Shown: piece by piece, positions 1-64,000 of the stretch | Position numbering within the stretch: the first letter of the stretch is position 1 | Layout of the letters: the number at the start of each line of letters is the position of its first letter | Assembly: GCA_963746775.1 (NCBI GenBank) | Contig: CAVVCK010000002.1 | Span: forward strand, 75,571-139,570 | DNA from: an uncultured bacterium | GTDB taxonomy: Bacteria > Patescibacteriota > JABMPQ01 > CAVVCK01 | Reading direction: 5' to 3' | DNA: 64,000 nt | Position numbers and translations under genes: made by a program | Notes under the pieces: generated by a model | The model's input: the letters and a program-made list of their open reading frames with translations, nothing else | What the model was told of the DNA's origin: nothing | Database searches by the model: none

Positions 1-1728
1 ATATTTTTTTAAATTTAGAAAATTCTCTAACTTTATTGACTGGCTTTCTTCTCCTCCTTGAATAAACTCCTTTAAAATGACAATGTATTTAACATTATTT
101 TTCCTTAAAATGTAATTAGACAATCGATTATCGCTTTGTTTAACAAAATCAAGGTCGTGACCAAATATAGTGAATCCATAAAGAAGACTGTTAATAATAG
201 GGGTTTCTTTTTCCAGTGAAAAACTTCCTGGAATATCTCTGGCAGTGTTTATTTTTCCTAAAATTTTTTTATTATTTTGTGAATTATAGTACTGTGTTTT
301 CGAATAGCATAAATCACTAGTAGCACAAGGAATTTGTATTATAGAGTAAGTTTCATTGTTATTTTTTATTTTATTGTAAAAATCAGGAATTTTTACACTG
401 CTGCTGGGCATTATAAATATGTATTCCAAAATAATCATTATAAAGATAGAAGGTAAAATTAGAATGGCACATTTTCTTATTTTTACATACTTTTCTAAAA
501 TATATTTAATACCAAACCCAACTACAATTGATAAAGATAGCAAAGCTATTATAAATATTCTACCAGTAGCTCTAATATTGTTAAAAAATGGTACTATCTT
601 ATACAAAATGAAATAAGACAAAGGAATTTTAGTCAAATCACCTAAAATATGTAGATAGGGACCAAGAGAAAAAAATAAAAATAATACTGTTAAAATTTGC
701 CAAAATAATTTTTGCCTATTTTCTTCCTTATTTTTACTCTTGTAAATAAATGAAATGATCATAAAAAAGATAATAGAAAAACCTAAATAATACATCGAAC
801 CCATTTCACCTTCTGTAAATTTAAAGCTAATATTTTCACCAAAAAATTTACCCCAAATAGGATGAAGGAAAAATGGAGTAACAAAACTTATTAAATCTGC
901 AGAAAAACGTTCTACTTGCCAAAATCCTGGATCTAAATAATTATTTTCTAATAAAGATATTTTTATAAGGGGCAGATAGTAATATACTAACAATGATCCT
1001 CCTATAGCCAAAATTATAGTTGTAGTTATAATAAATCTTTTCTTTTTTAAATAACTACGGTAAAAAATTAAATGGTAAACAAATATAAAGAATATCAAAA
1101 TAGTTAGATAGGCTGCATAATGGCTTTCGGTAAAGACTGCCAAACAAAAAAACAGTAAAGAAAAAATGGCATTTTTTATTGATGCTTTCTTGAAATATTT
1201 AAAGATAAACAATATTAAAAATGGAATCCATTCAATATGCATAGCTCCAAAATGACCAAGACTATGCATTACATGATAAGGTGCAAAACCATAAATTATT
1301 CCAGAGAAAAAGGCAGCAGCTTTATTTTTGATAAAATAATTTGTGAGCAAATACATACCAAAGGCTGCTATAGGAAAAGATATAATCAGTAATAAATTAT
1401 AAGCCAGAGGTTCTCCAAAGATTATGTGAAAAACAAATAAAACAGAATGTAAATCAAATAATTTACGAGGATTCGTATAGAATTTTATTACTTTAAAATA
1501 ATCAAGATTACCATCCTGAATAAAAGTTTTCTCTTGATTATAGACAGTAGCTAGTTGTTGAAAATGATCTCCCCCAACACCCATAACCTCTGTCTTTAGA
1601 TTAATAATATTGGGAATAAAAAATATTACTGTTATAAATATGTAGATACAAAGAACAAAGTAACTGTAATATTTACTTAAAATATTATTATTAATATACT
1701 TATTATCTTTTTTAGTTAGTAATTTCAT
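1..1728 (-). CDS. Large polytopic membrane protein, 3' end off window (at least 575 aa); putative GT-C/YfhO-like glycan-processing membrane protein
   Basis: Hand translation of minus strand gives one uninterrupted frame from ATG at 1728 to window edge (MKLLTKKDNKYINN...FGMYLLTNYF...HFGAMHIEWIPF...); many hydrophobic segments. Missing from the ORF track because no stop falls inside the window. Confidence 0.5.
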   Translation of the reverse strand, partial: MKLLTKKDNKYINNNILSKYYSYFVLCIYIFITVIFFIPNIINLKTEVMGVGGDHFQQLATVYNQEKTFIQDGNLDYFKVIKFYTNPRKLFDLHSVLFVFHIIFGEPLAYNLLLIISFPIAAFGMYLLTNYFIKNKAAAFFSGIIYGFAPYHVMHSLGHFGAMHIEWIPFLILFIFKYFKKASIKNAIFSLLFFCLAVFTESHYAAYLTILIFFIFVYHLIFYRSYLKKKRFIITTTIILAIGGSLLVYYYLPLIKISLLENNYLDPGFWQVERFSADLISFVTPFFLHPIWGKFFGENISFKFTEGEMGSMYYLGFSIIFFMIISFIYKSKNKEENRQKLFWQILTVLFLFFSLGPYLHILGDLTKIPLSYFILYKIVPFFNNIRATGRIFIIALLSLSIVVGFGIKYILEKYVKIRKCAILILPSIFIMIILEYIFIMPSSSVKIPDFYNKIKNNNETYSIIQIPCATSDLCYSKTQYYNSQNNKKILGKINTARDIPGSFSLEKETPIINSLLYGFTIFGHDLDFVKQSDNRLSNYILRKNNVKYIVILKEFIQGGEESQSIKLENFLNLKKY

Positions 1729-2818
1729 GGTAGCAATCTATAATTTTTTGTACTAATCTTTTTATATCGAATTTATTTATTAATATCGAAATATTTTTAC
1801 TAAATTCATTTCTATTTTTTAAAATTTCAACTATTGCTTTTGATAGTGCTTCTATATTCTTTGGTTCGACAATAATTCCAGCTTTATATTCTTCAATCTT
1901 TTTAGCTATACCAACAATATTCGTAGTAATCACAGGAGTACCACAAGCTAAGGCTTCTAATAAAACAATTCCAAACCCTTCTTGTGTTGAATCTGTGGAT
2001 GGCAATACAAAAACTTCATACTTATTATAACATTCTACTAATTTTTCATCTGGAATAAATCCTTGAAATTCTACATTGTTTTCTATACCCAACTTTTTAG
2101 TTTTAACTTTGTAATATTCTAATAATTTTCCCTTACCTCCCACAATTAACTTTATATTTGGAATTTCTTTTTTTACACTTTTTATGGCTTCCAATAAATA
2201 ATCTAAACCTTTATAGGCATGATATTCATCTAGAATACTAAGAAAGAATATGGTATTATTTTGTTTTTTTATATCTATTTTTTTGAATATTTTTCTATTA
2301 ACGCCAATTGGGATAAATTGAACTTTTGATGAATATTTTTTAAGATACTTCGATGTTTGAAGATAATTTGGTCCAATGGTAATAATTTTATCAGCAAGTT
2401 TTAAAGTTAGTTTTAAAAGCGTGTTGTTATAAATTTTTGAAATTATATTCCCCGCTCCATTTCCTGTAATATCATTACAATATGAAATAACAACTTTTTT
2501 TCCCCTTAATTTAGCAATAATTGCCGACCAATCTGCGCTCCATGGAGTAGGTAGGTAAGTATGTATAATATCAAATTCTTCTTTCCATAATCTAAAAGGT
2601 AATATTAGGGTTAAATTTGTATTAGCAATTTTACATAAATAGTCTAATCTCTCTATTCTGAAACCATTGAGGTTTTTAATATCAGACTTAGGTTCATTGG
2701 CGCAAATAACTTTAACCTTATTACCCAATCTAACAAGTTCTTTCGAAATATCTAAGGCGTAATTTTCTACTCCGCCTGTATAGGGATAAAATCTAACTGG
2801 AGTTTGAACTATTTTCAT
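1712..2818 (-). CDS. Glycosyltransferase family 4 (GT-B fold)
   Basis: 368 aa; N-terminal YPYTGGVENY and C-terminal EGFGIVLLEALACGTPVI motifs typical of GT4/RfaG-like enzymes. Confidence 0.8.
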   Translation of the reverse strand: MKIVQTPVRFYPYTGGVENYALDISKELVRLGNKVKVICANEPKSDIKNLNGFRIERLDYLCKIANTNLTLILPFRLWKEEFDIIHTYLPTPWSADWSAIIAKLRGKKVVISYCNDITGNGAGNIISKIYNNTLLKLTLKLADKIITIGPNYLQTSKYLKKYSSKVQFIPIGVNRKIFKKIDIKKQNNTIFFLSILDEYHAYKGLDYLLEAIKSVKKEIPNIKLIVGGKGKLLEYYKVKTKKLGIENNVEFQGFIPDEKLVECYNKYEVFVLPSTDSTQEGFGIVLLEALACGTPVITTNIVGIAKKIEEYKAGIIVEPKNIEALSKAIVEILKNRNEFSKNISILINKFDIKRLVQKIIDCYHEITN

Positions 2819-3979
2819 TAATTATGTTTTTATAGTATTTTTCTAAATTTTCTATTACCTTTTTCCAATCATATTTAACAACCGACTCTTTAGAATTAAT
2901 ACTTAATTTATTTAATTTATTATTATTTTCTAAAATTTTCTTTGTTTTTCTATAAATATCATTAGTGTTTAATCCTAGCACAAAACCATTGTAATTTTCT
3001 TTAATTAAATCTTTGGCTGCATTATCCTTATGATTAATAGTTATAACTGGCAAACCACAAGCGTTAGCTTCTAACACAACTATTCCAAATCCTTCACGTA
3101 TTGAGGGTAATACAAAAACTTTAGATGATTTAAAATATGAATAAAGATCATGCTGTTTTTCTAAAAATCCTTTAAAAATTATATTTTCCTCTAACTGTAA
3201 GTTTTTAGTTAAATTAATAAGTTTTTCTTTTTCTGGACCATCGCCTATAATTAAACACTTTATTTCAGGAAATATTATTTTTAATTTTGCTACTGCCTCA
3301 ATAATTATATCTACATTTTTTTCCTTAATTAATCTGCCAGCAAAAATAATATCGGAATTGACTTGATTGGATTTAATTTTATTTATATTATTTATATCAA
3401 TCCCAATCCCGATAGTACTTATATTATTCTCTTTATTGGAATTATCTTTAATTATTCTGTTCGTTGTAAAATTCGATATTGAAATAATATTAGATGATAG
3501 TAAAATTACTATTTTTTCAATAAAATATCCTAAATATCCTGCTAGTTTTAAATATTTCCGCCAATATTCTTTTCCCCAATATTCAAACCAGGTAATTACT
3601 AAAGCTATTCTTTTTATCTTTGAATAAATAAAGCAAGGAAAAACTGAAAAATAAGGAAAAGCTGCGCAATCAACTAAATCAAATTTTTCTTTAAAAAGCG
3701 GCTTAATTAATTTTAGGCCAAAATAGATAGCTTGCCCATCGAGCGTCGACCAGATTCTATATATAATTTCTTAGGCTTACAAACACTATGATACCAAATA
3801 TTATTTTTAAAAATAATATCTTCTCCCTGCCAAAATTTCATAGAAAAAAAATGAATTTCGTGTTCATTCTTTCCGCCTACAGCCAATCTAGATAATCTTT
3901 TACCAATTTCATAATATCTTTTTTCACCCCCACCCTTAACATAAGGATACAAACAATCATATATAAAAGCTATTTTCAT
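2793..3979 (-). pseudogene. GT4 glycosyltransferase interrupted by a single frameshift near 3713-3780
   Basis: N-terminal GT4 domain ORF 3713..3979 ([24 protein letters not shown]...). A second frame, open from about 3780 to 2793, encodes the rest (...GRLIKEKNVDIIIEAVAKL...EGFGIVVLEANACGLPVI...). Joined they give about 395 aa. Confidence 0.55.
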
Positions 3980-5136
3980 TTACTGTCTTTATTTAAATTT
4001 ATATCAAGAATACCATAAAAAAATGCAGAAAATATTATCTGTAATCCTAAAATTATTAAAATCATAGAGGTTAAACTCTTCCTTATTTCATATAATTCTC
4101 CAAAATCCACTTTGTACCAAGTATAAAATACATATATCCCCATTATAATCCCTAGAAATAAAACTAAAAATCCTAATTTTAACATTTTCTCTAAAGAAAT
4201 ATACTTTTCTGAAAATTTATTCATTTTACCTTTAGATATTAAACCCTCAGAATAAGCATAAATTTTTGTAAAAAGTCCAAAACTAACTATTTGAAAGCCT
4301 ACTATTGTTAAAAGCGCTCCTAGAAACATCGGGTGAATATCCAGGGTAACATTTCCTAACTTAATTGGTCCAAAAGTCATCCAAATAACTAAAAGCAATC
4401 CTAGACCTGTTAAAAAAAATCCCGGAGCTAAAAATAAATAAGAAGGAGACATAATCAACATAAATTTTAAATGACGCCAACCATCATTAAATGTCTCTAG
4501 CTTAGATTCACCTTCTCTGATACCATACTCTATAGGCAATTCCTTAATTTTCAAATTTTCACGGGCAGCCGCCATAATCATTTCTGAAGCATATTCCATA
4601 CCCTCAGTTTTCAATTTTAATTTATCATAAGCCTGTCTTGTAAATGATCTAATACCGCAGTGAGCATCTTTAACCTTTACTTTAAATAAAATTCTTAAAA
4701 TAGCTGATAAAATAGGGTTACCTATATATCTATGTGAAAATGACATAGCTTTTTTCTGCATTTTTTGAGCAAATCTATCCCCTATTACCATATCATAACC
4801 AGCTCGCAGAGGTTTTATAAAATCATTTACAATTAAAAAATCATAAGTGTTATCAGAATCACCCATTAAGATATATTTACCCTGAGCTTCTTTAATTCCG
4901 GCATGATAAGCATTGCCATAGCCTTTTTTGGGCTGGTGCACTATTCTAGCTCCTAGGCTTTTAGCAATTTCAATCGATTTATCAGTTGAACCATTATCAG
5001 CTATTATAATTTCGCCATTGAGGTTATTTTTTTTTAATCCTTTTTGAGCCTTTTTTATACATATTCCAATAGTTTTCTCTTCATTCAGACAAGGCATAAC
5101 CACAGATATTTCTGGTTTGTTAAACTTCATTTTCAA
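3976..5136 (-). CDS. GT2 polyprenyl-phosphate sugar synthase (DPM1/GtrB/ArnC-like) with C-terminal TM segments
   Basis: [13 protein letters not shown]...[13 protein letters not shown]2 signature; hydrophobic C-terminal third. Confidence 0.75.
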
Positions 5137-6052
5137 AATATTTAATTGTTTTTTTTAATCCTTCCTTTAGATTAACTTTTGGTTCCCATTTTAATTTAGA
5201 TTTTGCCAAAGTAATATCTGGTTTTCTTTGTTTGGGATCATCTTGAGGTAAAGATTTATACATTATTTTACTCTTAGATTTAGTTAATTTAATAACTTTT
5301 TCCGCTAATTCCTTAACAGTAAATTCAACAGGATTACCCAAATTCACTGGTCCAGTAAAATCCTTTGGTTGTTGCATCATTCTATATATTCCTTCGACTA
5401 AATCATCTACATAACAAAATGAACGTGTTTGCAACCCTTTGCCATAAATTGTGATAGATTCCCCTCTTAGTGCTTGTAGAATAAAATTAGAAACTACGCG
5501 ACCGTCATCAGCAGCAAGTCGTGGTCCATAAGTATTAAAAATACGAATAATTTTAATGTTAACGTTATTTTGTCGATGATAGTCCATAAATAATGTTTCA
5601 GCACAGCGCTTGCCTTCATCGTAGCATGCTCTAGGACCTAAAGTATTTACATGACCGACATAACTTTCTTTCTGTGGATGCTCTTCTGGATCACCATAAA
5701 TTTCCGAGGTTGAAGCCTGCAGGATAGGTGCTTTAATTCTCTTAGCTAAACCTAGCATATTTATTGCTCCCTGTACCGAAGTTTTAGTGGTTTGTACTGG
5801 ATCTCTTTGATAGTGTATAGGAGAGGCTGGACAAGCTAAATTATAAATTTCATCCGTCTCTATATATAAGGGGAAATTAACATCATGACGAATTACTTCA
5901 AGTCGTTTATTACTTAATAAATGCTCAATATTTTTTTTCTGACCTGTATAAAAATTATCTACACAAATAACTTCATGGCCTCTATTTAATAGATACTCAC
6001 ACAAATGTGATCCTATAAAGCCTGCCCCGCCTGTGACTAAACTGGTTTTCAT
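5120..6052 (-). CDS. UDP-glucuronate decarboxylase (UDP-xylose synthase, UXS/ArnA-decarboxylase-like SDR)
   Basis: [22 protein letters not shown]...[18 protein letters not shown] and YDEGKR catalytic motif match the UXS family closely. Confidence 0.8.
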
Positions 6053-6063
6053 TGTTTTATAAA

Positions 6064-7005
6064 TTATTTATTCTCAATTATTTCTTTAATATTATAACTC
6101 TTTCTTTTGCTATTATAATAAGTTTTAACAGCGATGTCAGCGAGTAGTCCCGATATAAATAACTGCAAACCGGCTAATATCATAAAAACTGAAATAATAG
6201 GCCAGATTCTATTACTTAGAGTAAAATATTCCAAAAATCTACCAATTAATAAAAATACTAATATAAAAGATCCTGCACCACCTATTAGAATACCCAATCC
6301 TCCAAACAAATGCAGAGGTCGAGAAGAATATTTTCTCCAAAACCATACTGACCAAGCATCAATGAATCCTTTGACAATTCTTTTCCAATTATATTTGCTC
6401 TGACCATATTTTCTTTCCTCATGTCTTACTTTTACTTCGGTTATTTTAAATCCTTGCCAGCGTAGGATGGCTGGTATAAATCTATGCATTTCACCATAAA
6501 GATCTAAATCTTCAAAACATTCTCGCCTATAAACTTTTAGAGTACAACCAGAATCGTGAATATTATCTTTTATTAAAAAGCTACGTAAATATTCTGCTCC
6601 TTTGGAAAATAATTTCTTTGAAAATGGATCTTTCCTTGGAAATCGCCATCCAGAAACTACATCATAACCTTCTTCTAGTTTTTCTATCAATTTTGGAATT
6701 TCTGCTGGAGGATTTTGGCCATCTCCATCTAAAGTTATAATTATTTCCCCCCTACTTGCTTTAATTCCAGCATCCAAAGCAGCAGTCTGACCAAAGTTTT
6801 TACGAAATCTAATAATTTTTAGAGGAGTTAAACTTTTTATAATTTCAAAAGATTTATCTGTGCTGCCGTCATCGATGAAGATTATTTCATAAGAACTATC
6901 TATTGATTCTATTACTTTTACAATATCCTGATGTACTTCTCCAATAATCTCAGACTCATTAAAAATAGGAACTATAATTGAATATTTTAAATTATTTGAT
7001 GTCAT
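6064..7005 (-). CDS. GT2 polyprenyl-phosphate glycosyltransferase (GtrB/ArnC-like) with C-terminal TM helices
   Basis: [11 protein letters not shown]...[11 protein letters not shown]...[11 protein letters not shown]; two C-terminal hydrophobic helices. Confidence 0.75.
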
Positions 7006-7239
7006 TAGTTGTGCATTGTAAATGTTTGAATAATATTTTTATTATATTACCAATATAGAAATTCATGCCAGATAATTAATATCTATCTGTCTATTAATAA
7101 CTATGCTTATATATCCAAATTATTTATAAATCTACCTTAAATAATAACAAACTAAAAAATAGCTGTCTATCCTATTGTTTTTTATTGTACTTATGATAAA
7201 TTATTAATAATTATTATTTAAAATTTACGAAAAAATAAA

Positions 7240-8265
7240 ATGAAAAAGGCATTAATTACTGGCATAACCGGCCAGGATGGTTCTTATTTAGCTGAATTCT
7301 TGTTAAGAAAGAAATATAAAGTTTATGGTTTAGTCAGGCGTTCTAGTACAGAAAAATTTGATCGCATAGCTCATATAATTGATAAAATTGAACTTATCCA
7401 AGGTGATCTTACCGATCAAAGTTCTCTTATTTCTGCCTTACAAATTTCTAAACCAGACGAAGTCTACAACTTAGCTGCTCAGTCATTTGTTCCAACATCA
7501 TGGAATCAATCTATTTTGACTGGCAATATTACCGCCCTAGGAGTTACAAGAATACTTGAAGCTATAAGGACTGTTAATCCTAAAATAAGATTCTATCAGG
7601 CTTCTAGTTCAGAAATGTATGGTAAGGTCAGAGAAACTCCACAGAATGAAGATACTCCTTTTTATCCCCGCTCTCCCTATGGTGTATCTAAGGTTTATGG
7701 TCATTATATTACTGTTAATTTCAGAGAGAGTTATAATATGTTTGCCGTATCAGGTATATTATTTAATCACGAATCTCCACGTCGAGGCTTAGAATTCGTA
7801 ACGCGTAAAATTACTGACGGGGTAGCTAAAATTAAACTTGGCCTAGCTTCTGATTTGCAAATGGGTAATTTAGAAGCTAAAAGAGATTGGGGGTTCGCAG
7901 GTGATTATGTTCAATTAATGTGGAAAATGCTGCAACAGAAAAAACCAGAAGATTATGTTATCGGTACAGGAAAAACTCATTCTGTAAGAGAATTTATAGA
8001 AATTGCTTTTGATTATGTCGGTTTAGACTACAAGAAATATGTTAAAGTGAATAAAAAATTTGTCCGCCCTGCAGAAGTTGATTTATTAGTTGCTGATCCT
8101 AGTAAAGCTCATAAAAAACTTGGATTTAAGCCAAAGGTATCTTTTGAAATGTTAATCAAAATGATGGTAAAAGCAGATTTGGAAAGATTATCAAATGAGT
8201 CAAAATATCAATTAGTTAGCGGGAAAAAGGGTAAAAAATATCATAATACTGTAGGAAATATGTAA
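7240..8265 (+). CDS. gmd: GDP-mannose 4,6-dehydratase
   Basis: MKKALITGITGQDGSYLAEFLL...GLVRRSS...SEMYG...NHESPRRG, a canonical Gmd sequence. Confidence 0.9.
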   Translation: MKKALITGITGQDGSYLAEFLLRKKYKVYGLVRRSSTEKFDRIAHIIDKIELIQGDLTDQSSLISALQISKPDEVYNLAAQSFVPTSWNQSILTGNITALGVTRILEAIRTVNPKIRFYQASSSEMYGKVRETPQNEDTPFYPRSPYGVSKVYGHYITVNFRESYNMFAVSGILFNHESPRRGLEFVTRKITDGVAKIKLGLASDLQMGNLEAKRDWGFAGDYVQLMWKMLQQKKPEDYVIGTGKTHSVREFIEIAFDYVGLDYKKYVKVNKKFVRPAEVDLLVADPSKAHKKLGFKPKVSFEMLIKMMVKADLERLSNESKYQLVSGKKGKKYHNTVGNM

Positions 8266-8548
8266 ACTACGTACGAAAGGTATCTCTGGTAGGTGGCTTC
8301 TACGAGGTCGTAGACCTTAAACCACCTATTGATCACATACAAATTTTAATGTATAGATTATAATTATAATAAAGCTAGATAAATTCGTATGTGGTGAGAT
8401 AAACATTATAAACCTCTGCCTATGTCGCCACATACAGAATCTTAATGCTTCAAAATAAATATTTTAAATCAATTAGAGTCTAAACTTCAAATAGTATTTA
8501 ATAATATTTTAAGAATTTCATACGTGGTCGAAGGCTTTCGTACGTAGT
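8266..8548. repeat. MITE-like element bounded by a perfect 14-bp terminal inverted repeat (ACTACGTACGAAAG / CTTTCGTACGTAGT)
   Basis: Inverted repeats at 8266-8279 and 8535-8548, starting directly after the gmd stop. Internal hairpins (CTACGAGGTCGTAG; CGTATGTGG...CCACATACAG). Locally higher GC than the surrounding sequence. Confidence 0.45.
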
Positions 8549-8632
8549 AAAGATTTTAAAAAATAAAAAAATCTGTAATAACAATTAGTATAATATATAA
8601 ACTACAATTCATGATCTATAATATATAATTCT

Positions 8633-9553
8633 ATGTTTAAAAATGCTCTAATAACCGGCATTTCCGGCTTTGTCGGACCATATCTAGCCCAAGAACTCAT
8701 TAAACATGGATATGAAGTTTTTGGTTTGGATCGCGCTGGAAATAATCAGCTAGATTCAAGATTCCAAATACAAGATTCTCATATTTTAAAATGTGATTTA
8801 TTGGATAAAAATGATATTCTTAAAACAATAAATAAAATCAAACCAAAATATATTTTCCATCTAGCTGGTTTTAGTTCTGTTAGAGATAGTTGGAATAAGC
8901 CTGAATTATGCCGTAAAATTAATGTGGAAGGTACTAAAAATTTATTAGATAGTATTATTGAAGCTAAGCTAAACCCAAGAATTTTAATAGTTACTTCGGC
9001 TGAAGTTTATGGAAAGCCAAAAGAATTACCTCTAAAAGAAACTTCTCCCCTCTTCCCTGAGAGTCCTTATGCTAAATCAAGAGTAGAACAAGAAAAATTA
9101 CTCAAAAATTATAAAAATCTTGATTGGATTGTTTCCCGAAGTTTTAATCATACTGGTCCAGAACAACAACCTATTTTCGTTATCCCTGAATTTGCCCAGC
9201 AATTAATTAATATTAAAAATAATAAAATTGAACCAAAAATTATGGTGGGAAATTTAGAAGCAAAAAGAGATTTTAGTGATGTTAGGGATGTAGTTAGAGC
9301 TTATCGCCTACTTTTGGAAAAAGGTAAAATGCATGAAATTTATAATGTTTGTTCTGGTAAATCTTATATGATTAAAAATTTATTGAATAAAATGATTAAA
9401 ATAATTGGCAAGAAGGTTGATGTTGAAATTGATAAAAATAAGTTTAGGCCGGTGGATATTGAGGAATTAAGAGGAGATAATAGTAAGATTAGAGAGTTGG
9501 GATTTGAGAATAGATTTGGGATTGAAGAGACACTAGAAGATATGATGAAATAA
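8633..9553 (+). CDS. rmd: GDP-4-dehydro-6-deoxy-D-mannose reductase (GDP-D-rhamnose synthase)
   Basis: ITGISGFVGPYL...SPYAKSRVEQE...SRSFNHTGPEQQPIFVIPEF...VGNLEAKRDFSDVRDVVRAYRLLLEKG, parallel to Pseudomonas Rmd; located immediately after gmd. Confidence 0.7.
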   Translation: MFKNALITGISGFVGPYLAQELIKHGYEVFGLDRAGNNQLDSRFQIQDSHILKCDLLDKNDILKTINKIKPKYIFHLAGFSSVRDSWNKPELCRKINVEGTKNLLDSIIEAKLNPRILIVTSAEVYGKPKELPLKETSPLFPESPYAKSRVEQEKLLKNYKNLDWIVSRSFNHTGPEQQPIFVIPEFAQQLINIKNNKIEPKIMVGNLEAKRDFSDVRDVVRAYRLLLEKGKMHEIYNVCSGKSYMIKNLLNKMIKIIGKKVDVEIDKNKFRPVDIEELRGDNSKIRELGFENRFGIEETLEDMMK

Positions 9554-9599
9554 TTAGACTGATTTATATATTAAAAATTCAACGTTTTAATATATTATT

Positions 9600-9885
9600 A
9601 TGTTTTTTATCATTATTTAAAGAAAATATGTCATTTTTTTCTCCTAAAATATTCTTAGCTGCATAAATACTAATTAAGATGGAATGATCCATACTTGTTA
9701 TATTTAAACATACTATTTCTACCTGTAGTCTGTAAATTATCAAAATTATTTAAGAATTTTTTTATTTTTTCTAAATTATTTTTATAATCCTGATCATATA
9801 CAGGATAACCTTTGGCTAATTTTTCTAATAATTTTGGAATCTCCTCAGGAGGATTCTGACCGTCCTCATCTGGTGTTATAATTAT
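9600..9885 (-). pseudogene. Gene-fragment mosaic: degenerate copy of the C-terminus of the adjacent Glf-like gene, plus a GT2 fragment (…DEDGQNPPEEIPKLLEKLAKGYP)
   Basis: 9610-9800 aligns by eye with 9940-10130. 9770-9880 aligns with the GT2 gene segment near 6690-6760 ([18 protein letters not shown]). Confidence 0.45.
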
Positions 9886-11299
9886 TTTTCCTCATTTCAT
9901 GATACTCTTTATCAACGTTCACTGAAAATAAATCATTATTCTCTCCTAATATATTTTTAGCAGCATAAATTCCTGTTAAAATAGAATGATCCATATTATT
10001 ATACTTAAACATCCCATTTCTACCTATTATTTGCAGATTCTCAAATTTATTTAAAAATGATTTTATTTTTTCTAAATTATTTTTATAATCTTCATCATAT
10101 ACAGGATAAGCCTTGGGTACTCTAGCTACATAGCCATCTATAAATTTATCTTTTTCTCCTAATTTTATTTTCTCAAGCTCTTCTAACGCTTGATTTATTA
10201 AAAAGCCATCTTTTTTATTCCAAAAGTTATCGTTTTCATTACAAAAATATTCCATTCCCAAAACCGTTTTATTCTTATCCTTTAACATATGTATGCTCCA
10301 GTTTTTAAAATTCTGTATTCTACCTAGCTTTACTTCCGGAGAATGTATATAAACCCAATTGTCTGGGAAACATTCTTTTTTGTCTAATATTAAACTAATT
10401 ATGATAAAACTTCTATATTTTAGGTTTTTGGCAGATTTTAATACATCTACTGGAGGTTTGGGATTCATCTTTAATACTAATTCTGATATGGGCATGCTTG
10501 ATACAAAGCTATTAGCTTTAAACTCCTCAGTAATATTTTCTTTATTACTTACTTCTACAGAAAATATTTTATTGTTTTTCCAATTTATTTTTTCTACGTT
10601 CTTATTTTTCATAACCTTGCTACCAGTATTGTTAATGTTATCAGCCATTTTTTCGTACATCATGCCAGGACCATATTTGGGATACTTAAATTTATCAATT
10701 AATGTTTTTATTTTTTCTTTTTTATCAGGAAAAAGTGCATTCTTAACAGCCCGAGATAGAGAAAGACCTTTAATTCTTTGGGCAGCCCACTCTGCTTGAA
10801 TTTGATTACAAGGTATTCCCCATAATTTTTCAGTATAAGTTTCAAAAAATATTTCAAATAATTTTTTTCCAAATCTATTAGAAACCCATTGATCAAATGT
10901 CTTTTCTTTATTTATTGGAAAAATCTTTATCTTTACATAACTCCCCAATACAGAAAAAGAAGTAAATATGCCCAAATTAAATAAGGCATTGAAAGGTTTT
11001 AGTGGATAATAAAAGAATTTATTGTTGTAATATATTCTAGAAAGTCTTGGTCGTGTTGGAAAATCTTTTTGTAAAGTTTTATTCCAAAGATCTTCTACTT
11101 CTCTTGATTTGGTAAAAAATCGATGCCCTCCAAGATCAAATCTATAGCCCTTGTATTCAACCGTTTTACTTATTCCCCCTACCTGTTTTTCCTTTTCTAA
11201 AACTAAAATATCCTTATTATTATTAACTAAGGTAACTCCACAAGCAAGACCAGCTGGTCCAGCACCTATGATTATTGTATTGATTTTATTTATATTCAT
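9866..11299 (-). CDS. UDP-galactopyranose mutase-family (Glf-like) FAD flavoprotein, extended form
   Basis: IIGAGPAGLACG Rossmann motif; GGHRFFT and YTEKLWG motifs shared with Glf (GAHIFHT, YTEKQWG). 477 aa, longer than canonical Glf. Confidence 0.6.
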   Translation of the reverse strand: MNINKINTIIIGAGPAGLACGVTLVNNNKDILVLEKEKQVGGISKTVEYKGYRFDLGGHRFFTKSREVEDLWNKTLQKDFPTRPRLSRIYYNNKFFYYPLKPFNALFNLGIFTSFSVLGSYVKIKIFPINKEKTFDQWVSNRFGKKLFEIFFETYTEKLWGIPCNQIQAEWAAQRIKGLSLSRAVKNALFPDKKEKIKTLIDKFKYPKYGPGMMYEKMADNINNTGSKVMKNKNVEKINWKNNKIFSVEVSNKENITEEFKANSFVSSMPISELVLKMNPKPPVDVLKSAKNLKYRSFIIISLILDKKECFPDNWVYIHSPEVKLGRIQNFKNWSIHMLKDKNKTVLGMEYFCNENDNFWNKKDGFLINQALEELEKIKLGEKDKFIDGYVARVPKAYPVYDEDYKNNLEKIKSFLNKFENLQIIGRNGMFKYNNMDHSILTGIYAAKNILGENNDLFSVNVDKEYHEMRKNNYNTR

Positions 11300-11720
11300 T
11301 TTTTGCTGTAAATAGTAAGTATTTTCTAGCTAAAAAGTTCCATAGAAAAACGATAAAAATAGCAATAATCTTAGATAAAATATACCACAAATTAAATGTG
11401 GTTGTTAGAATCCACAAGACGATCCCATTAAATAACAGTCCAATAAAGCCAATAATGAAAAAAAATAGTATCTCTTTGCTAGCTTGATATTTATTTTTTG
11501 TAAAAATCCATATTTTACTTAGAACATAATTCACAATTCCTCCGATGACAAAACTAAGTGTGGCAGATACTAAATAATATAAATTAACATATTCAGTTAG
11601 TATAAATAATATGGAAATATCTAATATAGCCGACACGCTCCCAACAAATAAATATCTGAATAATTGAATATAGATATCTTCTGTTTTTTTCTTAAAAATG
11701 ATATTGAGAAAATATAGCAA
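11286..11720 (-). CDS. GtrA-family small membrane protein (lipid-linked sugar translocation)
   Basis: 144 aa, four predicted TM helices, YLFVGSVSAILDISILFILTEY signature of GtrA-like proteins. Confidence 0.7.
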   Translation of the reverse strand: MLYFLNIIFKKKTEDIYIQLFRYLFVGSVSAILDISILFILTEYVNLYYLVSATLSFVIGGIVNYVLSKIWIFTKNKYQASKEILFFFIIGFIGLLFNGIVLWILTTTFNLWYILSKIIAIFIVFLWNFLARKYLLFTAKNEYK

Positions 11721-11740
11721 TTTATTTTAATCTATTATTT

Positions 11741-12232
11741 TTATTTTCTAAAAATACCCCACTGAGACAACATGCCGACTTTTTTTATCTTTTTTTCTTT
11801 AAAATAAGTAATGTTTTGAATATAAATACAATTATGTTTACTTGTTCTTTTTTGATTTAAATTAACTTTTTCTAAAAATTTACAAAACCAGTCAAAATAT
11901 GGAACTGGAGTTGTGATTAATAACTCTCCTCCTTTTTTTAATAGATCATAACACTCTTTGAAGCAATTAATATGCTCTACTACTTCAAAAATAATTATTA
12001 TATCAAAAGATTCTTTTTTTAATCCTAGGGTTTTCCAGTTTTTAATACTGCCAACAATATCGGCAGGTGGTTTTATGTCTATTCCTGTATAAAATTTGTA
12101 CTGGTTCTTTAAAAAATAGCTTTTTACCCACCCTTCTCCACATCCAATTTCTAATATCCTACTATCTTTTGGGATATTCTTTAAAAAGTAATTTATTTTT
12201 TTTGCTTTAGCTATTTCACTCAATAAAGGCAT
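11741..12232 (-). CDS. Class I SAM-dependent methyltransferase
   Basis: ILEIGCGEGW motif I; 163 aa. Confidence 0.6.
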   Translation of the reverse strand: MPLLSEIAKAKKINYFLKNIPKDSRILEIGCGEGWVKSYFLKNQYKFYTGIDIKPPADIVGSIKNWKTLGLKKESFDIIIIFEVVEHINCFKECYDLLKKGGELLITTPVPYFDWFCKFLEKVNLNQKRTSKHNCIYIQNITYFKEKKIKKVGMLSQWGIFRK

Positions 12233-12346
12233 ATTATTATAAAGTTATTTATATATTTTAATATTTTTAAGGATTAATTCTGAATTATTATTCAATACAG
12301 GCTCAATTACAATATTTCAATAAGTCTATCGTATTTTTCCTGGTAA

Positions 12347-13921
12347 TTATTTTTTTAAATATACAGCATGCAAGCTATTATTTGTAATAATATTAATATA
12401 TTCAGATTCTAATGTTCCACTCTGGCTAAAAAATACTTCTGATTGGTTTTTATTAAGAACCAATATTATATCTGGCTTTCCGTTCATATTTTCTATGGTT
12501 TTGTCTTTAAACTTATTTTTCCATTTTTTTTCTAATCTTCTTTCATACTCTTTAGTATATTCTCTTTCTATTAGATAACCATATAAATTATTAACCCCCT
12601 CAATAGTTAAATATGTTATTGATGAAGAAATAACTTCAGACTTCTCTAATGGATCAAAGACAAAAAGTATTTTTGAATCTGATTTGGTGTTTTTTGTAAC
12701 AGTTGACAATAATTCATTAGTTTCTTTTCCTTCCTTGGCAAAGTTAGTAGCTTCTACCTTCACTGTCCAAAAAGATAAGGTAATAAAAATAAAAATAACT
12801 AAATAAACTAATCTTCTGCAAAATATTTTTTTAGTATTTTTTACAATAATAATAGCTAAAACAGATAATCCTAAAATACTTGGTAATAAATAACGCTCAG
12901 CCATCCCTGACTTTGAGTATAAGAATATATTAGGTAAAACAATCATTATAGAAAAAGAAAGGTAAAGTAAAAGATATTTTATTGATTGAATAAACTTCTT
13001 TTTTCTTTCATTTTTTATAAACAAGAAGGACATTCCATGTATTACTATTAAAATCAGTAATAATATTAACCAGCCTAATAAAGAATTTTTATTTAGTATA
13101 ATATTTTTTATTCCTTTAAGATATCCGTAGACAGATAAACCTGTCCCGGCATATCCGATTTTATCTGTTCCTACTACATATTTAATAAACCATAATTCAA
13201 ATAACATTATTATCATTGGTAATGCTAATAGCAAATTATTTTCAATGCTTTTCTTCATTGGAATATTAAATGTATTTTTTTCATTCCAAATTTTAAATAA
13301 TACAAAAGCTGGAATTATAATAACAAAACTTTCTTTACTTAAAGAAGCTAAAATTAAAAAAATAATAAATAGTATTGTATTCAATAAATATCTCTTCTTT
13401 TTAATGCACTTTGTCATAAAATAAAAACTAAATCCAAGAAATACCATGCCTATTGTTTCATTTGGCCCAAGCCGCCACCATATAGCCATTTGTGATCCTA
13501 TAAATGTTAAAAATATAAAAATTAACGATAGAAATACAGAAAGATTTAATTTTCTAGCACCTATGTAAAAAAGAGAAAAGGTCAAGGCTGCCAAAATTCC
13601 AGTATAAAATGAAAGAATAAAAAAATTAATTCCTAATAGTTTTATTTCTAAAACTCGATGTAAAAAATATATCGGCCTAAAACGAATATTAAAATCATTA
13701 CCGATCCATTCAGTTGACACATCTATAAAGGAATTACTTTCTAAATCAGAATGAATTTTTAACATTTCATGATCATCTATAAAATGATAACCTGAATTAA
13801 GCGTTCCAGTAAGAAATAAAAATAATAAAATACCAACAAAAAATAAAGTCACTATAGAATAATCAAAATATTTAGTACCTTTAAATTTTGAAACATACTT
13901 TATTATATTTCCTAGACTCAT
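12347..13921 (-). CDS. GT-C membrane glycosyltransferase (ArnT/PMT, GT39/GT83-like)
   Basis: 524 aa; about 11 TM helices then a soluble C-terminal domain. Sits downstream of a GT2 gene and a small flippase gene, an Arn-operon-like order. Confidence 0.6.
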   Translation of the reverse strand: MSLGNIIKYVSKFKGTKYFDYSIVTLFFVGILLFLFLTGTLNSGYHFIDDHEMLKIHSDLESNSFIDVSTEWIGNDFNIRFRPIYFLHRVLEIKLLGINFFILSFYTGILAALTFSLFYIGARKLNLSVFLSLIFIFLTFIGSQMAIWWRLGPNETIGMVFLGFSFYFMTKCIKKKRYLLNTILFIIFLILASLSKESFVIIIPAFVLFKIWNEKNTFNIPMKKSIENNLLLALPMIIMLFELWFIKYVVGTDKIGYAGTGLSVYGYLKGIKNIILNKNSLLGWLILLLILIVIHGMSFLFIKNERKKKFIQSIKYLLLYLSFSIMIVLPNIFLYSKSGMAERYLLPSILGLSVLAIIIVKNTKKIFCRRLVYLVIFIFITLSFWTVKVEATNFAKEGKETNELLSTVTKNTKSDSKILFVFDPLEKSEVISSSITYLTIEGVNNLYGYLIEREYTKEYERRLEKKWKNKFKDKTIENMNGKPDIILVLNKNQSEVFFSQSGTLESEYINIITNNSLHAVYLKK

Positions 13922-14247
13922 TTGATAATTAAAATTATTGATATAGCTCCTATTAGAATTCCCAAGAATTGTTTTAAAGCTATCTCCTCCTTAAATAAAA
14001 ATATTCCAGCAAAAACAACCCCCAGCATTGTACCGATTGTCATAATGGGACTAATTTTACTAAGATTAAATATTTTTAAAATATAGGCATAAATCCCGAA
14101 AGAAAATAAATAAAACAATCCACCAAAAATAAAATAAACAAAAAAATTAAATTCTTTCAAAAAAGTAAAATCACTGGATTTTTTTAACATAATCTGAGCT
14201 AGGGCACTAAACAAAATACCAAATATTATTAGTAAAATTTTAATCAT
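13918..14247 (-). CDS. Small DMT/EamA-type 4-TM membrane protein (ArnE/ArnF-like lipid-sugar flippase subunit)
   Basis: 109 aa, four hydrophobic helices, FSALAQIMLKK N-terminal motif; 4-bp overlap with both neighbours. Confidence 0.5.
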   Translation of the reverse strand: MIKILLIIFGILFSALAQIMLKKSSDFTFLKEFNFFVYFIFGGLFYLFSFGIYAYILKIFNLSKISPIMTIGTMLGVVFAGIFLFKEEIALKQFLGILIGAISIILIIK

Positions 14248-15172
14248 TGTTTTTCTCTTTAATTATATAGTTAGGTCTTTTTTTTGATTCCATAAATAAT
14301 TTCCCAATATATTCTCCTAAAATACCAATCATAATCATTTGAATGCCACCAATAAACAATATGCCAACAAGTACAGACGCCCACCCTGACAATGCTCTAT
14401 CCGTGAATAATTTTATAATAATTGCATATACCCCATATATAAATGCTACAGCAGCCATTATATAACCAAATATAGTAGAAATACGTAGTGGTTTTATACT
14501 AAAACTAGTAATGCCATCAATAGCAAATTTCATCATTTTTTTTAGAGTATATTTTGTCTTTCCATGGTACCTTTCGTCTGGCATATATTCGATTCCATAT
14601 TGTCTAAATCCAAGCCAAGAAATCATCCCTCTTAAAAAAAGATTACTTTCTTCAAAAGTTTTTATTATTTCCACTACTCTTCTATCTAACAAACGAAAAT
14701 CTGCAATACCTTTTTTAATTTTAACATCTGAAAAGTTATTCATAATATTATAAAAAATATTTGCTGTTTTTCTTTTAAAGAATGACAATCTCTGATTATC
14801 TTGACGAATTGTATATACTATATCATTACCTTCCTGCCATTTTCCAATTAATTTTGGAATAATATTTGGTGGATGCTGAAGATCACCATCCATAGAAATT
14901 ACACAATCACCAGTTGCAAAGTCTAAGCCAGCTCGTAAAGCATTTTGGTGACCAAAATTACGAGAAAATGATAAATAGTAAATTTTATTATTTTGTTTTC
15001 TTAATTTTTTTATAATTTTTAATGTATTATCAGTGCTTCCATCATCAATAAACAACAACTCATAATCAAAGTGATTTTCCAAAATATCTGTTATTTTTTT
15101 AACTAATATTTCTATATTTCCTTCTTCATTAAAGACTGGAATAATTACTGATGTTTTAAAATTATTATTCAT
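14240..15172 (-). CDS. GT2 polyprenyl-phosphate glycosyltransferase (ArnC/GtrB-like)
   Basis: VIIPVFNEEGNI...[11 protein letters not shown]...ISMDGDLQHPP; two C-terminal TM helices. Confidence 0.75.
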   Translation of the reverse strand: MNNNFKTSVIIPVFNEEGNIEILVKKITDILENHFDYELLFIDDGSTDNTLKIIKKLRKQNNKIYYLSFSRNFGHQNALRAGLDFATGDCVISMDGDLQHPPNIIPKLIGKWQEGNDIVYTIRQDNQRLSFFKRKTANIFYNIMNNFSDVKIKKGIADFRLLDRRVVEIIKTFEESNLFLRGMISWLGFRQYGIEYMPDERYHGKTKYTLKKMMKFAIDGITSFSIKPLRISTIFGYIMAAVAFIYGVYAIIIKLFTDRALSGWASVLVGILFIGGIQMIMIGILGEYIGKLFMESKKRPNYIIKEKNND

Positions 15173-15183
15173 TTTATATAATC

Positions 15184-16641
15184 TTATTTTAACTTATATA
15201 CTTGAAATTGTTTATTTTCAAAAACCATTTTATTATTTTGCTTTAAGTAATTTTGAGTATTTTCTTTGTCTATATTTTTTGTAAAAACAAAATAATTAAT
15301 TTCTGACTCTTTCAAAAATTTAACGGAGTCTATTTTCACAGATTTTCTTTCCGTAAATAAATACATTACCCTAGGTTTAAAAAATACTATTGTCTCTTCT
15401 TCTGGAATATTATTTTTTACATACTTAAACAATTCTATTGAATTGTTAGCATAAGGGCCATTTAGTGAATTATTTACCTTGAAAATGGTTAAATTTTGAA
15501 TTGAAAAAAATATTAATAAGAAAATACCTAGAGTATAAATAATTTTTTTCGAACTAAGCCTAACAATATTTTTAAAGTCAATAATTTGTAATCCTAGTAT
15601 AACAAAAAATAAATAGAAAGGAATAAGTGTTATAATAAATCTTAGCCCTTGTTGGTAAGGATAAATAAGAAACAATCCAAAAGTTAATATAGAAAATAAC
15701 GTATAAAGATAATATTTCTTAAAATCTTTTAAAAAACCTAACACGAAAAAGAAAATGCTAGTGTTATAAATAGCATTAAAAAGATATGTTTTATGAATTC
15801 CTAAAAAATTAGGTAAATAATTTTTATTTCCAAAAAATTTAGCAAATACATCTAAATAATAATAAAAATTATAGGCTACTTGATTTAGAAAATTATTCGG
15901 GAGCAGAGAATGATTGGCCGCATACGAGCCTGATGGCAATATTACTAATACCAATAAATAAGTTATCAGAGATATTAAATATGGCAAACTTTCATCAATT
16001 ATATTAGAAAATCTATGAAACCATTTTTTATATTCAATTAATTGAACTAAGGGTAATAATATAAAGATAATTATAGAATTAGTTCTTATAAAAACACTCA
16101 TAAACATACTAAATCCTAAAATAATTAAACATATTCTTTTTGCCTTTAGTCTTTTTTTTTCACAATAAATCTTCTGAATTAAAAAAACAGACAATAGTAA
16201 AAAAAACATAGCTGGTATATCTGAAAGAACATTTTGCTTAAATAAAAAAAAGAAAGGAGAAGTAGCTATAAGTAAAATTAAAATTAACGATAAATGTTTA
16301 TCTAACTTAGCTTTAAATAAATAATATAAAATAATTAAAGAGCTGATAAAAAAAATATAAGTGACAATTTTCAATATTAATATATTAGCACCAAATAATA
16401 TTATTACTGGAGTTAAAATCAAGGGATAACCCCAAGGATATAGATCTGGTCCAACTTGCTTTTCAGAAAAAGAAACTCTAAAATCTGAGGCATTCACTAG
16501 ATTGTTTATTTTGTTTTCCACTAAAGCCCTTGATTGTCCAATATAGCCGCTAAAATCTCCTCCCCAATTATGTTCTTTATTTAAAGTAGCAATGTTAATA
16601 AAAATTATGATAATAATAAGAGATAATAAAACTTTTTTCAT
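15184..16641 (-). CDS. Polytopic membrane protein, GT-C-like glycosyltransferase
   Basis: 485 aa, N-terminal signal/TM, many TM helices, soluble C-terminal domain; the genomic context is glycan biosynthesis. Confidence 0.5.
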   Translation of the reverse strand: MKKVLLSLIIIIIFINIATLNKEHNWGGDFSGYIGQSRALVENKINNLVNASDFRVSFSEKQVGPDLYPWGYPLILTPVIILFGANILILKIVTYIFFISSLIILYYLFKAKLDKHLSLILILLIATSPFFFLFKQNVLSDIPAMFFLLLSVFLIQKIYCEKKRLKAKRICLIILGFSMFMSVFIRTNSIIIFILLPLVQLIEYKKWFHRFSNIIDESLPYLISLITYLLVLVILPSGSYAANHSLLPNNFLNQVAYNFYYYLDVFAKFFGNKNYLPNFLGIHKTYLFNAIYNTSIFFFVLGFLKDFKKYYLYTLFSILTFGLFLIYPYQQGLRFIITLIPFYLFFVILGLQIIDFKNIVRLSSKKIIYTLGIFLLIFFSIQNLTIFKVNNSLNGPYANNSIELFKYVKNNIPEEETIVFFKPRVMYLFTERKSVKIDSVKFLKESEINYFVFTKNIDKENTQNYLKQNNKMVFENKQFQVYKLK

Positions 16642-16709
16642 TTAAATTTTTATATTGTTGATTGATAGCTCATCCTTTAGTTTTGGATAATATATTTATA
16701 TATTGTTTT

Positions 16710-17354
16710 CTAAAATTTATATTTAAATAATTCTATATCATCATTAAATAAATTTTTTACTATATTTCTTGTTTCGCTAGTATAATATTCTTTATAATTT
16801 TTATGAGTTGAAATGTTTGTTTTTTTTAATACAGCCTTTACTTTGATTTTATCACAAACTTTTTGAAAATCTTTTTCTAAATTTTCAAATCTACCTACAA
16901 AATCAATAATATTTTTATTTTGATCATCAAAAATATAATTTTTTTGTTGACTAACACGTTTAGTTTTTCCAATTATATATACATAATCTCTAAAAGTATT
17001 TTTTTTATTAATTTTAAGGATTTTTTGAAGATCTTTTCTTTTCTGAATTATATAAAAATAGTGAGAAACAATTTTATCCCAAGGGTTCCTTATGAAAGTA
17101 AATTTATAGTAATCTTCCCATATATTTTTATCAATTTTCTTCTTTATTTGTAACGCCGTAAGGTGTTGGAGACAAATCAATCTCTTTTTTTCTTGCAAAT
17201 TTAAACCATCTTTAATACTGTATCTGTTGCCATTTGAATCTTCAAAACCAAATAAATCATTGTTCCTGTTTAAATCCAAACAATCCTCAACACTATCTCC
17301 TCCGGTTTTTGGAATATGGATAAATATAAATTTTTGCTTATGTGATATAGGCAT
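16710..17354 (-). CDS. Sulfotransferase (Sulfotransfer_2-like)
   Basis: 5'-PSB-like FIHIPKTGGDS and 3'-PB-like FIRNPWDKIVSHY motifs. Confidence 0.7.
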   Translation of the reverse strand: MPISHKQKFIFIHIPKTGGDSVEDCLDLNRNNDLFGFEDSNGNRYSIKDGLNLQEKKRLICLQHLTALQIKKKIDKNIWEDYYKFTFIRNPWDKIVSHYFYIIQKRKDLQKILKINKKNTFRDYVYIIGKTKRVSQQKNYIFDDQNKNIIDFVGRFENLEKDFQKVCDKIKVKAVLKKTNISTHKNYKEYYTSETRNIVKNLFNDDIELFKYKF

Positions 17355-17428
17355 CTTAGAAAATTTTAATAATTATTTCAGTAAAAGTTCATTTCTCTGT
17401 AGTCAAAAATTATGCGCAATATCTAATT

Positions 17429-18367
17429 TTAAAATAAATTACTACTATCCAAATTAAAATACTCTTTAGCAACCAATCTATTTGATTCTCTGTATTTATT
17501 AGTAATATAATTAAATAGTTCTTTATTCATTTTAAGTTTTTTATTTTTAAAATATTTTTTATTTATGTTATTTATTTTTTCAATTGAAGAAGAACCGTGC
17601 CATGTTTTTGCTTCATGTTTTATAAGGTAGTGTATTTTATTAATTATTCTTAAAACTCTCAACGTATTAACATTTAATGATATATTTTTATTTTCAATGT
17701 CCCTTAGATTGTTATACTCAATAGGGAAAATAGAAATGAAATCATCTATTAAATTATTATCTTTAAAATTATTTTTATTGAACACCCTAACGATAATATT
17801 CTCTTTTTTAAAAACGGAGCTCCAAAAATTTAATAATTGATAATAATCAAAGTTACTATAATTAATACTTCTTATCCAATCAGAAAATTTCTCAGAACAA
17901 CCACTTTTAACAGCAGTAGAATACAAGCTTGTGAAAAATAAATCCTGTCTTCTTAAATAAATTATTATTTTTATATCACCAGAAATTAAATGTAACAATT
18001 CATATAATTTATTAATTTCTTCTGAATTTCTTATTCTACTACTTAAAAGTTCGCTACTTAGAATAATCGAATAAGATTTTATCATTTTTTTACATTTTCT
18101 AACAAAAATCTGAGGAAATTCTTTTTGAAATTTATTATATTCATTCATATTCATTTGTTTCATTCTTCTTATGTCTACAGAATGTTTAGGATTAGAAGAA
18201 TACATGGATAAATCAAAACAATAAATTCCAAGAAATTTTGGATAAATATAGCCCTGTTTTAATATTTTATTCCTATTTTGCCATAAAAAATTTTGAATTG
18301 TAGTTGTACCTGTCTTTTCTGTACCAATGTGTAGGTATATAGTTTTATTTTCTTTTTTTCTTTTCAT
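17429..18367 (-). CDS. Sulfotransferase-domain protein
   Basis: HIGTEKTGTTT (PAPS 5'-phosphosulfate-binding P-loop-like) and YLRRQDLFFTSLY (R-x-x-D-x-x-x-S-x-Y 3'-PB-like). Confidence 0.55.
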   Translation of the reverse strand: MKRKKENKTIYLHIGTEKTGTTTIQNFLWQNRNKILKQGYIYPKFLGIYCFDLSMYSSNPKHSVDIRRMKQMNMNEYNKFQKEFPQIFVRKCKKMIKSYSIILSSELLSSRIRNSEEINKLYELLHLISGDIKIIIYLRRQDLFFTSLYSTAVKSGCSEKFSDWIRSINYSNFDYYQLLNFWSSVFKKENIIVRVFNKNNFKDNNLIDDFISIFPIEYNNLRDIENKNISLNVNTLRVLRIINKIHYLIKHEAKTWHGSSSIEKINNINKKYFKNKKLKMNKELFNYITNKYRESNRLVAKEYFNLDSSNLF

Positions 18368-18722
18368 ATTAAAAAATCTTTGAATTATTATTTTTGTTAA
18401 AAAGCCGCTTCCAAATTTTTATTAAACAAAAATACTCTTGCACTTACAATAAAGTAATTTATTTGTTATTGATGTAATAATATTATGTATCGCTATAAAA
18501 ACATTTTTATTTTTTCCTTATTTTCTTTAATGGTGCAAGAGTACCTCTACCATACTTAATATAATTCCAAGTTCGTTTAATTGTTTTTTTTAAACCTTCA
18601 TTTTGTAAATTTGATAAAGCTGAATCAGTAAGATACCTTAGTTTAAATTTGTATATAAATTTATTTACTATCATAATTTCAAATTTTAATTAATTTTATC
18701 ACAAGTAAATTTTTTATTACTA

Positions 18723-19268
18723 TTATTGAATGTCAGTATCAAAGAAAGGAAAATACCTTGATTTATATCGTAAATTTTTATTTCGTGTTTTTATTACTTT
18801 AGCCGGATTGCCAACAGCTATATTATAGGCAGGAATATCTTTTGTGACAACTGCTCCTGCACCAATCACTGCTCCCTCTCCTATAACCACCCCTGGAAGA
18901 ATAATCACTCTTGTTCCAATCCATGCGTTATCTCTAATAATAACCGGTTTTACTAAACAAGCAAAGTCTGGATTCTGTGGATCATGAGTTAAGGTTTGAA
19001 TTAATGTTTGATGAGAAATATTAACATTATTTCCAATTTTAACACCAGCACGTCCATCTAAATATGTCTGTCTATTAACTACGGTATTATTACCAATCTC
19101 TATCTTAGATCCAGTTACAAAACAATTCATATGTATACTAGAATTTTTACCAATTTTTAAATGACAAAAATGTCTTAGAAACCAATGTCGTAAAGTATAA
19201 GATGGTATTTTAGCAAATAAATGATTTGCCAAGTAAAAGCATAGGGCAAAAATTATTTTAATCAACAT
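18723..19268 (-). CDS. Hexapeptide-repeat O-acetyltransferase (WcaF/maltose acetyltransferase-like)
   Basis: Left-handed beta-helix repeats IGNNVNISHQ...IGTRVIILPGVVIGEGAVIGAGAVV. Confidence 0.8.
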   Translation of the reverse strand: MLIKIIFALCFYLANHLFAKIPSYTLRHWFLRHFCHLKIGKNSSIHMNCFVTGSKIEIGNNTVVNRQTYLDGRAGVKIGNNVNISHQTLIQTLTHDPQNPDFACLVKPVIIRDNAWIGTRVIILPGVVIGEGAVIGAGAVVTKDIPAYNIAVGNPAKVIKTRNKNLRYKSRYFPFFDTDIQ

Positions 19269-20505
19269 TTTGTTTATAACTTTTTGCTAAATTTGAAAAT
19301 ATTTTCTCGTATTCAATTATAGTATTTTTTAAATTGTAATATTTTATTATTTTATCTCTTCCCTTTTTCCCAGCATTTTTCCAGTACTCTTCATTATCTG
19401 TAAATTTTATCATAGCAGCAGCTAAATCATTCGCAGTATTATAATTTTTCTTGTTATAAGCAATATCATCTAATATCTGAGAATTAAAATCTGTAATATT
19501 TCCATATTCGTTTTTTATAATAATCCCAATATCATTATTTTCTATTACTTCTGACGAACCTCCGGTATCAGTTAATATCATAGGTTTCCTGTAAAACATA
19601 GCTTCATTCATTGCAATACTCCAACCCTCTATAAAAGAAGGAAGTAAAAATGCATCAGTAATATTATAAAATGACTCTATATTTGAGAAATATCCTGGCA
19701 TAATTATGTGTTTATTTAAGCCTTCTTTATTTAGATAATTTTGAAATTCTTCTATATGGTTTGGATTTATTATATTTCCTATACAAAGTATTTTAATGTT
19801 TTTGCGTTTTTTTAAAATATTTTTCATTGCATCAGCCATTAAATAATGTCCTTTGTGTAAATTATATGAGGCTACATTTAAAAATATATAATCATTTTTT
19901 GCTAATCCAAAATCATTTCTATTAATTTTATTTATGTTTTTCTCTCTCTGAAGATGTTCATCAATATTTAAACCATTGGAAATTGTGATAATTTTTTTAT
20001 TAGGAATTCCTAAAATTTTATTAGCATATATAGTCGCATTTTTCGATACAGATATATATAAATCAACATATAAATCATTTTCTTTAAATTTTTGTAATGC
20101 AGAATTATCTAAAAATGCATAAACATTATGAATAAATGTAATATTGGGAATTTTATTATTTTTTAATATTTTATACCCAAAATTAGAAAAATGGGAACAG
20201 CTTAAATTTATATTTTCTTTTTTTATAATTTTAGAATATTTTTTAGCTTTATTAAATAATCCAGCTAGATTATATGTTTTTATTCCCTTAGCTAGTGCTA
20301 TTTTACTCATATGTCCTGCTTTATTAATATTCACAATAACTGGATTAAATTTCTCTTTATCTAAAAATAAAGCATGATCCAAAATAACTTTTTGTAATCC
20401 GCCTTTATCAAAAGAATCTACCTCGATTAAAAGATTTATTTTTTTATCATCTTTAACAAATCTTGATTTGTTTTTCTTGAATAAATTTTTTAATAAATTT
20501 TTCAC
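19258..20505 (-). CDS. GT4 glycosyltransferase
   Basis: 415 aa; C-terminal ...LPSFIEGWSIAMNEAMFYRKPMILTDTGG... GT-B motif. Confidence 0.7.
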   Translation of the reverse strand: MKNLLKNLFKKNKSRFVKDDKKINLLIEVDSFDKGGLQKVILDHALFLDKEKFNPVIVNINKAGHMSKIALAKGIKTYNLAGLFNKAKKYSKIIKKENINLSCSHFSNFGYKILKNNKIPNITFIHNVYAFLDNSALQKFKENDLYVDLYISVSKNATIYANKILGIPNKKIITISNGLNIDEHLQREKNINKINRNDFGLAKNDYIFLNVASYNLHKGHYLMADAMKNILKKRKNIKILCIGNIINPNHIEEFQNYLNKEGLNKHIIMPGYFSNIESFYNITDAFLLPSFIEGWSIAMNEAMFYRKPMILTDTGGSSEVIENNDIGIIIKNEYGNITDFNSQILDDIAYNKKNYNTANDLAAAMIKFTDNEEYWKNAGKKGRDKIIKYYNLKNTIIEYEKIFSNLAKSYKQNVD

Positions 20506-21428
20506 TATTTTAGCATAGCTATTAATAATAATTTTGTTTCATCTTGCATAATTAAATCATAAAATTTATTTCTATCTTTAATATTAATATAAAGCATTAT
20601 ACATAAGATAATAATATTTGATAAATTTTTATTTTTTAAAAATAATTTTAGATATTCTATATTTTCAGGTAATAATTTTTTGATTAAATTAATATTATCT
20701 TCGACAACTGAAACGGCTGTTACTGCAGCCACTTCAATTTGCACTTTCGTAACAGTTTCTTTAATTGTATTTGATGAATGAATTCTATATTGAATATGAA
20801 CATGATTATCATAATAATACTCTGCTTGTCGCAAAGATGTAATTATAAAATCTAAATCATGACAATAACGCAATGGTTGAAATCCACCCACAGATTCCCA
20901 TAATTTCTTTGTAAAAAATAAGTTCGAAGTTGTTGTTATAAAATTTTCATTTAAAATTGATAATTGTAGGTAATTTGTTTTTTTAAAATAATCTAGCGCT
21001 CTTTTACGCCACTCCTTCTCCACTCCCGAGGTTATTATAGAACCTTTATCATTAATAAATTCTATTTCGCCAAAAATTAATTCAATCTTTGGATTATTTT
21101 GAATAATATCAACACATCTTCTAATTTTATCCTCTTTATAAATATCATCAGAATTTAGAACACTAATATATTCACCTGTTGCTAAGCTAATACATCTATT
21201 AATAGTATTATGAGCACCGGCATTTTCTTGTGAATAAAATTTAATATTTGAATATTTTTCTGCAAAATCCTTACAAATATCAGCAGAATTATCTTCTGAT
21301 CCATCATCAATTATTATTAATTCTATATTCTTATATGTTTGATTCAATACACTTTTAATTGTTCTCTTTATATATTTTTCATGGTTATAAGAAGGAATAA
21401 CCATGCTTACCTTCTTCATGTTTTTCAT
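20505..21428 (-). CDS. GT2 glycosyltransferase
   Basis: VSMVIPSYNHEKYIKRTIKSVLNQTY...IIIDDGSEDNS. Confidence 0.75.
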   Translation of the reverse strand: MKNMKKVSMVIPSYNHEKYIKRTIKSVLNQTYKNIELIIIDDGSEDNSADICKDFAEKYSNIKFYSQENAGAHNTINRCISLATGEYISVLNSDDIYKEDKIRRCVDIIQNNPKIELIFGEIEFINDKGSIITSGVEKEWRKRALDYFKKTNYLQLSILNENFITTTSNLFFTKKLWESVGGFQPLRYCHDLDFIITSLRQAEYYYDNHVHIQYRIHSSNTIKETVTKVQIEVAAVTAVSVVEDNINLIKKLLPENIEYLKLFLKNKNLSNIIILCIMLYINIKDRNKFYDLIMQDETKLLLIAMLK

Positions 21429-24373
21429 TATTTTAATAATTCTTTTAATACTTTTTTGGCATTTTCAGTTGAAAATTCTTTTTGTACGTGCTTTACAGAT
21501 TCTTTAGATATCTTCTCCCATAATAACTTATCATGATATAGGTTTACTACTTTTTTAGCAAAAACTTTTTTATCATCTGCCAAACAAGCGTTACGACCAT
21601 CAATTAATCCTATCCCCTCGGCTCCAATACTTGTAGTTACTACTGGAACCCCGAAACTCATTGCTTTAGCAATTTTACCTTTAAATCCTGCTCCAAATCT
21701 AAGAGGTGCAATAAAAACTTTTGATTCGGAAAACAACTCCGGAAGTTTGTTTTCTTCAACAAAACCCGTAATTTTAAATTGTCTTTCATTTAATTTTTCT
21801 ATTTCTTTTGGTACATTACTTCCCACAATAACAACTTTAAAATTTTTAATTTTATTTTTTAAAACCGGGAAAATTTCATCGTGAAACCAAATAACAGCAT
21901 CAATATTTGGTGCATGTGAAAACCCTCCTAAAAATATAATATTTTTTCTCTGTTGATATTTATCAAGAATATTATTTTCCATAACTGGCTGTATCCATGG
22001 CAAAGTAGCAGTTTTAATATTAGAATCTATTTTATCAATTATTTTTATTTCTTCTTTACTATAAAATAAGGAAATATCCGCTTTTCTCATTATTGAAAAT
22101 TCTTTTTTTTGCATAGTTTGATCTTTTTTTTCAAGATTTTTATTCATTATCTCTGACATTCTTTGTTCCCTTAAAAAATGTAGATCAACTCCGATATAAA
22201 GTATTTTTGTATTAGAATATTTTTTGATTATATTAAAAAATTCATTAGCTATAAGTGGTCTAGAAAGAAATGTATAATTAATATATTCTCCATTTATTTT
22301 TATAAAATTTAGAAAGGCTGAAGGACCATAAATAACTTTAATTCCTAAATTTGTTAATATTGTATTATATGGTTCTAGATGATTTTCATTATAAGAACAA
22401 AAAATAACATTATAACCAAGCTTTACTAAAATTAATAAATATTTATAGGCAATATATGACCCTGCATCTTTATCATAAGTAGGAAGAGTAAGGTCTATAA
22501 AAAGTATATTTTTTTTATCTTTTGAAATTATATTATTATAACTATGTTTATTTTTCTTATATTTAAAAAATATTAGAGGTAATTTAATAAATTTAAATAG
22601 AAATTTTGGAATAAATTTTTTAATCTGTTTCTTATAAATTTTATAAAAATAATTTGGTATTTTCCAACGTAATGTATTTTTTAAAGTGTATATTTCTTGA
22701 TTAAGATTTTTTATATACTCATCTCTATTCTTTATTTCATTCTCTCTATTCTTTATTTCGTTATCTTTTTGTTCAATTTTAATATTTTTACATTTTATTA
22801 AATCCTCATTATTATTTATCTTATTATTTTTAATACTTTCATAAATATAGTAATAATGCATTTGCAGTTCCTCTTGCATCTTAATTAATTTCTTGCAGAC
22901 ATCATTCTTGCTTTTAAATAATACTCCTAATCCAAAAGAATGGTGAAACTCTATAGTCTGATATTCTTGTTTTAATTCCTCCCAAAGTTTACATACTCCG
23001 AAACCTGACTCTCCAACCTTAATATCATGAAAAAGAATAATTCCGCTATCCTTTATTTTAATAAGCCAATTTTCAAAATCATGCTTTACCGCTTCATAGG
23101 TATGCAAACCATCAATATGAAGAATATCAATTGATTTATCTTTAAATTCAGAAATGGCATTATCAAAAGTTTTTTTAATCAGTTTAATTTCCACACCTGA
23201 ATATAATTTATTGACTACTTTTTGTACAAATTTATAAATATCATCTCCATAAAAACCCGCATGCTTATCGCCTTCCCATGTATCAATAGCATTAATTTCT
23301 GTCTTAATACCCTCATCTTTTACGGCTTGACAAAAAGAAAAAAACGATGTTCCTTTATGAGTTCCTAATTCAACAATTTTTTTTGGTTTAATATTTCTAA
23401 TTAAATCATACGAAAATAATTTATGACCAGCCCATGGCCAACTAATGTCTTGAAATTCTTTTTCGTATTCAAATACAGGAACAAAATATTTCCAATCTTT
23501 ATTTTTTGATTTATTAATAAAATTTTGAAAATCAAAAGATTCTATAATACCAATTCGCTGCATTTCCATTGCCTTTTCTTTAGATATTAATAATTTACTA
23601 TACTCTTCATCTAACTTTCCTAATTTATAAGCATCAAACCAACGACGAATGTGCCAATTTATATCTTTGCTAAAAGAATTATTTCTTTCCATAGCTCTAC
23701 CGTAATTAATAACTTTTCTATAAAATTCTTTTTTTTCTCTTAATGGAAAATGAAAAATATTAATATTTTCAGATTTTCTAGTATTGATTACTTTTTTTTT
23801 ATTAATAATAGAATGATTACCCATCGAGACCTTAAGTAGTCCTTCTCCTGTTTTAAAAATAACCTTAGGGGGATACCTAAAAAAATATAAATTTTCCTTT
23901 TTTGAATCTTCTTGGAAATTTTCAGTTTCTATTGGATGAACTACCGCATATTTTGCATTTTCTGGAAACGATTCCTTGCCACCTTTATTCTCAAGTAATA
24001 TATTAATTAAATTAACCTTCAAAACATCAGCAGATGAATTCCATATTTCAGCTTTCAAGTCCCCACTTTTAGGAAACCAAAATTCATCCGCATCGCAATG
24101 AAAAACGATATCAGCTTTATAATTATCAATCGCAATTCTAGCCATTTTATTATTCCACTTTGATTGAGATATGTCTCTACCTGGCTCATCTATCAAATAA
24201 AGCTTTCCTTGATTTTGGTATTTAACAAAGACATTTCTTGTATTATCGCTAGAAGCATTATCAGTAGCTATAATAAAATCAACTCCATGATTAAGATGAA
24301 ATTCTATATTTTTTTCTATAATATCACCCTCATCCCTAGCAAGGATGGTCATTATTAGCTTCGGATCTTTCAT
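21428..24373 (-). CDS. 981-aa multidomain enzyme: N-terminal GT2-like domain, CmcI/TylF-like class I methyltransferase, coiled coil, C-terminal GT4
   Basis: N-terminus TILARDEGDIIEKNIEFHLNHGVDFIIATDNASSDNT; middle IVELGTHKGTSFFSFCQA...DTWEGD...DGLHTYEAV; coiled coil with KNRENEIKNRDE repeat; C-terminus ...FKGKIAKAMSFGVPVVTTSIGAEG. Confidence 0.7.
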   Translation of the reverse strand: MKDPKLIMTILARDEGDIIEKNIEFHLNHGVDFIIATDNASSDNTRNVFVKYQNQGKLYLIDEPGRDISQSKWNNKMARIAIDNYKADIVFHCDADEFWFPKSGDLKAEIWNSSADVLKVNLINILLENKGGKESFPENAKYAVVHPIETENFQEDSKKENLYFFRYPPKVIFKTGEGLLKVSMGNHSIINKKKVINTRKSENINIFHFPLREKKEFYRKVINYGRAMERNNSFSKDINWHIRRWFDAYKLGKLDEEYSKLLISKEKAMEMQRIGIIESFDFQNFINKSKNKDWKYFVPVFEYEKEFQDISWPWAGHKLFSYDLIRNIKPKKIVELGTHKGTSFFSFCQAVKDEGIKTEINAIDTWEGDKHAGFYGDDIYKFVQKVVNKLYSGVEIKLIKKTFDNAISEFKDKSIDILHIDGLHTYEAVKHDFENWLIKIKDSGIILFHDIKVGESGFGVCKLWEELKQEYQTIEFHHSFGLGVLFKSKNDVCKKLIKMQEELQMHYYYIYESIKNNKINNNEDLIKCKNIKIEQKDNEIKNRENEIKNRDEYIKNLNQEIYTLKNTLRWKIPNYFYKIYKKQIKKFIPKFLFKFIKLPLIFFKYKKNKHSYNNIISKDKKNILFIDLTLPTYDKDAGSYIAYKYLLILVKLGYNVIFCSYNENHLEPYNTILTNLGIKVIYGPSAFLNFIKINGEYINYTFLSRPLIANEFFNIIKKYSNTKILYIGVDLHFLREQRMSEIMNKNLEKKDQTMQKKEFSIMRKADISLFYSKEEIKIIDKIDSNIKTATLPWIQPVMENNILDKYQQRKNIIFLGGFSHAPNIDAVIWFHDEIFPVLKNKIKNFKVVIVGSNVPKEIEKLNERQFKITGFVEENKLPELFSESKVFIAPLRFGAGFKGKIAKAMSFGVPVVTTSIGAEGIGLIDGRNACLADDKKVFAKKVVNLYHDKLLWEKISKESVKHVQKEFSTENAKKVLKELLK

Positions 24374-24406
24374 AATATCTAAATAATTATTTATTAGTTA
24401 TTCTTG

Positions 24407-26230
24407 CTAAAAAACTTTCCTAAAATATTTTTTAACAAATTTTTTAGGATTATGTATCGCCCAATTTAATTTTCCCATATAGGTATTACCCAGCTTTTCT
24501 AATCTATTTAACCTATCACTTAATTGCTGTATTTGATTATTCTTCTGTCGAATCAAGCTAACATAGTTATCTATCTTCTTAGTTTTTGAATTCAACAATT
24601 CTCTTTCTAACTTGATTTTCTCTTTTTTCTTTTTAATATTTCTATTCATCAGTTCGGTAATTTGATAAAAATATTCAGCATCATCATTTGAATAATGTTT
24701 CTTAATAAAATTACCGATTACATTTTTGTCTCTACTAGACAAACTATATTGCCATGGTAAGGCAAGTGCATAAAAAACATTATGAATATATTTCTTAAGC
24801 TCTAGAGTTATTCTAAAAGCAACTATATTGGGCAACACAAAATCCTTAAGATATTCTTCTGGAAATATTTTTTTAGAAGCCAAAAGACTCATTAAAACAC
24901 CGGTAGCATAAGAATCACCAAGGTATTGTAAATTACTACTATCAGCATTCTTTGAAACACGTATGGTTCCATTTTGAACAGGTAAGTTCTGTAAATTTAC
25001 ATCATGCAAAACGCAAATTGCATTCTCTTTCAAATATGGTAATAACATTAGAAAATCGAGTAATTCGCCAGGAAGAATATGTAAGGTATCCAAAATACAA
25101 AAATCAATATTATCGCCTATTTCATCTAGAAAACAGGCAGCAACTCCACCTGTAAAAATATTTAACTTATCACTTAATTCGGGATAAAGTTCATTGACAA
25201 CCCAACCTGATTTTTTTGAATCATCTCTATAATATTTTTTATTATAATCGATTCCTAAAACTTTTACGTTATCTTTATTTTTTGTTTCGTTTAATATAAT
25301 TGCCAAACAACTACCCGCCGCTATTCCAACTTCCAAAATTTTTTTAGGCTGTTCTTTTATTATTAAATTTTTAATAAATTCAACCTCTGATTTTTGCATT
25401 TCCGAATACTGCAAAGCAAAATTTTCACATATTAAGTCATAAAATGGATTAATTTTTGCATATTTCCAAAAATATTCAGACAAAAACATTTCCTTATTGT
25501 TCCATGGTTTTGTTGGTCCACAATAGTGAATAGTATGTATATTTTCAGTTAATTTAGACAATTTCTTTTCGTTCTCATAATAGGATAACTGAATATTGTA
25601 TTTTTCTGGTAATTTTTTAATAGAACCACTCAAAACAACATTTAGAACATCTTGATCTACAAAATCTATTTTTTCCCTATTATTTTTTGCCCATTCAAAT
25701 AATTTCTGTTCGATTTTGTCACTTCTCCATTTATTAAGATTTAAAAGCATTAACCCTGCATTAAAATAGTAGCTATTTAGTGGTAACTCAAGTCTTAATA
25801 ATTGTGAACCCAAGAATTCTATTGTACTAGCATTCAAAATCATTCCCGCATAATAGTTTCTTATATCTGTATTAAAAAGATCCAGAACGTCTTTCGATAT
25901 TATCATATCACTATCAAGGTATATGACTTTATCAATATTAGGAAATAAAGAAGCCAATTTAAATCTAAAATAGTTTTCTATTGAAAAATAATGAGTAATT
26001 GGGCAATGCTTAAAATCATTTTTATCAACGATAATAAAATCAATGGAACATTTTTTTATTTTTGTTAATTCCTGAAATTTATTTCTAGTTTCTTTTGATA
26101 AATTTGTTGCTAGAATATAAAAATTTAATTCTGTTTCCTTTTTTGAATTAGTTAATATAGATGCAATAGTCGTTGCACAGTATGGGGCATAATTTTCGTC
26201 TGTAGATAATATTATAGGGATTGTGGTCAT
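24407..26230 (-). CDS. 607-aa GT8 glycosyltransferase fused to a class I methyltransferase-like domain, coiled coil and shared C-terminal tail motif
   Basis: GT8 motifs IPIILSTDENYAPYCATTIASIL and YLDSDMII; ILEVGIAAGSCLAIIL...DTLHILPGE; C-terminus ...LEKLGNTYMGKLNWAIHNPKKFVKKYFRKVF. Confidence 0.7.
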   Translation of the reverse strand: MTTIPIILSTDENYAPYCATTIASILTNSKKETELNFYILATNLSKETRNKFQELTKIKKCSIDFIIVDKNDFKHCPITHYFSIENYFRFKLASLFPNIDKVIYLDSDMIISKDVLDLFNTDIRNYYAGMILNASTIEFLGSQLLRLELPLNSYYFNAGLMLLNLNKWRSDKIEQKLFEWAKNNREKIDFVDQDVLNVVLSGSIKKLPEKYNIQLSYYENEKKLSKLTENIHTIHYCGPTKPWNNKEMFLSEYFWKYAKINPFYDLICENFALQYSEMQKSEVEFIKNLIIKEQPKKILEVGIAAGSCLAIILNETKNKDNVKVLGIDYNKKYYRDDSKKSGWVVNELYPELSDKLNIFTGGVAACFLDEIGDNIDFCILDTLHILPGELLDFLMLLPYLKENAICVLHDVNLQNLPVQNGTIRVSKNADSSNLQYLGDSYATGVLMSLLASKKIFPEEYLKDFVLPNIVAFRITLELKKYIHNVFYALALPWQYSLSSRDKNVIGNFIKKHYSNDDAEYFYQITELMNRNIKKKKEKIKLERELLNSKTKKIDNYVSLIRQKNNQIQQLSDRLNRLEKLGNTYMGKLNWAIHNPKKFVKKYFRKVF

Positions 26231-26234
26231 GTTA

Positions 26235-27056
26235 TTAAAATTTTACTACAAGATAAGAACCGTTTCTACAAATTACTTTTTTGTGATCCAAAATATTCTG
26301 ATAAAAAAGATTATCAATAGTGCTACAATGTTCATTAGTATTCCTAATAATTGGATAAGAGTCTATCCAGTTTGTAATAATTAAGTAACCCTTGTTTTTA
26401 TGCAATACTTTACTTATTCTTTTAAAAACTATATTGGACTCCTCTTTATTTATATGCTCTATAGATTCAGTAAAAATAACAGTATCTATTTTCTTCCAAT
26501 TAATTTTCTCAAGTGCCTCAATTAGATTACAATTTATTAATTTTACATTATTCTTTATTTCCAATCTTTTGCTTGTTTTTTGTAATAATTCTTGTGCACA
26601 TTTACAAGACTCCACCATTTGCACATCAATTCCTAAGTAGCTTAAAGCAAGACTTACTTCTCCTCTTCCACCACCAATGTCTAAAACATGTTTTGGTTTT
26701 CTAGAATGATTATCAAAAATTTTAGACACTTGTTCTTTGGCTATCATTTGTGGAAACGGAATCTTGCCTACACCTTTGAAATTTAAAATTCTTTTAACTT
26801 TTTCAAAAGATTCTATTCCTAATGCGCAGGCTATTGCTGGACACTGATCTCCAAATCTAATCATATTATAATCCCAAGCATGTTGTTCTGGTATATTTTT
26901 TTTAGTAAAATATTTTTCATTGCAGATGCAATTTAAATTATTTGATTTATAAAAATCTTTTTTTACGATTTTTATTATCAGTAGATTTAATGATTTTAAA
27001 AAAAATATTTCTTGAGAAATTTGCGCGGATTGGTTAATGCCCAGCCATATCTCCAT
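26235..27056 (-). CDS. Class I SAM-dependent methyltransferase
   Basis: VLDIGGGRGEVSLALSYLGIDVQMVE motif I/II. Confidence 0.6.
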   Translation of the reverse strand: MEIWLGINQSAQISQEIFFLKSLNLLIIKIVKKDFYKSNNLNCICNEKYFTKKNIPEQHAWDYNMIRFGDQCPAIACALGIESFEKVKRILNFKGVGKIPFPQMIAKEQVSKIFDNHSRKPKHVLDIGGGRGEVSLALSYLGIDVQMVESCKCAQELLQKTSKRLEIKNNVKLINCNLIEALEKINWKKIDTVIFTESIEHINKEESNIVFKRISKVLHKNKGYLIITNWIDSYPIIRNTNEHCSTIDNLFYQNILDHKKVICRNGSYLVVKF

Positions 27057-27636
27057 TGCTTGGAATTCTTCAATTTTTGTATATCTTCCCCTGCTTTTAT
27101 GAAAATTTTTTTTGTCGCCAATGATGTTTTAGCCTTAATGCTTTTTTGTTTTTTTAGAAATTCTGTTAATTCATTTCGCTTAATATTTAATTTACAATTT
27201 TTCTCTAACCACAAAACCAGTGAATATTCTTTAAAGATAATTTGGTAATCTCTTTTATTGGGTTTTGTTAATTTTTTTACCCAAAAATATTTTGATTTAT
27301 CAATAACATTTTCCATATATGTTTTATTAGATTCATTTTTTACATACTCCCAACAACCACCCCAACCATCTTTTTTTTGATTTATAATAATTTCTGGAAG
27401 TTTCAATTTTTAACATATTTTCTAAAATATTTTGACCCATCTATTCCCCAAATATTTTTATTGTAAAGGGTATATAAATTTTCTATTAAATATGCATTTC
27501 CGCAACCAATATCACCAAATATTTTTCCTTTAATATTATTACTTATCCATTTGGAAATCTCAAAATAGTCATCTTTCCAATTAAAGTGCATTTTATAGAA
27601 TTGATCATTGTAGTATTTAAGATTTTTATCTCCCAT
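26996..27636 (-). CDS. Two adjacent ORFs (77 aa with GDIGCGNAYL methyltransferase motif I; 136 aa ending in the shared WALTNPRKFLKKYFF tail motif); possibly one split gene
   Basis: ORFs 27403..27636 and 26996..27406 overlap by 4 nt (TTGA); the C-terminal motif is homologous to the tails of three other proteins in the locus. Confidence 0.35.
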
Positions 27637-27639
27637 AAT

Positions 27640-28066
27640 TATTATTTTTTAGGTTATTTATTTTCCAAATATCTTTTAATTATTTCTGCGCTGTTATCCT
27701 TAAAATCCTTAATTTTACCTTTTTCTAGCCACATAACTTTATTGCAATAATCTTTAATATTTTGCATTGAATGGGTTACATACAAAACTGTTTTTTGTTT
27801 TCTTTCATTTTTTTATAAAATCCCTCGCATTTTTTCTGAAAAGCAAAATCACCCACGGAAGAAAACTCATCTATTAAATAAAGTTTCCCCTTATTTTTAT
27901 ACTCAGTTAAAATATCTCTTGTATTATCGCTAGAAGCATTATCAGTAGCTATAATAAAATCAACTCCATGACTTAAATGAAATTCAATGTTTCTTCTTAT
28001 AATATCACCCTCGTCTCTAGCGAGAAGAGTCATTACTAATTTAGGATTTTTTTTAATAACACCCAT
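27640..28066 (-). pseudogene. Mosaic gene remnant: duplicate of the N-terminus of the 981-aa protein's GT2-like domain (about 150 bp near-identical to 24238-24375), fused to a degenerate copy of the ABC ATPase 3' end
   Basis: 96-aa ORF MGVIKKNPKLVMTLLARDEGDIIRRNIEFHLSHGVDFIIATDNASSDNT... then ...GDFAFQKKCEGFYKKMKENKK, similar to ABC ATPase ...GDFVFKKKCEKVFNNMKKERK. 27660-27860 aligns with 30600-30800. Confidence 0.5.
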
Positions 28067-28080
28067 AATTTTTAGACAAT

Positions 28081-30591
28081 TTAATTTATTTTTTCTTTTT
28101 GTACTGCAAAAGATAAGTATTTTACTAAAAACTTCTTTGGATTATGAATTGCCCAATTAATTTTTTCAAAATATTTCTTAATAAACTTCTTCGGATTGTG
28201 CACCGCCCAATTTAATTTCCCCAAAAAAGTATTATTTAATTTATTAAAAGCTTCTAGGGTTTTATTCTGATTTGCTATTAAGTCATCTTTACTCTTTATT
28301 TTATTCTCTTTCCATTCTATTTGTTTATCTTTATCTATAATATTATCTATAATATTTAATTGAAGATTACGTATTTGAATAATCAATTGTTTTTTTGAGG
28401 CATGTCTTTCATCACTAACAAAATTAATGCTCGATTTATTATTTCTGTATGCATTATTTGTTAAAGCTTTAATCTTAAAATTATTTTTCCATAATACATA
28501 AACTAAACTTAATTGGTCTCTATATGAATAATTTTTAATCCAATACCACCAATCACTCATAATTTTTATTATTTTTTTGTTGTTATGTTTTCTGTATACA
28601 ATATTAGTTTCAAAAAAAGTTCCAAAGCTTCCAGAAAAACCAGAATTTTTAATAATTGATTTTTGTTTTTCAATAGTTTTAATATTATCTTTTTTTAAAA
28701 ATTCACAAGCATCAAATTCATCATATATATTATGTCTTTCTGGATGAGGACCAATAGACATTAATTGTCTAGCAATATCGGCTCTCTTAATATCTTGAAA
28801 AATTCTATTATTTAATATATCAATATTAGCATCAACATATAAACTTTCATTATATTCTGGGAAAAGAATATGGGGATGTAATTTGTGCCAGCGGCTATTA
28901 CGCACATCATTTAATTTGTCAAATTTTAATGATCTAAATTTCCAAATAAATTTGTTTTTATCTTTGGGAATATTGTCTGTAAAACAAACATAATTCCAGT
29001 CATCATTAATATATTTGTGATTTATAATTTCATCATAATTACCCGTAACACAAGTATACACTACTTTAGTTTTTTTCTTTTTAATTTTCTGTATCCTGTG
29101 TTTAATTTTATTAGTGGATACAATTGTTAGTTCGTTTTTGCTATCAACTTTAAGACTGGGATAAACTAGTTTAAGTTTTTTGCTAATTTTACTATTATCT
29201 TCTATAAAATATATAAAATTTTTAGACAAGTGGGGTAATATACTTTTCATGGTATTTAAAATACTTTCATCAGAATGAAAACCATCATCAATAACAATAT
29301 CTATTTTATCTCCTTTAAGAATTTTTTCTAAATAATTTTTATTATCAACAGATTGATCAAATTCATAAAGTTCTGGTTGGTTTTTCAAAAAAGCACTAAG
29401 TTTTTTTAAATTTTTTATGTTGTTTTTGATATGATTCAAATCTTTATCAAGACAAATAATTCTTCCCTTTTCAAAAAGATCACACCAAACAGCCAGACCA
29501 CTTCCTTTCAAAATCCCTGTTTCCACAAAAACAGGTAGCTTTTTTGCCTTGATGATTGGCGAAAGATACTCCGCATACTTTTCTGCGTATCCATGATAAA
29601 GCATTCTATCTCCTCCTGTATTTATCTCTTCTCTTGTTCTTGTGTCAAAAGGAGAAACTTTGTTTCTTGGAACATTAGTAGCAATTCCTCCATACCTTAT
29701 TTCCTTTTCGATAAGCCATTTTTGTAAGTTTAACTGGTCTTTAGTCAACTTTTTTGGTAACTTTATCATTTCTCCAAATTCATAATCCCATTCAACTGGT
29801 TTAAAAGGATCTAATCCGGCACCTGGATAAAATGTCATTTCTCCAAAATAAGTTTTTCCTTTAGTTGAGTATAAATCTACTCTAACAAAAGGAAATTTTG
29901 ATGATAATTTTTTTGCAACAACTAACATTTCGTTTAAATTCGGTGGTTTTGGTATGTTAAAAGAATCATCCTTAGGATAAGCAAATTTTTCTATGTTTAA
30001 GTAATTCCAATTCAAGTCATAAAAATTTCTCCTATGGTTTGTAAATCTACCCACATCAACGCCAATGCATATAGGTTTTCCAGAAAAACAAAATATTTTA
30101 TAATCAAGAAGATTATCACCTAAATATTCTTCACAAATTATTTTTGGTTTAATGTTTTTGTAGCCCCATTCATATGAAAAATAATAATGATTAGAACTTG
30201 ATTTAATCCATTCTTTTAATTTATTTTTAACATCTTTTTCATTTAGCTTCAGTTTGTTTTTGCAAATAATATTTTGTCCACTACCATGATTTATCTTTAA
30301 AATAAATTTATTTGGTAGTTTATTAAAATTTATTTTATTCTCATTATTGTAAACACCTAATAGATTTGTTAAATATTTCTTTCCGATTATTTTTTTTACG
30401 TAATCTCTCACCTTATATTTATCAGCACATAATGTTAATAATGGATTTTTGTAATATAATTTTAGCCACTGCAATTTTTCATTAAAAGTTGTTGGGTTAT
30501 CTATATCTGGATTGTAACCAAAACTATTGATAAATTGTTTTTGAATATGTTCTTTAGTAAGAAATATATTATTGCTTATATTATTTTGCAT
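28081..30591 (-). CDS. 836-aa multidomain protein: TupA-like ATP-grasp domain, CmcI-like methyltransferase domain, DUF616-like putative glycosyltransferase domain, coiled coil, doubled C-terminal tail motif
   Basis: NPDIDNPTTFNEKLQWLKLYYKNPLLTLCADKYKVRDYV (TupA-like); VETGILKGSGLAVWCDLF...IDDGFHSD; KVVYTCVTGNYDEI...VCFTDN (DUF616-like); C-terminus GKLNWAVHNPKKFIKKYFEKINWAIHNPKKFLVKYL. Confidence 0.65.
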   Translation of the reverse strand: MQNNISNNIFLTKEHIQKQFINSFGYNPDIDNPTTFNEKLQWLKLYYKNPLLTLCADKYKVRDYVKKIIGKKYLTNLLGVYNNENKINFNKLPNKFILKINHGSGQNIICKNKLKLNEKDVKNKLKEWIKSSSNHYYFSYEWGYKNIKPKIICEEYLGDNLLDYKIFCFSGKPICIGVDVGRFTNHRRNFYDLNWNYLNIEKFAYPKDDSFNIPKPPNLNEMLVVAKKLSSKFPFVRVDLYSTKGKTYFGEMTFYPGAGLDPFKPVEWDYEFGEMIKLPKKLTKDQLNLQKWLIEKEIRYGGIATNVPRNKVSPFDTRTREEINTGGDRMLYHGYAEKYAEYLSPIIKAKKLPVFVETGILKGSGLAVWCDLFEKGRIICLDKDLNHIKNNIKNLKKLSAFLKNQPELYEFDQSVDNKNYLEKILKGDKIDIVIDDGFHSDESILNTMKSILPHLSKNFIYFIEDNSKISKKLKLVYPSLKVDSKNELTIVSTNKIKHRIQKIKKKKTKVVYTCVTGNYDEIINHKYINDDWNYVCFTDNIPKDKNKFIWKFRSLKFDKLNDVRNSRWHKLHPHILFPEYNESLYVDANIDILNNRIFQDIKRADIARQLMSIGPHPERHNIYDEFDACEFLKKDNIKTIEKQKSIIKNSGFSGSFGTFFETNIVYRKHNNKKIIKIMSDWWYWIKNYSYRDQLSLVYVLWKNNFKIKALTNNAYRNNKSSINFVSDERHASKKQLIIQIRNLQLNIIDNIIDKDKQIEWKENKIKSKDDLIANQNKTLEAFNKLNNTFLGKLNWAVHNPKKFIKKYFEKINWAIHNPKKFLVKYLSFAVQKEKIN

Positions 30592-31315
30592 TATTATTAT
30601 TCAAATATTCTTTTATAATTTCACTATTATTATCCCCAAAATCTTTAATAACCCCTTTCTCTAGCCATATAACCTTATTACAATATTTTTTTACCTGCTC
30701 TGAAGAATGAGAAACAAATATAATAGTTTTTCTTTCTTTTTTCATATTGTTAAATACCTTTTCACATTTCTTTTTAAAAACAAAATCTCCTACCGCTAAC
30801 ACTTCATCTAATAAATAGATGTCAGCTTCAGCATGAATAGCAATAGAAAAAGCTAATCTTACTTTCATACCCGAAGAAAAATTTTTTAATGGAACGTCTA
30901 GAAATTCTCTGATTTCAGCAAAATCAACTATTTCATTAAACCTATTATTTAATTCTTTTTTTGTAATATTTAATATTGTACCATTCAAAAATATGTTGTC
31001 TCTGGCTGACAAATTCTGATTGAAACCAACTCCTAATTCTAAAAAAGGTACTAGCGTTCCGTTTTTGATTATTTCTCCTTTGTCTTGTTCGTAAATTCCA
31101 GCAATAATTTTAAGCAAGGTAGACTTGCCGGAACCATTTTTACCAATCAATCCTAGCCAATCTCCCCTCTTTAAATCAAAGCTGATATTCTCCAGCGCTT
31201 TAAATTTCTTGTACTTAATTTTATTAACATTAAAAAAATAAGCTCTTAAACTATTTTGAGTTGGTATTCTAAATGATTTATAAACATTTTTAACCTCTAA
31301 AATATTGTTTTCCAT
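30581..31315 (-). CDS. ABC transporter ATP-binding protein, polysaccharide/teichoic-acid export type (Wzt/TagH-like)
   Basis: Walker A GLIGKNGSGKST, signature FSSGMKVRL, Walker B IYLLDEVLAVGD. Confidence 0.85.
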   Translation of the reverse strand: MENNILEVKNVYKSFRIPTQNSLRAYFFNVNKIKYKKFKALENISFDLKRGDWLGLIGKNGSGKSTLLKIIAGIYEQDKGEIIKNGTLVPFLELGVGFNQNLSARDNIFLNGTILNITKKELNNRFNEIVDFAEIREFLDVPLKNFSSGMKVRLAFSIAIHAEADIYLLDEVLAVGDFVFKKKCEKVFNNMKKERKTIIFVSHSSEQVKKYCNKVIWLEKGVIKDFGDNNSEIIKEYLNNNNAK

Positions 31316-32080
31316 TTAAAAAAATTCTGCTACTTTTTTAATTTTTTTCTTAAAGAAAAAATAACCAATTATGAAAGTAGTAATACTTATTAGTAATAAA
31401 ACTATCAAAAATTTTAAATCCGGAAGTTGATTTTCAATAATTATTTGCCTAACTTGATAAATAATGATAGTAGTTGGATTTAGAAACATTATGTATCTAT
31501 ATTTTTCTGGAATAATGGTTATGGGGAAAAAAACAGCGCTAGCATAAAAATTAAGCTGTAATAGCACTCCCCATATTTTTTGTAAATCTCGAAAACGTAC
31601 ATATAAAATACTTGCGATAAACGTAAAGCCAATTATAAAGATAGTTAAAATTATAATATAAATAGGCAGAAGAAGCCATAAATAAGTTATAGCTGTAGGC
31701 TTAAATATCCAAAAAGCGATAAATACAACAAAACTAAAAAGCATAGCTATAAAAGAATTTATGACTGAGGCTACTACTGCTATCTGCCTAGGAAAATTAA
31801 CTTTTAAAATAATATTTGCTTTATTTAAAATAGAACTAAGCCCAGCTGATGTGCCTTCATTAAAATATTCCACTATTAACAAGCCTAAAATTAATCGTAA
31901 AACAAAATATTCATCCCCTCTGGCAAATATAAAGCCGAAAATTAAGTATAAAACTAAAAAATGAAGCAAAGGCTGAAATAAAACCCAAATAAAACCTAAA
32001 ACGGAATCATTATACCTCATCTTAAAATCAGTCTTGATCATTTGCCACAATAAATCTTTATTGGCTCTAGTTATTTTCAT
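31316..32080 (-). CDS. ABC-2 type transporter permease (Wzm/TagG-like)
   Basis: 254 aa, six TM helices; directly upstream of the ATPase gene and overlapping it by 1 nt. Confidence 0.8.
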   Translation of the reverse strand: MKITRANKDLLWQMIKTDFKMRYNDSVLGFIWVLFQPLLHFLVLYLIFGFIFARGDEYFVLRLILGLLIVEYFNEGTSAGLSSILNKANIILKVNFPRQIAVVASVINSFIAMLFSFVVFIAFWIFKPTAITYLWLLLPIYIIILTIFIIGFTFIASILYVRFRDLQKIWGVLLQLNFYASAVFFPITIIPEKYRYIMFLNPTTIIIYQVRQIIIENQLPDLKFLIVLLLISITTFIIGYFFFKKKIKKVAEFF

Positions 32081-33098
32081 TATCTATTATATCTCTAGAA
32101 AAATTATTAAAGTAATTCTTTAAAATTATACGATTAATTATATATTTCTTTCTTATTTTGCATCTTTTGACTATCATCCTGGGTAAATTTATTATAATAC
32201 TATAACATATTTTGAATAATAACTTCAAAAATCCTAATATTCCTTCCCTTCTTTTAAATTCTTTTACCGATTTATATTGATTCTTCTTAAAAACTTGCCC
32301 TAAACTCAAATATAAGTCTCCGAATAGAAAAGTAATTAAATAATACAAGCTAAAATATTTTATGGCAATAAAATAAGCATTTCTTTTGGTATAAAAAGCT
32401 TTAAATGAAGAACCAAAACCGGCTGTTTTAGAGTGTAAATGAATTAATTGTGATTTTGAATTATAAATACACTTATATCCGGCCAACCTTGTTCTAATTC
32501 CAAAATCTAAATCCTCCGCATAACAAAAATAATCTTCGTCAAATAAGCCTATTTTTTCTATAGCTTCCCTCTTATATAAGGCAGATACTCCGGAGGGAGC
32601 AAATATTTCTATTTCTTTATTGAATTTATCACTATCTTCATTGTATCCAATAGATATTCCACCCTCTTTAGAGCCATGAATATTCTTTTCTAAACTTAAT
32701 CCTATTGTTTGCACCTGTCCATCTGAAAATAACGCCTTACTGCTTACCATGCCTATTTTTTTATCTTTTTTGGCAGTTTTAATTAACTCCTCCAGCCAAT
32801 TATTATTTACAATAGTATCATTATTAAGTAAAACAATGTATTCTATGTTTTTGTTTTTTAATGATTCTTTAATGCCATAATTATTACCTCTAGCATAGCC
32901 TGTATTTGTTTTTAAATTTATTATTTTGGTTTCTGGAAAATTTGATTTTACAAATTCAACCGAATTATCTTCCGAACCATTATCAACTAAAATAACATCA
33001 AAATTACTGCATGTTTGATTATATACAGCCTCAAGACAGTTTTTTAAATATTTCTGACCATTCCAATTGACTATTATAATAGAGGCTTTTTTAGACAT
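32067..33098 (-). CDS. GT2 glycosyltransferase (WbbL/rhamnosyltransferase-like)
   Basis: ASIIIVNWNGQKYLKNCLEAVYNQT...VILVDNGSEDNS. Confidence 0.75.
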   Translation of the reverse strand: MSKKASIIIVNWNGQKYLKNCLEAVYNQTCSNFDVILVDNGSEDNSVEFVKSNFPETKIINLKTNTGYARGNNYGIKESLKNKNIEYIVLLNNDTIVNNNWLEELIKTAKKDKKIGMVSSKALFSDGQVQTIGLSLEKNIHGSKEGGISIGYNEDSDKFNKEIEIFAPSGVSALYKREAIEKIGLFDEDYFCYAEDLDFGIRTRLAGYKCIYNSKSQLIHLHSKTAGFGSSFKAFYTKRNAYFIAIKYFSLYYLITFLFGDLYLSLGQVFKKNQYKSVKEFKRREGILGFLKLLFKICYSIIINLPRMIVKRCKIRKKYIINRIILKNYFNNFSRDIIDNENN

Positions 33099-33223
33099 GA
33101 TTTTATATTTTTCTTGTCCCTCTCAATTAGTTCTCCCTCTTTGCAAAAGAGGGAGCTAGAGGGAGATTTTTATGATTGACGCTGAGGGTATGTATATTAT
33201 TGTAATCTAATTATTTAGTTTCT

Positions 33224-33568
33224 CTATAGATAACCTCTAATACACCGTTCTATATTTTCTAAAACATCTAAATTATTAAATCTTAATACCTTTAAATTTA
33301 AGGTTCTTTTTAGGAAATATTCTCTTTCTTTGTCTTTAACTATATTTTCTTCTTCATAATGCTGGCTGCCATCTACTTCTATTACTAATCTTTTGGTAGG
33401 ACAGTAGAAATCTACTACATATCTATCTAAAGGTTTTTGTCTATAGAATTGGACATTATTGATTTGTTTTCTTCTAATTCTAGCCCATAGTATTATTTCA
33501 GCTTCAGTCATAGTTTTTCTTAGCTTTCTGGCTATAGGCTTTATATACGGCTGATAATATTTTCTCAT
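33224..33568 (-). CDS. DUF559 endonuclease-domain protein (Vsr/restriction-endonuclease-like fold)
   Basis: 114 aa: TEAEIILWARIRRKQINNVQFYRQKPLDRYVVDFYCPTKRLVIEVDGSQH, typical DUF559. Flanked by GC-rich hairpins in AT-rich intergenic DNA. Confidence 0.75.
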   Translation of the reverse strand: MRKYYQPYIKPIARKLRKTMTEAEIILWARIRRKQINNVQFYRQKPLDRYVVDFYCPTKRLVIEVDGSQHYEEENIVKDKEREYFLKRTLNLKVLRFNNLDVLENIERCIRGYL

Positions 33569-33699
33569 TTTATAGTATTGTTCATAAAAATCCCTCTCTA
33601 GCTCTCCCTTTTTTAAAAGGGAGAGGACTATATTTATTTTGTCAGACTATATTTGTAATTTATTTGCGTCTATATAGCTAATTATATGCCATTGCAAAT

Positions 33700-34842
33700 T
33701 TATAACATACAATAATCTAAATACTTCCCCGCTATTTTCTTCATGTTAAATTCTTTTATTAACTCTACATTATTTTCTCTAATTTTTCTATATAATCCCC
33801 TATTTTCTTTTAATTCTAAAATCAATTTAGCAATTTCTCTATAATCATCATTATTTTCAATATACAAAGCATTTTGCCTATCGATTAAAAATGATCTCGG
33901 TCCGCCTGATTTGGTTGATATAATTGGCAGGCCACAATATAGCGCTTCTTGAAAATTTATGCCAAATCCTTCATGTTCTGAAGTACTAATAAATACATCC
34001 GAACAATCCAAATATTGATATTTTTTTCTCTCTGAAACAAATCCTAAAAATTTAACCCTATTATCTAAATTATATTTTTTATTTAATTTTTCTAAGCTTT
34101 CTTTTTCCGGTCCATCGCCTATTATTAATAATTTTATATTTTTATCTTCTATATTACTTAGAGCTTTAATTATTCTATCTATTCTTTTTCTTCTTATTAA
34201 GCGGCCCAATGATATTAAATAAAAAATATTTTCACTCAGGTCTAAATTTTTCCTGGAAACTTTTTTAAACTCATAAGGTTTATATCCAATAGGAATAATT
34301 TTTATTTCTTTTTTTATTTTATAATATTTTATTGCCTTATTTTTTACATCCTGAGAGTGGGCAATTATTTTATTAGCCCTATTCAATAGAAATTTTATAA
34401 TATTTTTAAATAATAAATTTTTATGCGGTTTTATTTTATAATTAGGATTATATATATCTCCACCATGAATATCTAATATATTTTTTATTCTAAATATTTT
34501 AGATAATAAATAACCTACAGGCCCAGTTGGAATTACAAAGTGAGTATTAATAAATTCATATTTATTTTCTCTACATAATTTATACCCTTTTATCAAGGCA
34601 CTAATATTATAAGTAAACATAGATAAAAATGTAGCGCTATTTTTATCTTTTCTATTTAATACTTTTACTCTAAAAATATTAATACTATCTTTGCTTTCAT
34701 ATTTTAATAAATTTTTATACTTAGAAGTAATAATATCAATTTTATAATCTAATTTGATCCATTCATTAATTAAATCCTGAATTACTCTTCCTCCTCCCCC
34801 ACCTAAAGGTGGGTATTCATAATTTAAAACTAATATTCTCAT
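33700..34842 (-). CDS. GT4 glycosyltransferase
   Basis: MRILVLNYEYPPLGGGGGRVIQDL...; C-terminus EHEGFGINFQEALYCGLPIISTKSGG. Confidence 0.75.
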   Translation of the reverse strand: MRILVLNYEYPPLGGGGGRVIQDLINEWIKLDYKIDIITSKYKNLLKYESKDSINIFRVKVLNRKDKNSATFLSMFTYNISALIKGYKLCRENKYEFINTHFVIPTGPVGYLLSKIFRIKNILDIHGGDIYNPNYKIKPHKNLLFKNIIKFLLNRANKIIAHSQDVKNKAIKYYKIKKEIKIIPIGYKPYEFKKVSRKNLDLSENIFYLISLGRLIRRKRIDRIIKALSNIEDKNIKLLIIGDGPEKESLEKLNKKYNLDNRVKFLGFVSERKKYQYLDCSDVFISTSEHEGFGINFQEALYCGLPIISTKSGGPRSFLIDRQNALYIENNDDYREIAKLILELKENRGLYRKIRENNVELIKEFNMKKIAGKYLDYCML

Positions 34843-34952
34843 AAAAATATAATTTATTCTTCAAATATAAAATACCCCTTCAAAAAATATAAAGCAATTA
34901 AATAATTATACTTTCTAAAGGGGTATTAGGAGACTCGTGGAAACGAATCTCC

Positions 34953-36167
34953 CTATTCAAGGTAGGAGTTGTAGATATCATGAACCTCGTCCTCGGAGAG
35001 AGGGCGAGGGTAGAAAGAAATTTGAGATAGCTCACCGTTAAATGATGAGCCACCAGGATTACTGAGGGGGCACCAACCCTTTCCTATCCGAACAGGGCGG
35101 TCCGGAATGTCTATTTCTCCAGCAACATGATCCACCCTGTCCAATCTCCCGTTGACATATATTTGCACCCCTGTATTTGATCTTACCACTGTGTAGTAGT
35201 ATCTACCCACTCCACAGATGGAAGATCCCACCCATTCTTGAGAGATGCCGTCAACACTATACGTAAATATCAGACAATTCCCCCCCAAATTGTGGCGGAG
35301 TACTTCCCAACTGAAGTTCTCAGTTGAAAGACACGCCCTCCCACGACCGATAATGATTTCTGTATTTTCATTAATTTCTTCTCTGATTGTGACCCAGAAC
35401 GCCACGGAAAACTCCGTGACATCCACGAGATCCGGCCGATTCCCAGCCGATTCTTCGGTATAGACCTCGGAATAGGCCCCTCCCTCGAATGAGAGGGCTC
35501 CGTCCGAGGCCTCGGCCCCATAATTGTACGAATGGTTGTAGCCACTCGTAGAATATAATACTTCTCCATCATCCATAAGGGATGACGCTCCAATATAGCA
35601 GAACCCAAGGCCGTTCTCAACGACCTCGTCACAGTCGTTGTCGATGCCGTCGCATATTTCGAGCGCACCCGGATAGACGTAGGGGTCGCTGTCATCGCAG
35701 TCGCCGTCACAGACCATGTAGCCGTTGCCGTCGCTGTCGAGCTCTTCCTCGGGAATCCCGTCGCAGTCGTCGTCCACGCCATTGCAGATCTCCTCGGCAT
35801 CGGGGTTGATGGTCGGGTCGGTATCGTCGCAGTCTTCCGCAACGAGCACCCACCCGCCTTTCTCCCCGCAGGGGTCCTCCTCTGACAGGGCCGGATTCCC
35901 CCAGCCATCGCCGTCCGCATCGCGGTAGAAGGTGCAGAGCACCTCCTCGTCGCCATCGCCATCGCCATCGATGTCACCATCACCATCACCATCGATGTCA
36001 CCATCACCATCACCATCGATGTCACCATCACCATCACTATCGATGTCACCATCACCATCACTATCGCCGACATCATCGATCGGGCGCAGCACAATACCGC
36101 ACCCAGTTACAAACAAGCACGCCAATACCAAAATCAAACCCTTCATCTCTTCCTCCTCAGGAGCCAA
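34953..36167 (-). CDS. High-GC secreted lipoprotein, copy 1: lipobox, (GDGDID)n Asp/Gly tandem repeats, Cys-rich Myxococcales-type putative metal-binding repeats, C-terminal LamG/ConA-like domain
   Basis: Probable start at internal MKGLILVLACLFVTGC (lipobox VTGC). DSDGDGDIDGDGDGDID x5; CDDTDPTINPDAEEICNGVDDDCDG / CDDSDPYVYPGALEICDGIDNDCDE; C-terminal domain FSVAFWVT...YVNGRLD. Codon third positions overwhelmingly G/C, unlike the rest of the window. Confidence 0.7.
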   Translation of the reverse strand: MAPEEEEMKGLILVLACLFVTGCGIVLRPIDDVGDSDGDGDIDSDGDGDIDGDGDGDIDGDGDGDIDGDGDGDEEVLCTFYRDADGDGWGNPALSEEDPCGEKGGWVLVAEDCDDTDPTINPDAEEICNGVDDDCDGIPEEELDSDGNGYMVCDGDCDDSDPYVYPGALEICDGIDNDCDEVVENGLGFCYIGASSLMDDGEVLYSTSGYNHSYNYGAEASDGALSFEGGAYSEVYTEESAGNRPDLVDVTEFSVAFWVTIREEINENTEIIIGRGRACLSTENFSWEVLRHNLGGNCLIFTYSVDGISQEWVGSSICGVGRYYYTVVRSNTGVQIYVNGRLDRVDHVAGEIDIPDRPVRIGKGWCPLSNPGGSSFNGELSQISFYPRPLSEDEVHDIYNSYLE

Positions 36168-36384
36168 CCATTGGCCCCGTCATTATTTTCACCTATTTAA
36201 ATAAATTCTACATTTATCCACTTCTTAATATAAGTAATAATAAAAACAGGGCCAAAACAAGAATAGCAAGACTGATTTTTAAACACGTGGGTATATTCGA
36301 TTCTTGGGGTATATTGTCATCTTAATTTATTTCCTACCTAATTTAAAAAGAACTTACCAAAACACATAATTCCTTCTATGTCAA

Positions 36385-36413
36385 ATAATAGAGAAAATAC
36401 TCTAAAATGTCAA
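36385..36413 (-). promoter_or_regulatory. Sigma70-like promoter (TTGACA-17-TATTAT) for lipoprotein copy 1; an identical copy lies upstream of copy 2 near 38105-38135
   Basis: Minus-strand TTGACA at 36413-36408 and TATTAT at 36390-36385 with 17-nt spacer; about 230 nt upstream of the start codon. Confidence 0.4.
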
Positions 36414-36439
36414 GCTTTAGTGATATATATTTATTTTTT

Positions 36440-36560
36440 TAAAAAAGAGGTAATAATATCAATTTCATATCCTAACTTATCCCATTCATTAATTAAATCC
36501 TGAGTTACTCTTCCTCCTCCCCCACCTAAAGGTGGGTATTCATAATTTAATACTAATATC
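36440..36560 (-). pseudogene. Truncated duplicate of the first 40 codons of GT4 gene 33700..34842, left behind by the tandem duplication
   Basis: 36440-36600 is near-identical to 34720-34880 (MRILVLNYEYPPLGGGGGRVTQDLINEWDKLGYEIDIITS...), then breaks off. Confidence 0.55.
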
Positions 36561-36676
36561 CGCATAAAAAATATAATTTATTCTTCAAATATAAAATACC
36601 CCTTCAAAAAATATAAAGCAATTAAATAATTATACTTTCTAAAGGGGTATTAGGAGACTCGTGGAAACGAATCTCC

Positions 36677-37897
36677 CTATTCAAGGTAGGAGTTGTAGAT
36701 ATCATGAACCTCGTCCTCGGAGAGAGGGCGAGGGTAGAAAGAAATATTGGAGAGTTCGCCATTAAAGGACGAACCGCCAGGACTATCAATGGGGCACCAC
36801 CCTTTTCCTATCCGAATATTACGGTCAGGAGGAATAGGTATTTCTCCTACATAGGTGGTTTCCTCGACCTCCAGGATGCCGTTGACGTACACCCTCACGG
36901 CAGTCTCTGCCTCCGTGACTGCGATATGGTATCTCCCTGCTCTGCAAACGGAAGACACCAACCAATTCAGATTTTCTCCATCAATGCTATAGGCAAAGAC
37001 TAAGCAATGCCCATCTACATTGTGACGCAATATCTCCCAGGCAAGTCTCCCTGCGAGACACGCCCTCCCACGACCGATAATGATTTCTGTATTATCATTC
37101 ACATCTTCTATAAGTGTCACCCAAAACGCCACCGTAAACTCGGTGACGTCCACGAGATCCGGCCGATTCCCAGCCGATTCTTCGGTATAGACCTCGGAAT
37201 AGGCCCCTCCCTCGAATGAGAGGGCTCCGTCCGAGGCCTCGGCCCCATAATTGTACGAATGGTTGTAGCCACTCGTAGAATATAATACTTCTCCATCATC
37301 CATAAGGGATGACGCTCCAATATAGCAGAACCCAAGGCCGTTCTCAACGACCTCGTCACAGTCGTTGTCGATGCCGTCGCATATTTCGAGCGCACCCGGA
37401 TAGACGTAGGGGTCGCTGTCATCGCAGTCGCCGTCACAGACCATGTAGCCGTTGCCGTCGCTGTCGAGCTCTTCCTCGGGAATCCCGTCGCAGTCGTCGT
37501 CCACGCCATTGCAGATCTCCTCGGCATCGGGGTTGATGGTCGGGTCGGTATCGTCGCAGTCTTCCGCAACGAGCACCCACCCGCCTTTCTCCCCGCAGGG
37601 GTCCTCCTCTGACAGGGCCGGATTCCCCCAGCCATCGCCGTCCGCATCGCGGTAGAAGGTGCAGAGCACCTCCTCGTCGCCATCGCCATCGCCATCGATG
37701 TCACCATCACCATCACCATCGATGTCACCATCACCATCGCTATCGGTATCACCATCACTGTCAGCGTCTCCATCACTGTCAGTGTCGATCGGGTGCAGCG
37801 CAAGGCCGCACCCAGTTACCAACAAGACCACCAAAGCCACCAGAATTAGGTTCTTCATCTCGTTCTCCTTCATGAGGCCAACCATTGGCCCCGTCAT
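36677..37897 (-). CDS. High-GC secreted lipoprotein, copy 2 (paralog of 34953..36167) with divergent C-terminal LamG-like cassette
   Basis: Probable start MKNLILVALVVLLVTGC. Central Cys-rich region DNA-identical to copy 1; C-terminal about 110 aa diverged (…GRGRACLAGRLAWEILRHNVDGHCLVFAYSIDGENLN…) before an identical ISFYPRPLSEDEVHDIYNSYLE tail. Confidence 0.7.
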   Translation of the reverse strand: MTGPMVGLMKENEMKNLILVALVVLLVTGCGLALHPIDTDSDGDADSDGDTDSDGDGDIDGDGDGDIDGDGDGDEEVLCTFYRDADGDGWGNPALSEEDPCGEKGGWVLVAEDCDDTDPTINPDAEEICNGVDDDCDGIPEEELDSDGNGYMVCDGDCDDSDPYVYPGALEICDGIDNDCDEVVENGLGFCYIGASSLMDDGEVLYSTSGYNHSYNYGAEASDGALSFEGGAYSEVYTEESAGNRPDLVDVTEFTVAFWVTLIEDVNDNTEIIIGRGRACLAGRLAWEILRHNVDGHCLVFAYSIDGENLNWLVSSVCRAGRYHIAVTEAETAVRVYVNGILEVEETTYVGEIPIPPDRNIRIGKGWCPIDSPGGSSFNGELSNISFYPRPLSEDEVHDIYNSYLE

Positions 37898-38275
37898 TAT
37901 TTTTACCTATTTAAATAAATTCTACATTTATCCACTTCTTAATATAAGTAATAATAAAAACAGGGCCAAAATAAGAATAGCAAGACTGATTTTTAAACAC
38001 GTGGGTATATTCGATTCTTGGGGTATATTGTCATCTTAATTTATTTCCTACCTAATTTAAAAAGAACTTACCAAAACACATAATTCCTTCTATGTCAAAT
38101 AATAGAGAAAATACTCTAAAATGTCAAGCTTTAGTGATATATATTTATTTTTTTAAAAAATATGAATAATCAGTCTAAATTATACTCTGCTTAAATTTTC
38201 ATAGCTATTTTATTGAAATAATTTCTTTTACCCTTGTTTTTATCTAAATTAAGATAAAAAATAGATTATTTAAAA

Positions 38276-38312
38276 ATAAAAAGCTTAATAAATATCCCTA
38301 TTAAGCTTTTTA
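38276..38312 (-). terminator. Rho-independent terminator downstream of tRNA-Ser
   Basis: AAAAAGCTTAATA-loop-TATTAAGCTTTTT hairpin followed by a T-rich tract on the minus strand. Confidence 0.5.
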
Positions 38313-38331
38313 TACTAGTTATAAATACATT

Positions 38332-38420
38332 CGGAAGCGGGAGGATTCGAACCTCCGATCGCCTAAAAAGACGACAGCAGTTTTCGAGACTGCCCCATTC
38401 AACCACTCTGGCACGCTTCC
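38332..38420 (-). tRNA. tRNA-Ser (anticodon CGA), type II with long variable arm
   Basis: Minus strand GGAAGCG-TG-CCAGAGTGGTTGAATGG...GCAGT-CTCGAAA-ACTGC-long variable arm-GGAGGTTCGAATCCTCC-CGCTTCC-G; T-loop GTTCGAATC. Confidence 0.85.
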
Positions 38421-38690
38421 AAAACCATAAAAACACAAGAACATAAAAATCCACCTCTTTGGCGGATCCGCCGTTAGAGGCGGACAAAATAACAAAAATT
38501 ACAAATACACATTATTTACAATAATTTAGCTATTCACCAAGTTAACAATTTATTCAATTGACCAGTTTTAAAATTATTGTTAATATCATCTTAATTCTAT
38601 TAAAGCTATTATATCTTTAACTATTTAACAATTCAACTATTTCCGCCTCTAACGGCAGATCCGCCGTTAGAGGCGAATAACATAAAATCT

Positions 38691-38828
38691 ATGCCCAAGA
38701 GAACTTATCAACCAAAAAAAAGAAAAAGAAAAAAAACCCACGGCTTTCGCAAAAGAATGAGAACTAAAGATGGACAAAATGTCTTAAAAAGAAGAAGAGC
38801 TAAAAAAAGAAAGAAATTGACTGTTTAG
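38691..38828 (+). CDS. rpmH: 50S ribosomal protein L34
   Basis: [45 protein letters not shown] (45 aa), found by hand translation; absent from the ORF track, which has no ORF this short. Confidence 0.9.
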
Positions 38829-38836
38829 TTTTTTAT

Positions 38837-39178
38837 ATGCTACCTAAAATAAATAGGTTAACTAAAGAAAGGGATTTTAATCAAATTCATAAGTTTGGAA
38901 TATTTGTTGGTGAAAATTTTTTAGCTATAAAGTTCAAAAAAAACAATTTAGATATATCTCGTTTTGGTTTTCTGGTTGGCACTAAAATTTCTAAAAAAGC
39001 AGTTCAAAGAAACTTAATCAAAAGAAGGCTCAGAGAATCAGTTAAATCAAAGCTTAATAAAATCAAACCAGGATATGATATTGTTTTTTTTACCAAACCA
39101 GAGATCGTGAATAAAAGTTATAGCGAAATTAATAAAGCAGTGGAGAATGTATTTGGTAGAAGTAAATTGATTGTATAA
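38837..39178 (+). CDS. rnpA: Ribonuclease P protein component
   Basis: 113 aa, basic, LIKRRLRE motif; position after rpmH. Confidence 0.85.
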   Translation: MLPKINRLTKERDFNQIHKFGIFVGENFLAIKFKKNNLDISRFGFLVGTKISKKAVQRNLIKRRLRESVKSKLNKIKPGYDIVFFTKPEIVNKSYSEINKAVENVFGRSKLIV

Positions 39179-39241
39179 TAATTTCTAATTTCCCATGCCT
39201 CTTCGACAGGTCAGCCGAAGAGGCTGATAACAAAAATCATA

Positions 39242-39541
39242 ATGACCAAAGGAGGAAAAATTTATGATTTAGAAGAGCGAACCGCAAAATTTGGTGAAAA
39301 TATTATAGAGTTATCTAAGGTAATTATCAGAGACACTATTACTCTTCCCCTAATAAATCAATTAATAAAATCAGGTACATGTGTAGGTGCTAATTATTGT
39401 GAAGCAGATTGTACCGAATCTAGAAAAGATTTTGAACACAAACTAAGTATATGTAAAAAAGAAGCTAGGGAAACTAAACATTGGTTAAGAATGATTGCTA
39501 AAGCAAATCCAAGCATCAAAGACAAAGCTAAAGTATTATAG
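39242..39541 (+). CDS. Four-helix-bundle protein (23S rRNA intervening-sequence protein family)
   Basis: 99 aa; ...SGTCVGANYCEA...KDFEHKLSICKKEARETKHWLRMIAKA, typical of this family. Confidence 0.6.
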   Translation: MTKGGKIYDLEERTAKFGENIIELSKVIIRDTITLPLINQLIKSGTCVGANYCEADCTESRKDFEHKLSICKKEARETKHWLRMIAKANPSIKDKAKVL

Positions 39542-39675
39542 AAAGAATCTAAAGAATTACAATTAATTTTTATTGCTATAATAAATAAATCCAAGACTAA
39601 TGAAATAAAAAAGTAATTTAGCATTAGAAATTAAACATTTTATTAGATATTGGAAATTGGATATTAGTTATTAAA

Positions 39676-39942
39676 ATGATGTATTATCTTCGCCTACCAT
39701 TACTATTTATAATTCGTCTTTACCAAAAAACCCTCTCCCCCGACCACGGTCTTCTTTCTTATTTTATTCCCCATGGCACATGCAAATTCCGACCCACCTG
39801 TTCCGAATATAGCTATCAAGCCATTAAAAAGTATGGTATTTTAAAAGGAGGATTATTAGGTATAAAAAGAATTTTTAGATGCCATCCTTGGAGTCAAGGA
39901 GGATATGATCCTATCCCCAATAACAAAGATGCAAATTTCTAA
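39676..39942 (+). CDS. yidD: Membrane protein insertion efficiency factor YidD
   Basis: LYQKTLSP...[19 protein letters not shown]...[13 protein letters not shown]. Confidence 0.85.
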
Positions 39943-40010
39943 TTTCCAACAAAAATCCAAATGACAAATGTATTAAAAATTTAGACATTAAAACTATTAA
40001 TTAAATAAAC

Positions 40011-40745
40011 ATGAGTCAGATATACAACATTATTCTCTTCCAGCCATTATTGAATCTTCTTGTCTTTCTTTATAATAATATTGGTGATCTTGGTATCGCT
40101 ATCATAATAATTACTATCCTTATTCGTCTGATATTATTATACCCTTCTTATAAAGCCTTAAAATCACAAAGAGCTCTTCAAGAATTACAGCCTAAAATAA
40201 AAGATTTACAGAAAAAACATAAAGACAATAAAGAAGATCAAACTAAGGCTTTAATGGAATTTTACAAGGAAAATAAAGTTAATCCTTTTTCTTCCTGCTT
40301 GCCCATGTTAATTCAGCTGCCCATTATCTTTGCTCTATACCGTGTCTTTAGAACAGGCTTATCAGAAATAAATACTGATTATTTATACCCTTTCATAAAA
40401 GCACCTGAACATATTAATACTTTATTTCTTGGTTTTCTAAATTTAAATGATACCAATATATTTTTAGCAGTCTTGGCTGGTGTCCTACAATTCATTCAGT
40501 CTAAAATGATGTTAGCTAAAACAAAAAATAAAAATCAAGCTAAAGAAAAAGCACCTCAGGGACTAGGCGATATGTCTGGTATGTTGGGCAAGCAAATGAC
40601 TTATTTAATGCCAGCTATGACCGTCTTTATAGCTATGAGCCTACCCTCTGGCTTGGCCTTATACTGGGTTACTACTACCCTATTTGCAATCGCTCAACAG
40701 TATGTTATAATGCGTCCTCAAGCAAAAAATACAGACAAAAAATAA
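40011..40745 (+). CDS. yidC: Membrane protein insertase YidC/Oxa1 (short form)
   Basis: 244 aa, five TM helices, position after yidD; ...NPFSSCLPMLIQLPIIFALYRVF. Confidence 0.8.
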   Translation: MSQIYNIILFQPLLNLLVFLYNNIGDLGIAIIIITILIRLILLYPSYKALKSQRALQELQPKIKDLQKKHKDNKEDQTKALMEFYKENKVNPFSSCLPMLIQLPIIFALYRVFRTGLSEINTDYLYPFIKAPEHINTLFLGFLNLNDTNIFLAVLAGVLQFIQSKMMLAKTKNKNQAKEKAPQGLGDMSGMLGKQMTYLMPAMTVFIAMSLPSGLALYWVTTTLFAIAQQYVIMRPQAKNTDKK

Positions 40746-40789
40746 ACGTTGTCGGATTTCTTCCCTGAATATTAATTAGCTTAAAATAT

Positions 40790-41308
40790 ATGTCAGAAAT
40801 CAATGAAAATAATATTGAACTTTTAAAACAAACAATTGATCAAATTTTAAAAAGAATAGGAATTAAGGGTCAAATATTTGCCCGTATAGTTGAGCCTTTT
40901 GAAAATCAAAAAGTTTTTACTAATTCGCTTGAATCGGAAGATTTAGAAACTATTGTTTTTAATATTAAAACTGATGAAGCTAATATTTTAATTGGCCATA
41001 ATGGAGAAAACTTATTAGCTCTACAACATTTAATTAGAATTCTAGCTAGACGAAAAGATAATGAACTTATTCCTTTTAATTTAGATATTAATAATTACAG
41101 AAAAGAAAAAGGAGAAATATTACAAAGTATTGCAGAAAGTGCAGCTAAAAAAGCTCGCGAAACAGGCAAAAGAGTAATTCTTAGACCTATGCCTTCCTAC
41201 GAAAGAAGAATTGTCCACCTCTTTCTATCTAAAGAAAAAGATTTGATCACCCAAAGCGAAGGTATTGATCCAGATAGAAAAATAACAGTCACCTTATCTG
41301 TAGCTTAA
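40790..41308 (+). CDS. khpB: Jag/KhpB RNA-binding protein (KH + R3H)
   Basis: C-terminal R3H motif ...RVILRPMPSYERRIVHLFLSKEKDLITQSEG. Confidence 0.75.
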   Translation: MSEINENNIELLKQTIDQILKRIGIKGQIFARIVEPFENQKVFTNSLESEDLETIVFNIKTDEANILIGHNGENLLALQHLIRILARRKDNELIPFNLDINNYRKEKGEILQSIAESAAKKARETGKRVILRPMPSYERRIVHLFLSKEKDLITQSEGIDPDRKITVTLSVA

Positions 41309-41311
41309 TTT

Positions 41312-41833
41312 ATGTTAATTACTTACAATAATTTAATTAATTTACCAGTTTATTATGAAGATAATAAGATTGGCATAATTTCTGATATTTTTATAAGCCC
41401 TGAAAATGGGCTTTTTATGTATTTAATTTTAAATAATAAGCAATACCTTGAAGCTGTAAATATAAAAGAAATTTTAAAAAACAAAGTTATAGTAAAAAAT
41501 AATAATTGTCTTAATAAAATTACAAAAAAATATAATAATCTCATTATCAATAATAATGTTTTTACACAATTAGGTGAAAAAATAGGAAAAGTATCAGATT
41601 TTGAAATAGATTTGATGATTAATAGACTTTCAAAATTATATGTATCAGGTGGAAATATTATTAAAAATTTGATACGTGGTGAATTAATAATCAATAAAGA
41701 TCAAATTATTTCAATTGAAAAAGAAAAAATCATTGTTGAAAACATAATTGCTAGAAAAAAACAAAAAAATAAAATATTACCAGAAAGAAATAAAGAACTG
41801 GCTGGAGCAAGTTTTTGTATAAAAATAGATTAA
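41312..41833 (+). CDS. Hypothetical protein, possibly tandem PRC-barrel-like
   Basis: 173 aa ORF in the operon after khpB; weak resemblance to PRC-barrel (…YYEDNKIGIISDIF…; …EKIGKVSDFEID…). Confidence 0.35.
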   Translation: MLITYNNLINLPVYYEDNKIGIISDIFISPENGLFMYLILNNKQYLEAVNIKEILKNKVIVKNNNCLNKITKKYNNLIINNNVFTQLGEKIGKVSDFEIDLMINRLSKLYVSGGNIIKNLIRGELIINKDQIISIEKEKIIVENIIARKKQKNKILPERNKELAGASFCIKID

Positions 41834-41934
41834 GTTGTAATCCTATAAAAAGCAGACAATATCCAAAAAGTCTGTTTTTTTATTATAATAAATGATAAAA
41901 TCTTAATAATTTCCATATTAATATTTACTAACCA

Positions 41935-43353
41935 ATGTCTACTGCCCGCAACATTGCTCGTAATACTATAGTTCAATTCACCGGTAAAATAATTGGCTCT
42001 ATTTTGGCTGTTTTTACCCTGGCCATAATTTTAAGGTATTTAGGTCAGACCGGTTTTGGTAAATATACTACTATTATTACTTACACTAGTATATTTTCCA
42101 TAATGGCTGATTTGGGATTGTATTTGATCGTTACTCGTGAAATTTCCAAGCCAGGAGCTAATGAAGAAAAATTATTAAGCAATGCTTTTACTATCAAATT
42201 AACTGCCGCTATTATAATCTTAGTTCTAGCCTGTCTGGTTTCTCCCCTGCTCTATTCTGGCATTATAATATACGGTATTATCATTGCTGCTTTCTCTTTT
42301 ATTTTTGTATTACTAAATCAAGTCTTAATTGGACTTTTCCAAAAATATTTTGATATGTCCAGCGTCGCTATTGGTGAAGTGGTTGGTCGAATTATTTGGT
42401 TAATTGGCGCTTATATAATTGCCAAATTTGACATGGGTCTTTTATGGCTTTTATTTACAGTTGTTTTAAGTAATTTGGCAAATTTTTTAATCGTTTTCAT
42501 ATCAAGCCGTAAATATGTAAAAATTAAATTAGCCTACGATAAAATATTGTGGAAAAAAATTATTAAAATGACAGCACCGTTAGCTTTCTCGGTTATTTTT
42601 AATTTAATATATTTCAAAATTGCTACTATATTTTTATCAATCATGAAAGAAGAAAGCGATGTTGGCATCTACGGCGCACCTTTTAAAGTGCTAGAAAGCT
42701 TAATTGCTTTTGCCGCTATTTTTGCTGGATTATTACTGCCCCTGCTTTCTAGATATTACAAAGAAGATAAGGATAAATTTTTAAATATTTTTAAAAAAGG
42801 TATCAATGTCTTAATCATTTTTGTTATACCAATGTGTATTGGTACCATTTATTTTGCCCAGGAAATTATGGCTCTGGCTGGAGGTGATGAATTTAGAGGA
42901 TCTGCTGAAGTTCTAAAAATATTAATATTTGCTGTCGGCGCTATCTTTTTTTCTCATGTCTTTGGTAATACAGCCATCGCCTGCCATCAACAGAAAAAAA
43001 TTATGTGGATTTATATGAGCGTAGCTCTATTATCTGTTATTTTAAATTTAATTTTAATACCTAAATATTCTTATTTCGGTGCCTCAATTGCTGTAACAGC
43101 CTCTGAAATAAGCGTTGCTTTAGCCATTTTAATTTTAATTTATATAAAGGCTCATGTAGCTATTGATTTTAAAACTCTTTCTAAATCAATTGTTTCGGCC
43201 GGAGGAATGCTAGTTATTTTATATGTACTTCCACCTTGGTATTTTTTAATAAATGCATGCCTAGCTTCAGTAGTATACTTCGCCCTATTATTTTTATTAA
43301 AAGGTTTTTCCAAAGAAATGGTCTGGGAAATAATTAGTGCTAAGAAAAAATAA
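41935..43353 (+). CDS. MOP-superfamily oligosaccharide flippase (Wzx/polysaccharide biosynthesis protein)
   Basis: 472 aa, about 14 TM helices, N-terminal ARNTIVQFTGKIIGSILAVFTLAIILRYLGQTGFGKY, typical of Wzx-like flippases. Confidence 0.7.
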   Translation: MSTARNIARNTIVQFTGKIIGSILAVFTLAIILRYLGQTGFGKYTTIITYTSIFSIMADLGLYLIVTREISKPGANEEKLLSNAFTIKLTAAIIILVLACLVSPLLYSGIIIYGIIIAAFSFIFVLLNQVLIGLFQKYFDMSSVAIGEVVGRIIWLIGAYIIAKFDMGLLWLLFTVVLSNLANFLIVFISSRKYVKIKLAYDKILWKKIIKMTAPLAFSVIFNLIYFKIATIFLSIMKEESDVGIYGAPFKVLESLIAFAAIFAGLLLPLLSRYYKEDKDKFLNIFKKGINVLIIFVIPMCIGTIYFAQEIMALAGGDEFRGSAEVLKILIFAVGAIFFSHVFGNTAIACHQQKKIMWIYMSVALLSVILNLILIPKYSYFGASIAVTASEISVALAILILIYIKAHVAIDFKTLSKSIVSAGGMLVILYVLPPWYFLINACLASVVYFALLFLLKGFSKEMVWEIISAKKK

Positions 43354-43469
43354 TATATTGAAAATAAATTTGTTCCTTCTACCCTGCTTTAGCAGAGGGT
43401 TATCGGACATAATTATTCCAAGGCTTTAGCCACGACTTTTTCAAAATAATTTTAAATAATAGTTAAGTT

Positions 43470-44054
43470 ATGCCAGACATTCAAAAACCGCACTGGCCAG
43501 ATAATAGCATTTATTTTTTAACTGGTTCGACATTTTTGCACTATCCATATTTCAGAGAAGAGAAACAAAAGCAAATTGTTTTAAATCAAATTAAAAATGT
43601 TAAGAAAAATTTAAATATTCCTATATCAGCTTATAGTATAGCTGTAAACCATTATCACTTAAAATTTTTTTTGAAAAGAGGCTTAGAATTAGCTCGGGTA
43701 AGACAGATAATGCATGGTGGAACTTCCTTTGTTTATCACAAAGAATATAAAAAAAGACACGAAGAAATGTGGCAATCAGATTATGCAATCGTTATTACTT
43801 CAGAAGAGCTTAATATGAAAATAGCAGGATATACAAGTGGAAATTTACTTAAACATAAAGAAGTCAGCACTTTTCAGGAATTAGAAGATAATCGTTTTTC
43901 AAGTTATTGGTATTTAGTTAAAAAGTTAGGAAATCAATTTGCTCAAGAATTAGTTAGAAGTATTATTAATACAGAAGAAGACAATGATGGCAGAATCAAT
44001 AGAAAAGAACTTGGGAAGCTAAAGCTTCCCAAACCCTTGGCTAAAGCCAGGTAG
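43470..44054 (+). CDS. IS200/IS605-like Y1 HUH transposase-family protein (RAYT-like), probably solitary or domesticated
   Basis: IYFLTGSTF... (cf. YHVTxRG), AYSIAVNHYHLKFFL (HUH motif, cf. MPNHVHLL), MWQSDY (cf. WQGRF). Hairpins in both flanks. Confidence 0.6.
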   Translation: MPDIQKPHWPDNSIYFLTGSTFLHYPYFREEKQKQIVLNQIKNVKKNLNIPISAYSIAVNHYHLKFFLKRGLELARVRQIMHGGTSFVYHKEYKKRHEEMWQSDYAIVITSEELNMKIAGYTSGNLLKHKEVSTFQELEDNRFSSYWYLVKKLGNQFAQELVRSIINTEEDNDGRINRKELGKLKLPKPLAKAR

Positions 44055-44065
44055 AAAAATATAAT

Positions 44066-45205
44066 ATGCCCAATATTTTAATCCTAAAATTTCCCTACAA
44101 TTCTAATCTTGGCGGAGGAGAAAAACATACTCTAACATTAGTTGAAAAACTAAAAACAAGAGGTTTTAATTTTTATTTAGCCTCATCTTGCAAAGTTTTA
44201 CTAGAAGAGTTTAATAAAAGAAAATATAACTTTAAAAAGGTTTGGCTTGGATTAGAGCCTGTATCTATTAAAGGACTTATAGTTTTTACAGCTACTCTGC
44301 CTTATACTTTTTGGCGAATGTTTTTTTTATTAGTTTATTATAAAATTAAACACAAAACACACACTCTGTATTGCCTAAATTTAACAGAAAAATTATTAGC
44401 CACCCTACCTGCCAAATTACTAGGCTATAGAATATTTTGGATGGAACATTTACGAATTGAGAAATGGCTACTGCAAAATCCCTATCGTCCATTCTACGTT
44501 TTATTATCAAATTTTGTCACTACTATTACAGTTTCTAACTCAGTTAAAAAACAATTACTTGATTTAGGTTTAAAAAAAAGTAAAGTTAAAGTTATTTACA
44601 ACGGGATTGATACAAACAATTTTAAACCCAAAGTACCAAACTCTAAGCCCTACTCCCTACCCTCTATTATTGGAACAGCAGGACGTCTAAACACCGAAAA
44701 AGGTATGAATTATTTAATTAAAGCTTTTAAAATTGTTCTAGAAAAATATCCCCATACGGAGCTGCATATTGCCGGCCAAGGTCCAGAAGAAGAAAATTTA
44801 AAAAAATTAATAAATAACTTAGCAATAGAGAATAAAGTCAAATTTTTAGGATATATTGATTATAAAAAATTATCTGATTTTTATAATAACATTGATATTT
44901 TTGCCCTAGCTCCTACTAGACGTGAATCATTCGGTATGGCTGCCGCTGAAGCCTCTGCCTGTGCAAAATCTGCAGTGGTTACTAATATTTCCGGACTTAC
45001 TGAGGTCGTAGAAAATAATAAAACTGGATTTGTTGTAGAAGCTAAAAATATAGATAAAATAGCAAAAGCTTTAATAAAATTAATTAAGAATAAAGAATTA
45101 AGAAAAGAATTTGGAAAAAATGCTAGAGAAAGAATTTTAAATAATTTTACGGAAGAAAAAATGATTAAAGAATTTGAAAAAATATTTACCTATGAAAAAC
45201 TTTAA
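44066..45205 (+). CDS. GT4 glycosyltransferase
   Basis: FPYNSNLGGGEKHTLTLVEKL...; C-terminus RRESFGMAAAEASACAKSAVVTNISG. Confidence 0.75.
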   Translation: MPNILILKFPYNSNLGGGEKHTLTLVEKLKTRGFNFYLASSCKVLLEEFNKRKYNFKKVWLGLEPVSIKGLIVFTATLPYTFWRMFFLLVYYKIKHKTHTLYCLNLTEKLLATLPAKLLGYRIFWMEHLRIEKWLLQNPYRPFYVLLSNFVTTITVSNSVKKQLLDLGLKKSKVKVIYNGIDTNNFKPKVPNSKPYSLPSIIGTAGRLNTEKGMNYLIKAFKIVLEKYPHTELHIAGQGPEEENLKKLINNLAIENKVKFLGYIDYKKLSDFYNNIDIFALAPTRRESFGMAAAEASACAKSAVVTNISGLTEVVENNKTGFVVEAKNIDKIAKALIKLIKNKELRKEFGKNARERILNNFTEEKMIKEFEKIFTYEKL

Positions 45206-46619
45206 CCTCAAAACAATATTTTTATCCTTGATATCAATTATCGCAATTGCAATAATCTCTTTATATTTTTTTAAATTAACACCCTTTTTAGTTATAGCCT
45301 TAATTATATGTTTAGGCTTATCTTTAGCTATATTTAAAAATCCATTTTTCGGAATATTGTTTATTGCTTTTCTGCTGCCTTTTGAACGCATCGGTTCTTT
45401 CGAGCTAGCCGGTATTACTGTCAGAGCTAGCCAAATATTTTCACTTATTACTTTTCTAGCTTGGATTTTTATATTTTTAATTAAAAGAAAAAACTTTAGT
45501 GCTAAAAATCCGCTTTTAATTCCTATTTTTCTATTTCTAGGAAGTTCTATTATCTCTCTAATCAATGCCCAAAATATTCAAAGAGGAATTATAGTATTAT
45601 TATTTACTATTTTTACTATTTTTATAACTTTTGTTATTCCTAATCTTGTAAAAAATAAAAATCGTTTAGAAAAAATAATTAAAGCTATTTTAGTTTCTTC
45701 TGTTTTTGTTTCCCTATTTGGTATTTATCAATTTGTCGGTGATGTTATCGGCCTGCCTAAAGAAATTACTGGTCTTCGAGAACAATACACTAAAATAGTT
45801 TTTGGATTTCCCCGCATTCATTCTGTTTCTGTCGAGCCTCTTTATTTTGCCAATTATCTGCTTATTCCTATTTCACTTCTACTCAGTTTTTTATTATCCA
45901 GAAAAAAAATAAAGCTGCCCTTTAGCATCTTTATTTCATTTTTAATTTTAATTTTAACAACGCTAAATCTATTTTTAACTCTGTCTCGAGGTGGATATTT
46001 AGCCCTAGCTTTTCTATTTCTTCTATATGGAATATTCTTTATTAAATCTATTTTATCTCCCAAAAAATTAATTATTCTTTCTTTGATTATTCTTATTGCC
46101 CTATTTTCTTCTTACGAATTTTTACTATTCACTGGCAAAAAAAATAATATAGATATTTTTATAAAACAAGCTACTACTTTTAATGATGGTGCTGGAGTAG
46201 AAGATAGATTTAATACTTACGACCAAGCAATCACTATGATCAAAGAATATCCAATTATTGGCGGTGGAATCGGCAATTTTGGACCCTACAGCGCCCGTAA
46301 TCCCAACGCCGAGCCGAAAGATGGCTGGGCTATTGTTAATAATGAATTTCTAGAAATATGGGCTGAACAAGGAATAATAGGATTATTAATATTCCTATCT
46401 TTAATATTTATAATAACGATAAGATCAATCAAGGCTATAACACGCAAAAATGTTAACCCTTACCTTAAAACAATTTTAATTGGATTGTTATTTGCTTATT
46501 TAGCTATTATGGTCCAGTATCAAACTTTCTCTACTTTATATATTTTACATATTTGGTTTTTGATTGGTTTAATTGTAGCAGTTCAAAATGTTATTCTGAA
46601 ATATAGTAGAAACTCATAG
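45174..46619 (+). CDS. O-antigen ligase/polymerase-like (Wzy_C family) membrane protein
   Basis: 481 aa, at least 10 TM helices with a central loop; context between a GT4 gene and a GT-C gene. Confidence 0.55.
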   Translation: MKKYLPMKNFNLKTIFLSLISIIAIAIISLYFFKLTPFLVIALIICLGLSLAIFKNPFFGILFIAFLLPFERIGSFELAGITVRASQIFSLITFLAWIFIFLIKRKNFSAKNPLLIPIFLFLGSSIISLINAQNIQRGIIVLLFTIFTIFITFVIPNLVKNKNRLEKIIKAILVSSVFVSLFGIYQFVGDVIGLPKEITGLREQYTKIVFGFPRIHSVSVEPLYFANYLLIPISLLLSFLLSRKKIKLPFSIFISFLILILTTLNLFLTLSRGGYLALAFLFLLYGIFFIKSILSPKKLIILSLIILIALFSSYEFLLFTGKKNNIDIFIKQATTFNDGAGVEDRFNTYDQAITMIKEYPIIGGGIGNFGPYSARNPNAEPKDGWAIVNNEFLEIWAEQGIIGLLIFLSLIFIITIRSIKAITRKNVNPYLKTILIGLLFAYLAIMVQYQTFSTLYILHIWFLIGLIVAVQNVILKYSRNS

Positions 46620-46730
46620 AAATACATAGAAATTAATTGCAGTTTATTATAATCTATAATAAAACAATGTATTTCTATATTTTTCAATTGTATCTCTATT
46701 GTGTTTCTCTATTTTTTATATCTTTACTAA

Positions 46731-48197
46731 ATGAATTTTGTTAACAATCTTATTATTAAAATTAAACGAAATAAAGTAGAGTTTTTTTTACTTTTATTAA
46801 TATTAATTATCGCTTCTATCCTGCGTTTTTATAATATTGTTGACTTCCTCCACTTTGCTAATGACGAAGCCAGAGATGCTTTCGTCGTTAAAAATATTTT
46901 CAACAAAGGCTCTATTCCTTTGCTTGGTCCAGAAACTAGTATTGGTCATTTTTATTTAGGCCCTATTTTTTATTATCTTTTAATTCCTTTTTTTCTAATT
47001 TTCAAATTCCATCCTGTCTCAGGAGCAATTCTATCTGCTATATTGGGCATAATTAGTGTTTTTTTAATGTGGAAATTAACCAGAAATATTTTTTCCAAAG
47101 AAGCAGCTTTAATTTCTTCATTTTTATATTCTATTTCATTTATAGTAATACTTCACTCTAGGTGGTCTTGGAACCCAAATTTGGTTCCCTTTTTCTTTCT
47201 ACTTTATTTATATTCTTTTTATAAACTTACAACCTTAAAAATCAATTTGAGTAAATTTTTATATTTATGGATTTTTTCCTTAGGCGTTTTGATTCAATTG
47301 CATGCTTCGGCTTTTATTTTAATTCCAGCCAATATAATTTTATTAATTTTATACCGTCCTAAAAATTTAAAATGGCCAGCTTATTTATTAAGCTTTTTAA
47401 TAATCATACTTTTGTTCATTCCTTTTATAACCTACGAGTTATCTAGTAATTTCGAGAATATTCATAAAATAATTAGTGTAATTTTCAATAATTCCGAAAA
47501 TATAAGTTTTTTTAGTAAGCTTAAATTTAATTTGGTAGGTTTTGTTGCGCTATTCAATGTTATTATTCTGGCTAATTTTTCAGGATTGAATAATAATTTT
47601 TCCTTTTTAGAAAATGTAAATATTTATAGCTTCTCTTTCCTTTCTGGCTTACTAATTTTTTTAAGTACTATTATTATCTCTATTTTCCATATATGTAAAA
47701 ATAAAATTAAATCTAATTTTTTATTTATACTATTTCTAATTTTGGTGATTTTCTTTGTCTGTTCTAAAAAAATTCTTTTTCTTCATTACTATATTATTTT
47801 CTTTCCTTTAATATTTATTTTATTTGGATTCTTATTGTCTTGGCTTTATAAAATAAATATTTTTACAAAATTAATTGCAATTTTAATCATTCTTATTATT
47901 GCAATTAGCAATCTTTTATATATTTATAATTATTTTTCAGGATTAAAAAATAATACTTGGCAAAAGTATCATAATATTCCATTTTTTCAAATAAACAAAG
48001 CAGTAAATTTCATTGTAAAAGAAGCAAAAAATGATACAATAAACTTAAATTGTGAAATAAATGATTACTGTAAATCTTTTGAATATTTATTAGATTTAAA
48101 TAATATTAAAATAAACAGTAATTCCAGCGATAAGTTTAGAATTTATCAATCATTTGAAATTGAATCTGATTTTAAACCGATCCAATTAGAACATTAA
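46731..48197 (+). CDS. GT-C membrane glycosyltransferase (ArnT/PMT-like)
   Basis: N-terminal LRFYNIVDFLHFANDEARDAFVVKNIF...GPETSIGHFYLGPIFYY, resembling ArnT/GT39 loop-1 region; many TM helices. Confidence 0.55.
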   Translation: MNFVNNLIIKIKRNKVEFFLLLLILIIASILRFYNIVDFLHFANDEARDAFVVKNIFNKGSIPLLGPETSIGHFYLGPIFYYLLIPFFLIFKFHPVSGAILSAILGIISVFLMWKLTRNIFSKEAALISSFLYSISFIVILHSRWSWNPNLVPFFFLLYLYSFYKLTTLKINLSKFLYLWIFSLGVLIQLHASAFILIPANIILLILYRPKNLKWPAYLLSFLIIILLFIPFITYELSSNFENIHKIISVIFNNSENISFFSKLKFNLVGFVALFNVIILANFSGLNNNFSFLENVNIYSFSFLSGLLIFLSTIIISIFHICKNKIKSNFLFILFLILVIFFVCSKKILFLHYYIIFFPLIFILFGFLLSWLYKINIFTKLIAILIILIIAISNLLYIYNYFSGLKNNTWQKYHNIPFFQINKAVNFIVKEAKNDTINLNCEINDYCKSFEYLLDLNNIKINSNSSDKFRIYQSFEIESDFKPIQLEH

Positions 48198-48250
48198 AAC
48201 AAGTTTACAAATATATTTGTTTTAATGTTTCTTGTTTTTATAAAATACTT

Positions 48251-48838
48251 ATGTTAGAAACATCAGCTATTATTGCTTTACTACTCGAGTTCAAATATTT
48301 AGGAGTATTTGCCGGTGTTTTTATTGGTGGTGAAATTTTATTAACCATTATTGGTTTTATGGCCTCTTTGGGTTTTTTTAAGATACATTTTGCTATAGTT
48401 TTTGCTATTTTAGGAGTTTTAATAGGTGATATAATTTGGTACATATTGGGACATCAAGGTAGAAATCTAAAATTATCTCAGAAAATTAGAAAAAAATTAG
48501 GTGAAGAAAAAATTACAAAATTAGAAAATAAATTTAAGCATCATTCTGTAAAAACCATTCTTTTAGTACGTGTAATTTATGGACTAAGATCTGTTACCCT
48601 TTTCATGGCTGGATTCACTAAAATGCATTTTTTTAGTTTTATAACTCTTAATTTTATTGGGACGTTCATTTGGGGAATTGTTTTAATTTCTTTAGGCTAT
48701 TTCTTTGGACAAAGCATTATGCTTTTACAAAAATACATTGAAAATATTATGCTATTAATCAGTATAGCCGTATTTTTTATATTTTTAATTTTAGCCATTA
48801 TATATTTTACAAAGAAATCCTTAATTAAAAAAATATAA
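48251..48838 (+). CDS. DedA/SNARE-associated (VTT-domain) membrane protein
   Basis: LGVFAGVFIGGEILLTIIGFMASLG...GDIIWYILGHQG. Confidence 0.75.
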   Translation: MLETSAIIALLLEFKYLGVFAGVFIGGEILLTIIGFMASLGFFKIHFAIVFAILGVLIGDIIWYILGHQGRNLKLSQKIRKKLGEEKITKLENKFKHHSVKTILLVRVIYGLRSVTLFMAGFTKMHFFSFITLNFIGTFIWGIVLISLGYFFGQSIMLLQKYIENIMLLISIAVFFIFLILAIIYFTKKSLIKKI

Positions 48839-48842
48839 ACAA

Positions 48843-50642
48843 ATGAAAGAAAAAATTTTAAAGCATTCTAATCTTATTGCTTGTTTTATGTTGGTTTTAA
48901 TGTTTTGCCTCGGTTTATTTAGTATGTTGGGTGATTCTGGAACTACCGATGAAGTAGCTCATATACCATCTGGTTATACTTATTTAAAATACCATGATTA
49001 TAGATTAAATCCTGAACATCCTCCTTTAATTAAAATGCTTGCCGCTCTTCCTCTACAATTTCTAGATGTAACCTTTCCTACCGAAGAATTAGCCTGGCAA
49101 GAGGGTAATCAATGGGAATCTGGTTGGAAATTTATATATCATCCAGATAACAATGCTGATCAAATATTTTTTTGGGCAAGATTACCCATTTTATTATTAT
49201 CAATTTTATTAGGAATTTATATTTATAGATGGACAAAAGAAGTCTTCAATAAAAAAGTTGCTCTAATTGCTCTATTTCTATTTACCCTATCTCCTAATAT
49301 TATTGCCCATAGTCGTTTAGTTACCACCGATTTGGGAGTAACAGCTACTTTTTTTATCGCCATGTATTATTTCTATAAATTTATCAAAAAACCATCTTGG
49401 AAATATATTATCATATCAGGCATAACATTAGGTATCGCTCAGTTAGTTAAATTTTCTAACATATTGCTTTTAGCATATTTGATTATATTAATTATAGTAC
49501 TTGTTTTATTTTACAATAAAAAAATTGAATTTAATTTTCTGGGTGCCCTAAAAATAAAGCGTGAATGGCTAAAAAGGTTATACGTATTTTTCGGATCCTT
49601 CATAATTATGTGCTTAATTTGTTTTATATTAGTTGAAATAGTTTATGCTCTAGTTATTTTTAATACTCCCCAAGATCTGTTACACACTATTATAAATGGC
49701 TCTATTACCAATGTAGAATTAAATCCAGCCAAAGATATATTACATACCATGATTGATAACCCCGTTTTAAAACCTATAGGATATTATCTCTTAGGACTAA
49801 TGATGGTTTTTGTTAGAGTGGGTGGTGGCAATACAACTTATTTCTTAGGAGAAACTACCAATCAATCATTCTGGTATTTTTATCCAATCTCTTTTCTAAT
49901 TAAAACACCTATTACTACATTAATATTATTTATTCTCTCTATAATTGGTGCATTTAAATTTGCTGTAGCAAAAGCTATCAATCATGATAATGTTTCTTTC
50001 CTTAGAAAATTTTGGCGCACTATAAAAAATTATATTAATGATAATCTTTTAGAATTTATTGCTATTTCTGTTATTGCTATGTTTTTCTTTGTTGGAATTA
50101 AAGGTAATCTAAATATAGGCATGCGCCATATTCTCCCTCTATACCCTTTTCTTTTTATTTTGTGTGCTAAATATTTTGCAAAATTATTTGGCAAAACTAA
50201 TATTGCTTTAAAAGTTTTTGGCGTACTACTTCTTGTCTGGTATGCTTTTTCAAATTTTATAACCTATCCTTCCTATCTTGCCTATTTTAATGAATTTGCT
50301 GGTGGAGTAAAGAATGGTTATAGATATACAACCGATTCTAATGTCGATTGGGGACAAGATTTAAAAAGATTAGCCAAATTTGTAGATAAAAATAACATCG
50401 ATCATATTACTATTGATTATTTTGGCGGCAGCGTTCCTAAATACTACATAGATGAAAGTAAAATTACTCTTTGGCACTCAAGTTTAGGTAAGCCGCACGG
50501 TTGGTTTGCTGTTTCAGCTACTTATTATCAGAACAGCCAATGGTATGCCAAAACAGAAGGACAGCTGGATTATACCTGGTTAAATGATATTAAACCCGTG
50601 GAGATTATTGGAGGATCAATATTGGTGTATAATTTGAAATAA
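48843..50642 (+). CDS. GT-C membrane glycosyltransferase, PMT_2/ArnT family (GT39-like) with C-terminal soluble domain
   Basis: DEVAHIPSGYTYLKYHDYRLNPEHPPLIKMLAALPL motif characteristic of the PMT/ArnT loop-1 region; 599 aa. Confidence 0.65.
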   Translation: MKEKILKHSNLIACFMLVLMFCLGLFSMLGDSGTTDEVAHIPSGYTYLKYHDYRLNPEHPPLIKMLAALPLQFLDVTFPTEELAWQEGNQWESGWKFIYHPDNNADQIFFWARLPILLLSILLGIYIYRWTKEVFNKKVALIALFLFTLSPNIIAHSRLVTTDLGVTATFFIAMYYFYKFIKKPSWKYIIISGITLGIAQLVKFSNILLLAYLIILIIVLVLFYNKKIEFNFLGALKIKREWLKRLYVFFGSFIIMCLICFILVEIVYALVIFNTPQDLLHTIINGSITNVELNPAKDILHTMIDNPVLKPIGYYLLGLMMVFVRVGGGNTTYFLGETTNQSFWYFYPISFLIKTPITTLILFILSIIGAFKFAVAKAINHDNVSFLRKFWRTIKNYINDNLLEFIAISVIAMFFFVGIKGNLNIGMRHILPLYPFLFILCAKYFAKLFGKTNIALKVFGVLLLVWYAFSNFITYPSYLAYFNEFAGGVKNGYRYTTDSNVDWGQDLKRLAKFVDKNNIDHITIDYFGGSVPKYYIDESKITLWHSSLGKPHGWFAVSATYYQNSQWYAKTEGQLDYTWLNDIKPVEIIGGSILVYNLK

Positions 50643-50760
50643 TGCCTTTAAATTTCAGTTTAATTTCCAATAAAATGTTCTAAGTTTGCTTATTTATCAT
50701 TAGGCATTTGAAATTTTATTAGTAGTTAGAAATTGGTAATTAGGAATTTAACTATAATTT

Positions 50761-52050
50761 ATGAGTTTAATGCTAATAATTATATTACTCATCGTTTTCA
50801 CAATAATCTCCTTCAAAAAAACCTCCTTAGGTTTATATTTAATTTCTTTTCTATTGCCAACTTATTTAATCCGTTTTAATATTGGTCCTATTCCTTTCAC
50901 TTTCCTGGAAGGAATGATTTTAATTTTATTTCTTATTTGGATTATAAAAGAAATAAGAAATAAAAATTTATTAAAAATAATTAAAGAGCTTCCTCAAAAT
51001 AAGTTCTTTATTCCTATTATTTTATTATTAATCGCCTCTACTATTTCTATCTTTGTCGCCCCAGGCCAGAGGGCAGCTCTGGGAATCTGGAAAGCTTATT
51101 TTATAGAACCACTATTTCTATTTTTAGTAATTATCCATACCATTAAAACCAGAAAACAAATTAAGCTTATTTTTTATTCACTGGGCTTCTCTGCTTCTAT
51201 AATTGCTCTTATTGCCATTATTCAGTACCTATTAGGCTACAATATACCAGAAGCCTATAATTTACCCAATATCAAAAGAGCAACTTCAATTTACCAATTT
51301 CCCAGTGCACTTGGTTTATTTTCAGCGCCTATTTTGACTTTATATATTGGAATGGTTATTGAAAAACTTAGAATTAAGGATTATAAATTAAGGATTATGA
51401 ATAGAAAAATACTATTTTATTTAACAGTAATCATTTTCTTAGCGATTGCTATAATCCTTGCCAAAACAGAGGGCGCAGTTATTGCCGTGTCAGCAGCTAC
51501 ATTTTTTATGCTTATGTTTACTAAATACCGTAAACACGTAGTTATTGGCAGTTTAATTATTATCCTCTTGTTATTTTTAATACCTCAAACACAAAATTAT
51601 CTTATTACTCTTCTAACTTTTAGAGATGTTTCTGGAGATGTTCGAATCGCTCTCTGGCAAGGAACCTTGAGGCTTATAAAAAATCATCCCATCTTCGGAG
51701 CAGGGTTAGCTGGATTTCCAACACTGTACGAGAAATATAAAGAAGCAAAACACGTAGAGCTCCTGCAATACCCTCATAATATATTTTTAAATTTTTGGGT
51801 GGAAACTGGGTTGCTAGGATTAATTTCTTTAATTTGGTTAGTTATAAATTATTTTAGAGAAGGATTTAAAAAAATAGACTACAAACTGCAAACTACAAAC
51901 TACTCCCTAATCTTAATTGCTATTATGATTTCTGTCCTCGTTTATGGCCTAGTTGATGCCCCTTATTTTAAAAACGATCTCACTTGTTTATTTTGGATTT
52001 GGATTGGATTGTTAGTGGTTATAAAAAATAAGACATCCGACGTCTCTTAA
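50761..52050 (+). CDS. O-antigen ligase-like (Wzy_C) membrane protein
   Basis: 429 aa, multi-TM, large loop; paralogous in architecture to 45174..46619. Confidence 0.55.
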   Translation: MSLMLIIILLIVFTIISFKKTSLGLYLISFLLPTYLIRFNIGPIPFTFLEGMILILFLIWIIKEIRNKNLLKIIKELPQNKFFIPIILLLIASTISIFVAPGQRAALGIWKAYFIEPLFLFLVIIHTIKTRKQIKLIFYSLGFSASIIALIAIIQYLLGYNIPEAYNLPNIKRATSIYQFPSALGLFSAPILTLYIGMVIEKLRIKDYKLRIMNRKILFYLTVIIFLAIAIILAKTEGAVIAVSAATFFMLMFTKYRKHVVIGSLIIILLLFLIPQTQNYLITLLTFRDVSGDVRIALWQGTLRLIKNHPIFGAGLAGFPTLYEKYKEAKHVELLQYPHNIFLNFWVETGLLGLISLIWLVINYFREGFKKIDYKLQTTNYSLILIAIMISVLVYGLVDAPYFKNDLTCLFWIWIGLLVVIKNKTSDVS

Positions 52051-52066
52051 AAACGTCGGATGTCTT
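52030..52066. terminator. Bidirectional intrinsic terminator between convergent genes
   Basis: Perfect 13-bp stem AAGACATCCGACG / CGTCGGATGTCTT; A-run on one side reads as a T-run for minus-strand queA. Confidence 0.6.
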
Positions 52067-52090
52067 ATTCTAATCTACGTCTATCCGCAT

Positions 52091-53176
52091 CTACATAACC
52101 AACATAGCATCTCCAAAACTATAAAACCTATATTTTTTATTTATGGCCTCCCTATAGGCTTTTTTCAATATTTCTATTCCGTCTTTTTTATCCTCAGATA
52201 TAAAAGCAGATACTAACATTAAAAGTGTTGTTTTTGGCAGGTGAAAATTAGTTATAATTCCATCTATAATCCTAAATTTATAGCCTGGATATATAAAAGT
52301 ATTTATTTCCCCTATAAAAGGCTTAATTTTACAATCACTTTTTAAATATTTTGGCAAAACTGTTTCTAAAGTTCGGATAGAAGTTGTTCCACAAGCAATT
52401 ATTCTTTTACCCTCTTGCTTTGCTTTTATAATATTTTGAATTGTTTGCACGCTAACTTCAGCATATTCAGCATGCATTTTATGATCTTCAATATTTTCAG
52501 TCTTTACTGCTTTGAAAGTTCCCAATCCGACATGTAAAGTTATATATTCAAATTTAATCCCCTTTTTCTTTAGTTTATTAATTAATCTCTTTGTAAAATG
52601 TAAACCGGCAGTAGGGCAGGCGATAGAGCCTTCTTTTTTGGAATCCGCATAAATCGTTTGATAATATTTTTTAATATTATTCTTTATTTTTATATTTTTA
52701 TATTCTTGTTTTTTTATATATGGGGGCAGGGGAGTCTCCCCTATTTTCTCTAAAATTTTTCTGAATCCCCTCTTATCAATATTAAATTTAATTTCAAAAA
52801 TTCCTTCTCCTAAATTTTTTATAATTTTTCCTTTTAAATTTTTATCAAATTTTACATCTAACCCAATTTGGGGATTTTTAATTTTTAAAATACATTCCCA
52901 CCTATTCCCTTCCCCACTTCTTGGCTTAGATAGTAACAATTCTACCTTCCCCCCTGTCTTTTTATAGCCCATTAGCCTCGCTGGAATTACTTTGGAATTA
53001 TTTAAAACTACCATATCCCCCTCTTTTAAATATTTTTCAATTTCATAAAACTTTTTATGTTCTATCTTTTTACTTATTTTATTTAAAATTAAAAGCCTCG
53101 AATGATCTCGAGGTGATACTGGGTATTGGGCTATTAAATTCTTAGGTAAATTATAATTGAATTGAGATAATCTCAT
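52091..53176 (-). CDS. queA: S-adenosylmethionine:tRNA ribosyltransferase-isomerase
   Basis: MRLSQFNYNLPKNLIAQYPVSPRDHSRLLIL...ETPLPPYIKK; start probably the internal Met, since the ORF-track start overlaps the upstream gene. Confidence 0.85.
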   Translation of the reverse strand: MRLSQFNYNLPKNLIAQYPVSPRDHSRLLILNKISKKIEHKKFYEIEKYLKEGDMVVLNNSKVIPARLMGYKKTGGKVELLLSKPRSGEGNRWECILKIKNPQIGLDVKFDKNLKGKIIKNLGEGIFEIKFNIDKRGFRKILEKIGETPLPPYIKKQEYKNIKIKNNIKKYYQTIYADSKKEGSIACPTAGLHFTKRLINKLKKKGIKFEYITLHVGLGTFKAVKTENIEDHKMHAEYAEVSVQTIQNIIKAKQEGKRIIACGTTSIRTLETVLPKYLKSDCKIKPFIGEINTFIYPGYKFRIIDGIITNFHLPKTTLLMLVSAFISEDKKDGIEILKKAYREAINKKYRFYSFGDAMLVM

Positions 53177-53180
53177 AATA

Positions 53181-53735
53181 CTAGCTATCTTTATTTCTTT
53201 TTTCATCCTCCATCTCCCCTTGCAAATCAATAATCAATCTTCTTACCATTTGCGATCTAGGTATTTGTTCAAAAGTAAATCGCTGGACTGATCCAGCAGT
53301 CTGTACGTATATACTGCCATAATGAAACATAGAAGCAAAAAAACCTTTTTCTTCAAAAGTTACATCCTGAATTTTATCCAAACGCAATTCTGAAGTTATA
53401 TGATTAAATAAACTTTTTTGCTCAATATTAATTAATCTTTTATTAGTTATAATCCAGACATCATAGTAATACTCTATCCAATTAATCATAGTAAAAAGAG
53501 TCACAAATAAATAATACACACTCATAACTAGAATAACTATAGGAAAAAATATATATTCTGTGATATTTAAGTCAAAGTAATGAAGCGTCCCACTAATAAT
53601 GACCGGAAAAATAAAAAAAAATAAAAAAATAATAGTTTGTCTAATTAAAACAATAAAACTCCTCCTAACTGTCATATATACTTTTTCATCATCTTCCTTA
53701 CTTGGAAAATCAAATTTTATAGGTTGATTAATCAC
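53181..53735 (-). CDS. Bacterial PH-domain (bPH_2/YdbS-like) membrane protein
   Basis: Two TM helices then ...WIITNKRLINIEQKSLFNHITSELRLDKIQDVTFEEKGFFA..., typical bPH_2. Confidence 0.55.
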   Translation of the reverse strand: MINQPIKFDFPSKEDDEKVYMTVRRSFIVLIRQTIIFLFFFIFPVIISGTLHYFDLNITEYIFFPIVILVMSVYYLFVTLFTMINWIEYYYDVWIITNKRLINIEQKSLFNHITSELRLDKIQDVTFEEKGFFASMFHYGSIYVQTAGSVQRFTFEQIPRSQMVRRLIIDLQGEMEDEKRNKDS

Positions 53736-53740
53736 TTATT

Positions 53741-53962
53741 TTATATACTAAATAAAGTCTGACCCCAATCTATTTGGAATATAAATATTTGGGTAGCTAT
53801 GATAATAGCTACTATCAAAAATAAATAAGATATAAGCATACTACCCACTACTCCTGGTCCTAAATATTTTAATTTATAAATATAATGCAGCGCAAAAATA
53901 TTAAATATAACAAATATAACTAAAATAATATAGTAACCAATTAAAAATGGATATAGTGTCAT
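53741..53962 (-). CDS. Small hydrophobic membrane protein (73 aa)
   Basis: Two TM helices; tightly packed between neighbouring genes. Confidence 0.3.
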   Translation of the reverse strand: MTLYPFLIGYYIILVIFVIFNIFALHYIYKLKYLGPGVVGSMLISYLFLIVAIIIATQIFIFQIDWGQTLFSI

Positions 53963-53965
53963 AAT

Positions 53966-54991
53966 TTATATCAAAGCTTTTTGATTATTTTCATTATATT
54001 CAGAAATAAATCCCATATGCTTATACGCTGCTTCAGTGGCTACTCTTCCTCTGGAAGTTCGAGCAATAAATCCTAATTGTAATAAATACGGCTCATAAAC
54101 TTCCTCCAGTGTATCTTGCTCTTCGGAAGTAATAGATGATAATACTTGCAAACCACAAGGTCCTCCTTTAAATTTTTTTATAATTGTTTCTAGAATTTTT
54201 CTATCTGTATTATCTAAACCTAAGCCGTCTATTTCCATCATTTTTAATGAATCACTAGCCATAGTATAGTCAATTATACCATTTCCCTTAACTTCAGCAT
54301 AATCTCTGACTCTCTTTAATAATCTATTAGCAATTCTAGGGGTCTTTCTCGCTCTCTTGGCTATTTCCTCAGCTCCTTCTTCTTCTAATTTTATATTTAA
54401 AATTCCGGCTGATCTTTCTATAATTTTTTTAATATCATTGTGCACATAATAGTTCAAGCGATAGATGCCACCAAATCTATCTCTTAGAGGAGATGATAAC
54501 AGACCCATTCTAGTTGTAGCACCAATTACTGTAAATTTTGGTAAATCTAATTTTAGTGAACGAGCCGATGGACCCTTACCAATTATAATATCCAAAGAAT
54601 AATCCTCCATAGCCGGATATAATATTTCTTCGACAATTTTAGGAACCCGGTGGCATTCATCAATAAATAAAATATCATTATCTTCAAGATTAGTTAAAAT
54701 AGCAGCCAAGTCTCCAGCTTTTTCAATAGCTGGTCCTGAAGTACATTTTATATTAGCATTCATTTCACGAGCCATTATATACGACAAAGATGTTTTACCT
54801 GTACCTGCTGGACCACAAAAAAGAATATGCTCTAATACTTCTTTTCTTTTTTGGGCTGCCTGGATTGATATTCTTAAATTTTCTTTTATCTTTTCTTGTC
54901 CTATAAATTCATCCAAATCCCTAGGCCTTAGCGTCAAATCAAAAGTTTTATCTTCTTTATTTTGATTAGGAGTAACTACTCTTTTTTCCAT
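53966..54991 (-). CDS. ruvB: Holliday junction branch migration ATPase
   Basis: [14 protein letters not shown]...[15 protein letters not shown]...LFIDECHRV. Confidence 0.9.
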
Positions 54992-55049
54992 AATATTGGC
55001 TTATTTTAGCTGAATTTTCTATTTATTTAATTATAACATCAAAAAAGTA

Positions 55050-55079
55050 TTGACACAAATCATAATATTTGCTAAATTA
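55050..55079 (+). promoter_or_regulatory. Candidate sigma70 promoter (TTGACA-18-TAAATT) firing rightward into a GC-elevated, gene-free stretch
   Basis: TTGACA at 55050-55055; no plus-strand ORF downstream; T7 run at about 55209-55215. Confidence 0.3.
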
Positions 55080-55347
55080 CATAGTCACGTCCTATTCAGA
55101 TAACTGTAGGCAGCTGAGGTAAATCATTTCCAGGGTTTGAGAAGGTGGTTAACTTTCTTAGCATCTGGGGGATTTTTTCCTCGTCTACAGGATTCTGGAT
55201 AGGATTTTTTTATTTATTTAATAAATTTATAATTATATCCATAATTGCTAATTTTAGTAGAAATTAGTTGTATGGAAAATAGAAAATTGTATAAATCTAA
55301 TTTCCAATTTCTATTACCATTATCCAATCTCTATATAACTAATTTCC

Positions 55348-57030
55348 CTAATGGTATTTATCAGGTGAATCATAAAAACTTTTAAATTCATCTCTTCTTT
55401 CAGTTCCATCAGTCATTTTAACAACCTGGGTGAATCTTGCTTTAAATGATCCATCTCCCTTTCTATCCCAATAATAAGGTCCTTCAATACTAACTTCTCT
55501 ACCATCTTCTGTCCCATAGAATTCAAATGTCAGCTTATATCCCTCTATTCTTACCTGCAATAAAACAGCATGGTCGGTGTTATTTACAAATTGTAAATCT
55601 GGATGAGGAATATATATAGTAGCATCCATTCCTTGAGGATTATAATATGAAACTGCATAAGAATGACTCTGCCGTTCTGTAATATAAAAACCAGCATTAA
55701 TAGCAGCTCTAAATAAAGTAGTGGCAATTTGGCAGAGACCTCCTCCATATTCTGGTATAGTTTTATTTTCTTTAATAACCAATTCTGGCAAATAACCAGC
55801 TTCAGCATTAACTTCCCCTATATTTTCCACCAAAGAATATGTTTCTTGCGGACCAATAAATGTACCATTCAATTTTTCTACAGCGGTCTCAATATTATGA
55901 ATTCTATTTTGAGGAGAACCTGCAAAATTAGATTCACCGGATCCCACTAATTCTTTAATACCAAGTTTATCAATATTTTCCTGATTTATTTCTGCACCTA
56001 CTTCTTTAGTTTGTAAAATTAAAGTTCTATCATTGCTTTTAACTTTCTTCCTTAATTCATTATAATTAGCCTCAACTAATAAATCACGCCCTACACTTGA
56101 TGGTTTAGAAACCTCTATTTTATTGTCTGCTACCTGAAAACGTGGATTTTCTGGCTTTTTTTCTATATCCCCCTTCAATGACTCTAAAAATGTTCCAACC
56201 TTTTTTCTATCGATATCCACCACAATTTTCTTCTTATATCCTCCCTCTACAATCTCATCCTCTAGATTAAAACATATCCAACCTTTTAATAAATCTTCAT
56301 TTATTTCCCAAGTCTTATCTTCAAATTTTAAAATAAATTTTGATGATATAATATTCTTAATATCATCCTTAGCTTTCTCTAAATTACTCTGATCAACCTG
56401 TGAATATAACGATATAAAATTAAGACTTATAGGCTCACTCGACATCTTTTCTATATTATTTTCAACTCGGATTATTAGAGCTTCTTTGTCTAAACTCCTC
56501 CCTTGTTTTCCAAACACAATTTCGAAATTATTGCCTTTTTTTTCAAAATTAATATCACTTGAAGTAACACCCAAAGGTTCTAATTCTGATCGTACAAAAT
56601 TATCAAAATTTTCCTGCCGTATTGATGTCTCAATTTTATAATTTCTACCAATAAACAAATTCTTTATTCCTTCTTCTAATCCTTGTAGCATAAAAAGATC
56701 TCGCCCATAATTATAAGCTTTATCTATCGTGCTATCTAAATATATTTCAACACCTATATTTTCTGGTTTTATTTTCTTTTTGAATTCTCCATCTACAAAA
56801 GTTATTTCCTGATTAAAACTATTTAGTTTTTTATAAAAATCATTTCTTACCTCATTATATGTTTTGTCTGTAACCGAAATTCCTGAAATTTTGGTTCGGG
56901 GATAAAATTTGCTTTTATAATGAGTATTTAGGATAATTAAACCTATTCCGAATAATATAAAAACAAAACCTAAAGTTAAAAAAGAATAAGTTGATATATT
57001 TTTTAACCATTTTATTATTTTGTTCTTCAT
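55348..57030 (-). CDS. VanW-domain protein with N-terminal TM anchor
   Basis: C-terminal ...PEYGGGLCQIATTLFRAAINAGF...SHSYAVSYY VanW signature. Confidence 0.75.
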   Translation of the reverse strand: MKNKIIKWLKNISTYSFLTLGFVFILFGIGLIILNTHYKSKFYPRTKISGISVTDKTYNEVRNDFYKKLNSFNQEITFVDGEFKKKIKPENIGVEIYLDSTIDKAYNYGRDLFMLQGLEEGIKNLFIGRNYKIETSIRQENFDNFVRSELEPLGVTSSDINFEKKGNNFEIVFGKQGRSLDKEALIIRVENNIEKMSSEPISLNFISLYSQVDQSNLEKAKDDIKNIISSKFILKFEDKTWEINEDLLKGWICFNLEDEIVEGGYKKKIVVDIDRKKVGTFLESLKGDIEKKPENPRFQVADNKIEVSKPSSVGRDLLVEANYNELRKKVKSNDRTLILQTKEVGAEINQENIDKLGIKELVGSGESNFAGSPQNRIHNIETAVEKLNGTFIGPQETYSLVENIGEVNAEAGYLPELVIKENKTIPEYGGGLCQIATTLFRAAINAGFYITERQSHSYAVSYYNPQGMDATIYIPHPDLQFVNNTDHAVLLQVRIEGYKLTFEFYGTEDGREVSIEGPYYWDRKGDGSFKARFTQVVKMTDGTERRDEFKSFYDSPDKYH

Positions 57031-57046
57031 ATTTTATTTTTAAAAA

Positions 57047-57268
57047 CTATTCTTCTCCATTCAGTATTTCTTCTAATACTGTTACAGCTAATTCTTTTTT
57101 GTTTTCTGCATCAATTAAACTTTTTTGTATTTTTAAATATATATATGATCCTTCTTGCAATTCGAAATCAATATATTCTGAAGGCAAAATAATTTCTTTA
57201 TGTTCTTCATTTTCAAGAATAATGGAATCTTCCTTTTTTCGCTTAAAATATAGTTTTATGGCTTTCAT
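57047..57268 (-). CDS. Small hypothetical protein (DUF3006-like?)
   Basis: 73 aa, acidic; directly upstream of the vanW-like gene. Confidence 0.3.
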   Translation of the reverse strand: MKAIKLYFKRKKEDSIILENEEHKEIILPSEYIDFELQEGSYIYLKIQKSLIDAENKKELAVTVLEEILNGEE

Positions 57269-57300
57269 GATATATTATAATAATGTGTATCACAATATTA

Positions 57301-57370
57301 AATAAATGATCTACAGTATCCGCTAAATCCGCCTTATCCACAACATAAAAAATAGCGGATAAAGCGGATT
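57301..57370. promoter_or_regulatory. Cluster of DnaA-box-like / ATCCGC motifs in both orientations next to an AT-rich tract
   Basis: gTATCCGCTaaATCCGCCTTATCCACAacataaaaaaTAGCGGATAaAGCGGATTA includes a perfect TTATCCACA (57321-57329) and four 7/9 variants arranged palindromically. Confidence 0.35.
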
Positions 57371-57457
57371 ATTGCGAATAGGCGGAAGTGTTATTGATAA
57401 ATTTAGTAATTTATATAATTTAATATAAAACTATATCAATTATATACAAAAAGTAAA

Positions 57458-57558
57458 CCACGTATGAAATTTTAAGTATATATAAATATTATTTAATTAA
57501 AAAATAGACTTGTTAATTAGAAAAACTTAAGCTACAAGCGTTAAAATTTCATACGTGG
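57458..57558. repeat. 18-bp perfect inverted repeat (CCACGTATGAAATTTTAA ... TTAAAATTTCATACGTGG) around a 65-bp AT-rich spacer
   Basis: Seen directly in the sequence; the TTTCATACGTGG core also occurs inside the MITE-like element at 8516-8527. Confidence 0.45.
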
Positions 57559-57586
57559 TAAAGAGAGGCTCCAAACCTCTCTTTAG

Positions 57587-60280
57587 TTAAGATGTAATTG
57601 GAATTTTTCTTTTTATTGTTTTCTTAACAGTTTTAAATTTTATAACATTATCTTTATCCGCTGTAGCTTTTATTTTATCACCATTTTTGAAATTTCCTGA
57701 TAATAACATTTCTGATAGAGGATTTTCTATTTTTCTTTGTATAACACGTCTTAGAGGTCTTGCCCCAAAGGTTGGATCATAGCCTTCATTTGCTAAAATA
57801 TTTTTAACTTTACTATCTATTTCTATTTCAATATTTTGACCTCTCAGTAATTTTTTAACTTCATACAACATTATTTCAACTATTTTTTTGATTTGTTTTT
57901 TATTTAAAGAATGGAAAACTATTATCTCATCAATACGATTCAAAAATTCTGGTTTAAAATATTTTTTTAATTCTTGCATTAACTGATTTTTCACACCTTG
58001 ATAACCACTTTTTTCTTCTAATGTCTTTTTCTTTTCCTTGTCTTTACCGAAACCAATATTATTTTCAGCTGCATCTGAAATTAGTTGTGATCCAATATTA
58101 CTTGTAGCAATTAAAACGATATTTCTAAAATCAACCGTTTTGCCTCTAGAGTCTGTAAGCCTACCATCCTCTAAAATTTGTAATAAAGAATTAAAAACAT
58201 CCGGATGTGCCTTTTCAATTTCATCTAATAAAACAACACTGTAGGGTTTTCTCCTGACAGCTTCAGTAAGCTGCCCTCCCTCTTCATGTCCAACGTAACC
58301 TGGAGGTGATCCTATTAATTTAGAAACCGTATGCCTTTCCATATATTCTGACATATCTAATCTTATTATGGCCTCTTCGTCACTAAATAATAAATAGGCA
58401 AGAGACTTAGCTAATTCGGTTTTCCCTACTCCGGTTGGACCTAAAAATATAAATGAACCAATTGGTCTCTTTGGATCAGATAAACCTGCCCTGCCTCGCC
58501 TAATACAAGCAGATACAGCTGATACTGCTTCTTCTTGACCTATTATTTTTTCATGCAGTTTTTTCTCTAATTTTAACAATTTTTCTCCCTCTTCTTCAGA
58601 TATTCTGGACACAGGAATCTTAGTCCATGAGGATACTATTTCTTCAATATCACCAGCACCAACTTCTGGCTCAGATATACCCTTGGCTTTTTCCCAGGCG
58701 CTTTTTACTTTATCCTTTTCTTTCTGTTTTTCTTTTAAATTTTTACCAATAGATAAGGCTCGTCTTCTGTTTTTTATACTTTCGGCTGCTTCTTTTTCTT
58801 TTTTTAATTTTAAAATCTCTGATTCTAATTCTTTCAATTTCTCTGGGGCAGTAATTGTGGTAAGTCTTATTTTAGCTGCCGCTTCATCTATTAAATCTAT
58901 GGCCTTGTCAGGTAAAAATCTATCTGTAATATATCTATCCGCTAACGTTACCGCTGCAATTACGGCTTCATTAGTAATTTTTACTTTATGATGAGCTTCA
59001 TATTTATCACGAATTCCTCTTAATATTTCAATAGCAGTGTTAACAGTTGGCTCGGCTACAATCACCGGCTGAAATCTACGTTCTAGAGCTGCATCTTTTT
59101 CTATATGCTTTCTATATTCATCTAGAGTCGTAGCACCTATAGTTTGCAATTCCCCACGAGCTAGAGCAGGTTTTAACATATTAGAGGCATCTATCGAGCC
59201 TTCTGAAGCACCTGCTCCTACTACCATGTGCAGCTCATCTATAAATAATATAATATCTTTTTTAGCATCTTTTATTTCTTGTAAAACATTTTTCATTCTC
59301 TTTTCAAATTCTCCGCGAAATTTTGTTCCGGCTAACATTTGAGAAATATCCAGTGATACTACCCTTTTCTTTTTTAAAGTTTCCGGCACACTTCCCAAAA
59401 CTATTTGTTGAGCCAGCCCTTCGGCAATAGCTGTCTTGCCTACTCCAGGTTCTCCTATTAATACCGGATTATTTTTAGTTCGACGCGATAATACTTGGAT
59501 TACCCTAGTTACTTCATCTACTCGTCCAATAATGGGATCAATTTTACCTTCCCTAGCTTGCACAGTTAAGTCTATAGAATATTTATCTAGCGTTGGTGTA
59601 TTGCTCTTAATTATTTTTTCTTTCGATTGAACTAATTTTCTTTTTAATAAATCACTTACTTTTTTTGAATTAACACCATATTTAGATAATACCTGAGCGG
59701 CCATGCCCTCTCCTTCGGCTACTAAACCCAAAATAATATGTTCAGAACCCACATAATTATGTCCCATATCACGAGCTGCATAAAATGCTAATTCTAAAAC
59801 CTTTTTAGCTCTTGATGAAAATTCTGGTTCCTTGTCCTCATCTCCTGTTCCTTCTATAATATTTTTTTCTAAGTATTTTTGGAGATCGCCTATTTTAATA
59901 CCTAAATTTGATAATAATTTTGAAGCGACTTCTTCCTCCAGCAAACCTAAAAGCAAATGTTCTGTATCCACATATTTAGAATTAAATTCTCTGGCTTTTT
60001 CAATGCTCTCTTCTATAACTTCTTTGGCTCTATCTGAAAAATAATCTAGAATATTTATTCTTTTGGGTTGAGGATTAGAACCCTCTAAATTAGATCTAGA
60101 TAAAGGAGTTTTATTACTAAAAAATGAATTAAATAATGAATCGCCCAATAAACTATTGCTATTTAAAAATTCTCGGTCTGAAGCACAAACATGGCATAGA
60201 TTTAATGATTTTATCTGGCCATTAATTTCTTCTTTGACCGTTATTGAAGCTATTCTTTTGCGACATATTTGACAAAGCAT
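57587..60280 (-). CDS. clpC: ATP-dependent Clp protease ATP-binding subunit ClpC with an extra N-terminal CxxC...CxxC zinc-ribbon
   Basis: Two AAA+ modules (GEPGVGKT; GPTGVGKT), Clp_N repeats, UVR-like linker; N-terminus MLCQICRKR...LCHVCA. Confidence 0.85.
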
Positions 60281-60344
60281 ATATTTAAAATTTATTTATT
60301 AATTAGCACTCTTACTATTTGACTGCTAATTATATTTTAACTTT

Positions 60345-61250
60345 TTAAATTTTCGTGTCAAGAAAAATTGGTGGTTTTAATTCTGATAAATTTTTTTCTG
60401 GGTTTCTTGAATCCAAAGCCCAAAGAATTGAATATATAAAATATAAACTTCTTATAATCCTATACTTCTCTTCACTAAATTTTATATTTTTATTTAATCC
60501 TTCAATAAATCTCATTGTAAAATCATATTCAAAAAACTCATCTTTTTCTTCTTCCATATAAGCCTTGGCACACTCCTGATAATAAATTATTCTGGCCAGA
60601 TCATAAAAATAGTCGCCATACTGAGCACATTCCCAGTCTAAAATTCCAGTTAATCTTCTTCCGTCGGTTAAGAGGTTATGTATTATTAAATCACCGTGCA
60701 CCAAGGTAGGAGTAATATTAGAAAATATTTTTTTCGCTTTGTTATTATCTAAGTTATGAGAAATTTTTAGATATAAACTATAAGCTTTTTTATTCTTAAA
60801 TATCTTTTCTTTATTTAGATCAAATTTATAAAATAGAAGTTCACTATAACTATTAAACTTTTTAGTACACTGGGCTGACCAAAAATAATTATATTTTTTC
60901 TTGTTAAATTCTAAGATTATATTAACTAAATCTTGGATTATTTTATTTTTATCTTTTGTATCAAGAGTTCGCCAAATTTCATCAATAGACTGGCCTACTA
61001 ATTTCTTCTCTATTAAAACACCGTGATTTTGGATTACTAAAAAATCAATAACTTTCGGAACAACATCAAAATCTAAAGACTTTAATATTGCATATTCATT
61101 TTTTAAAAATTCAATCTTTTTATTTATTTTTATTACAAAATTATCAGATAAATAAACTTGAGATTTTGTTCCCTTTTCTGCTTTTTTAAAAGTTTCTGTT
61201 ATACTTAGTCTGTTTTTGGCTTTTTTAATGATTGGATAGGGATTATTCAC
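60345..61250 (-). CDS. Aminoglycoside/choline-kinase-type phosphotransferase (APH family)
   Basis: ...LVHGDLIIHNLLTDGRRLTGILDWECAQYGDYFYDLA (catalytic HGD and DWE motifs). Confidence 0.65.
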   Translation of the reverse strand: MNNPYPIIKKAKNRLSITETFKKAEKGTKSQVYLSDNFVIKINKKIEFLKNEYAILKSLDFDVVPKVIDFLVIQNHGVLIEKKLVGQSIDEIWRTLDTKDKNKIIQDLVNIILEFNKKKYNYFWSAQCTKKFNSYSELLFYKFDLNKEKIFKNKKAYSLYLKISHNLDNNKAKKIFSNITPTLVHGDLIIHNLLTDGRRLTGILDWECAQYGDYFYDLARIIYYQECAKAYMEEEKDEFFEYDFTMRFIEGLNKNIKFSEEKYRIIRSLYFIYSILWALDSRNPEKNLSELKPPIFLDTKI

Positions 61251-61557
61251 AAGTTTTATTATGTATTACTAGAAAATAAAATGGAAGAGTTTAGCTTATT
61301 AAAGTCAGCAACCTATAGGTCGCCTAAAGAGATCCAGAAACTGTAATCCTTCATCATTGACAACTCGAGGATTACCATACAGAGCGTGATAAACCATTGC
61401 TATTCCCAATTCAGACTCAGGTATTATGCGCACGTATGGAGATAACATGTACTCTAACATTGTTGATTCCTTTCTCTGTTTTTCAAGGTGCTACTCTTAG
61501 TTTATGTCCCTTTAAAGGAATGTCAATGTATGCTTATCCACTTTTTTCTATAATTAC

Positions 61558-63144
61558 TTACATCTTCTCCGGTGCCTCAATTCCTAAAATATCCAAAGTA
61601 TTTTTTAAAACAATTTTAGATGCTAAAAGTAGGGTCAGTCTTGCCTTCTGCAACTCTTCATCTTCACCAATAACCTTGCATTTCTCATAGAATTTATGAA
61701 ATTTATCAGCTAGAGATTTAGCATAAGTTGTTAATTTATGTACTTCATAGCTTTGCGCTACATCCAATACTAATTCAGGTAAGATATTAAGTTCTCTAAT
61801 TAAATCTATTTCAGCCACTTCTTTTAATAAACTTAAATCTGCTTTTTCTATATCACTTTCTCTAATTCCTGCTTTTCTAAAAATACTACAAATCCTGGCA
61901 TGAGCATATTGAACATAGAATACTGGATTTTTACTGGATTTCTCTTTGGCTAAATCTAAATCAAAATCCATATGAGTATTATGAGAATGCATTAAAAAGA
62001 AAAATCTAACAGCATCTTTTCCAACTTCATTTAATAAATCATCAATGGTTACATAAGTACCAGCTCGCTTAGACATTTTGAATTCCTGCCCATCCTTTAT
62101 AACCCTGACAAACTGAGTTAAAATTATTTCTAGTTTTCCTTCATACCCCAAGGCTTTCATCGCACCCATTACCCTCGCTACATCCCCATGATGATCAGCT
62201 CCCCATATATCTATAACCCTATCAAATCCTCTTTCAAATTTATCCTTGTGATAAGCTATATCTCCACCAAAATAGGTTATTTCTCCAGTTGATTTTCTAA
62301 TAACCCTGTCTTTTTCATCACCAAATTTTATTGCTCTAAACCATAGCGCTCCCTCTTTTTCATAAATTAAATCCTTCTTTTTTAGCTCCTCAAATCTTTT
62401 TTCAATCTTTCCCTCCTCATGTAAACTTTTTTCATAAAAATAATTATCAAATTTAATACCTAATTTTTCCATAGAAGGCTTAATAATGTTTTCTACAATT
62501 TCGTTTGCAGCCTCTTGACCTACTCCGAACGGATCGTTCCCTTTGATCTTGCTATGTAAATTATCAATGTAATCACCCCTATACTGAGCTTCTTCATCTT
62601 TTAAAACAGAATGCCCCAATACTTTTATTTGATTTCCATAATTATTTACATAATACTCTCTACTTACATCATAATTAGCTTTTTCTAAAACATTAGCCAA
62701 TACGTCACCATAAGGACCACCTCTGCCGTTGCCTAAATGAACAGGACCAGTTGGATTAGCCGATACAAATTCAACCATCACTTTTTTCTTTTCTCCTAAA
62801 TTACAATTACCAAAGTTTTCTTTTTCTTTAATAATTTTTTCGATTTTATCTTGAAAATATTTATTAGATAAATAAAAATTAATAAAACCAGGTTTTACTG
62901 CTTCGACTTTTTTTATATTTTCATTTTCTTCAATATTATTTTTAATAATTTCAGTAATCTCAAAAGGATTTTTCTTTACTACCTTAGCTATTTGCATGGC
63001 AATATTAGATGAATAATCACCAAATTCACTATTCTCTGGATGTTCTAATTTAATTTCAGGTATATCAAAATAAGGTAAATCTTTATTTTCTTGCGCTGAT
63101 TTTATAGCCTTTTTTATTAATTCTTTTATTTCCTTATTTATCAT
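61558..63144 (-). CDS. argS: Arginine--tRNA ligase
   Basis: 528 aa; HLGN-type motif region (...ANPTGPVHLGNGRG...) and C-terminal DALR anticodon-binding domain. Confidence 0.9.
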   Translation of the reverse strand: MINKEIKELIKKAIKSAQENKDLPYFDIPEIKLEHPENSEFGDYSSNIAMQIAKVVKKNPFEITEIIKNNIEENENIKKVEAVKPGFINFYLSNKYFQDKIEKIIKEKENFGNCNLGEKKKVMVEFVSANPTGPVHLGNGRGGPYGDVLANVLEKANYDVSREYYVNNYGNQIKVLGHSVLKDEEAQYRGDYIDNLHSKIKGNDPFGVGQEAANEIVENIIKPSMEKLGIKFDNYFYEKSLHEEGKIEKRFEELKKKDLIYEKEGALWFRAIKFGDEKDRVIRKSTGEITYFGGDIAYHKDKFERGFDRVIDIWGADHHGDVARVMGAMKALGYEGKLEIILTQFVRVIKDGQEFKMSKRAGTYVTIDDLLNEVGKDAVRFFFLMHSHNTHMDFDLDLAKEKSSKNPVFYVQYAHARICSIFRKAGIRESDIEKADLSLLKEVAEIDLIRELNILPELVLDVAQSYEVHKLTTYAKSLADKFHKFYEKCKVIGEDEELQKARLTLLLASKIVLKNTLDILGIEAPEKM

Positions 63145-63259
63145 TTTTTATTCTTAATTCTTAATTCTAGATTCATGATTCTATCTTATCAAATATAAAT
63201 AATAATGTTAAAATCACTATACTACAAAATCAATTATAACAACATTTAACAATTTTTCC

Positions 63260-63736
63260 ATGCCAATTTTAGCCAAAAACAAAAGAGCTACTTTTGATTA
63301 TAACATACTAGAAAAATTTGAAGCAGGCATAGAATTAAATGGACCTGAAGTGAAATCAGTCAGATTAGGCCAAGTAAACTTAAAAGGAAGTTATGTTGTA
63401 GTCCAAAATACAGGAAATTCTGGAAAATCAGAAGCTTGGCTTCTAAATTGCCATATATCAGCTTATAAATTTTCTAGCAAACTTTATAAGAAAAATTACG
63501 ATCCAGATCGATCTAGAAAATTATTATTACATAAGAAAGAAATTAACTATCTGAGCGGAAAACAAAAGGAAAAGGGCTTGACCTTAGTGCCGCTTTTATT
63601 GTATACTTCAGGAAGAAAAATCAAAGTTAAAGTAGGAATCGGACAAGGAAAAAAGAAATTTGAGAAAAGAGAAGACATTAAAAAAAGAGAAGACAATAGG
63701 GTTATAAAAAGAGCTATGAGAGGAAAAGTAGAATAA
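63260..63736 (+). CDS. smpB: SsrA-binding protein
   Basis: ...ATFDYNILEKFEAGIELNGPEVKS...; basic C-terminal tail. Confidence 0.9.
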   Translation: MPILAKNKRATFDYNILEKFEAGIELNGPEVKSVRLGQVNLKGSYVVVQNTGNSGKSEAWLLNCHISAYKFSSKLYKKNYDPDRSRKLLLHKKEINYLSGKQKEKGLTLVPLLLYTSGRKIKVKVGIGQGKKKFEKREDIKKREDNRVIKRAMRGKVE

Positions 63737-63742
63737 CTCTTA

Positions 63743-64000
63743 GGGGATGCCAAGAATCGATGGAAAGATGTATATTAAAAAATTCAAATCGAGATGTTAG
63801 TGCTCGTAAAATACTAGCAAAATTATAAGTGCAAACTTATTAACAAAGGCTAGAGAAGGATTTGCTTCTTTCTCAATGCCCCAACTTGCAGTAGCCTAAA
63901 TTCTGCTGCCGTCTCACCTAATTTTACCTGCAAGCTAGGATGAGACGTTATATGCAGGTGTAGATAGTCTTTCGCGCTTTCAAAAGATTATCGAATATTT
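63743..64000 (+). ncRNA. ssrA: tmRNA (ssrA), 3' end beyond window; predicted tag peptide ANLLTKAREGFASFSMPQLAVA
   Basis: Starts GGGGATG...AATCGATGG right after smpB; CTCGTAAAA then resume codon GCA AAC ... ends GCA GTA GCC TAA, parallel to E. coli ...CUCGUAAAAA...GCAAACGACGAAAACUACGCUUUAGCAGCUUAA. Confidence 0.75.

Follow-up and report, generated by a model that had tools for sequence, protein, structure and literature searches.

To our knowledge, there are a few enterobacterial enzymes in which a coiled coil serves as a 'molecular ruler' and determines how long a bacterial surface glycan becomes, and we know of no structural characterization, or recognizable sequence signature, of the membrane-proximal end of these rulers. 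In WbdD, the chain terminator of E. coli O9a and K. pneumoniae O3 and O5, the catalytic domains are followed by a trimeric coiled-coil ruler and then by a C-terminal region, with the C-terminal end of the coil at the membrane (PMC3447403, PMC5082667, PMC11231755). Within this C-terminal region, an amphipathic helix positions WbdD at the inner membrane, and the region recruits the polymerase (PMC3447403, PMC3482155, PMC11231755). In WbbB of K. pneumoniae O12, and likewise in the serotype O7 protein ORF6, a single chain contains terminator, coiled coil and polymerase GT modules (PMC11231755). Basic amphipathic helices with a membrane-contacting Trp are also described in the GT-B enzymes PimA and LpxB (PMC6286764). 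Here we describe a short, repeated tail peptide on glycan enzymes encoded in a 64,000-nucleotide stretch of DNA (the window), and compare it with these systems.

Tail copies in the window

Six-frame translation of the window contains four occurrences of the consensus W-A-[IVL]-[HT]-N-P-[KR]-K-F-x-x-K-Y-[FL]. The shorter pattern W.{4}P[KR][KR]F also matched four times in six frames, compared with a mean of 0.007 and a maximum of 1 in 2000 within-ORF shuffles. A profile of 13 tail sequences detected three window ORFs with E-values of 5.9e-15, 1.5e-10 and 2.3e-6, calculated for the whole library of 1.84e9 proteins, and the family is rare, with 8 matches among the 1.84 billion representative proteins. 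The tail motif is real, non-random and conserved. At every site where the original prediction had placed it, the peptide is present, each copy on the minus strand. The copies and the neighboring features are:

24410..24475, minus strand: tail GKLNWAIHNPKKFVKKYFRKVF ending the 607-aa GT8+Methyltransf_24 protein (residues 586-607, G586-F607; profile E=1.5e-10), with the stop codon at 24407-24409.
24452..24688, minus strand: long continuous helix before the tail of the 607-aa protein (residues about 515-593, AF2), a predicted coiled-coil stalk.
28165..28221, minus strand: first tail copy GKLNWAVHNPKKFIKKYFE of the 836-aa ATPgrasp_TupA+Methyltransf_24+TOD1/DUF616 protein (residues 791-809; domain score 50.8 bits).
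28084..28164, minus strand: second, tandem tail copy KINWAIHNPKKFLVKYLSFAVQKEKIN of the 836-aa protein (residues 810-836; domain score 34.3 bits), with the stop codon at 28081-28083.
26999..27055, minus strand: tail WRYGWALTNPRKFLKKYFF ending the 136-aa ORF (residues 118-136; profile E=2.3e-6).
22553..22672, minus strand: diverged internal equivalent LRWKIPNYFYKIYKKQIKKFIPKFLFKFIKLPLIFFKYKK, located after the coiled coil and before the C-terminal GT domain of the 981-aa protein (GT2_4+Methyltransf_24+coiled-coil+GT1); net charge +13.
27866..28058, minus strand: truncated duplicate of the 981-aa gene's opening ~64 codons (24185-24377); 81% nucleotide identity.
30581-31315, minus strand: Wzt (ABC ATPase, 244 aa), directly upstream of the 836-aa gene with Wzm; PF00005 on an identical Logan contig.
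31316-32080, minus strand: Wzm (ABC-2 permease, 254 aa); PF01061 on an identical Logan contig.

The four instances are distributed over three ORFs (607-aa, 836-aa twice and 136-aa), not over four different proteins as had been proposed, and the tandem pair that closes the 836-aa protein is encoded by 28084-28221. The carriers do have unlike catalytic domains, as claimed, with GT8+Methyltransf_24 in one and ATPgrasp_TupA+Methyltransf_24+TOD1/DUF616 in the other (Pfam). Over the tail itself, Pfam gave no match at E<=1, only sub-threshold noise, which agrees with the original view that this is not a named domain, and the only match in a PDB profile search with the tail, 12 residues of ribosomal protein eS7 (E 0.19), is attributed to chance. 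The expectation that a coiled coil precedes every copy holds for the 607-aa and 836-aa proteins, where a long helix is predicted; none is evident in the 136-aa ORF. This ORF was also thought to be a glycan-modifying protein, a description that found no support: no Pfam domain was found in it, it sits among gene remnants between 26996 and 28066, and at its 3' end it overlaps the start annotated for a 273-aa methyltransferase ORF. The 136-aa ORF may be a remnant. The idea that the 77-aa and 136-aa ORFs form a frameshifted methyltransferase was rejected, as after fusion only the 77-aa part resembles methyltransferase motif I.

The 981-aa neighbor contains a diverged internal version of the tail, 'LRWKIPNYFYKIYKK', aligned at the Trp. 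BLASTP of the 836-aa C-terminus against the middle of the 981-aa protein gave E=5e-5 with the Trp of one aligned to that of the other, and the tail profile does not score the internal version. An orthologue of the 981-aa protein at another locus, L011, carries three canonical tail copies at the position of the diverged segment. In the 607-, 836- and 981-aa proteins alike, Methyltransf_24 precedes the coil (Pfam). The truncated duplicate lies just downstream of the 836-aa tail, an arrangement that mirrors the 607-aa tail followed by the 981-aa start. Because Wzt and Wzm lie directly upstream of the 836-aa gene, the window locus is assigned to an ABC-transporter-dependent glycan pathway. In the 607-, 836- and 981-aa proteins no 19-residue window reaches the hydrophobicity of a transmembrane segment, and to reach a lipid-linked substrate these proteins would require some other tether.

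Relatives and genomic context of the tail

The tail is a portable module. Among relatives, one to three tandem copies are found on at least eight different catalytic architectures: GT8+MT24 (the window 607-aa protein and P0002), ATP-grasp with or without MT24/DUF616 (the window 836-aa protein and P0109), Sulfotransfer_2+GT2 (P0110), MT24+FkbM+GT4 (P0111), GT92/GT2_4+MT24+...+GT2x2 (a 1272-aa protein in L011), GT2+GT8 (P0022/24/26/30), plain GT2 (L013), and a protein from a Candidatus Paceibacterota MAG (L002) in which an RgpF domain follows the tails. Absence from orthologues had been named beforehand as an observation that would speak against the motif, which is in fact kept in P0002 and P0109. 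Variants among the relatives include W/F exchanges and SLSW.LTSPLR.

In carriers with a coiled coil, the tail lies at the C-terminal end of the coil, where it is either terminal or followed by further GT domains. The motif is not always C-terminal on glycan enzymes, as some copies are internal, between the coil and GT domains (the L011 1272-aa protein, L002 and P0003). A description of the tail as a 'ruler base' is not valid for every carrier, since a long coiled coil is not obvious in the P0022-type proteins, the L013 GT2 or the 136-aa ORF. Wzm/Wzt genes adjoin the carriers in the window and in L011, and a Wzt gene adjoins them in L002, so that all three loci where a transporter is visible are Wzm/Wzt (ABC-transporter) glycan loci.

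The closest motif-bearing genome is that of the Candidatus Paceibacterota MAG, and the closest named homologue, at 60% identity, comes from a Weeksellaceae MAG. A four-sequence tail profile (A3) run against a word-indexed database of 5.8e9 proteins, a search ill-suited to so short a query, gave 76 candidates, none with E<=10. A degenerate DNA pattern for W-A-x-x-N-P-[KR]-K-F-x-x-K found four loci in GTDB representative genomes, of which only L002 is real; L003-L005 were discarded as chance matches or an unrelated internal match. The same pattern matched JGI metagenome contigs three times, in every case out of frame or within unrelated genes (rpoB, ftsA-like).

Predicted structure and proposed role at the stalk base

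AF2 models, built from single sequences, place a helix over residues 37-115 of the modeled segment of the 607-aa protein (pLDDT 80-98), followed in the tail by a helix break at N594 and a second helix from P595 to V606. In the 836-aa protein, whose model is of low confidence (mean pLDDT 62.5), the helix breaks fall at N799 and N817. Each of the three breaks lies just before a Pro, and helices of 12-18 residues follow. This Pro is invariant in the tail alignment, and W, K and Y are near-invariant. The ~12 residues after the Pro are predicted to form a cationic, aromatic amphipathic helix: across 23 instances, the hydrophobic moment of the 12-mers averages 0.55 and is highest at 90-100 degrees per residue, with a constant direction, and their net charge is +1 to +6. 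The amphipathicity of single tails is only modestly above that of composition-matched shuffles, with a median p of 0.07 and values of 0.3-0.6 for some copies.

Taken together, these features make it reasonably probable that the tail is a portable ~18-residue membrane-proximal anchor at the base of a coiled-coil stalk in cytoplasmic enzymes of a Wzm/Wzt glycan pathway, and possibly a docking site besides. The original proposal of a common targeting or docking signal is supported as a class by portability, purifying selection, the position at the coil end, the predicted kink and amphipathic helix, and the lack of a transmembrane segment. In the proposed arrangement, the stalk helix would end in the conserved Trp, and the invariant (N/S)-Pro would kink the chain. 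The next ~12 residues (P-K-K-F-[VIL]-K-K-Y-F-x-K-[VI]) would fold into the cationic, aromatic amphipathic helix, lying in-plane at the surface of the cytoplasmic membrane, with Phe, Tyr and Trp inserted and Lys and Arg on anionic lipid head groups. Tandem repetition in one to three copies, multiplied by oligomerization of the coiled coil, could provide avidity. The base of the stalk would thus be fixed at the membrane, beside the lipid-linked glycan and the transporter, and the stalk would keep the domains at the N-terminus that modify or terminate the glycan (methyltransferase, GT8, ATP-grasp, sulfotransferase) at a fixed distance, like the stalk of E. coli O9a WbdD. GT domains C-terminal to a tail would form a polymerase part located at the membrane, on the pattern of WbbB-type proteins. 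Membrane binding, ruler function and terminator activity are roles that we infer from these predictions.

Conservation of the residues W, N-P, F and K-Y is tighter than a generic helix usually requires for binding to a membrane, and a protein partner therefore fits them at least as well as a membrane does. In an alternative that we regard as possible and distinctly less probable than the anchor, the tail serves as a tag for protein-protein docking or for co-assembly: the coil end and tail would bind a common partner (Wzm/Wzt, a polymerase GT or a scaffold), or enzymes sharing the same cassette would form a mixed coiled-coil oligomer, with membrane contact secondary or absent. In L011, a sharply bounded cassette of ~165 nucleotides, encoding the last ~28 coiled-coil residues and the first tail, is common to three adjacent genes with unrelated catalytic domains; the copies share 90-100% nucleotide identity, with flanks at the random level. 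Identical stalk ends are what selection for hetero-oligomerization or a common partner would produce, and the WbdD C-terminal region also recruits WbdA (PMC3482155, PMC11231755). However, the identity of the cassettes is equally explained by recent gene conversion (pS 0.22-0.30), the partner is hypothetical, a strongly cationic helix with an aromatic half is a textbook interfacial membrane helix, and a copy number of one to three suits surface avidity better than a one-to-one docking site. Docking is compatible with the membrane-anchor explanation and does not exclude it; lipid binding and protein docking both fit the present analyses.

A more speculative extension, which we consider rather doubtful, is that the cassette, with the last ~four heptads of the coil and the kinked basic tail, is a common assembly-and-anchor module. 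Several enzymes of one locus would then join in mixed membrane stalks, one 'ruler' whose several catalytic heads cap or decorate the glycan combinatorially. Gene conversion within the locus would keep the cassette identical, as in L011. Tandem repeats of 21 nucleotides, one heptad each, lie just upstream of the cassette, and these may vary the length of the stalk, and hence of the glycan, in single-heptad steps.

The DNA bears on a further reading, in which the tail is a by-product of recombination, a duplicated or converted segment or a cassette boundary for gene shuffling, with no protein function of its own. The window contains a segmental duplication in which 24185-24488 resembles 27866-28234 at about 80% nucleotide identity; the segment takes in the tail together with the spacer and the opening ~64 codons of the gene that follows, and its second copy is truncated (pS 0.49 and pN 0.11 against the 981-aa gene start). 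This duplication, the gene remnants at 26996-28066 and the 93-94% identity of the L011 cassettes all favor such an origin. The tail DNA was originally noted as visibly similar, and the 607-aa and 836-aa tails are indeed 78% identical; this likeness mostly mirrors the kept peptide in a genome of 28% GC, since synonymous sites in the window pair are near saturation (pS 0.75 vs pN 0.11). Among the L011 tail copies, pS is 0.22-0.30 vs a pN of 0.02-0.03. The tail peptide is under purifying selection. We consider recombination alone very unlikely to explain the tail: the peptide has been kept in the window despite near-saturated synonymous sites, the motif remains in frame, it recurs in varied sequence forms across assemblies that include the Candidatus Paceibacterota MAG, and it is repeated in tandem inside single proteins. 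Recombination accounts for the spread of the module and not for its maintenance.

Periodicity of 100 degrees alone cannot tell an in-plane helix from a coiled-coil heptad, and an ordinary heptad was the case set beforehand against the prediction; the invariant Pro, with a predicted helix break at each N-P, indicates that the tail is not one. Also very unlikely is that the tail is merely the last turns of the coil, a heptad segment or helix cap stabilizing the oligomer with no targeting role, for although the Trp and the residues before it are predicted within the long helix, the 90-100 degree periodicity also fits a heptad and the 836-aa and 981-aa stalk ends align up to the Trp (BLASTP), the Pro is a predicted helix break in all three modeled copies, the hydrophobic face spans half of the helix with Phe, Tyr and Trp opposite Lys and Arg, unlike a/d core packing, the unit is repeated in tandem with a kink each time, and the tail also occurs in proteins with no long coiled coil.

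With the membrane-proximal anchor as the preferred reading, the base of a ruler would appear here as a discrete, recognizable module of variable copy number that has moved between many enzyme types, and one of its carriers belongs to a MAG of the uncultured lineage Candidatus Paceibacterota. If the anchoring or docking role is true, the tail would offer a sequence marker by which metagenomes could be searched for glycan enzymes of the ruler type, a minimal peptide with which to study the attachment of such complexes to the membrane, and a handle on whether several enzymes share one stalk.

Comparison with membrane-targeting helices and ruler enzymes

Like the C-termini of MinD and FtsA and the helix of PimA and LpxB, which bind membranes peripherally, the tail is short, cationic, aromatic and often C-terminal. 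Its hydrophobic moment and charge are similar to those of the MinD and FtsA peptides, and it shares with them a short terminal helix with hydrophobic and basic faces, some tail copies being internal. Unlike the tails, the helices of MinD, FtsA, PimA and LpxB are not known to be conserved among unrelated proteins as a recognizable family of sequences, to follow a conserved Trp-x3-N-Pro kink or to be repeated in tandem.

The internal tails (those of the L011 1272-aa protein, of L002 and of P0003, and the diverged segment within the 981-aa protein) lie exactly at the junction of the coiled coil and the C-terminal GT domains, an arrangement like that of WbbB and ORF6 of O7. The published descriptions considered here mention no discrete basic junction motif for WbbB or ORF6-O7, and the comparison with these proteins is one of layout.

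The carriers resemble WbdD most closely in their overall plan: methyltransferase domains, an extended coiled coil and a short basic region at the C-terminus, within a cytoplasmic enzyme belonging to a Wzm/Wzt pathway. As in WbdD, the tails lie at the C-terminal end of a coil in an ABC-transporter glycan enzyme, the exceptions being the carriers with no long coil, and form a predicted cationic amphipathic helix (mean muH 0.55). In WbdD of E. coli HS a Trp directly follows the coil (SRSW595RMT), as in the tails, and residues 615-632 form a cationic amphipathic helix with a hydrophobic moment of 0.6-0.73, the same as that of the window tails. At the level of sequence, no homology between the tail and the WbdD C-terminal region was detected: hhalign of the tail profile (A4 against A5) gave a probability of 0.07% (E 0.72) with the Trp column alone aligned, the tail HMM had no match on the WbdD ORF in L006, and a protein-database search with the C-terminal 197 aa of WbdD, meant to yield a bridge profile, gave 7 close enterobacterial fragments only, too few to bridge. 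A junction motif S-x-S-W-R-x-T-x-P-L-R was seen only in P0007/P0112 (SLSW[TK]LTSPLR) and WbdD (SRSWRMT), and a wider occurrence in proteobacterial enzymes is a lead only. The WbdD region spans ~110 residues and is single-copy, whereas the tail unit spans ~18 residues and follows straight after the coil, through the N-P kink, in one to three copies; and, unlike WbdD, the tail is borne by several different enzymes of one locus.

Tail copies in the window and gene remnants beside them

All tail-bearing ORFs of the window lie within a minus-strand run of glycan-biosynthesis genes (window GC, 28%). The original prediction held that four glycan-modifying proteins share a short basic/aromatic C-terminal motif; the unit has ~18 residues, with the consensus W-A-[IVL]-[HT]-N-P-[KR]-K-F-x-x-K-Y-[FL]. 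A six-frame scan of the window with W.{4}P[KR][KR]F returned exactly four matches, all in these tails, versus a mean of 0.007 and a maximum of one in within-ORF shuffles, which bears out the motif. The four instances are carried by only three ORFs, the 836-aa protein ending in two tandem copies, and a status as glycan-modifying protein is not supported for the 136-aa ORF, which has no recognisable domain and sits among gene remnants.

Tail ORFs and the 981-aa ORF of the window
24407–26230, minus strand: 607-aa ORF, GT8 + Methyltransf_24; C-terminal end GKLNWAIHNPKKFVKKYFRKVF
28081–30591, minus strand: 836-aa ORF, ATPgrasp_TupA + Methyltransf_24 + TOD1/DUF616; C-terminal end GKLNWAVHNPKKFIKKYFEKINWAIHNPKKFLVKYLSFAVQKEKIN
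26996–27406, minus strand: 136-aa ORF; C-terminal end WRYGWALTNPRKFLKKYFF
21428–24373, minus strand: 981-aa ORF, GT2_4 + Methyltransf_24 + coiled coil + GT1

Directly after its coiled coil the 981-aa protein contains LRWKIPNYFYKIYKKQIKKFIPKFLFKFIKLPLIFFKYKK, which, judged from the sequence, is a fourth, diverged version of the tail. BLASTP aligned the 836-aa C-terminus with this post-coil region at E 5e-5, Trp on Trp, and the region gave no score with the tail profile. The orthologue encoded on L011, a 1.05-Mb contig of a related assembly (1272 aa), has three canonical tails at the equivalent position (...NWAVHNPKKFLKKYFEKANWAVRNPWKFIKKYF...IKWTMCNPKKFLKKY...), followed by GT2 domains.

Two remnants lie beside the 136-aa ORF: a 77-aa piece of a methyltransferase and a 96-aa ORF that duplicates the 981-aa N-terminus. 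Within 26996–27636, the 77-aa ORF, which holds methyltransferase motif I and nothing more, shares 4 nt with the 136-aa ORF, whose 3' end in turn shares 61 nt with the long N-terminal extension of a 273-aa methyltransferase ORF; these ORFs are probably remnants of genes, or their starts are mis-called. An independent Logan assembly (L001) shows this arrangement too. The 96-aa ORF (27776–28066), a truncated copy of the 981-aa N-terminus (24185–24377; 81% nucleotide identity), looks like a recombination scar, and its C-terminal part (VGDFAFQKKCEGFYKKMKENKKQF) resembles by eye that of Wzt, the ATPase of the glycan-export ABC transporter.

Recombination, selection and spread of the tail

Positions 24185–24488 and 27866–28234 of the window are ~80% identical, the second copy being truncated, and the duplicated stretch comprises tail, spacer and the opening ~64 codons of the gene that follows. 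On L011, three adjacent genes share a ~165-nt cassette, spanning the last ~28 coil residues and the first tail, at 90–100% nucleotide identity with sharp edges and flanks at random level. This sharply bounded identity indicates concerted evolution inside the locus and, together with the window duplication, means that the tail module moves or is homogenised by within-locus recombination. The predicted likeness of the underlying DNA stood in part: the 607- and 836-aa tails are 78% identical, but their synonymous divergence is near-saturated. The proportions of synonymous and non-synonymous differences between tail copies are 0.75 versus 0.11 in the window and 0.22–0.30 versus 0.02–0.03 on L011, both rough ratios based on ~13 synonymous sites only; purifying selection on the peptide, despite recombination, is evident.

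The L011 genes (8757–15926) follow Wzt consecutively and carry 2, 2 and 3 tails. Immediately 5' of the shared cassette, the DNA for the coiled coil contains 21-nt tandem repeats of one heptad each (~KENEIKS / ENEIKNR; window 22706–22766; L011 9735–9802, 11852–11892 and 13728–13792, the last array 100% matched). Copy number ranges from 2.0 to 3.2 between genes, and a changed number would lengthen or shorten the stalk by single heptads.

Among proteins homologous to the 607-aa one, the tail is C-terminal in P0002 (89% identity) and precedes an added GT1 domain in P0003, and P0004 and P0005 hold an F-variant (KFAVFEP[NK]RF.NKYL), likewise internal; the GT2+GT8 proteins P0022, P0024, P0026 and P0030 carry FAIFSP..F[VI]KKY[WF] close to the C-terminus. 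In P0007 and P0112 a coiled coil precedes the terminal SLSW[TK]LTSPLRMVDRWLKIRQ. At E≤1e-3, a tail profile built from 13 sequences (A4) matched only eight of 1.84e9 representative proteins, namely the three ORFs of the window, P0007 and P0112, and three further ones.

New matches to the tail profile
P0109: ATP-grasp + coil + 2 tails
P0110: Sulfotransfer_2 + GT2 + coil + 2 tails
P0111: MT24 + FkbM + GT4 + coil + 3 tails

In GTDB representative genomes, the matches to a degenerate DNA pattern included a single true locus, in a Candidatus Paceibacterota MAG (L002) whose protein runs from coil through three tandem tails (IRWALHHPLRFLKK / IRWVILHPLKFLKK / IIWAIYNPKKFFEKYF) to an RgpF domain; JGI metagenomes yielded no real match. 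At locus L013, a plain GT2 ends in FIFLNPRKFLKKYLKV. At least eight different catalytic architectures carry the module, in 1–3 tandem copies each, either terminally or between coil and further GT domains. No Pfam model or solved structure covers it. The tail is a genuine, portable module that is under selection and lacks annotation; it is rare and appears confined to a few lineages.

Shorter look-alike ends, AWWIP[IV][RK]KWR..FR.KF or LACFIPNRKNRHHLRMKY, occur in the Methyltransf_24 homologues P0023, P0025 (a Brachyspira O-methyltransferase) and P0027. Their Trp/Phe-to-Pro spacing is 3 residues rather than 5, like that of the 981-aa protein of the window, and the Brachyspira proteins continue with a PDQTR repeat. 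They may point to a broader, less strictly defined class of such basic, aromatic ends in glycan enzymes.

Neighbouring export and glycan genes

Genes for Wzt and its permease Wzm adjoin the tail genes in the window and on L011, as does a Wzt gene in L002. The window Wzt (30581–31315) has 244 aa without a C-terminal extension; that of L002 (2386–3609) has 407 aa with a long one, possibly a carbohydrate-binding module, so chain termination/export coupling may differ between the two. Glycan biosynthesis also fills much of 1712–20505 and 40011–52050, with a WcaF-like acetyltransferase among the genes.

Other glycan genes of the window
3976–5136: AglJ-like polyprenyl-phosphate glycosyltransferase
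14240–15172: PgfS/ArnC-like polyprenyl-phosphate glycosyltransferase
15184–16641: large LA_3751-like putative GT
41935–43353: Wzx-like flippase
50761–52050: O-antigen-ligase/IctB-like protein

The flippase, ligase-like and other glycan genes suggest that ABC-transporter and Wzx-type pathways stand side by side.

Predicted anatomy and comparison with WbdD

For the C-terminal 129 residues of the 607-aa protein, single-sequence AF2 predicted a helix of 79 residues that breaks at N594 and a second one over P595–V606 (pLDDT 74–98). The model of the 836-aa tail is less confident (mean pLDDT 62.5) and places its breaks precisely at N799 and N817; each N-P would therefore form a kink followed by a 17–18-residue helix. 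After the proline, hydrophobic/aromatic residues occupy i, i+1, i+4, i+5, i+8 and i+9, with Lys/Arg elsewhere. Net charge is positive in 23/23 tail instances; their hydrophobic moment averages 0.55, peaks at 90–100 degrees per residue and is constant in direction, although single-tail amphipathicity exceeds shuffles only modestly (median p 0.07). The 607-, 836- and 981-aa proteins contain no transmembrane-grade hydrophobic stretch.

From position, physical chemistry and precedent, we infer that the tail would serve the coiled-coil stalk as a foot at the membrane, with one or more kinked, cationic amphipathic helices lying on the cytoplasmic membrane surface. Tandem copies and coil oligomerisation would provide avidity, and GT modules C-terminal to the tail would be positioned at the membrane. 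The tail may also act in protein docking or co-assembly, which could accompany membrane binding, as the two go together in WbdD. An ordinary coiled coil would be compatible with the 90–100-degree periodicity alone, but the invariant proline, the helix breaks in the models and a face that is half aromatic speak against it.

The proposed membrane foot has its counterpart in WbdD, the E. coli chain terminator with a coiled-coil ruler. WbdD of E. coli HS (O9) has SRSW595RMTKGYRYL after the coil and a cationic amphipathic helix at about 615–632 (hydrophobic moment 0.6–0.73). The likeness is in architecture only: profile–profile comparison gave a probability of 0.07% with the Trp column alone aligned, and the tail HMM did not match WbdD. 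The tail would therefore work like the WbdD C-terminal region rather than belong to its family, and its placement as a membrane foot agrees with the accepted picture of WbdD and the WbbB/ORF6-O7 layout (PMC3447403, PMC3482155, PMC5082667, PMC6286764, PMC11231755).

Follow-up and report, generated by a model that had tools for sequence, protein, structure and literature searches.

Tandem GC-rich lipoprotein genes with a mosaic LamG-type head in an AT-rich Patescibacteriota genome

Two neighboring lipoprotein genes differ sharply in composition from the AT-rich Patescibacteria DNA around them, which raises the question of whether they are foreign and why the two copies are identical in some segments and divergent in others. 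We addressed this in a window of 64,000 nucleotides (the whole stretch of DNA that was analyzed), for which a sequence-only reading had proposed a foreign origin or a strongly atypical gene family, together with gene conversion.

Layout of the locus and architecture of the proteins

The features of the locus are the following.

38331..38421 (-): tRNA-Ser(CGA), co-oriented and a conserved upstream neighbor of the lipoprotein slot (ARAGORN and Rfam)
36446..38160 (-): repeat unit B, comprising promoter and leader, then gene B with its 3' UTR, then the truncated GT4 fragment (repeat finder, pairwise DNA alignment, junction inspection)
34723..36445 (-): repeat unit A, comprising promoter and leader, then gene A with its 3' UTR, then the initial 120 nt of the intact GT4 gene (same methods)
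38099..38127 (-): promoter of copy B, TTGACA, 17 nt, TATTAT, 11/12 consensus positions (promoter scan)
36385..36413 (-): copy A promoter, same sequence as in copy B (promoter scan)
37859..38092 (-): copy B 5' leader, ~235 nt, containing a conserved long-range helix (RNAalifold and pair counts)
36147..36378 (-): copy A 5' leader, 99% identity to its copy B counterpart
36677..37858 (-): gene B, encoding a lipoprotein of 393 aa when started at MKNLIL
34953..36146 (-): gene A, encoding a lipoprotein of 397 aa, the same as database protein P0002
37808..37858 (-): signal peptide and lipobox of copy B, …LLVTG followed by Cys17 (PS51257-type pattern)
36099..36146 (-): signal peptide and lipobox of copy A, …LFVTG followed by Cys16 (PS51257-type pattern)
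37337..37675 (-): two PF11617 (MopE-type) Cys/Asp modules of copy B, GC3 0.81 (Pfam)
35613-35948 (-): two PF11617 modules of copy A, the counterpart of those in copy B
37151..37735 (-): homogenized scaffold in copy B, 585 bp, with 100% identity to its copy A counterpart at 35424-36008
36680..37336 (-): LamG/ConA-like domain of copy B, 219 aa (PF13385, PDB profile matches, AlphaFold2, Foldseek)
34956-35612 (-): LamG/ConA-like domain of copy A, the counterpart of that in copy B
36746..37150 (-): variable cassette of copy B, matching cassette A at 66% in DNA and 61% in protein
35022..35423 (-): variable cassette of copy A (codon alignment with cassette B)
36566..36745 (-): copy B C-terminal tail of 22 codons plus 3' UTR, equal to 34843-35021 of copy A except for one indel
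36446..36565 (-): truncated 5' GT4 fragment, 120 nt, ~10% diverged from the intact copy and marking the duplication junction
33700..34842 (-): intact GT4 glycosyltransferase, first gene of a co-directional surface-glycan cluster (Pfam)

The mechanical open reading frames (ORFs) of the pair are 34953-36167 and 36677-37897 (minus strand), and the database protein for gene B, P0001, begins at the upstream ATG at 37897. Judged from the sequence, the true starts are likely the conserved MK(G/N)LIL codons at 36146 (copy A) and 37858 (copy B), given that GGAGG/AAGGAG precedes them and that, in copy A, the longer frame upstream is interrupted by a 2-nt indel. Both promoter blocks (-35 and -10) are conserved in three relatives (L001, L002b, and L004b). 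In the copy B leader, UUGGCCCUGU pairs with ACGGGGCCAA in a helix that ends just upstream of the Shine-Dalgarno sequence. RNAalifold and pair counts across genomes gave 87% of cells paired, compared to 34-57% when the helix was slid, and 10 covarying pairs, compared to 2-5; the observed values were attained in 0/500 shuffles. The window's own RNA fold also displays this helix, and the leader matched no family in Rfam.

Each protein consists of an N-terminal lipid anchor, a stalk of acidic Asp-Gly repeats that varies in length, a pair of disulfide- and Asp-rich MopE-type modules, and a LamG/ConA-type beta-sandwich head. The lipobox and the C-terminal LamG/ConA-like fold proposed from the sequence alone were both borne out, the former by a PS51257-type pattern (Cys16 in A, Cys17 in B, and 7/8 start variants tested) and the latter by PF13385 (Laminin_G_3), which matched both proteins with E = 2e-14 to 4e-14. 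The Cys-rich repeats are of the PF11617 type, as had been suggested (E = 1e-19 in both proteins), but their number, given earlier as two or three, is two here; inspection of relatives indicated approximately three to six. The (GDGDID)n repeats had been described as calcium-binding-like, but calcium-binding HMMs gave no match, and the Asp-Gly repeats returned only weak compositional matches to the Ser-Asp repeats of MSCRAMM proteins. Staphylococcal MSCRAMMs (Sdr/Clf) are also anchored proteins in which a folded binding region is combined with a stalk of acidic dipeptide repeats that varies in length. However, this resemblance is one of composition (E 0.002-0.1 versus cut-offs of ~1000 bits or more), their anchor is an LPXTG motif rather than a lipobox, and the order of the parts is reversed.

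The sole PDB relative of the PF11617 modules is MopE (2vov), with which they have a CDDxDPxxxPxAxExCDGxDNDCD-type module in common (Pfam E 1e-19). A copper (metal-binding) role for PF11617 is not supported. The Cu(I) site of MopE is formed by His132, His203, and Kyn130 and its crystal model begins at Gly47, whereas the motif corresponds to residues 4-42, so that the match lies outside this site and gives no evidence for copper binding. The module is probably a disulfide- and Ca-stabilized spacer. For the head, profile matches to PDB LamG structures reached E = 1.5e-31, the AlphaFold2 model had a pLDDT of 80, and Foldseek returned a TM of ~0.68 to neurotoxin HCN and trans-sialidase lectin domains. 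Fold and sequence profile thus match the LamG/ConA-like group (neurotoxin HCN, trans-sialidase lectin domain, neurexin LNS, and S-layer-associated domains), but here the domain is the lone head of a compact ~400-aa lipoprotein, and the ligand-binding residues of the known structures are not transferable to it.

Mosaic identity of the two copies and their relatives

The duplicated unit measures 1.72 kb and reaches past the ORFs, taking in ~300 bp on the upstream side and the intergenic DNA on the 3' side; the last 120 nt of unit A are the start of the intact GT4 gene, and unit B closes with a truncated, diverged copy of this stretch. Given that the unit carries its own promoter, structured leader, and truncated piece of the downstream GT4 gene, this is a genuine tandem duplication. 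Identity between the units is 99% upstream, 76% with indels over the signal peptide and stalk (the first ~40 codons), and 100% over the 585-bp scaffold, which runs from the stalk end through the MopE modules and takes in the first (N-terminal) third of the LamG domain (dS = dN = 0 over 195 codons in the codon alignment). It then falls to 66% (DNA) and 61% (protein) over the ~400-bp cassette and returns to 100%, apart from one indel, in the tail and 3' UTR; the GT4 fragment is ~90% identical to the intact gene. A single duplication followed by clock-like divergence cannot yield such an alternating pattern, which, in both codon and DNA alignments, supports the earlier proposal of gene conversion or recombination. 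The identity described earlier for the N-terminal and central parts holds for the central 585 bp but not for the first ~40 codons, and a cassette described as ~330 bp long and 60-70% identical has the expected identity but is longer; the identity of the last 22 codons and 3' flank was upheld, bar the one indel.

The cassette occupies 127/219 residues (~58%) of the LamG domain. The differences between A and B lie on both strands and loops, without concentration in loops, and the cassettes gave a dS of ~1.5, a dN of 0.29, and a dN/dS of ~0.19. This low ratio and the saturated dS indicate that the cassette types are old and constrained by purifying selection, not that positive selection is still diversifying them, and the idea that a ligand-binding face is diversifying is not supported.

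Our comparison covered eight gene copies and one fragment from six contigs, so the inference of recombination draws on few lineages. In L001, L002, and L004 the lipoprotein gene or genes occupy a fixed slot, followed by a glycan cluster that opens with a GT4 gene; L001 and L002 also share the upstream rnpA-yidD-yidC-jag cluster and tRNA-Ser(CGA), and L002 holds two lipoprotein copies while L001 holds one. The lipoproteins are 45-49% identical between genomes, compared to 80-84% for yidC, 72-73% for rnpA, 86% for ClpC, and 79-87% for the GT4 orthologs, which directly follow the lipoprotein in L002 and L004. The lipoprotein therefore appears to evolve fast relative to its neighbors. Its compact architecture is rare: an exhaustive profile search of 1.84 billion representative proteins found only four 50%-identity clusters, and nearly all other strong matches were giant proteins with many LamG domains.

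Relationships within the head differ by segment. In the N-terminal third of the LamG domain, the window, L005, and L001 group against L002b and L004b; in the cassette, the groups are L001 with L004b, L005 with L002b, and the two window copies with each other. The nearest neighbor changes at common alignment columns (~470, at the TVAFW motif) in L002b and L001, and window copies A and B begin diverging ~ten codons upstream of that motif. These discordant relationships and the common breakpoint back the earlier claim that part of the head is a variable cassette. A stand-alone cassette-plus-tail ORF (L008; 126 codons, GC3 0.50) lies on a 27% GC contig with different neighbors and may be a decaying remnant rather than a donor cassette.

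Persistence of high GC and rival explanations

The lipoprotein ORFs have a GC content of 0.53 and 0.54 and a GC3 of 0.58 (A) and 0.62 (B), versus a GC3 of 0.11-0.28 for the window's other 47 ORFs (at least 100 aa). A 200-bp GC profile climbs and drops at the ORF ends, confirming the compositional shift reported earlier. Across the family, GC3 values are 0.48-0.81 (MopE region), 0.47-0.61 (N-terminal LamG segment), and 0.34-0.52 (cassette), where the background lies at 0.11-0.31. Single-copy L001 displays the same gradient, so conversion between tandem copies cannot alone maintain the GC content. The boundary between AT-rich leader and GC-rich ORF recurs in four other independent assemblies, and an AT-rich GT4 gene follows in L001, L002, and L004. 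High GC persists in all family members and would thus not be the footprint of a recent transfer.

Such a transfer, from a GC-rich donor such as Myxococcota into a site beside a tRNA gene and with GC not yet ameliorated, could explain the gap between the GC3 of the pair and a background of ~0.2. PF11617 proteins are abundant in Myxococcota and other GC-rich MAGs, the lipoprotein genes do adjoin a tRNA gene, and in another Patescibacteria MAG (L006) a MopE gene sits in an island with a GC3 of 0.85-0.90 (background 0.51-0.63). We nevertheless regard recent import as improbable, and the earlier suggestion of foreign origin, read in this sense, is not supported: at least four AT-rich relatives carry the syntenic GC-rich family, with orthologs 45-56% identical in the same slot, and synonymous sites between orthologs are saturated (pS 0.62-0.82), whereas the high GC of one ancestral import would be expected to have decayed over such a time. 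Promoter and leader, both AT-rich, are likewise conserved along with the gene from genome to genome. Searches of the 1.84 billion representatives, the GTDB species representatives, and the JGI metagenomes brought up no member of the family in a GC-rich setting, and the 64-kb window contains no integrase and no att-type repeat, that is, no second copy of the tRNA-Ser(CGA) 3' end. Somewhat less improbable, though still unlikely, is translational or mRNA-level selection on the codons of a highly expressed, S-layer-like envelope protein duplicated for dosage. Each copy has a near-consensus promoter and a long structured 5' leader, which resembles the stabilizing leaders of S-layer mRNAs. The best PDB match to the LamG profile is an S-layer-domain protein (4qvs, E = 1.5e-31), although the matching profile alignment (A5) is made mostly of distant LamG domains. 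C-ending codons are favored in the two-fold families (lipoproteins versus background: GAC 0.53 versus 0.12, AAC 0.44 versus 0.13, TAC 0.57 versus 0.15, ATC 0.48 versus 0.08). However, G-ending codons are raised equally (GAG 0.60 versus 0.19, CCG 0.35 versus 0.08, GCG 0.37 versus 0.06, GTG 0.38 versus 0.10), contrary to wobble-based selection in an AT-rich genome, and GC3 ranges from 0.81 to 0.42 between segments of one mRNA. Dosage also leaves unexplained both a saturated-dS cassette between identical flanks and the discordance across genomes.

For the mosaic itself, identical stretches of 585 bp and ~300 bp around a divergent block are a structure that short-read assemblers mishandle, and two strain alleles of a single-copy gene might have been concatenated, or a GC-rich contaminant joined chimerically. 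We consider such an artifact very improbable, given that bubble collapse or unrolling would not create a junction in which a unique, ~10%-diverged GT4 fragment is fused to the upstream region, that the leader/ORF boundary recurs in the four other assemblies, and that L002 is independently two-copy. CPR bacteria often carry diversity-generating retroelements, which act on the C-terminal parts of surface proteins, but targeted hypermutation of the variable block by these or a similar system is scarcely credible here: the variable sites are spread evenly over the bases (A 0.29, C 0.22, G 0.25, T 0.25), the cassettes also differ by indels, and the block covers ~400 bp with saturated synonymous divergence. 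There was no inverted or template-like repeat in 33.5-39.5 kb and no reverse transcriptase among the annotated neighbor genes. Rather than frequent exchange, one unequal crossover between two strain alleles followed by one or two later conversions could have produced the mosaic in the window.

Probable cassette exchange and the cell surface

The reading that we favor, and consider probable, is that two intact genes duplicated in tandem, each with its own promoter, encode a surface lipoprotein that is rare and lineage-restricted, belongs to AT-rich Patescibacteria, and has its head cassette exchanged by recombination. On this reading it would be a surface binding protein that evolves fast and varies through cassette recombination, in a loose parallel to Borrelia vls. 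Both systems involve a surface lipoprotein in a ~28% GC genome with variable coding DNA of ~50% GC (vls cassettes average 49.1% versus 28.6% for the chromosome; PMC11499132), GC-richness kept across species despite sequence divergence, homologous units in tandem, and, as proposed for the window, an internal cassette replaced by gene conversion within conserved bounds. The proteins are not homologous, however, and vls has one expression site with a promoterless cassette array rather than two full-length promoted copies, a coding-strand GC skew of 0.52 (0.08-0.20 here), and cassettes ~90% rather than ~60% identical; within-lineage switching has not been observed for the window locus. In Neisseria pilE/pilS and Treponema tprK, too, conserved flanks guide replacement of a variable surface-protein segment, and the L008 ORF resembles a truncated, promoterless donor copy. 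Yet no donor cassette array was found in the window genome, and no G4 or other initiating element was identified.

What the head binds is a separate matter. Instead of a host or partner cell, its target might be the surface glycan of the same cell, a product of the neighboring ABC-transporter-type cluster, which it would bind or help assemble, with variation tracking glycan diversity or phage pressure; we regard this only as a tentative possibility. The gene heads a co-directional cluster (GT4, GT2, ABC-2 permease and ATPase, TupA, GT8, and methyltransferases, by Pfam), and L001, L002, and L004 have it directly upstream of GT4. A Wzx-like flippase, Wzy_C, and PMT_2 lie on the opposite side of the window, an unrelated Patescibacteria MopE protein gene also adjoins Wzz, Wzy, and GT4 genes, and LamG and ConA-like folds commonly bind carbohydrates. 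However, the fold by itself does not specify a ligand, and L004b combines an L001-like cassette with a window-like GT4; cassette type and adjacent GT4 type thus do not vary together, which lends no support to a simple cassette-glycan link.

In summary, under exchange by recombination the ~125 head residues between the VAFW motif and the FYPR…SYLE tail would form the exchangeable cassette, and homologous recombination or gene conversion, with the conserved flanks as anchors, would move several old, functional cassette types from copy to copy and from lineage to lineage. The same recombination would homogenize the remainder of the gene, and the GC content may be upheld by recombination-associated GC bias or by selection. 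The protein architecture, the synteny, the mosaic structure, the common breakpoint, and the persistent GC are seen directly in the sequences, while we infer surface exposure, a binding function, the frequency and direction of exchange, and the cause of the GC bias; in a host that does belong to the Patescibacteria, a role as an adhesin in episymbiosis is conceivable. The outcome would be a varied, exposed binding surface on an anchor-stalk-head protein, and the locus is better read as encoding a binding protein of the cell surface that varies than as a recent foreign import.

Two tandem lipoprotein genes and their mosaic identity

The two tandem lipoprotein genes of the window, copy A (protein P0002) and copy B (P0001), come from a 547-kb contig and stand out by a GC content of 53-54% against 28.3% for the window overall. 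Their GC3 values are 0.58 and 0.62, compared to 0.11-0.28 in the other 47 window ORFs of at least 100 aa, and elsewhere in the 64 kb a GC content of 42% or more is reached solely by one tRNA gene and three marginal 200-bp windows. Pfam analysis identified in each protein two stretches matching PF11617, the "putative metal-binding motif" or MopE module (E = 1e-19; 70.8 bits against a gathering cut-off of 27), followed by a PF13385 Laminin_G_3 head (E ≈ 2e-14 to 4e-14; 53-55 bits against a cut-off of 27.6). The start codons are likely the conserved MK(G/N)LIL starts at 36146 (copy A) and 37858 (copy B), both preceded by GGAGG/AAGGAG; the longer upstream frame of copy B that is used in databases is disrupted in copy A by a 2-nt indel. 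Read from these starts, both copies carry a PS51257-type lipobox (Cys16 in A, Cys17 in B), under a rule of a basic n-region and {DERK}(6)-[LIVMFWSTAG](2)-[LIVMFYSTAGCQ]-[AGS]-C, in which positions 15-35 are allowed for the Cys. Among the relatives on contigs from other genomes, L001, L002a, L002b (from an alternative start) and L004b also match this pattern, and the lipobox of L005 is atypical. Neither Lgt nor signal peptidase II was found among the 30 window ORFs scanned. Given the lipobox and the Pfam domains, the mature protein would consist of a lipid anchor, an acidic stalk of Asp-Gly repeats (longer in one copy than in the other), two Cys/Asp-rich modules and a 219-residue head. The lipobox and the domain architecture proposed in the sequence-only reading are upheld in both proteins, and its two GC-rich ORFs are confirmed with corrections.

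Features of the tandem duplication
34723-36445, minus strand: repeat unit A, ~1.72 kb, head-to-tail with unit B
34953-36167, minus strand: ORF of copy A, GC 53-54%
36147-36378, minus strand: 5' leader of copy A, conserved across genomes
36385-36413: promoter of copy A, near-consensus TTGACA-17 nt-TATTAT
36446-38160, minus strand: repeat unit B, ~1.72 kb, head-to-tail with unit A
36446-36565: truncated 5' GT4 fragment between the two lipoprotein copies, left by the duplication
36677-37897, minus strand: ORF of copy B, GC 53-54%
37859-38092, minus strand: ~235-nt 5' leader of copy B, conserved across genomes
38099-38127: promoter of copy B, near-consensus TTGACA-17 nt-TATTAT

The duplicated units are larger than the ORFs, each comprising a promoter, a leader of ~235 nt, the gene and a 110-nt 3' untranslated region. 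The last 120 nt of unit B duplicate the start of GT4, the glycosyltransferase gene downstream of the lipoprotein slot and the first gene of a surface-glycan cluster, and this fragment abuts the upstream region of unit A with nothing in between. When it is compared with the intact GT4 5' end, ~10% of positions differ, and at several of these the fragment shares the state of the L002 and L004 orthologs; of the changes at ancestral bases that the fragment kept and intact GT4 has since lost, 4/5 run from GC to AT. An assembly artefact is strongly argued against by this junction, which is both unique and diverged.

Identity along the repeat unit, copies A and B, codon-aligned comparison
Upstream region: 99% DNA identity
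Signal peptide and first stalk repeats: 76% DNA identity, dS 0.78
Scaffold, 585 bp: 100% DNA identity
Cassette, ~400 bp: 66% DNA and 61% protein identity, dS ≈ 1.5, dN 0.29, dN/dS ≈ 0.19
Last 22 codons and 3' UTR: ~100% DNA identity
GT4 fragment, against the intact copy: ~90% DNA identity

Several recombination or conversion events are needed to explain this alternation, given that one duplication followed by clock-like divergence cannot yield a mosaic. The gene conversion suggested from the sequence alone is supported by the mosaic and extended by the discordance of the cassette across genomes. The N-terminal and central parts had been described as DNA-identical, which holds for the central scaffold and fails for the signal peptide and first stalk repeats. 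The divergent block inside the lectin-like domain has an identity within the 60-70% proposed and is longer than the ~330 bp claimed, and the described identity of the last 22 codons and 3' flank is reproduced.

A conserved slot, a structured leader and a probable exchange cassette

The family is rare. In an exhaustive head-domain profile search of 1.84 billion representative proteins, the compact architecture occurred in only four 50%-identity clusters, and every other strong match was a giant protein with many LamG domains. No further members were found among GTDB species representatives (one irrelevant weak match) or in JGI metagenomes (none), and a phage origin was rejected given that IMG/VR contained no relatives of the lipoprotein family. 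A final profile search of a 5.8-billion-protein set returned solely the fragment L008. The ClpC marker places the host in the Patescibacteria/CPR, its best named matches being Parcubacteria and Patescibacteria group at 64-66%. The relatives are 45-56% identical, yet they occupy the same genomic slot, whose flanking genes are much better conserved than the lipoprotein (yidC 80-84%, rnpA 72-73%, ClpC 86%); GT4 is 79-87% identical among the window, L002 and L004.

Contigs from other genomes and their leader counterparts
L001 (1.05-Mb contig): rnpA-yidD-yidC-jag cluster, tRNA-Ser(CGA), IS transposase, one lipoprotein gene, glycan genes; leader L001:9800-10003
L002: flanks as in L001, two tandem lipoprotein genes (a and b), GT4; leader L002:6120-6305
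L004: lipoprotein gene, then GT4; leader L004:700-905
L005: lipoprotein gene and conserved leader, with nothing more on the contig; leader L005:1-141

In L001, an rve-family IS transposase gene (L001:8754-9698) lies between tRNA-Ser and the single lipoprotein gene, and L002 carries its second lipoprotein copy at that place. The ORF end upstream of the L004 lipoprotein gene (L004:1-447) is moderately GC-rich (GC3 0.40); it was dropped as a candidate divergent paralog, as BLASTP detected no similarity to the family and Pfam gave no match. We rejected a tRNA-linked integrative island since the window lacks both an att repeat and an integrase: with up to 3 mismatches allowed, the tRNA 3' end has no second occurrence in the window, and no integrase lies from the tRNA to the GT4 gene, where L001 has its transposase. 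A short GC-rich element beginning GGCGGATCCGCCGTTAGAGGCGGA is present twice in the interval from tRNA-Ser to rnpA (38461-38524 and 38654-38717; 64 nt at 70% identity), with its second copy just upstream of an apparent rpmH (MPKRTYQP…), and a gene for a 23S-rRNA-intervening-sequence-type four-helix-bundle protein (39242-39541) lies between rnpA and yidD. Within the glycan genes, a DUF559 gene (33224-33568) is inserted between GT4 and GT2 and is absent from the counterpart position in L001, and an IS200-like Y1 transposase gene (43470-44054) is located among the right-hand glycan genes.

The leader is kept across genomes despite being AT-rich intergenic DNA, and it contains a TAGGTAGGAAA block. 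A long-range helix of ~24 bp, in which UUGGYCCYGY pairs with RCRGGRCCAA, ends just upstream of the Shine-Dalgarno sequence. In this helix, 87% of cells are paired, compared to 34-57% in slid-partner controls, and 10 pairs covary, compared to 2-5 with slid partners; the observed values were reached in 0 of 500 shuffles. The leader matched no Rfam family and could represent a cis-regulatory or mRNA-stabilising element that has gone unrecognised.

For a comparison across genomes, the head was divided into segments at VAFW and FYPR, two conserved motifs. By the N-terminal third, the window, L005 and L001 form one group (75-82%) and L002b and L004b another (82%). By the cassette, the groups are instead L001 with L004b (54%), L005 with L002b (52%) and the two window copies together (60%), with 27-42% between groups. 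In sliding windows, the nearest neighbour of L002b switches from L004b (0.8-1.0) to L005 (0.5-0.67) and that of L001 from the window and L005 (0.64-0.86) to L004b (0.46-0.69), both at the same alignment columns, which are those of the TVAFW motif; divergence between the window copies begins ~10 codons upstream of it. Three independent comparisons thus place the 5' breakpoint in one short region, and the 3' end of the exchanged segment lies near the RIGxGxC to FYPR region. On these comparisons, the cassette is a predicted exchange module. Cassette type did not co-vary with the type of the adjacent GT4.

The fragment L008 (L008:86-466, ERZ27293393 k141_731841) is a stand-alone 126-codon ORF that holds only the cassette and the conserved C-terminal tail and aligns to P0001 residues 280-406 with 47% identity. 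Its GC3 is 0.50 on a contig of 27% GC, an in-frame stop precedes it by four codons, and its neighbours, genes for an ABC1 kinase and a methyltransferase, are unrelated. L008 may be either a donor cassette that is silent or what remains of a gene; the window contains no additional cassette fragments. We also considered DGR-type hypermutation and rejected it, given that the differences between the cassettes involve all four bases evenly and comprise indels as well, a spectrum that speaks against retroelement-type mutagenesis. No template-like repeat was found in 33.5-39.5 kb, and no reverse transcriptase was present among the window ORFs scanned.

Persistence of the GC anomaly

The lipoprotein gene is a GC island in every relative (GC3 0.44-0.63), compared to a GC3 of 0.15-0.31 in neighbouring genes of L001, L002 and L004. 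Across four genomes, its GC content is 0.48-0.56 against 0.23-0.37 in the neighbouring genes, despite saturated dS: the proportion of synonymous differences between orthologs is 0.62-0.82, and where conservation is highest, still no more than about half of the identical amino-acid positions use the same codon. Over this much synonymous turnover, a single ancestral import should have lost its GC excess under the strong AT pressure evident in these genomes, a step that follows from a simple two-rate model rather than a fitted analysis, which suggests that the composition is being maintained. The 1.84-billion-protein profile search revealed no GC-rich reservoir of the family. The foreign origin proposed in the sequence-only reading, as a footprint of recent transfer, is unsupported, given the GC-rich relatives in the same slot, the saturated synonymous sites and the lack of such a reservoir.

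All members share an internal GC3 gradient, from the MopE modules (0.48-0.81) through the N-terminal third of the LamG domain (0.47-0.61) to the cassette (0.34-0.52). Within the window genes, GC3 peaks in the homogenised scaffold and is lowest in the unconverted cassette, a pattern consistent with a GC bias associated with recombination. However, L001, with a single copy of the gene, shows this gradient too, so conversion between tandem copies cannot account for it alone. Simple translational selection is argued against by a codon shift that spans all codon families, including G-ending codons (GAG 0.60 vs 0.19, CCG 0.35 vs 0.08). The gene for tRNA-Ser(CGA), which decodes UCG, is located at 38331-38421; in three genomes it is conserved upstream of the GC-rich genes and in the same orientation as they are. 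The UCG codon is ~3 times as common in the lipoprotein genes (8.8 per 1000 codons) as in the background (2.9 per 1000), which could reflect coincidence or local tRNA supply.

In another Patescibacteria MAG (GCA_038064675.1, L006:2638-8133), a different MopE-repeat protein of 710 aa, P0113, and three small upstream genes form an island with a GC3 of 0.85-0.90 against a background of 0.51-0.63, adjoining Wzz, Wzy_C and GT4 genes. A MopE gene in a GC3 island next to glycan genes thus recurs in an unrelated CPR lineage.

Function, known cassette systems and biological meaning

An AlphaFold2 model of the head, built from a 35-sequence alignment, is a confident beta-sandwich (pLDDT 80.4, pTM 0.81); an earlier model from a 6-sequence alignment (pLDDT 43) was discarded. 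The model resembles clostridial neurotoxin lectin-like HCN and trans-sialidase lectin domains (Foldseek probability 1.0; TM ≈ 0.68, range 0.6-0.7), and profile-to-PDB matches down to E = 1.5e-31 include an S-layer-domain protein, arabinanase, and the LamG domains of neurexin and pappalysin. By profile and modelled fold, the head belongs to the LamG/ConA-like lectin superfamily, a fold that is generic for binding and names no ligand. The cassette (domain residues 73-199) takes in 9 of the 13 model strands, and differences between copies A and B are about equally frequent in strands (63% identical) and loops (55% identical), with no loop enrichment in the secondary-structure mapping. The earlier suggestion that the ligand-binding face diversifies is therefore unsupported.

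For the PF11617 module, MopE is the only PDB relative, and the match is limited to MopE residues 4-42. The Cu(I) site of MopE consists of His132, His203 and Kyn130 (Trp130/kynurenine), in a crystal model that starts at Gly47 (PMC3423442). The copper binding suggested by the Pfam name is not supported, since the Cu(I) ligands lie outside the stretch of homology. The module is probably a disulfide- and Ca-stabilised spacer, and the lipoprotein may be an adhesin, as the sequence-only reading proposed. A serious rival is that the head binds the cell's own surface glycan instead of a host or partner, given the surrounding glycan genes: a co-directional surface-glycan cluster of the ABC-transporter type begins with the locus, further glycan genes lie on the other side of the window, and P0113, the unrelated MopE protein, likewise adjoins Wzz/Wzy/GT4 genes.

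The locus acts somewhat like known cassette-based surface-variation systems and belongs to none. A documented precedent for the GC anomaly is Borrelia vls, whose cassettes average 49.1% GC in a ~28.6% GC genome, and their GC-richness has been attributed to selection tied to gene conversion (PMC11499132). The likeness is that variable coding DNA is GC-rich relative to its genome and is kept so across species. In contrast, coding-strand GC skew is 0.52 in vls and 0.08-0.20 at the window locus, below that of the neighbouring GT4 gene (0.35), and both the strong skew and the clustered G runs of vls are absent from the lipoprotein genes. A vls locus has an expression site with contiguous promoterless silent cassettes, whereas the window has two full-length copies, each with its own promoter, Shine-Dalgarno sequence and lipobox. 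A vls-type locus is further defined by segmental, unidirectional conversion observed within a lineage; the window and its relatives show static mosaics.

In summary, this is a predicted surface-lipoprotein locus that is rare, known from few members, fast-evolving and recombining, with a conserved slot, promoter and structured leader and a persistently anomalous composition. That this small Patescibacteria clade runs a recombination-based surface-variation system comparable to vls/pilS, with cassette replacement, GC content tied to recombination and leader-controlled expression, is a speculative reading that we consider rather unlikely. Under it, the LamG cassette of a host- or partner-binding lipoprotein would be repeatedly replaced from other full-length copies or from promoterless stand-alone copies such as L008, with exchange through the conserved VAFW/GRGR and FYPR…SYLE sequences on either side. 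That GC-richness is conserved in a genome of 28% GC would be a by-product or a requirement of recombination, through GC-biased conversion or selection for recombination-prone DNA, and a dedicated structured leader RNA would control expression of the lipoprotein. If true, this would be the first recombination-based surface-variation system described in the candidate phyla radiation.

For base-composition evolution in bacterial genomes, the locus provides, in addition, a clean natural case, with a gene of GC3 0.5-0.8 in genomes of ~0.2 whose GC3 persists long after synonymous-site turnover. We know of few comparable persistent GC-rich genes apart from Borrelia vls, and with population data the locus could help to tell GC-biased gene conversion and selection apart. 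A life attached to other cells is assumed for CPR/Patescibacteria, and few of the molecules that mediate or vary this contact are known. As a concrete candidate that can be tested, the locus encodes an anchored lectin-like protein of stalk and head, at a conserved position beside envelope-glycan genes, that evolves several times faster than its neighbours and varies by swapping a defined module.
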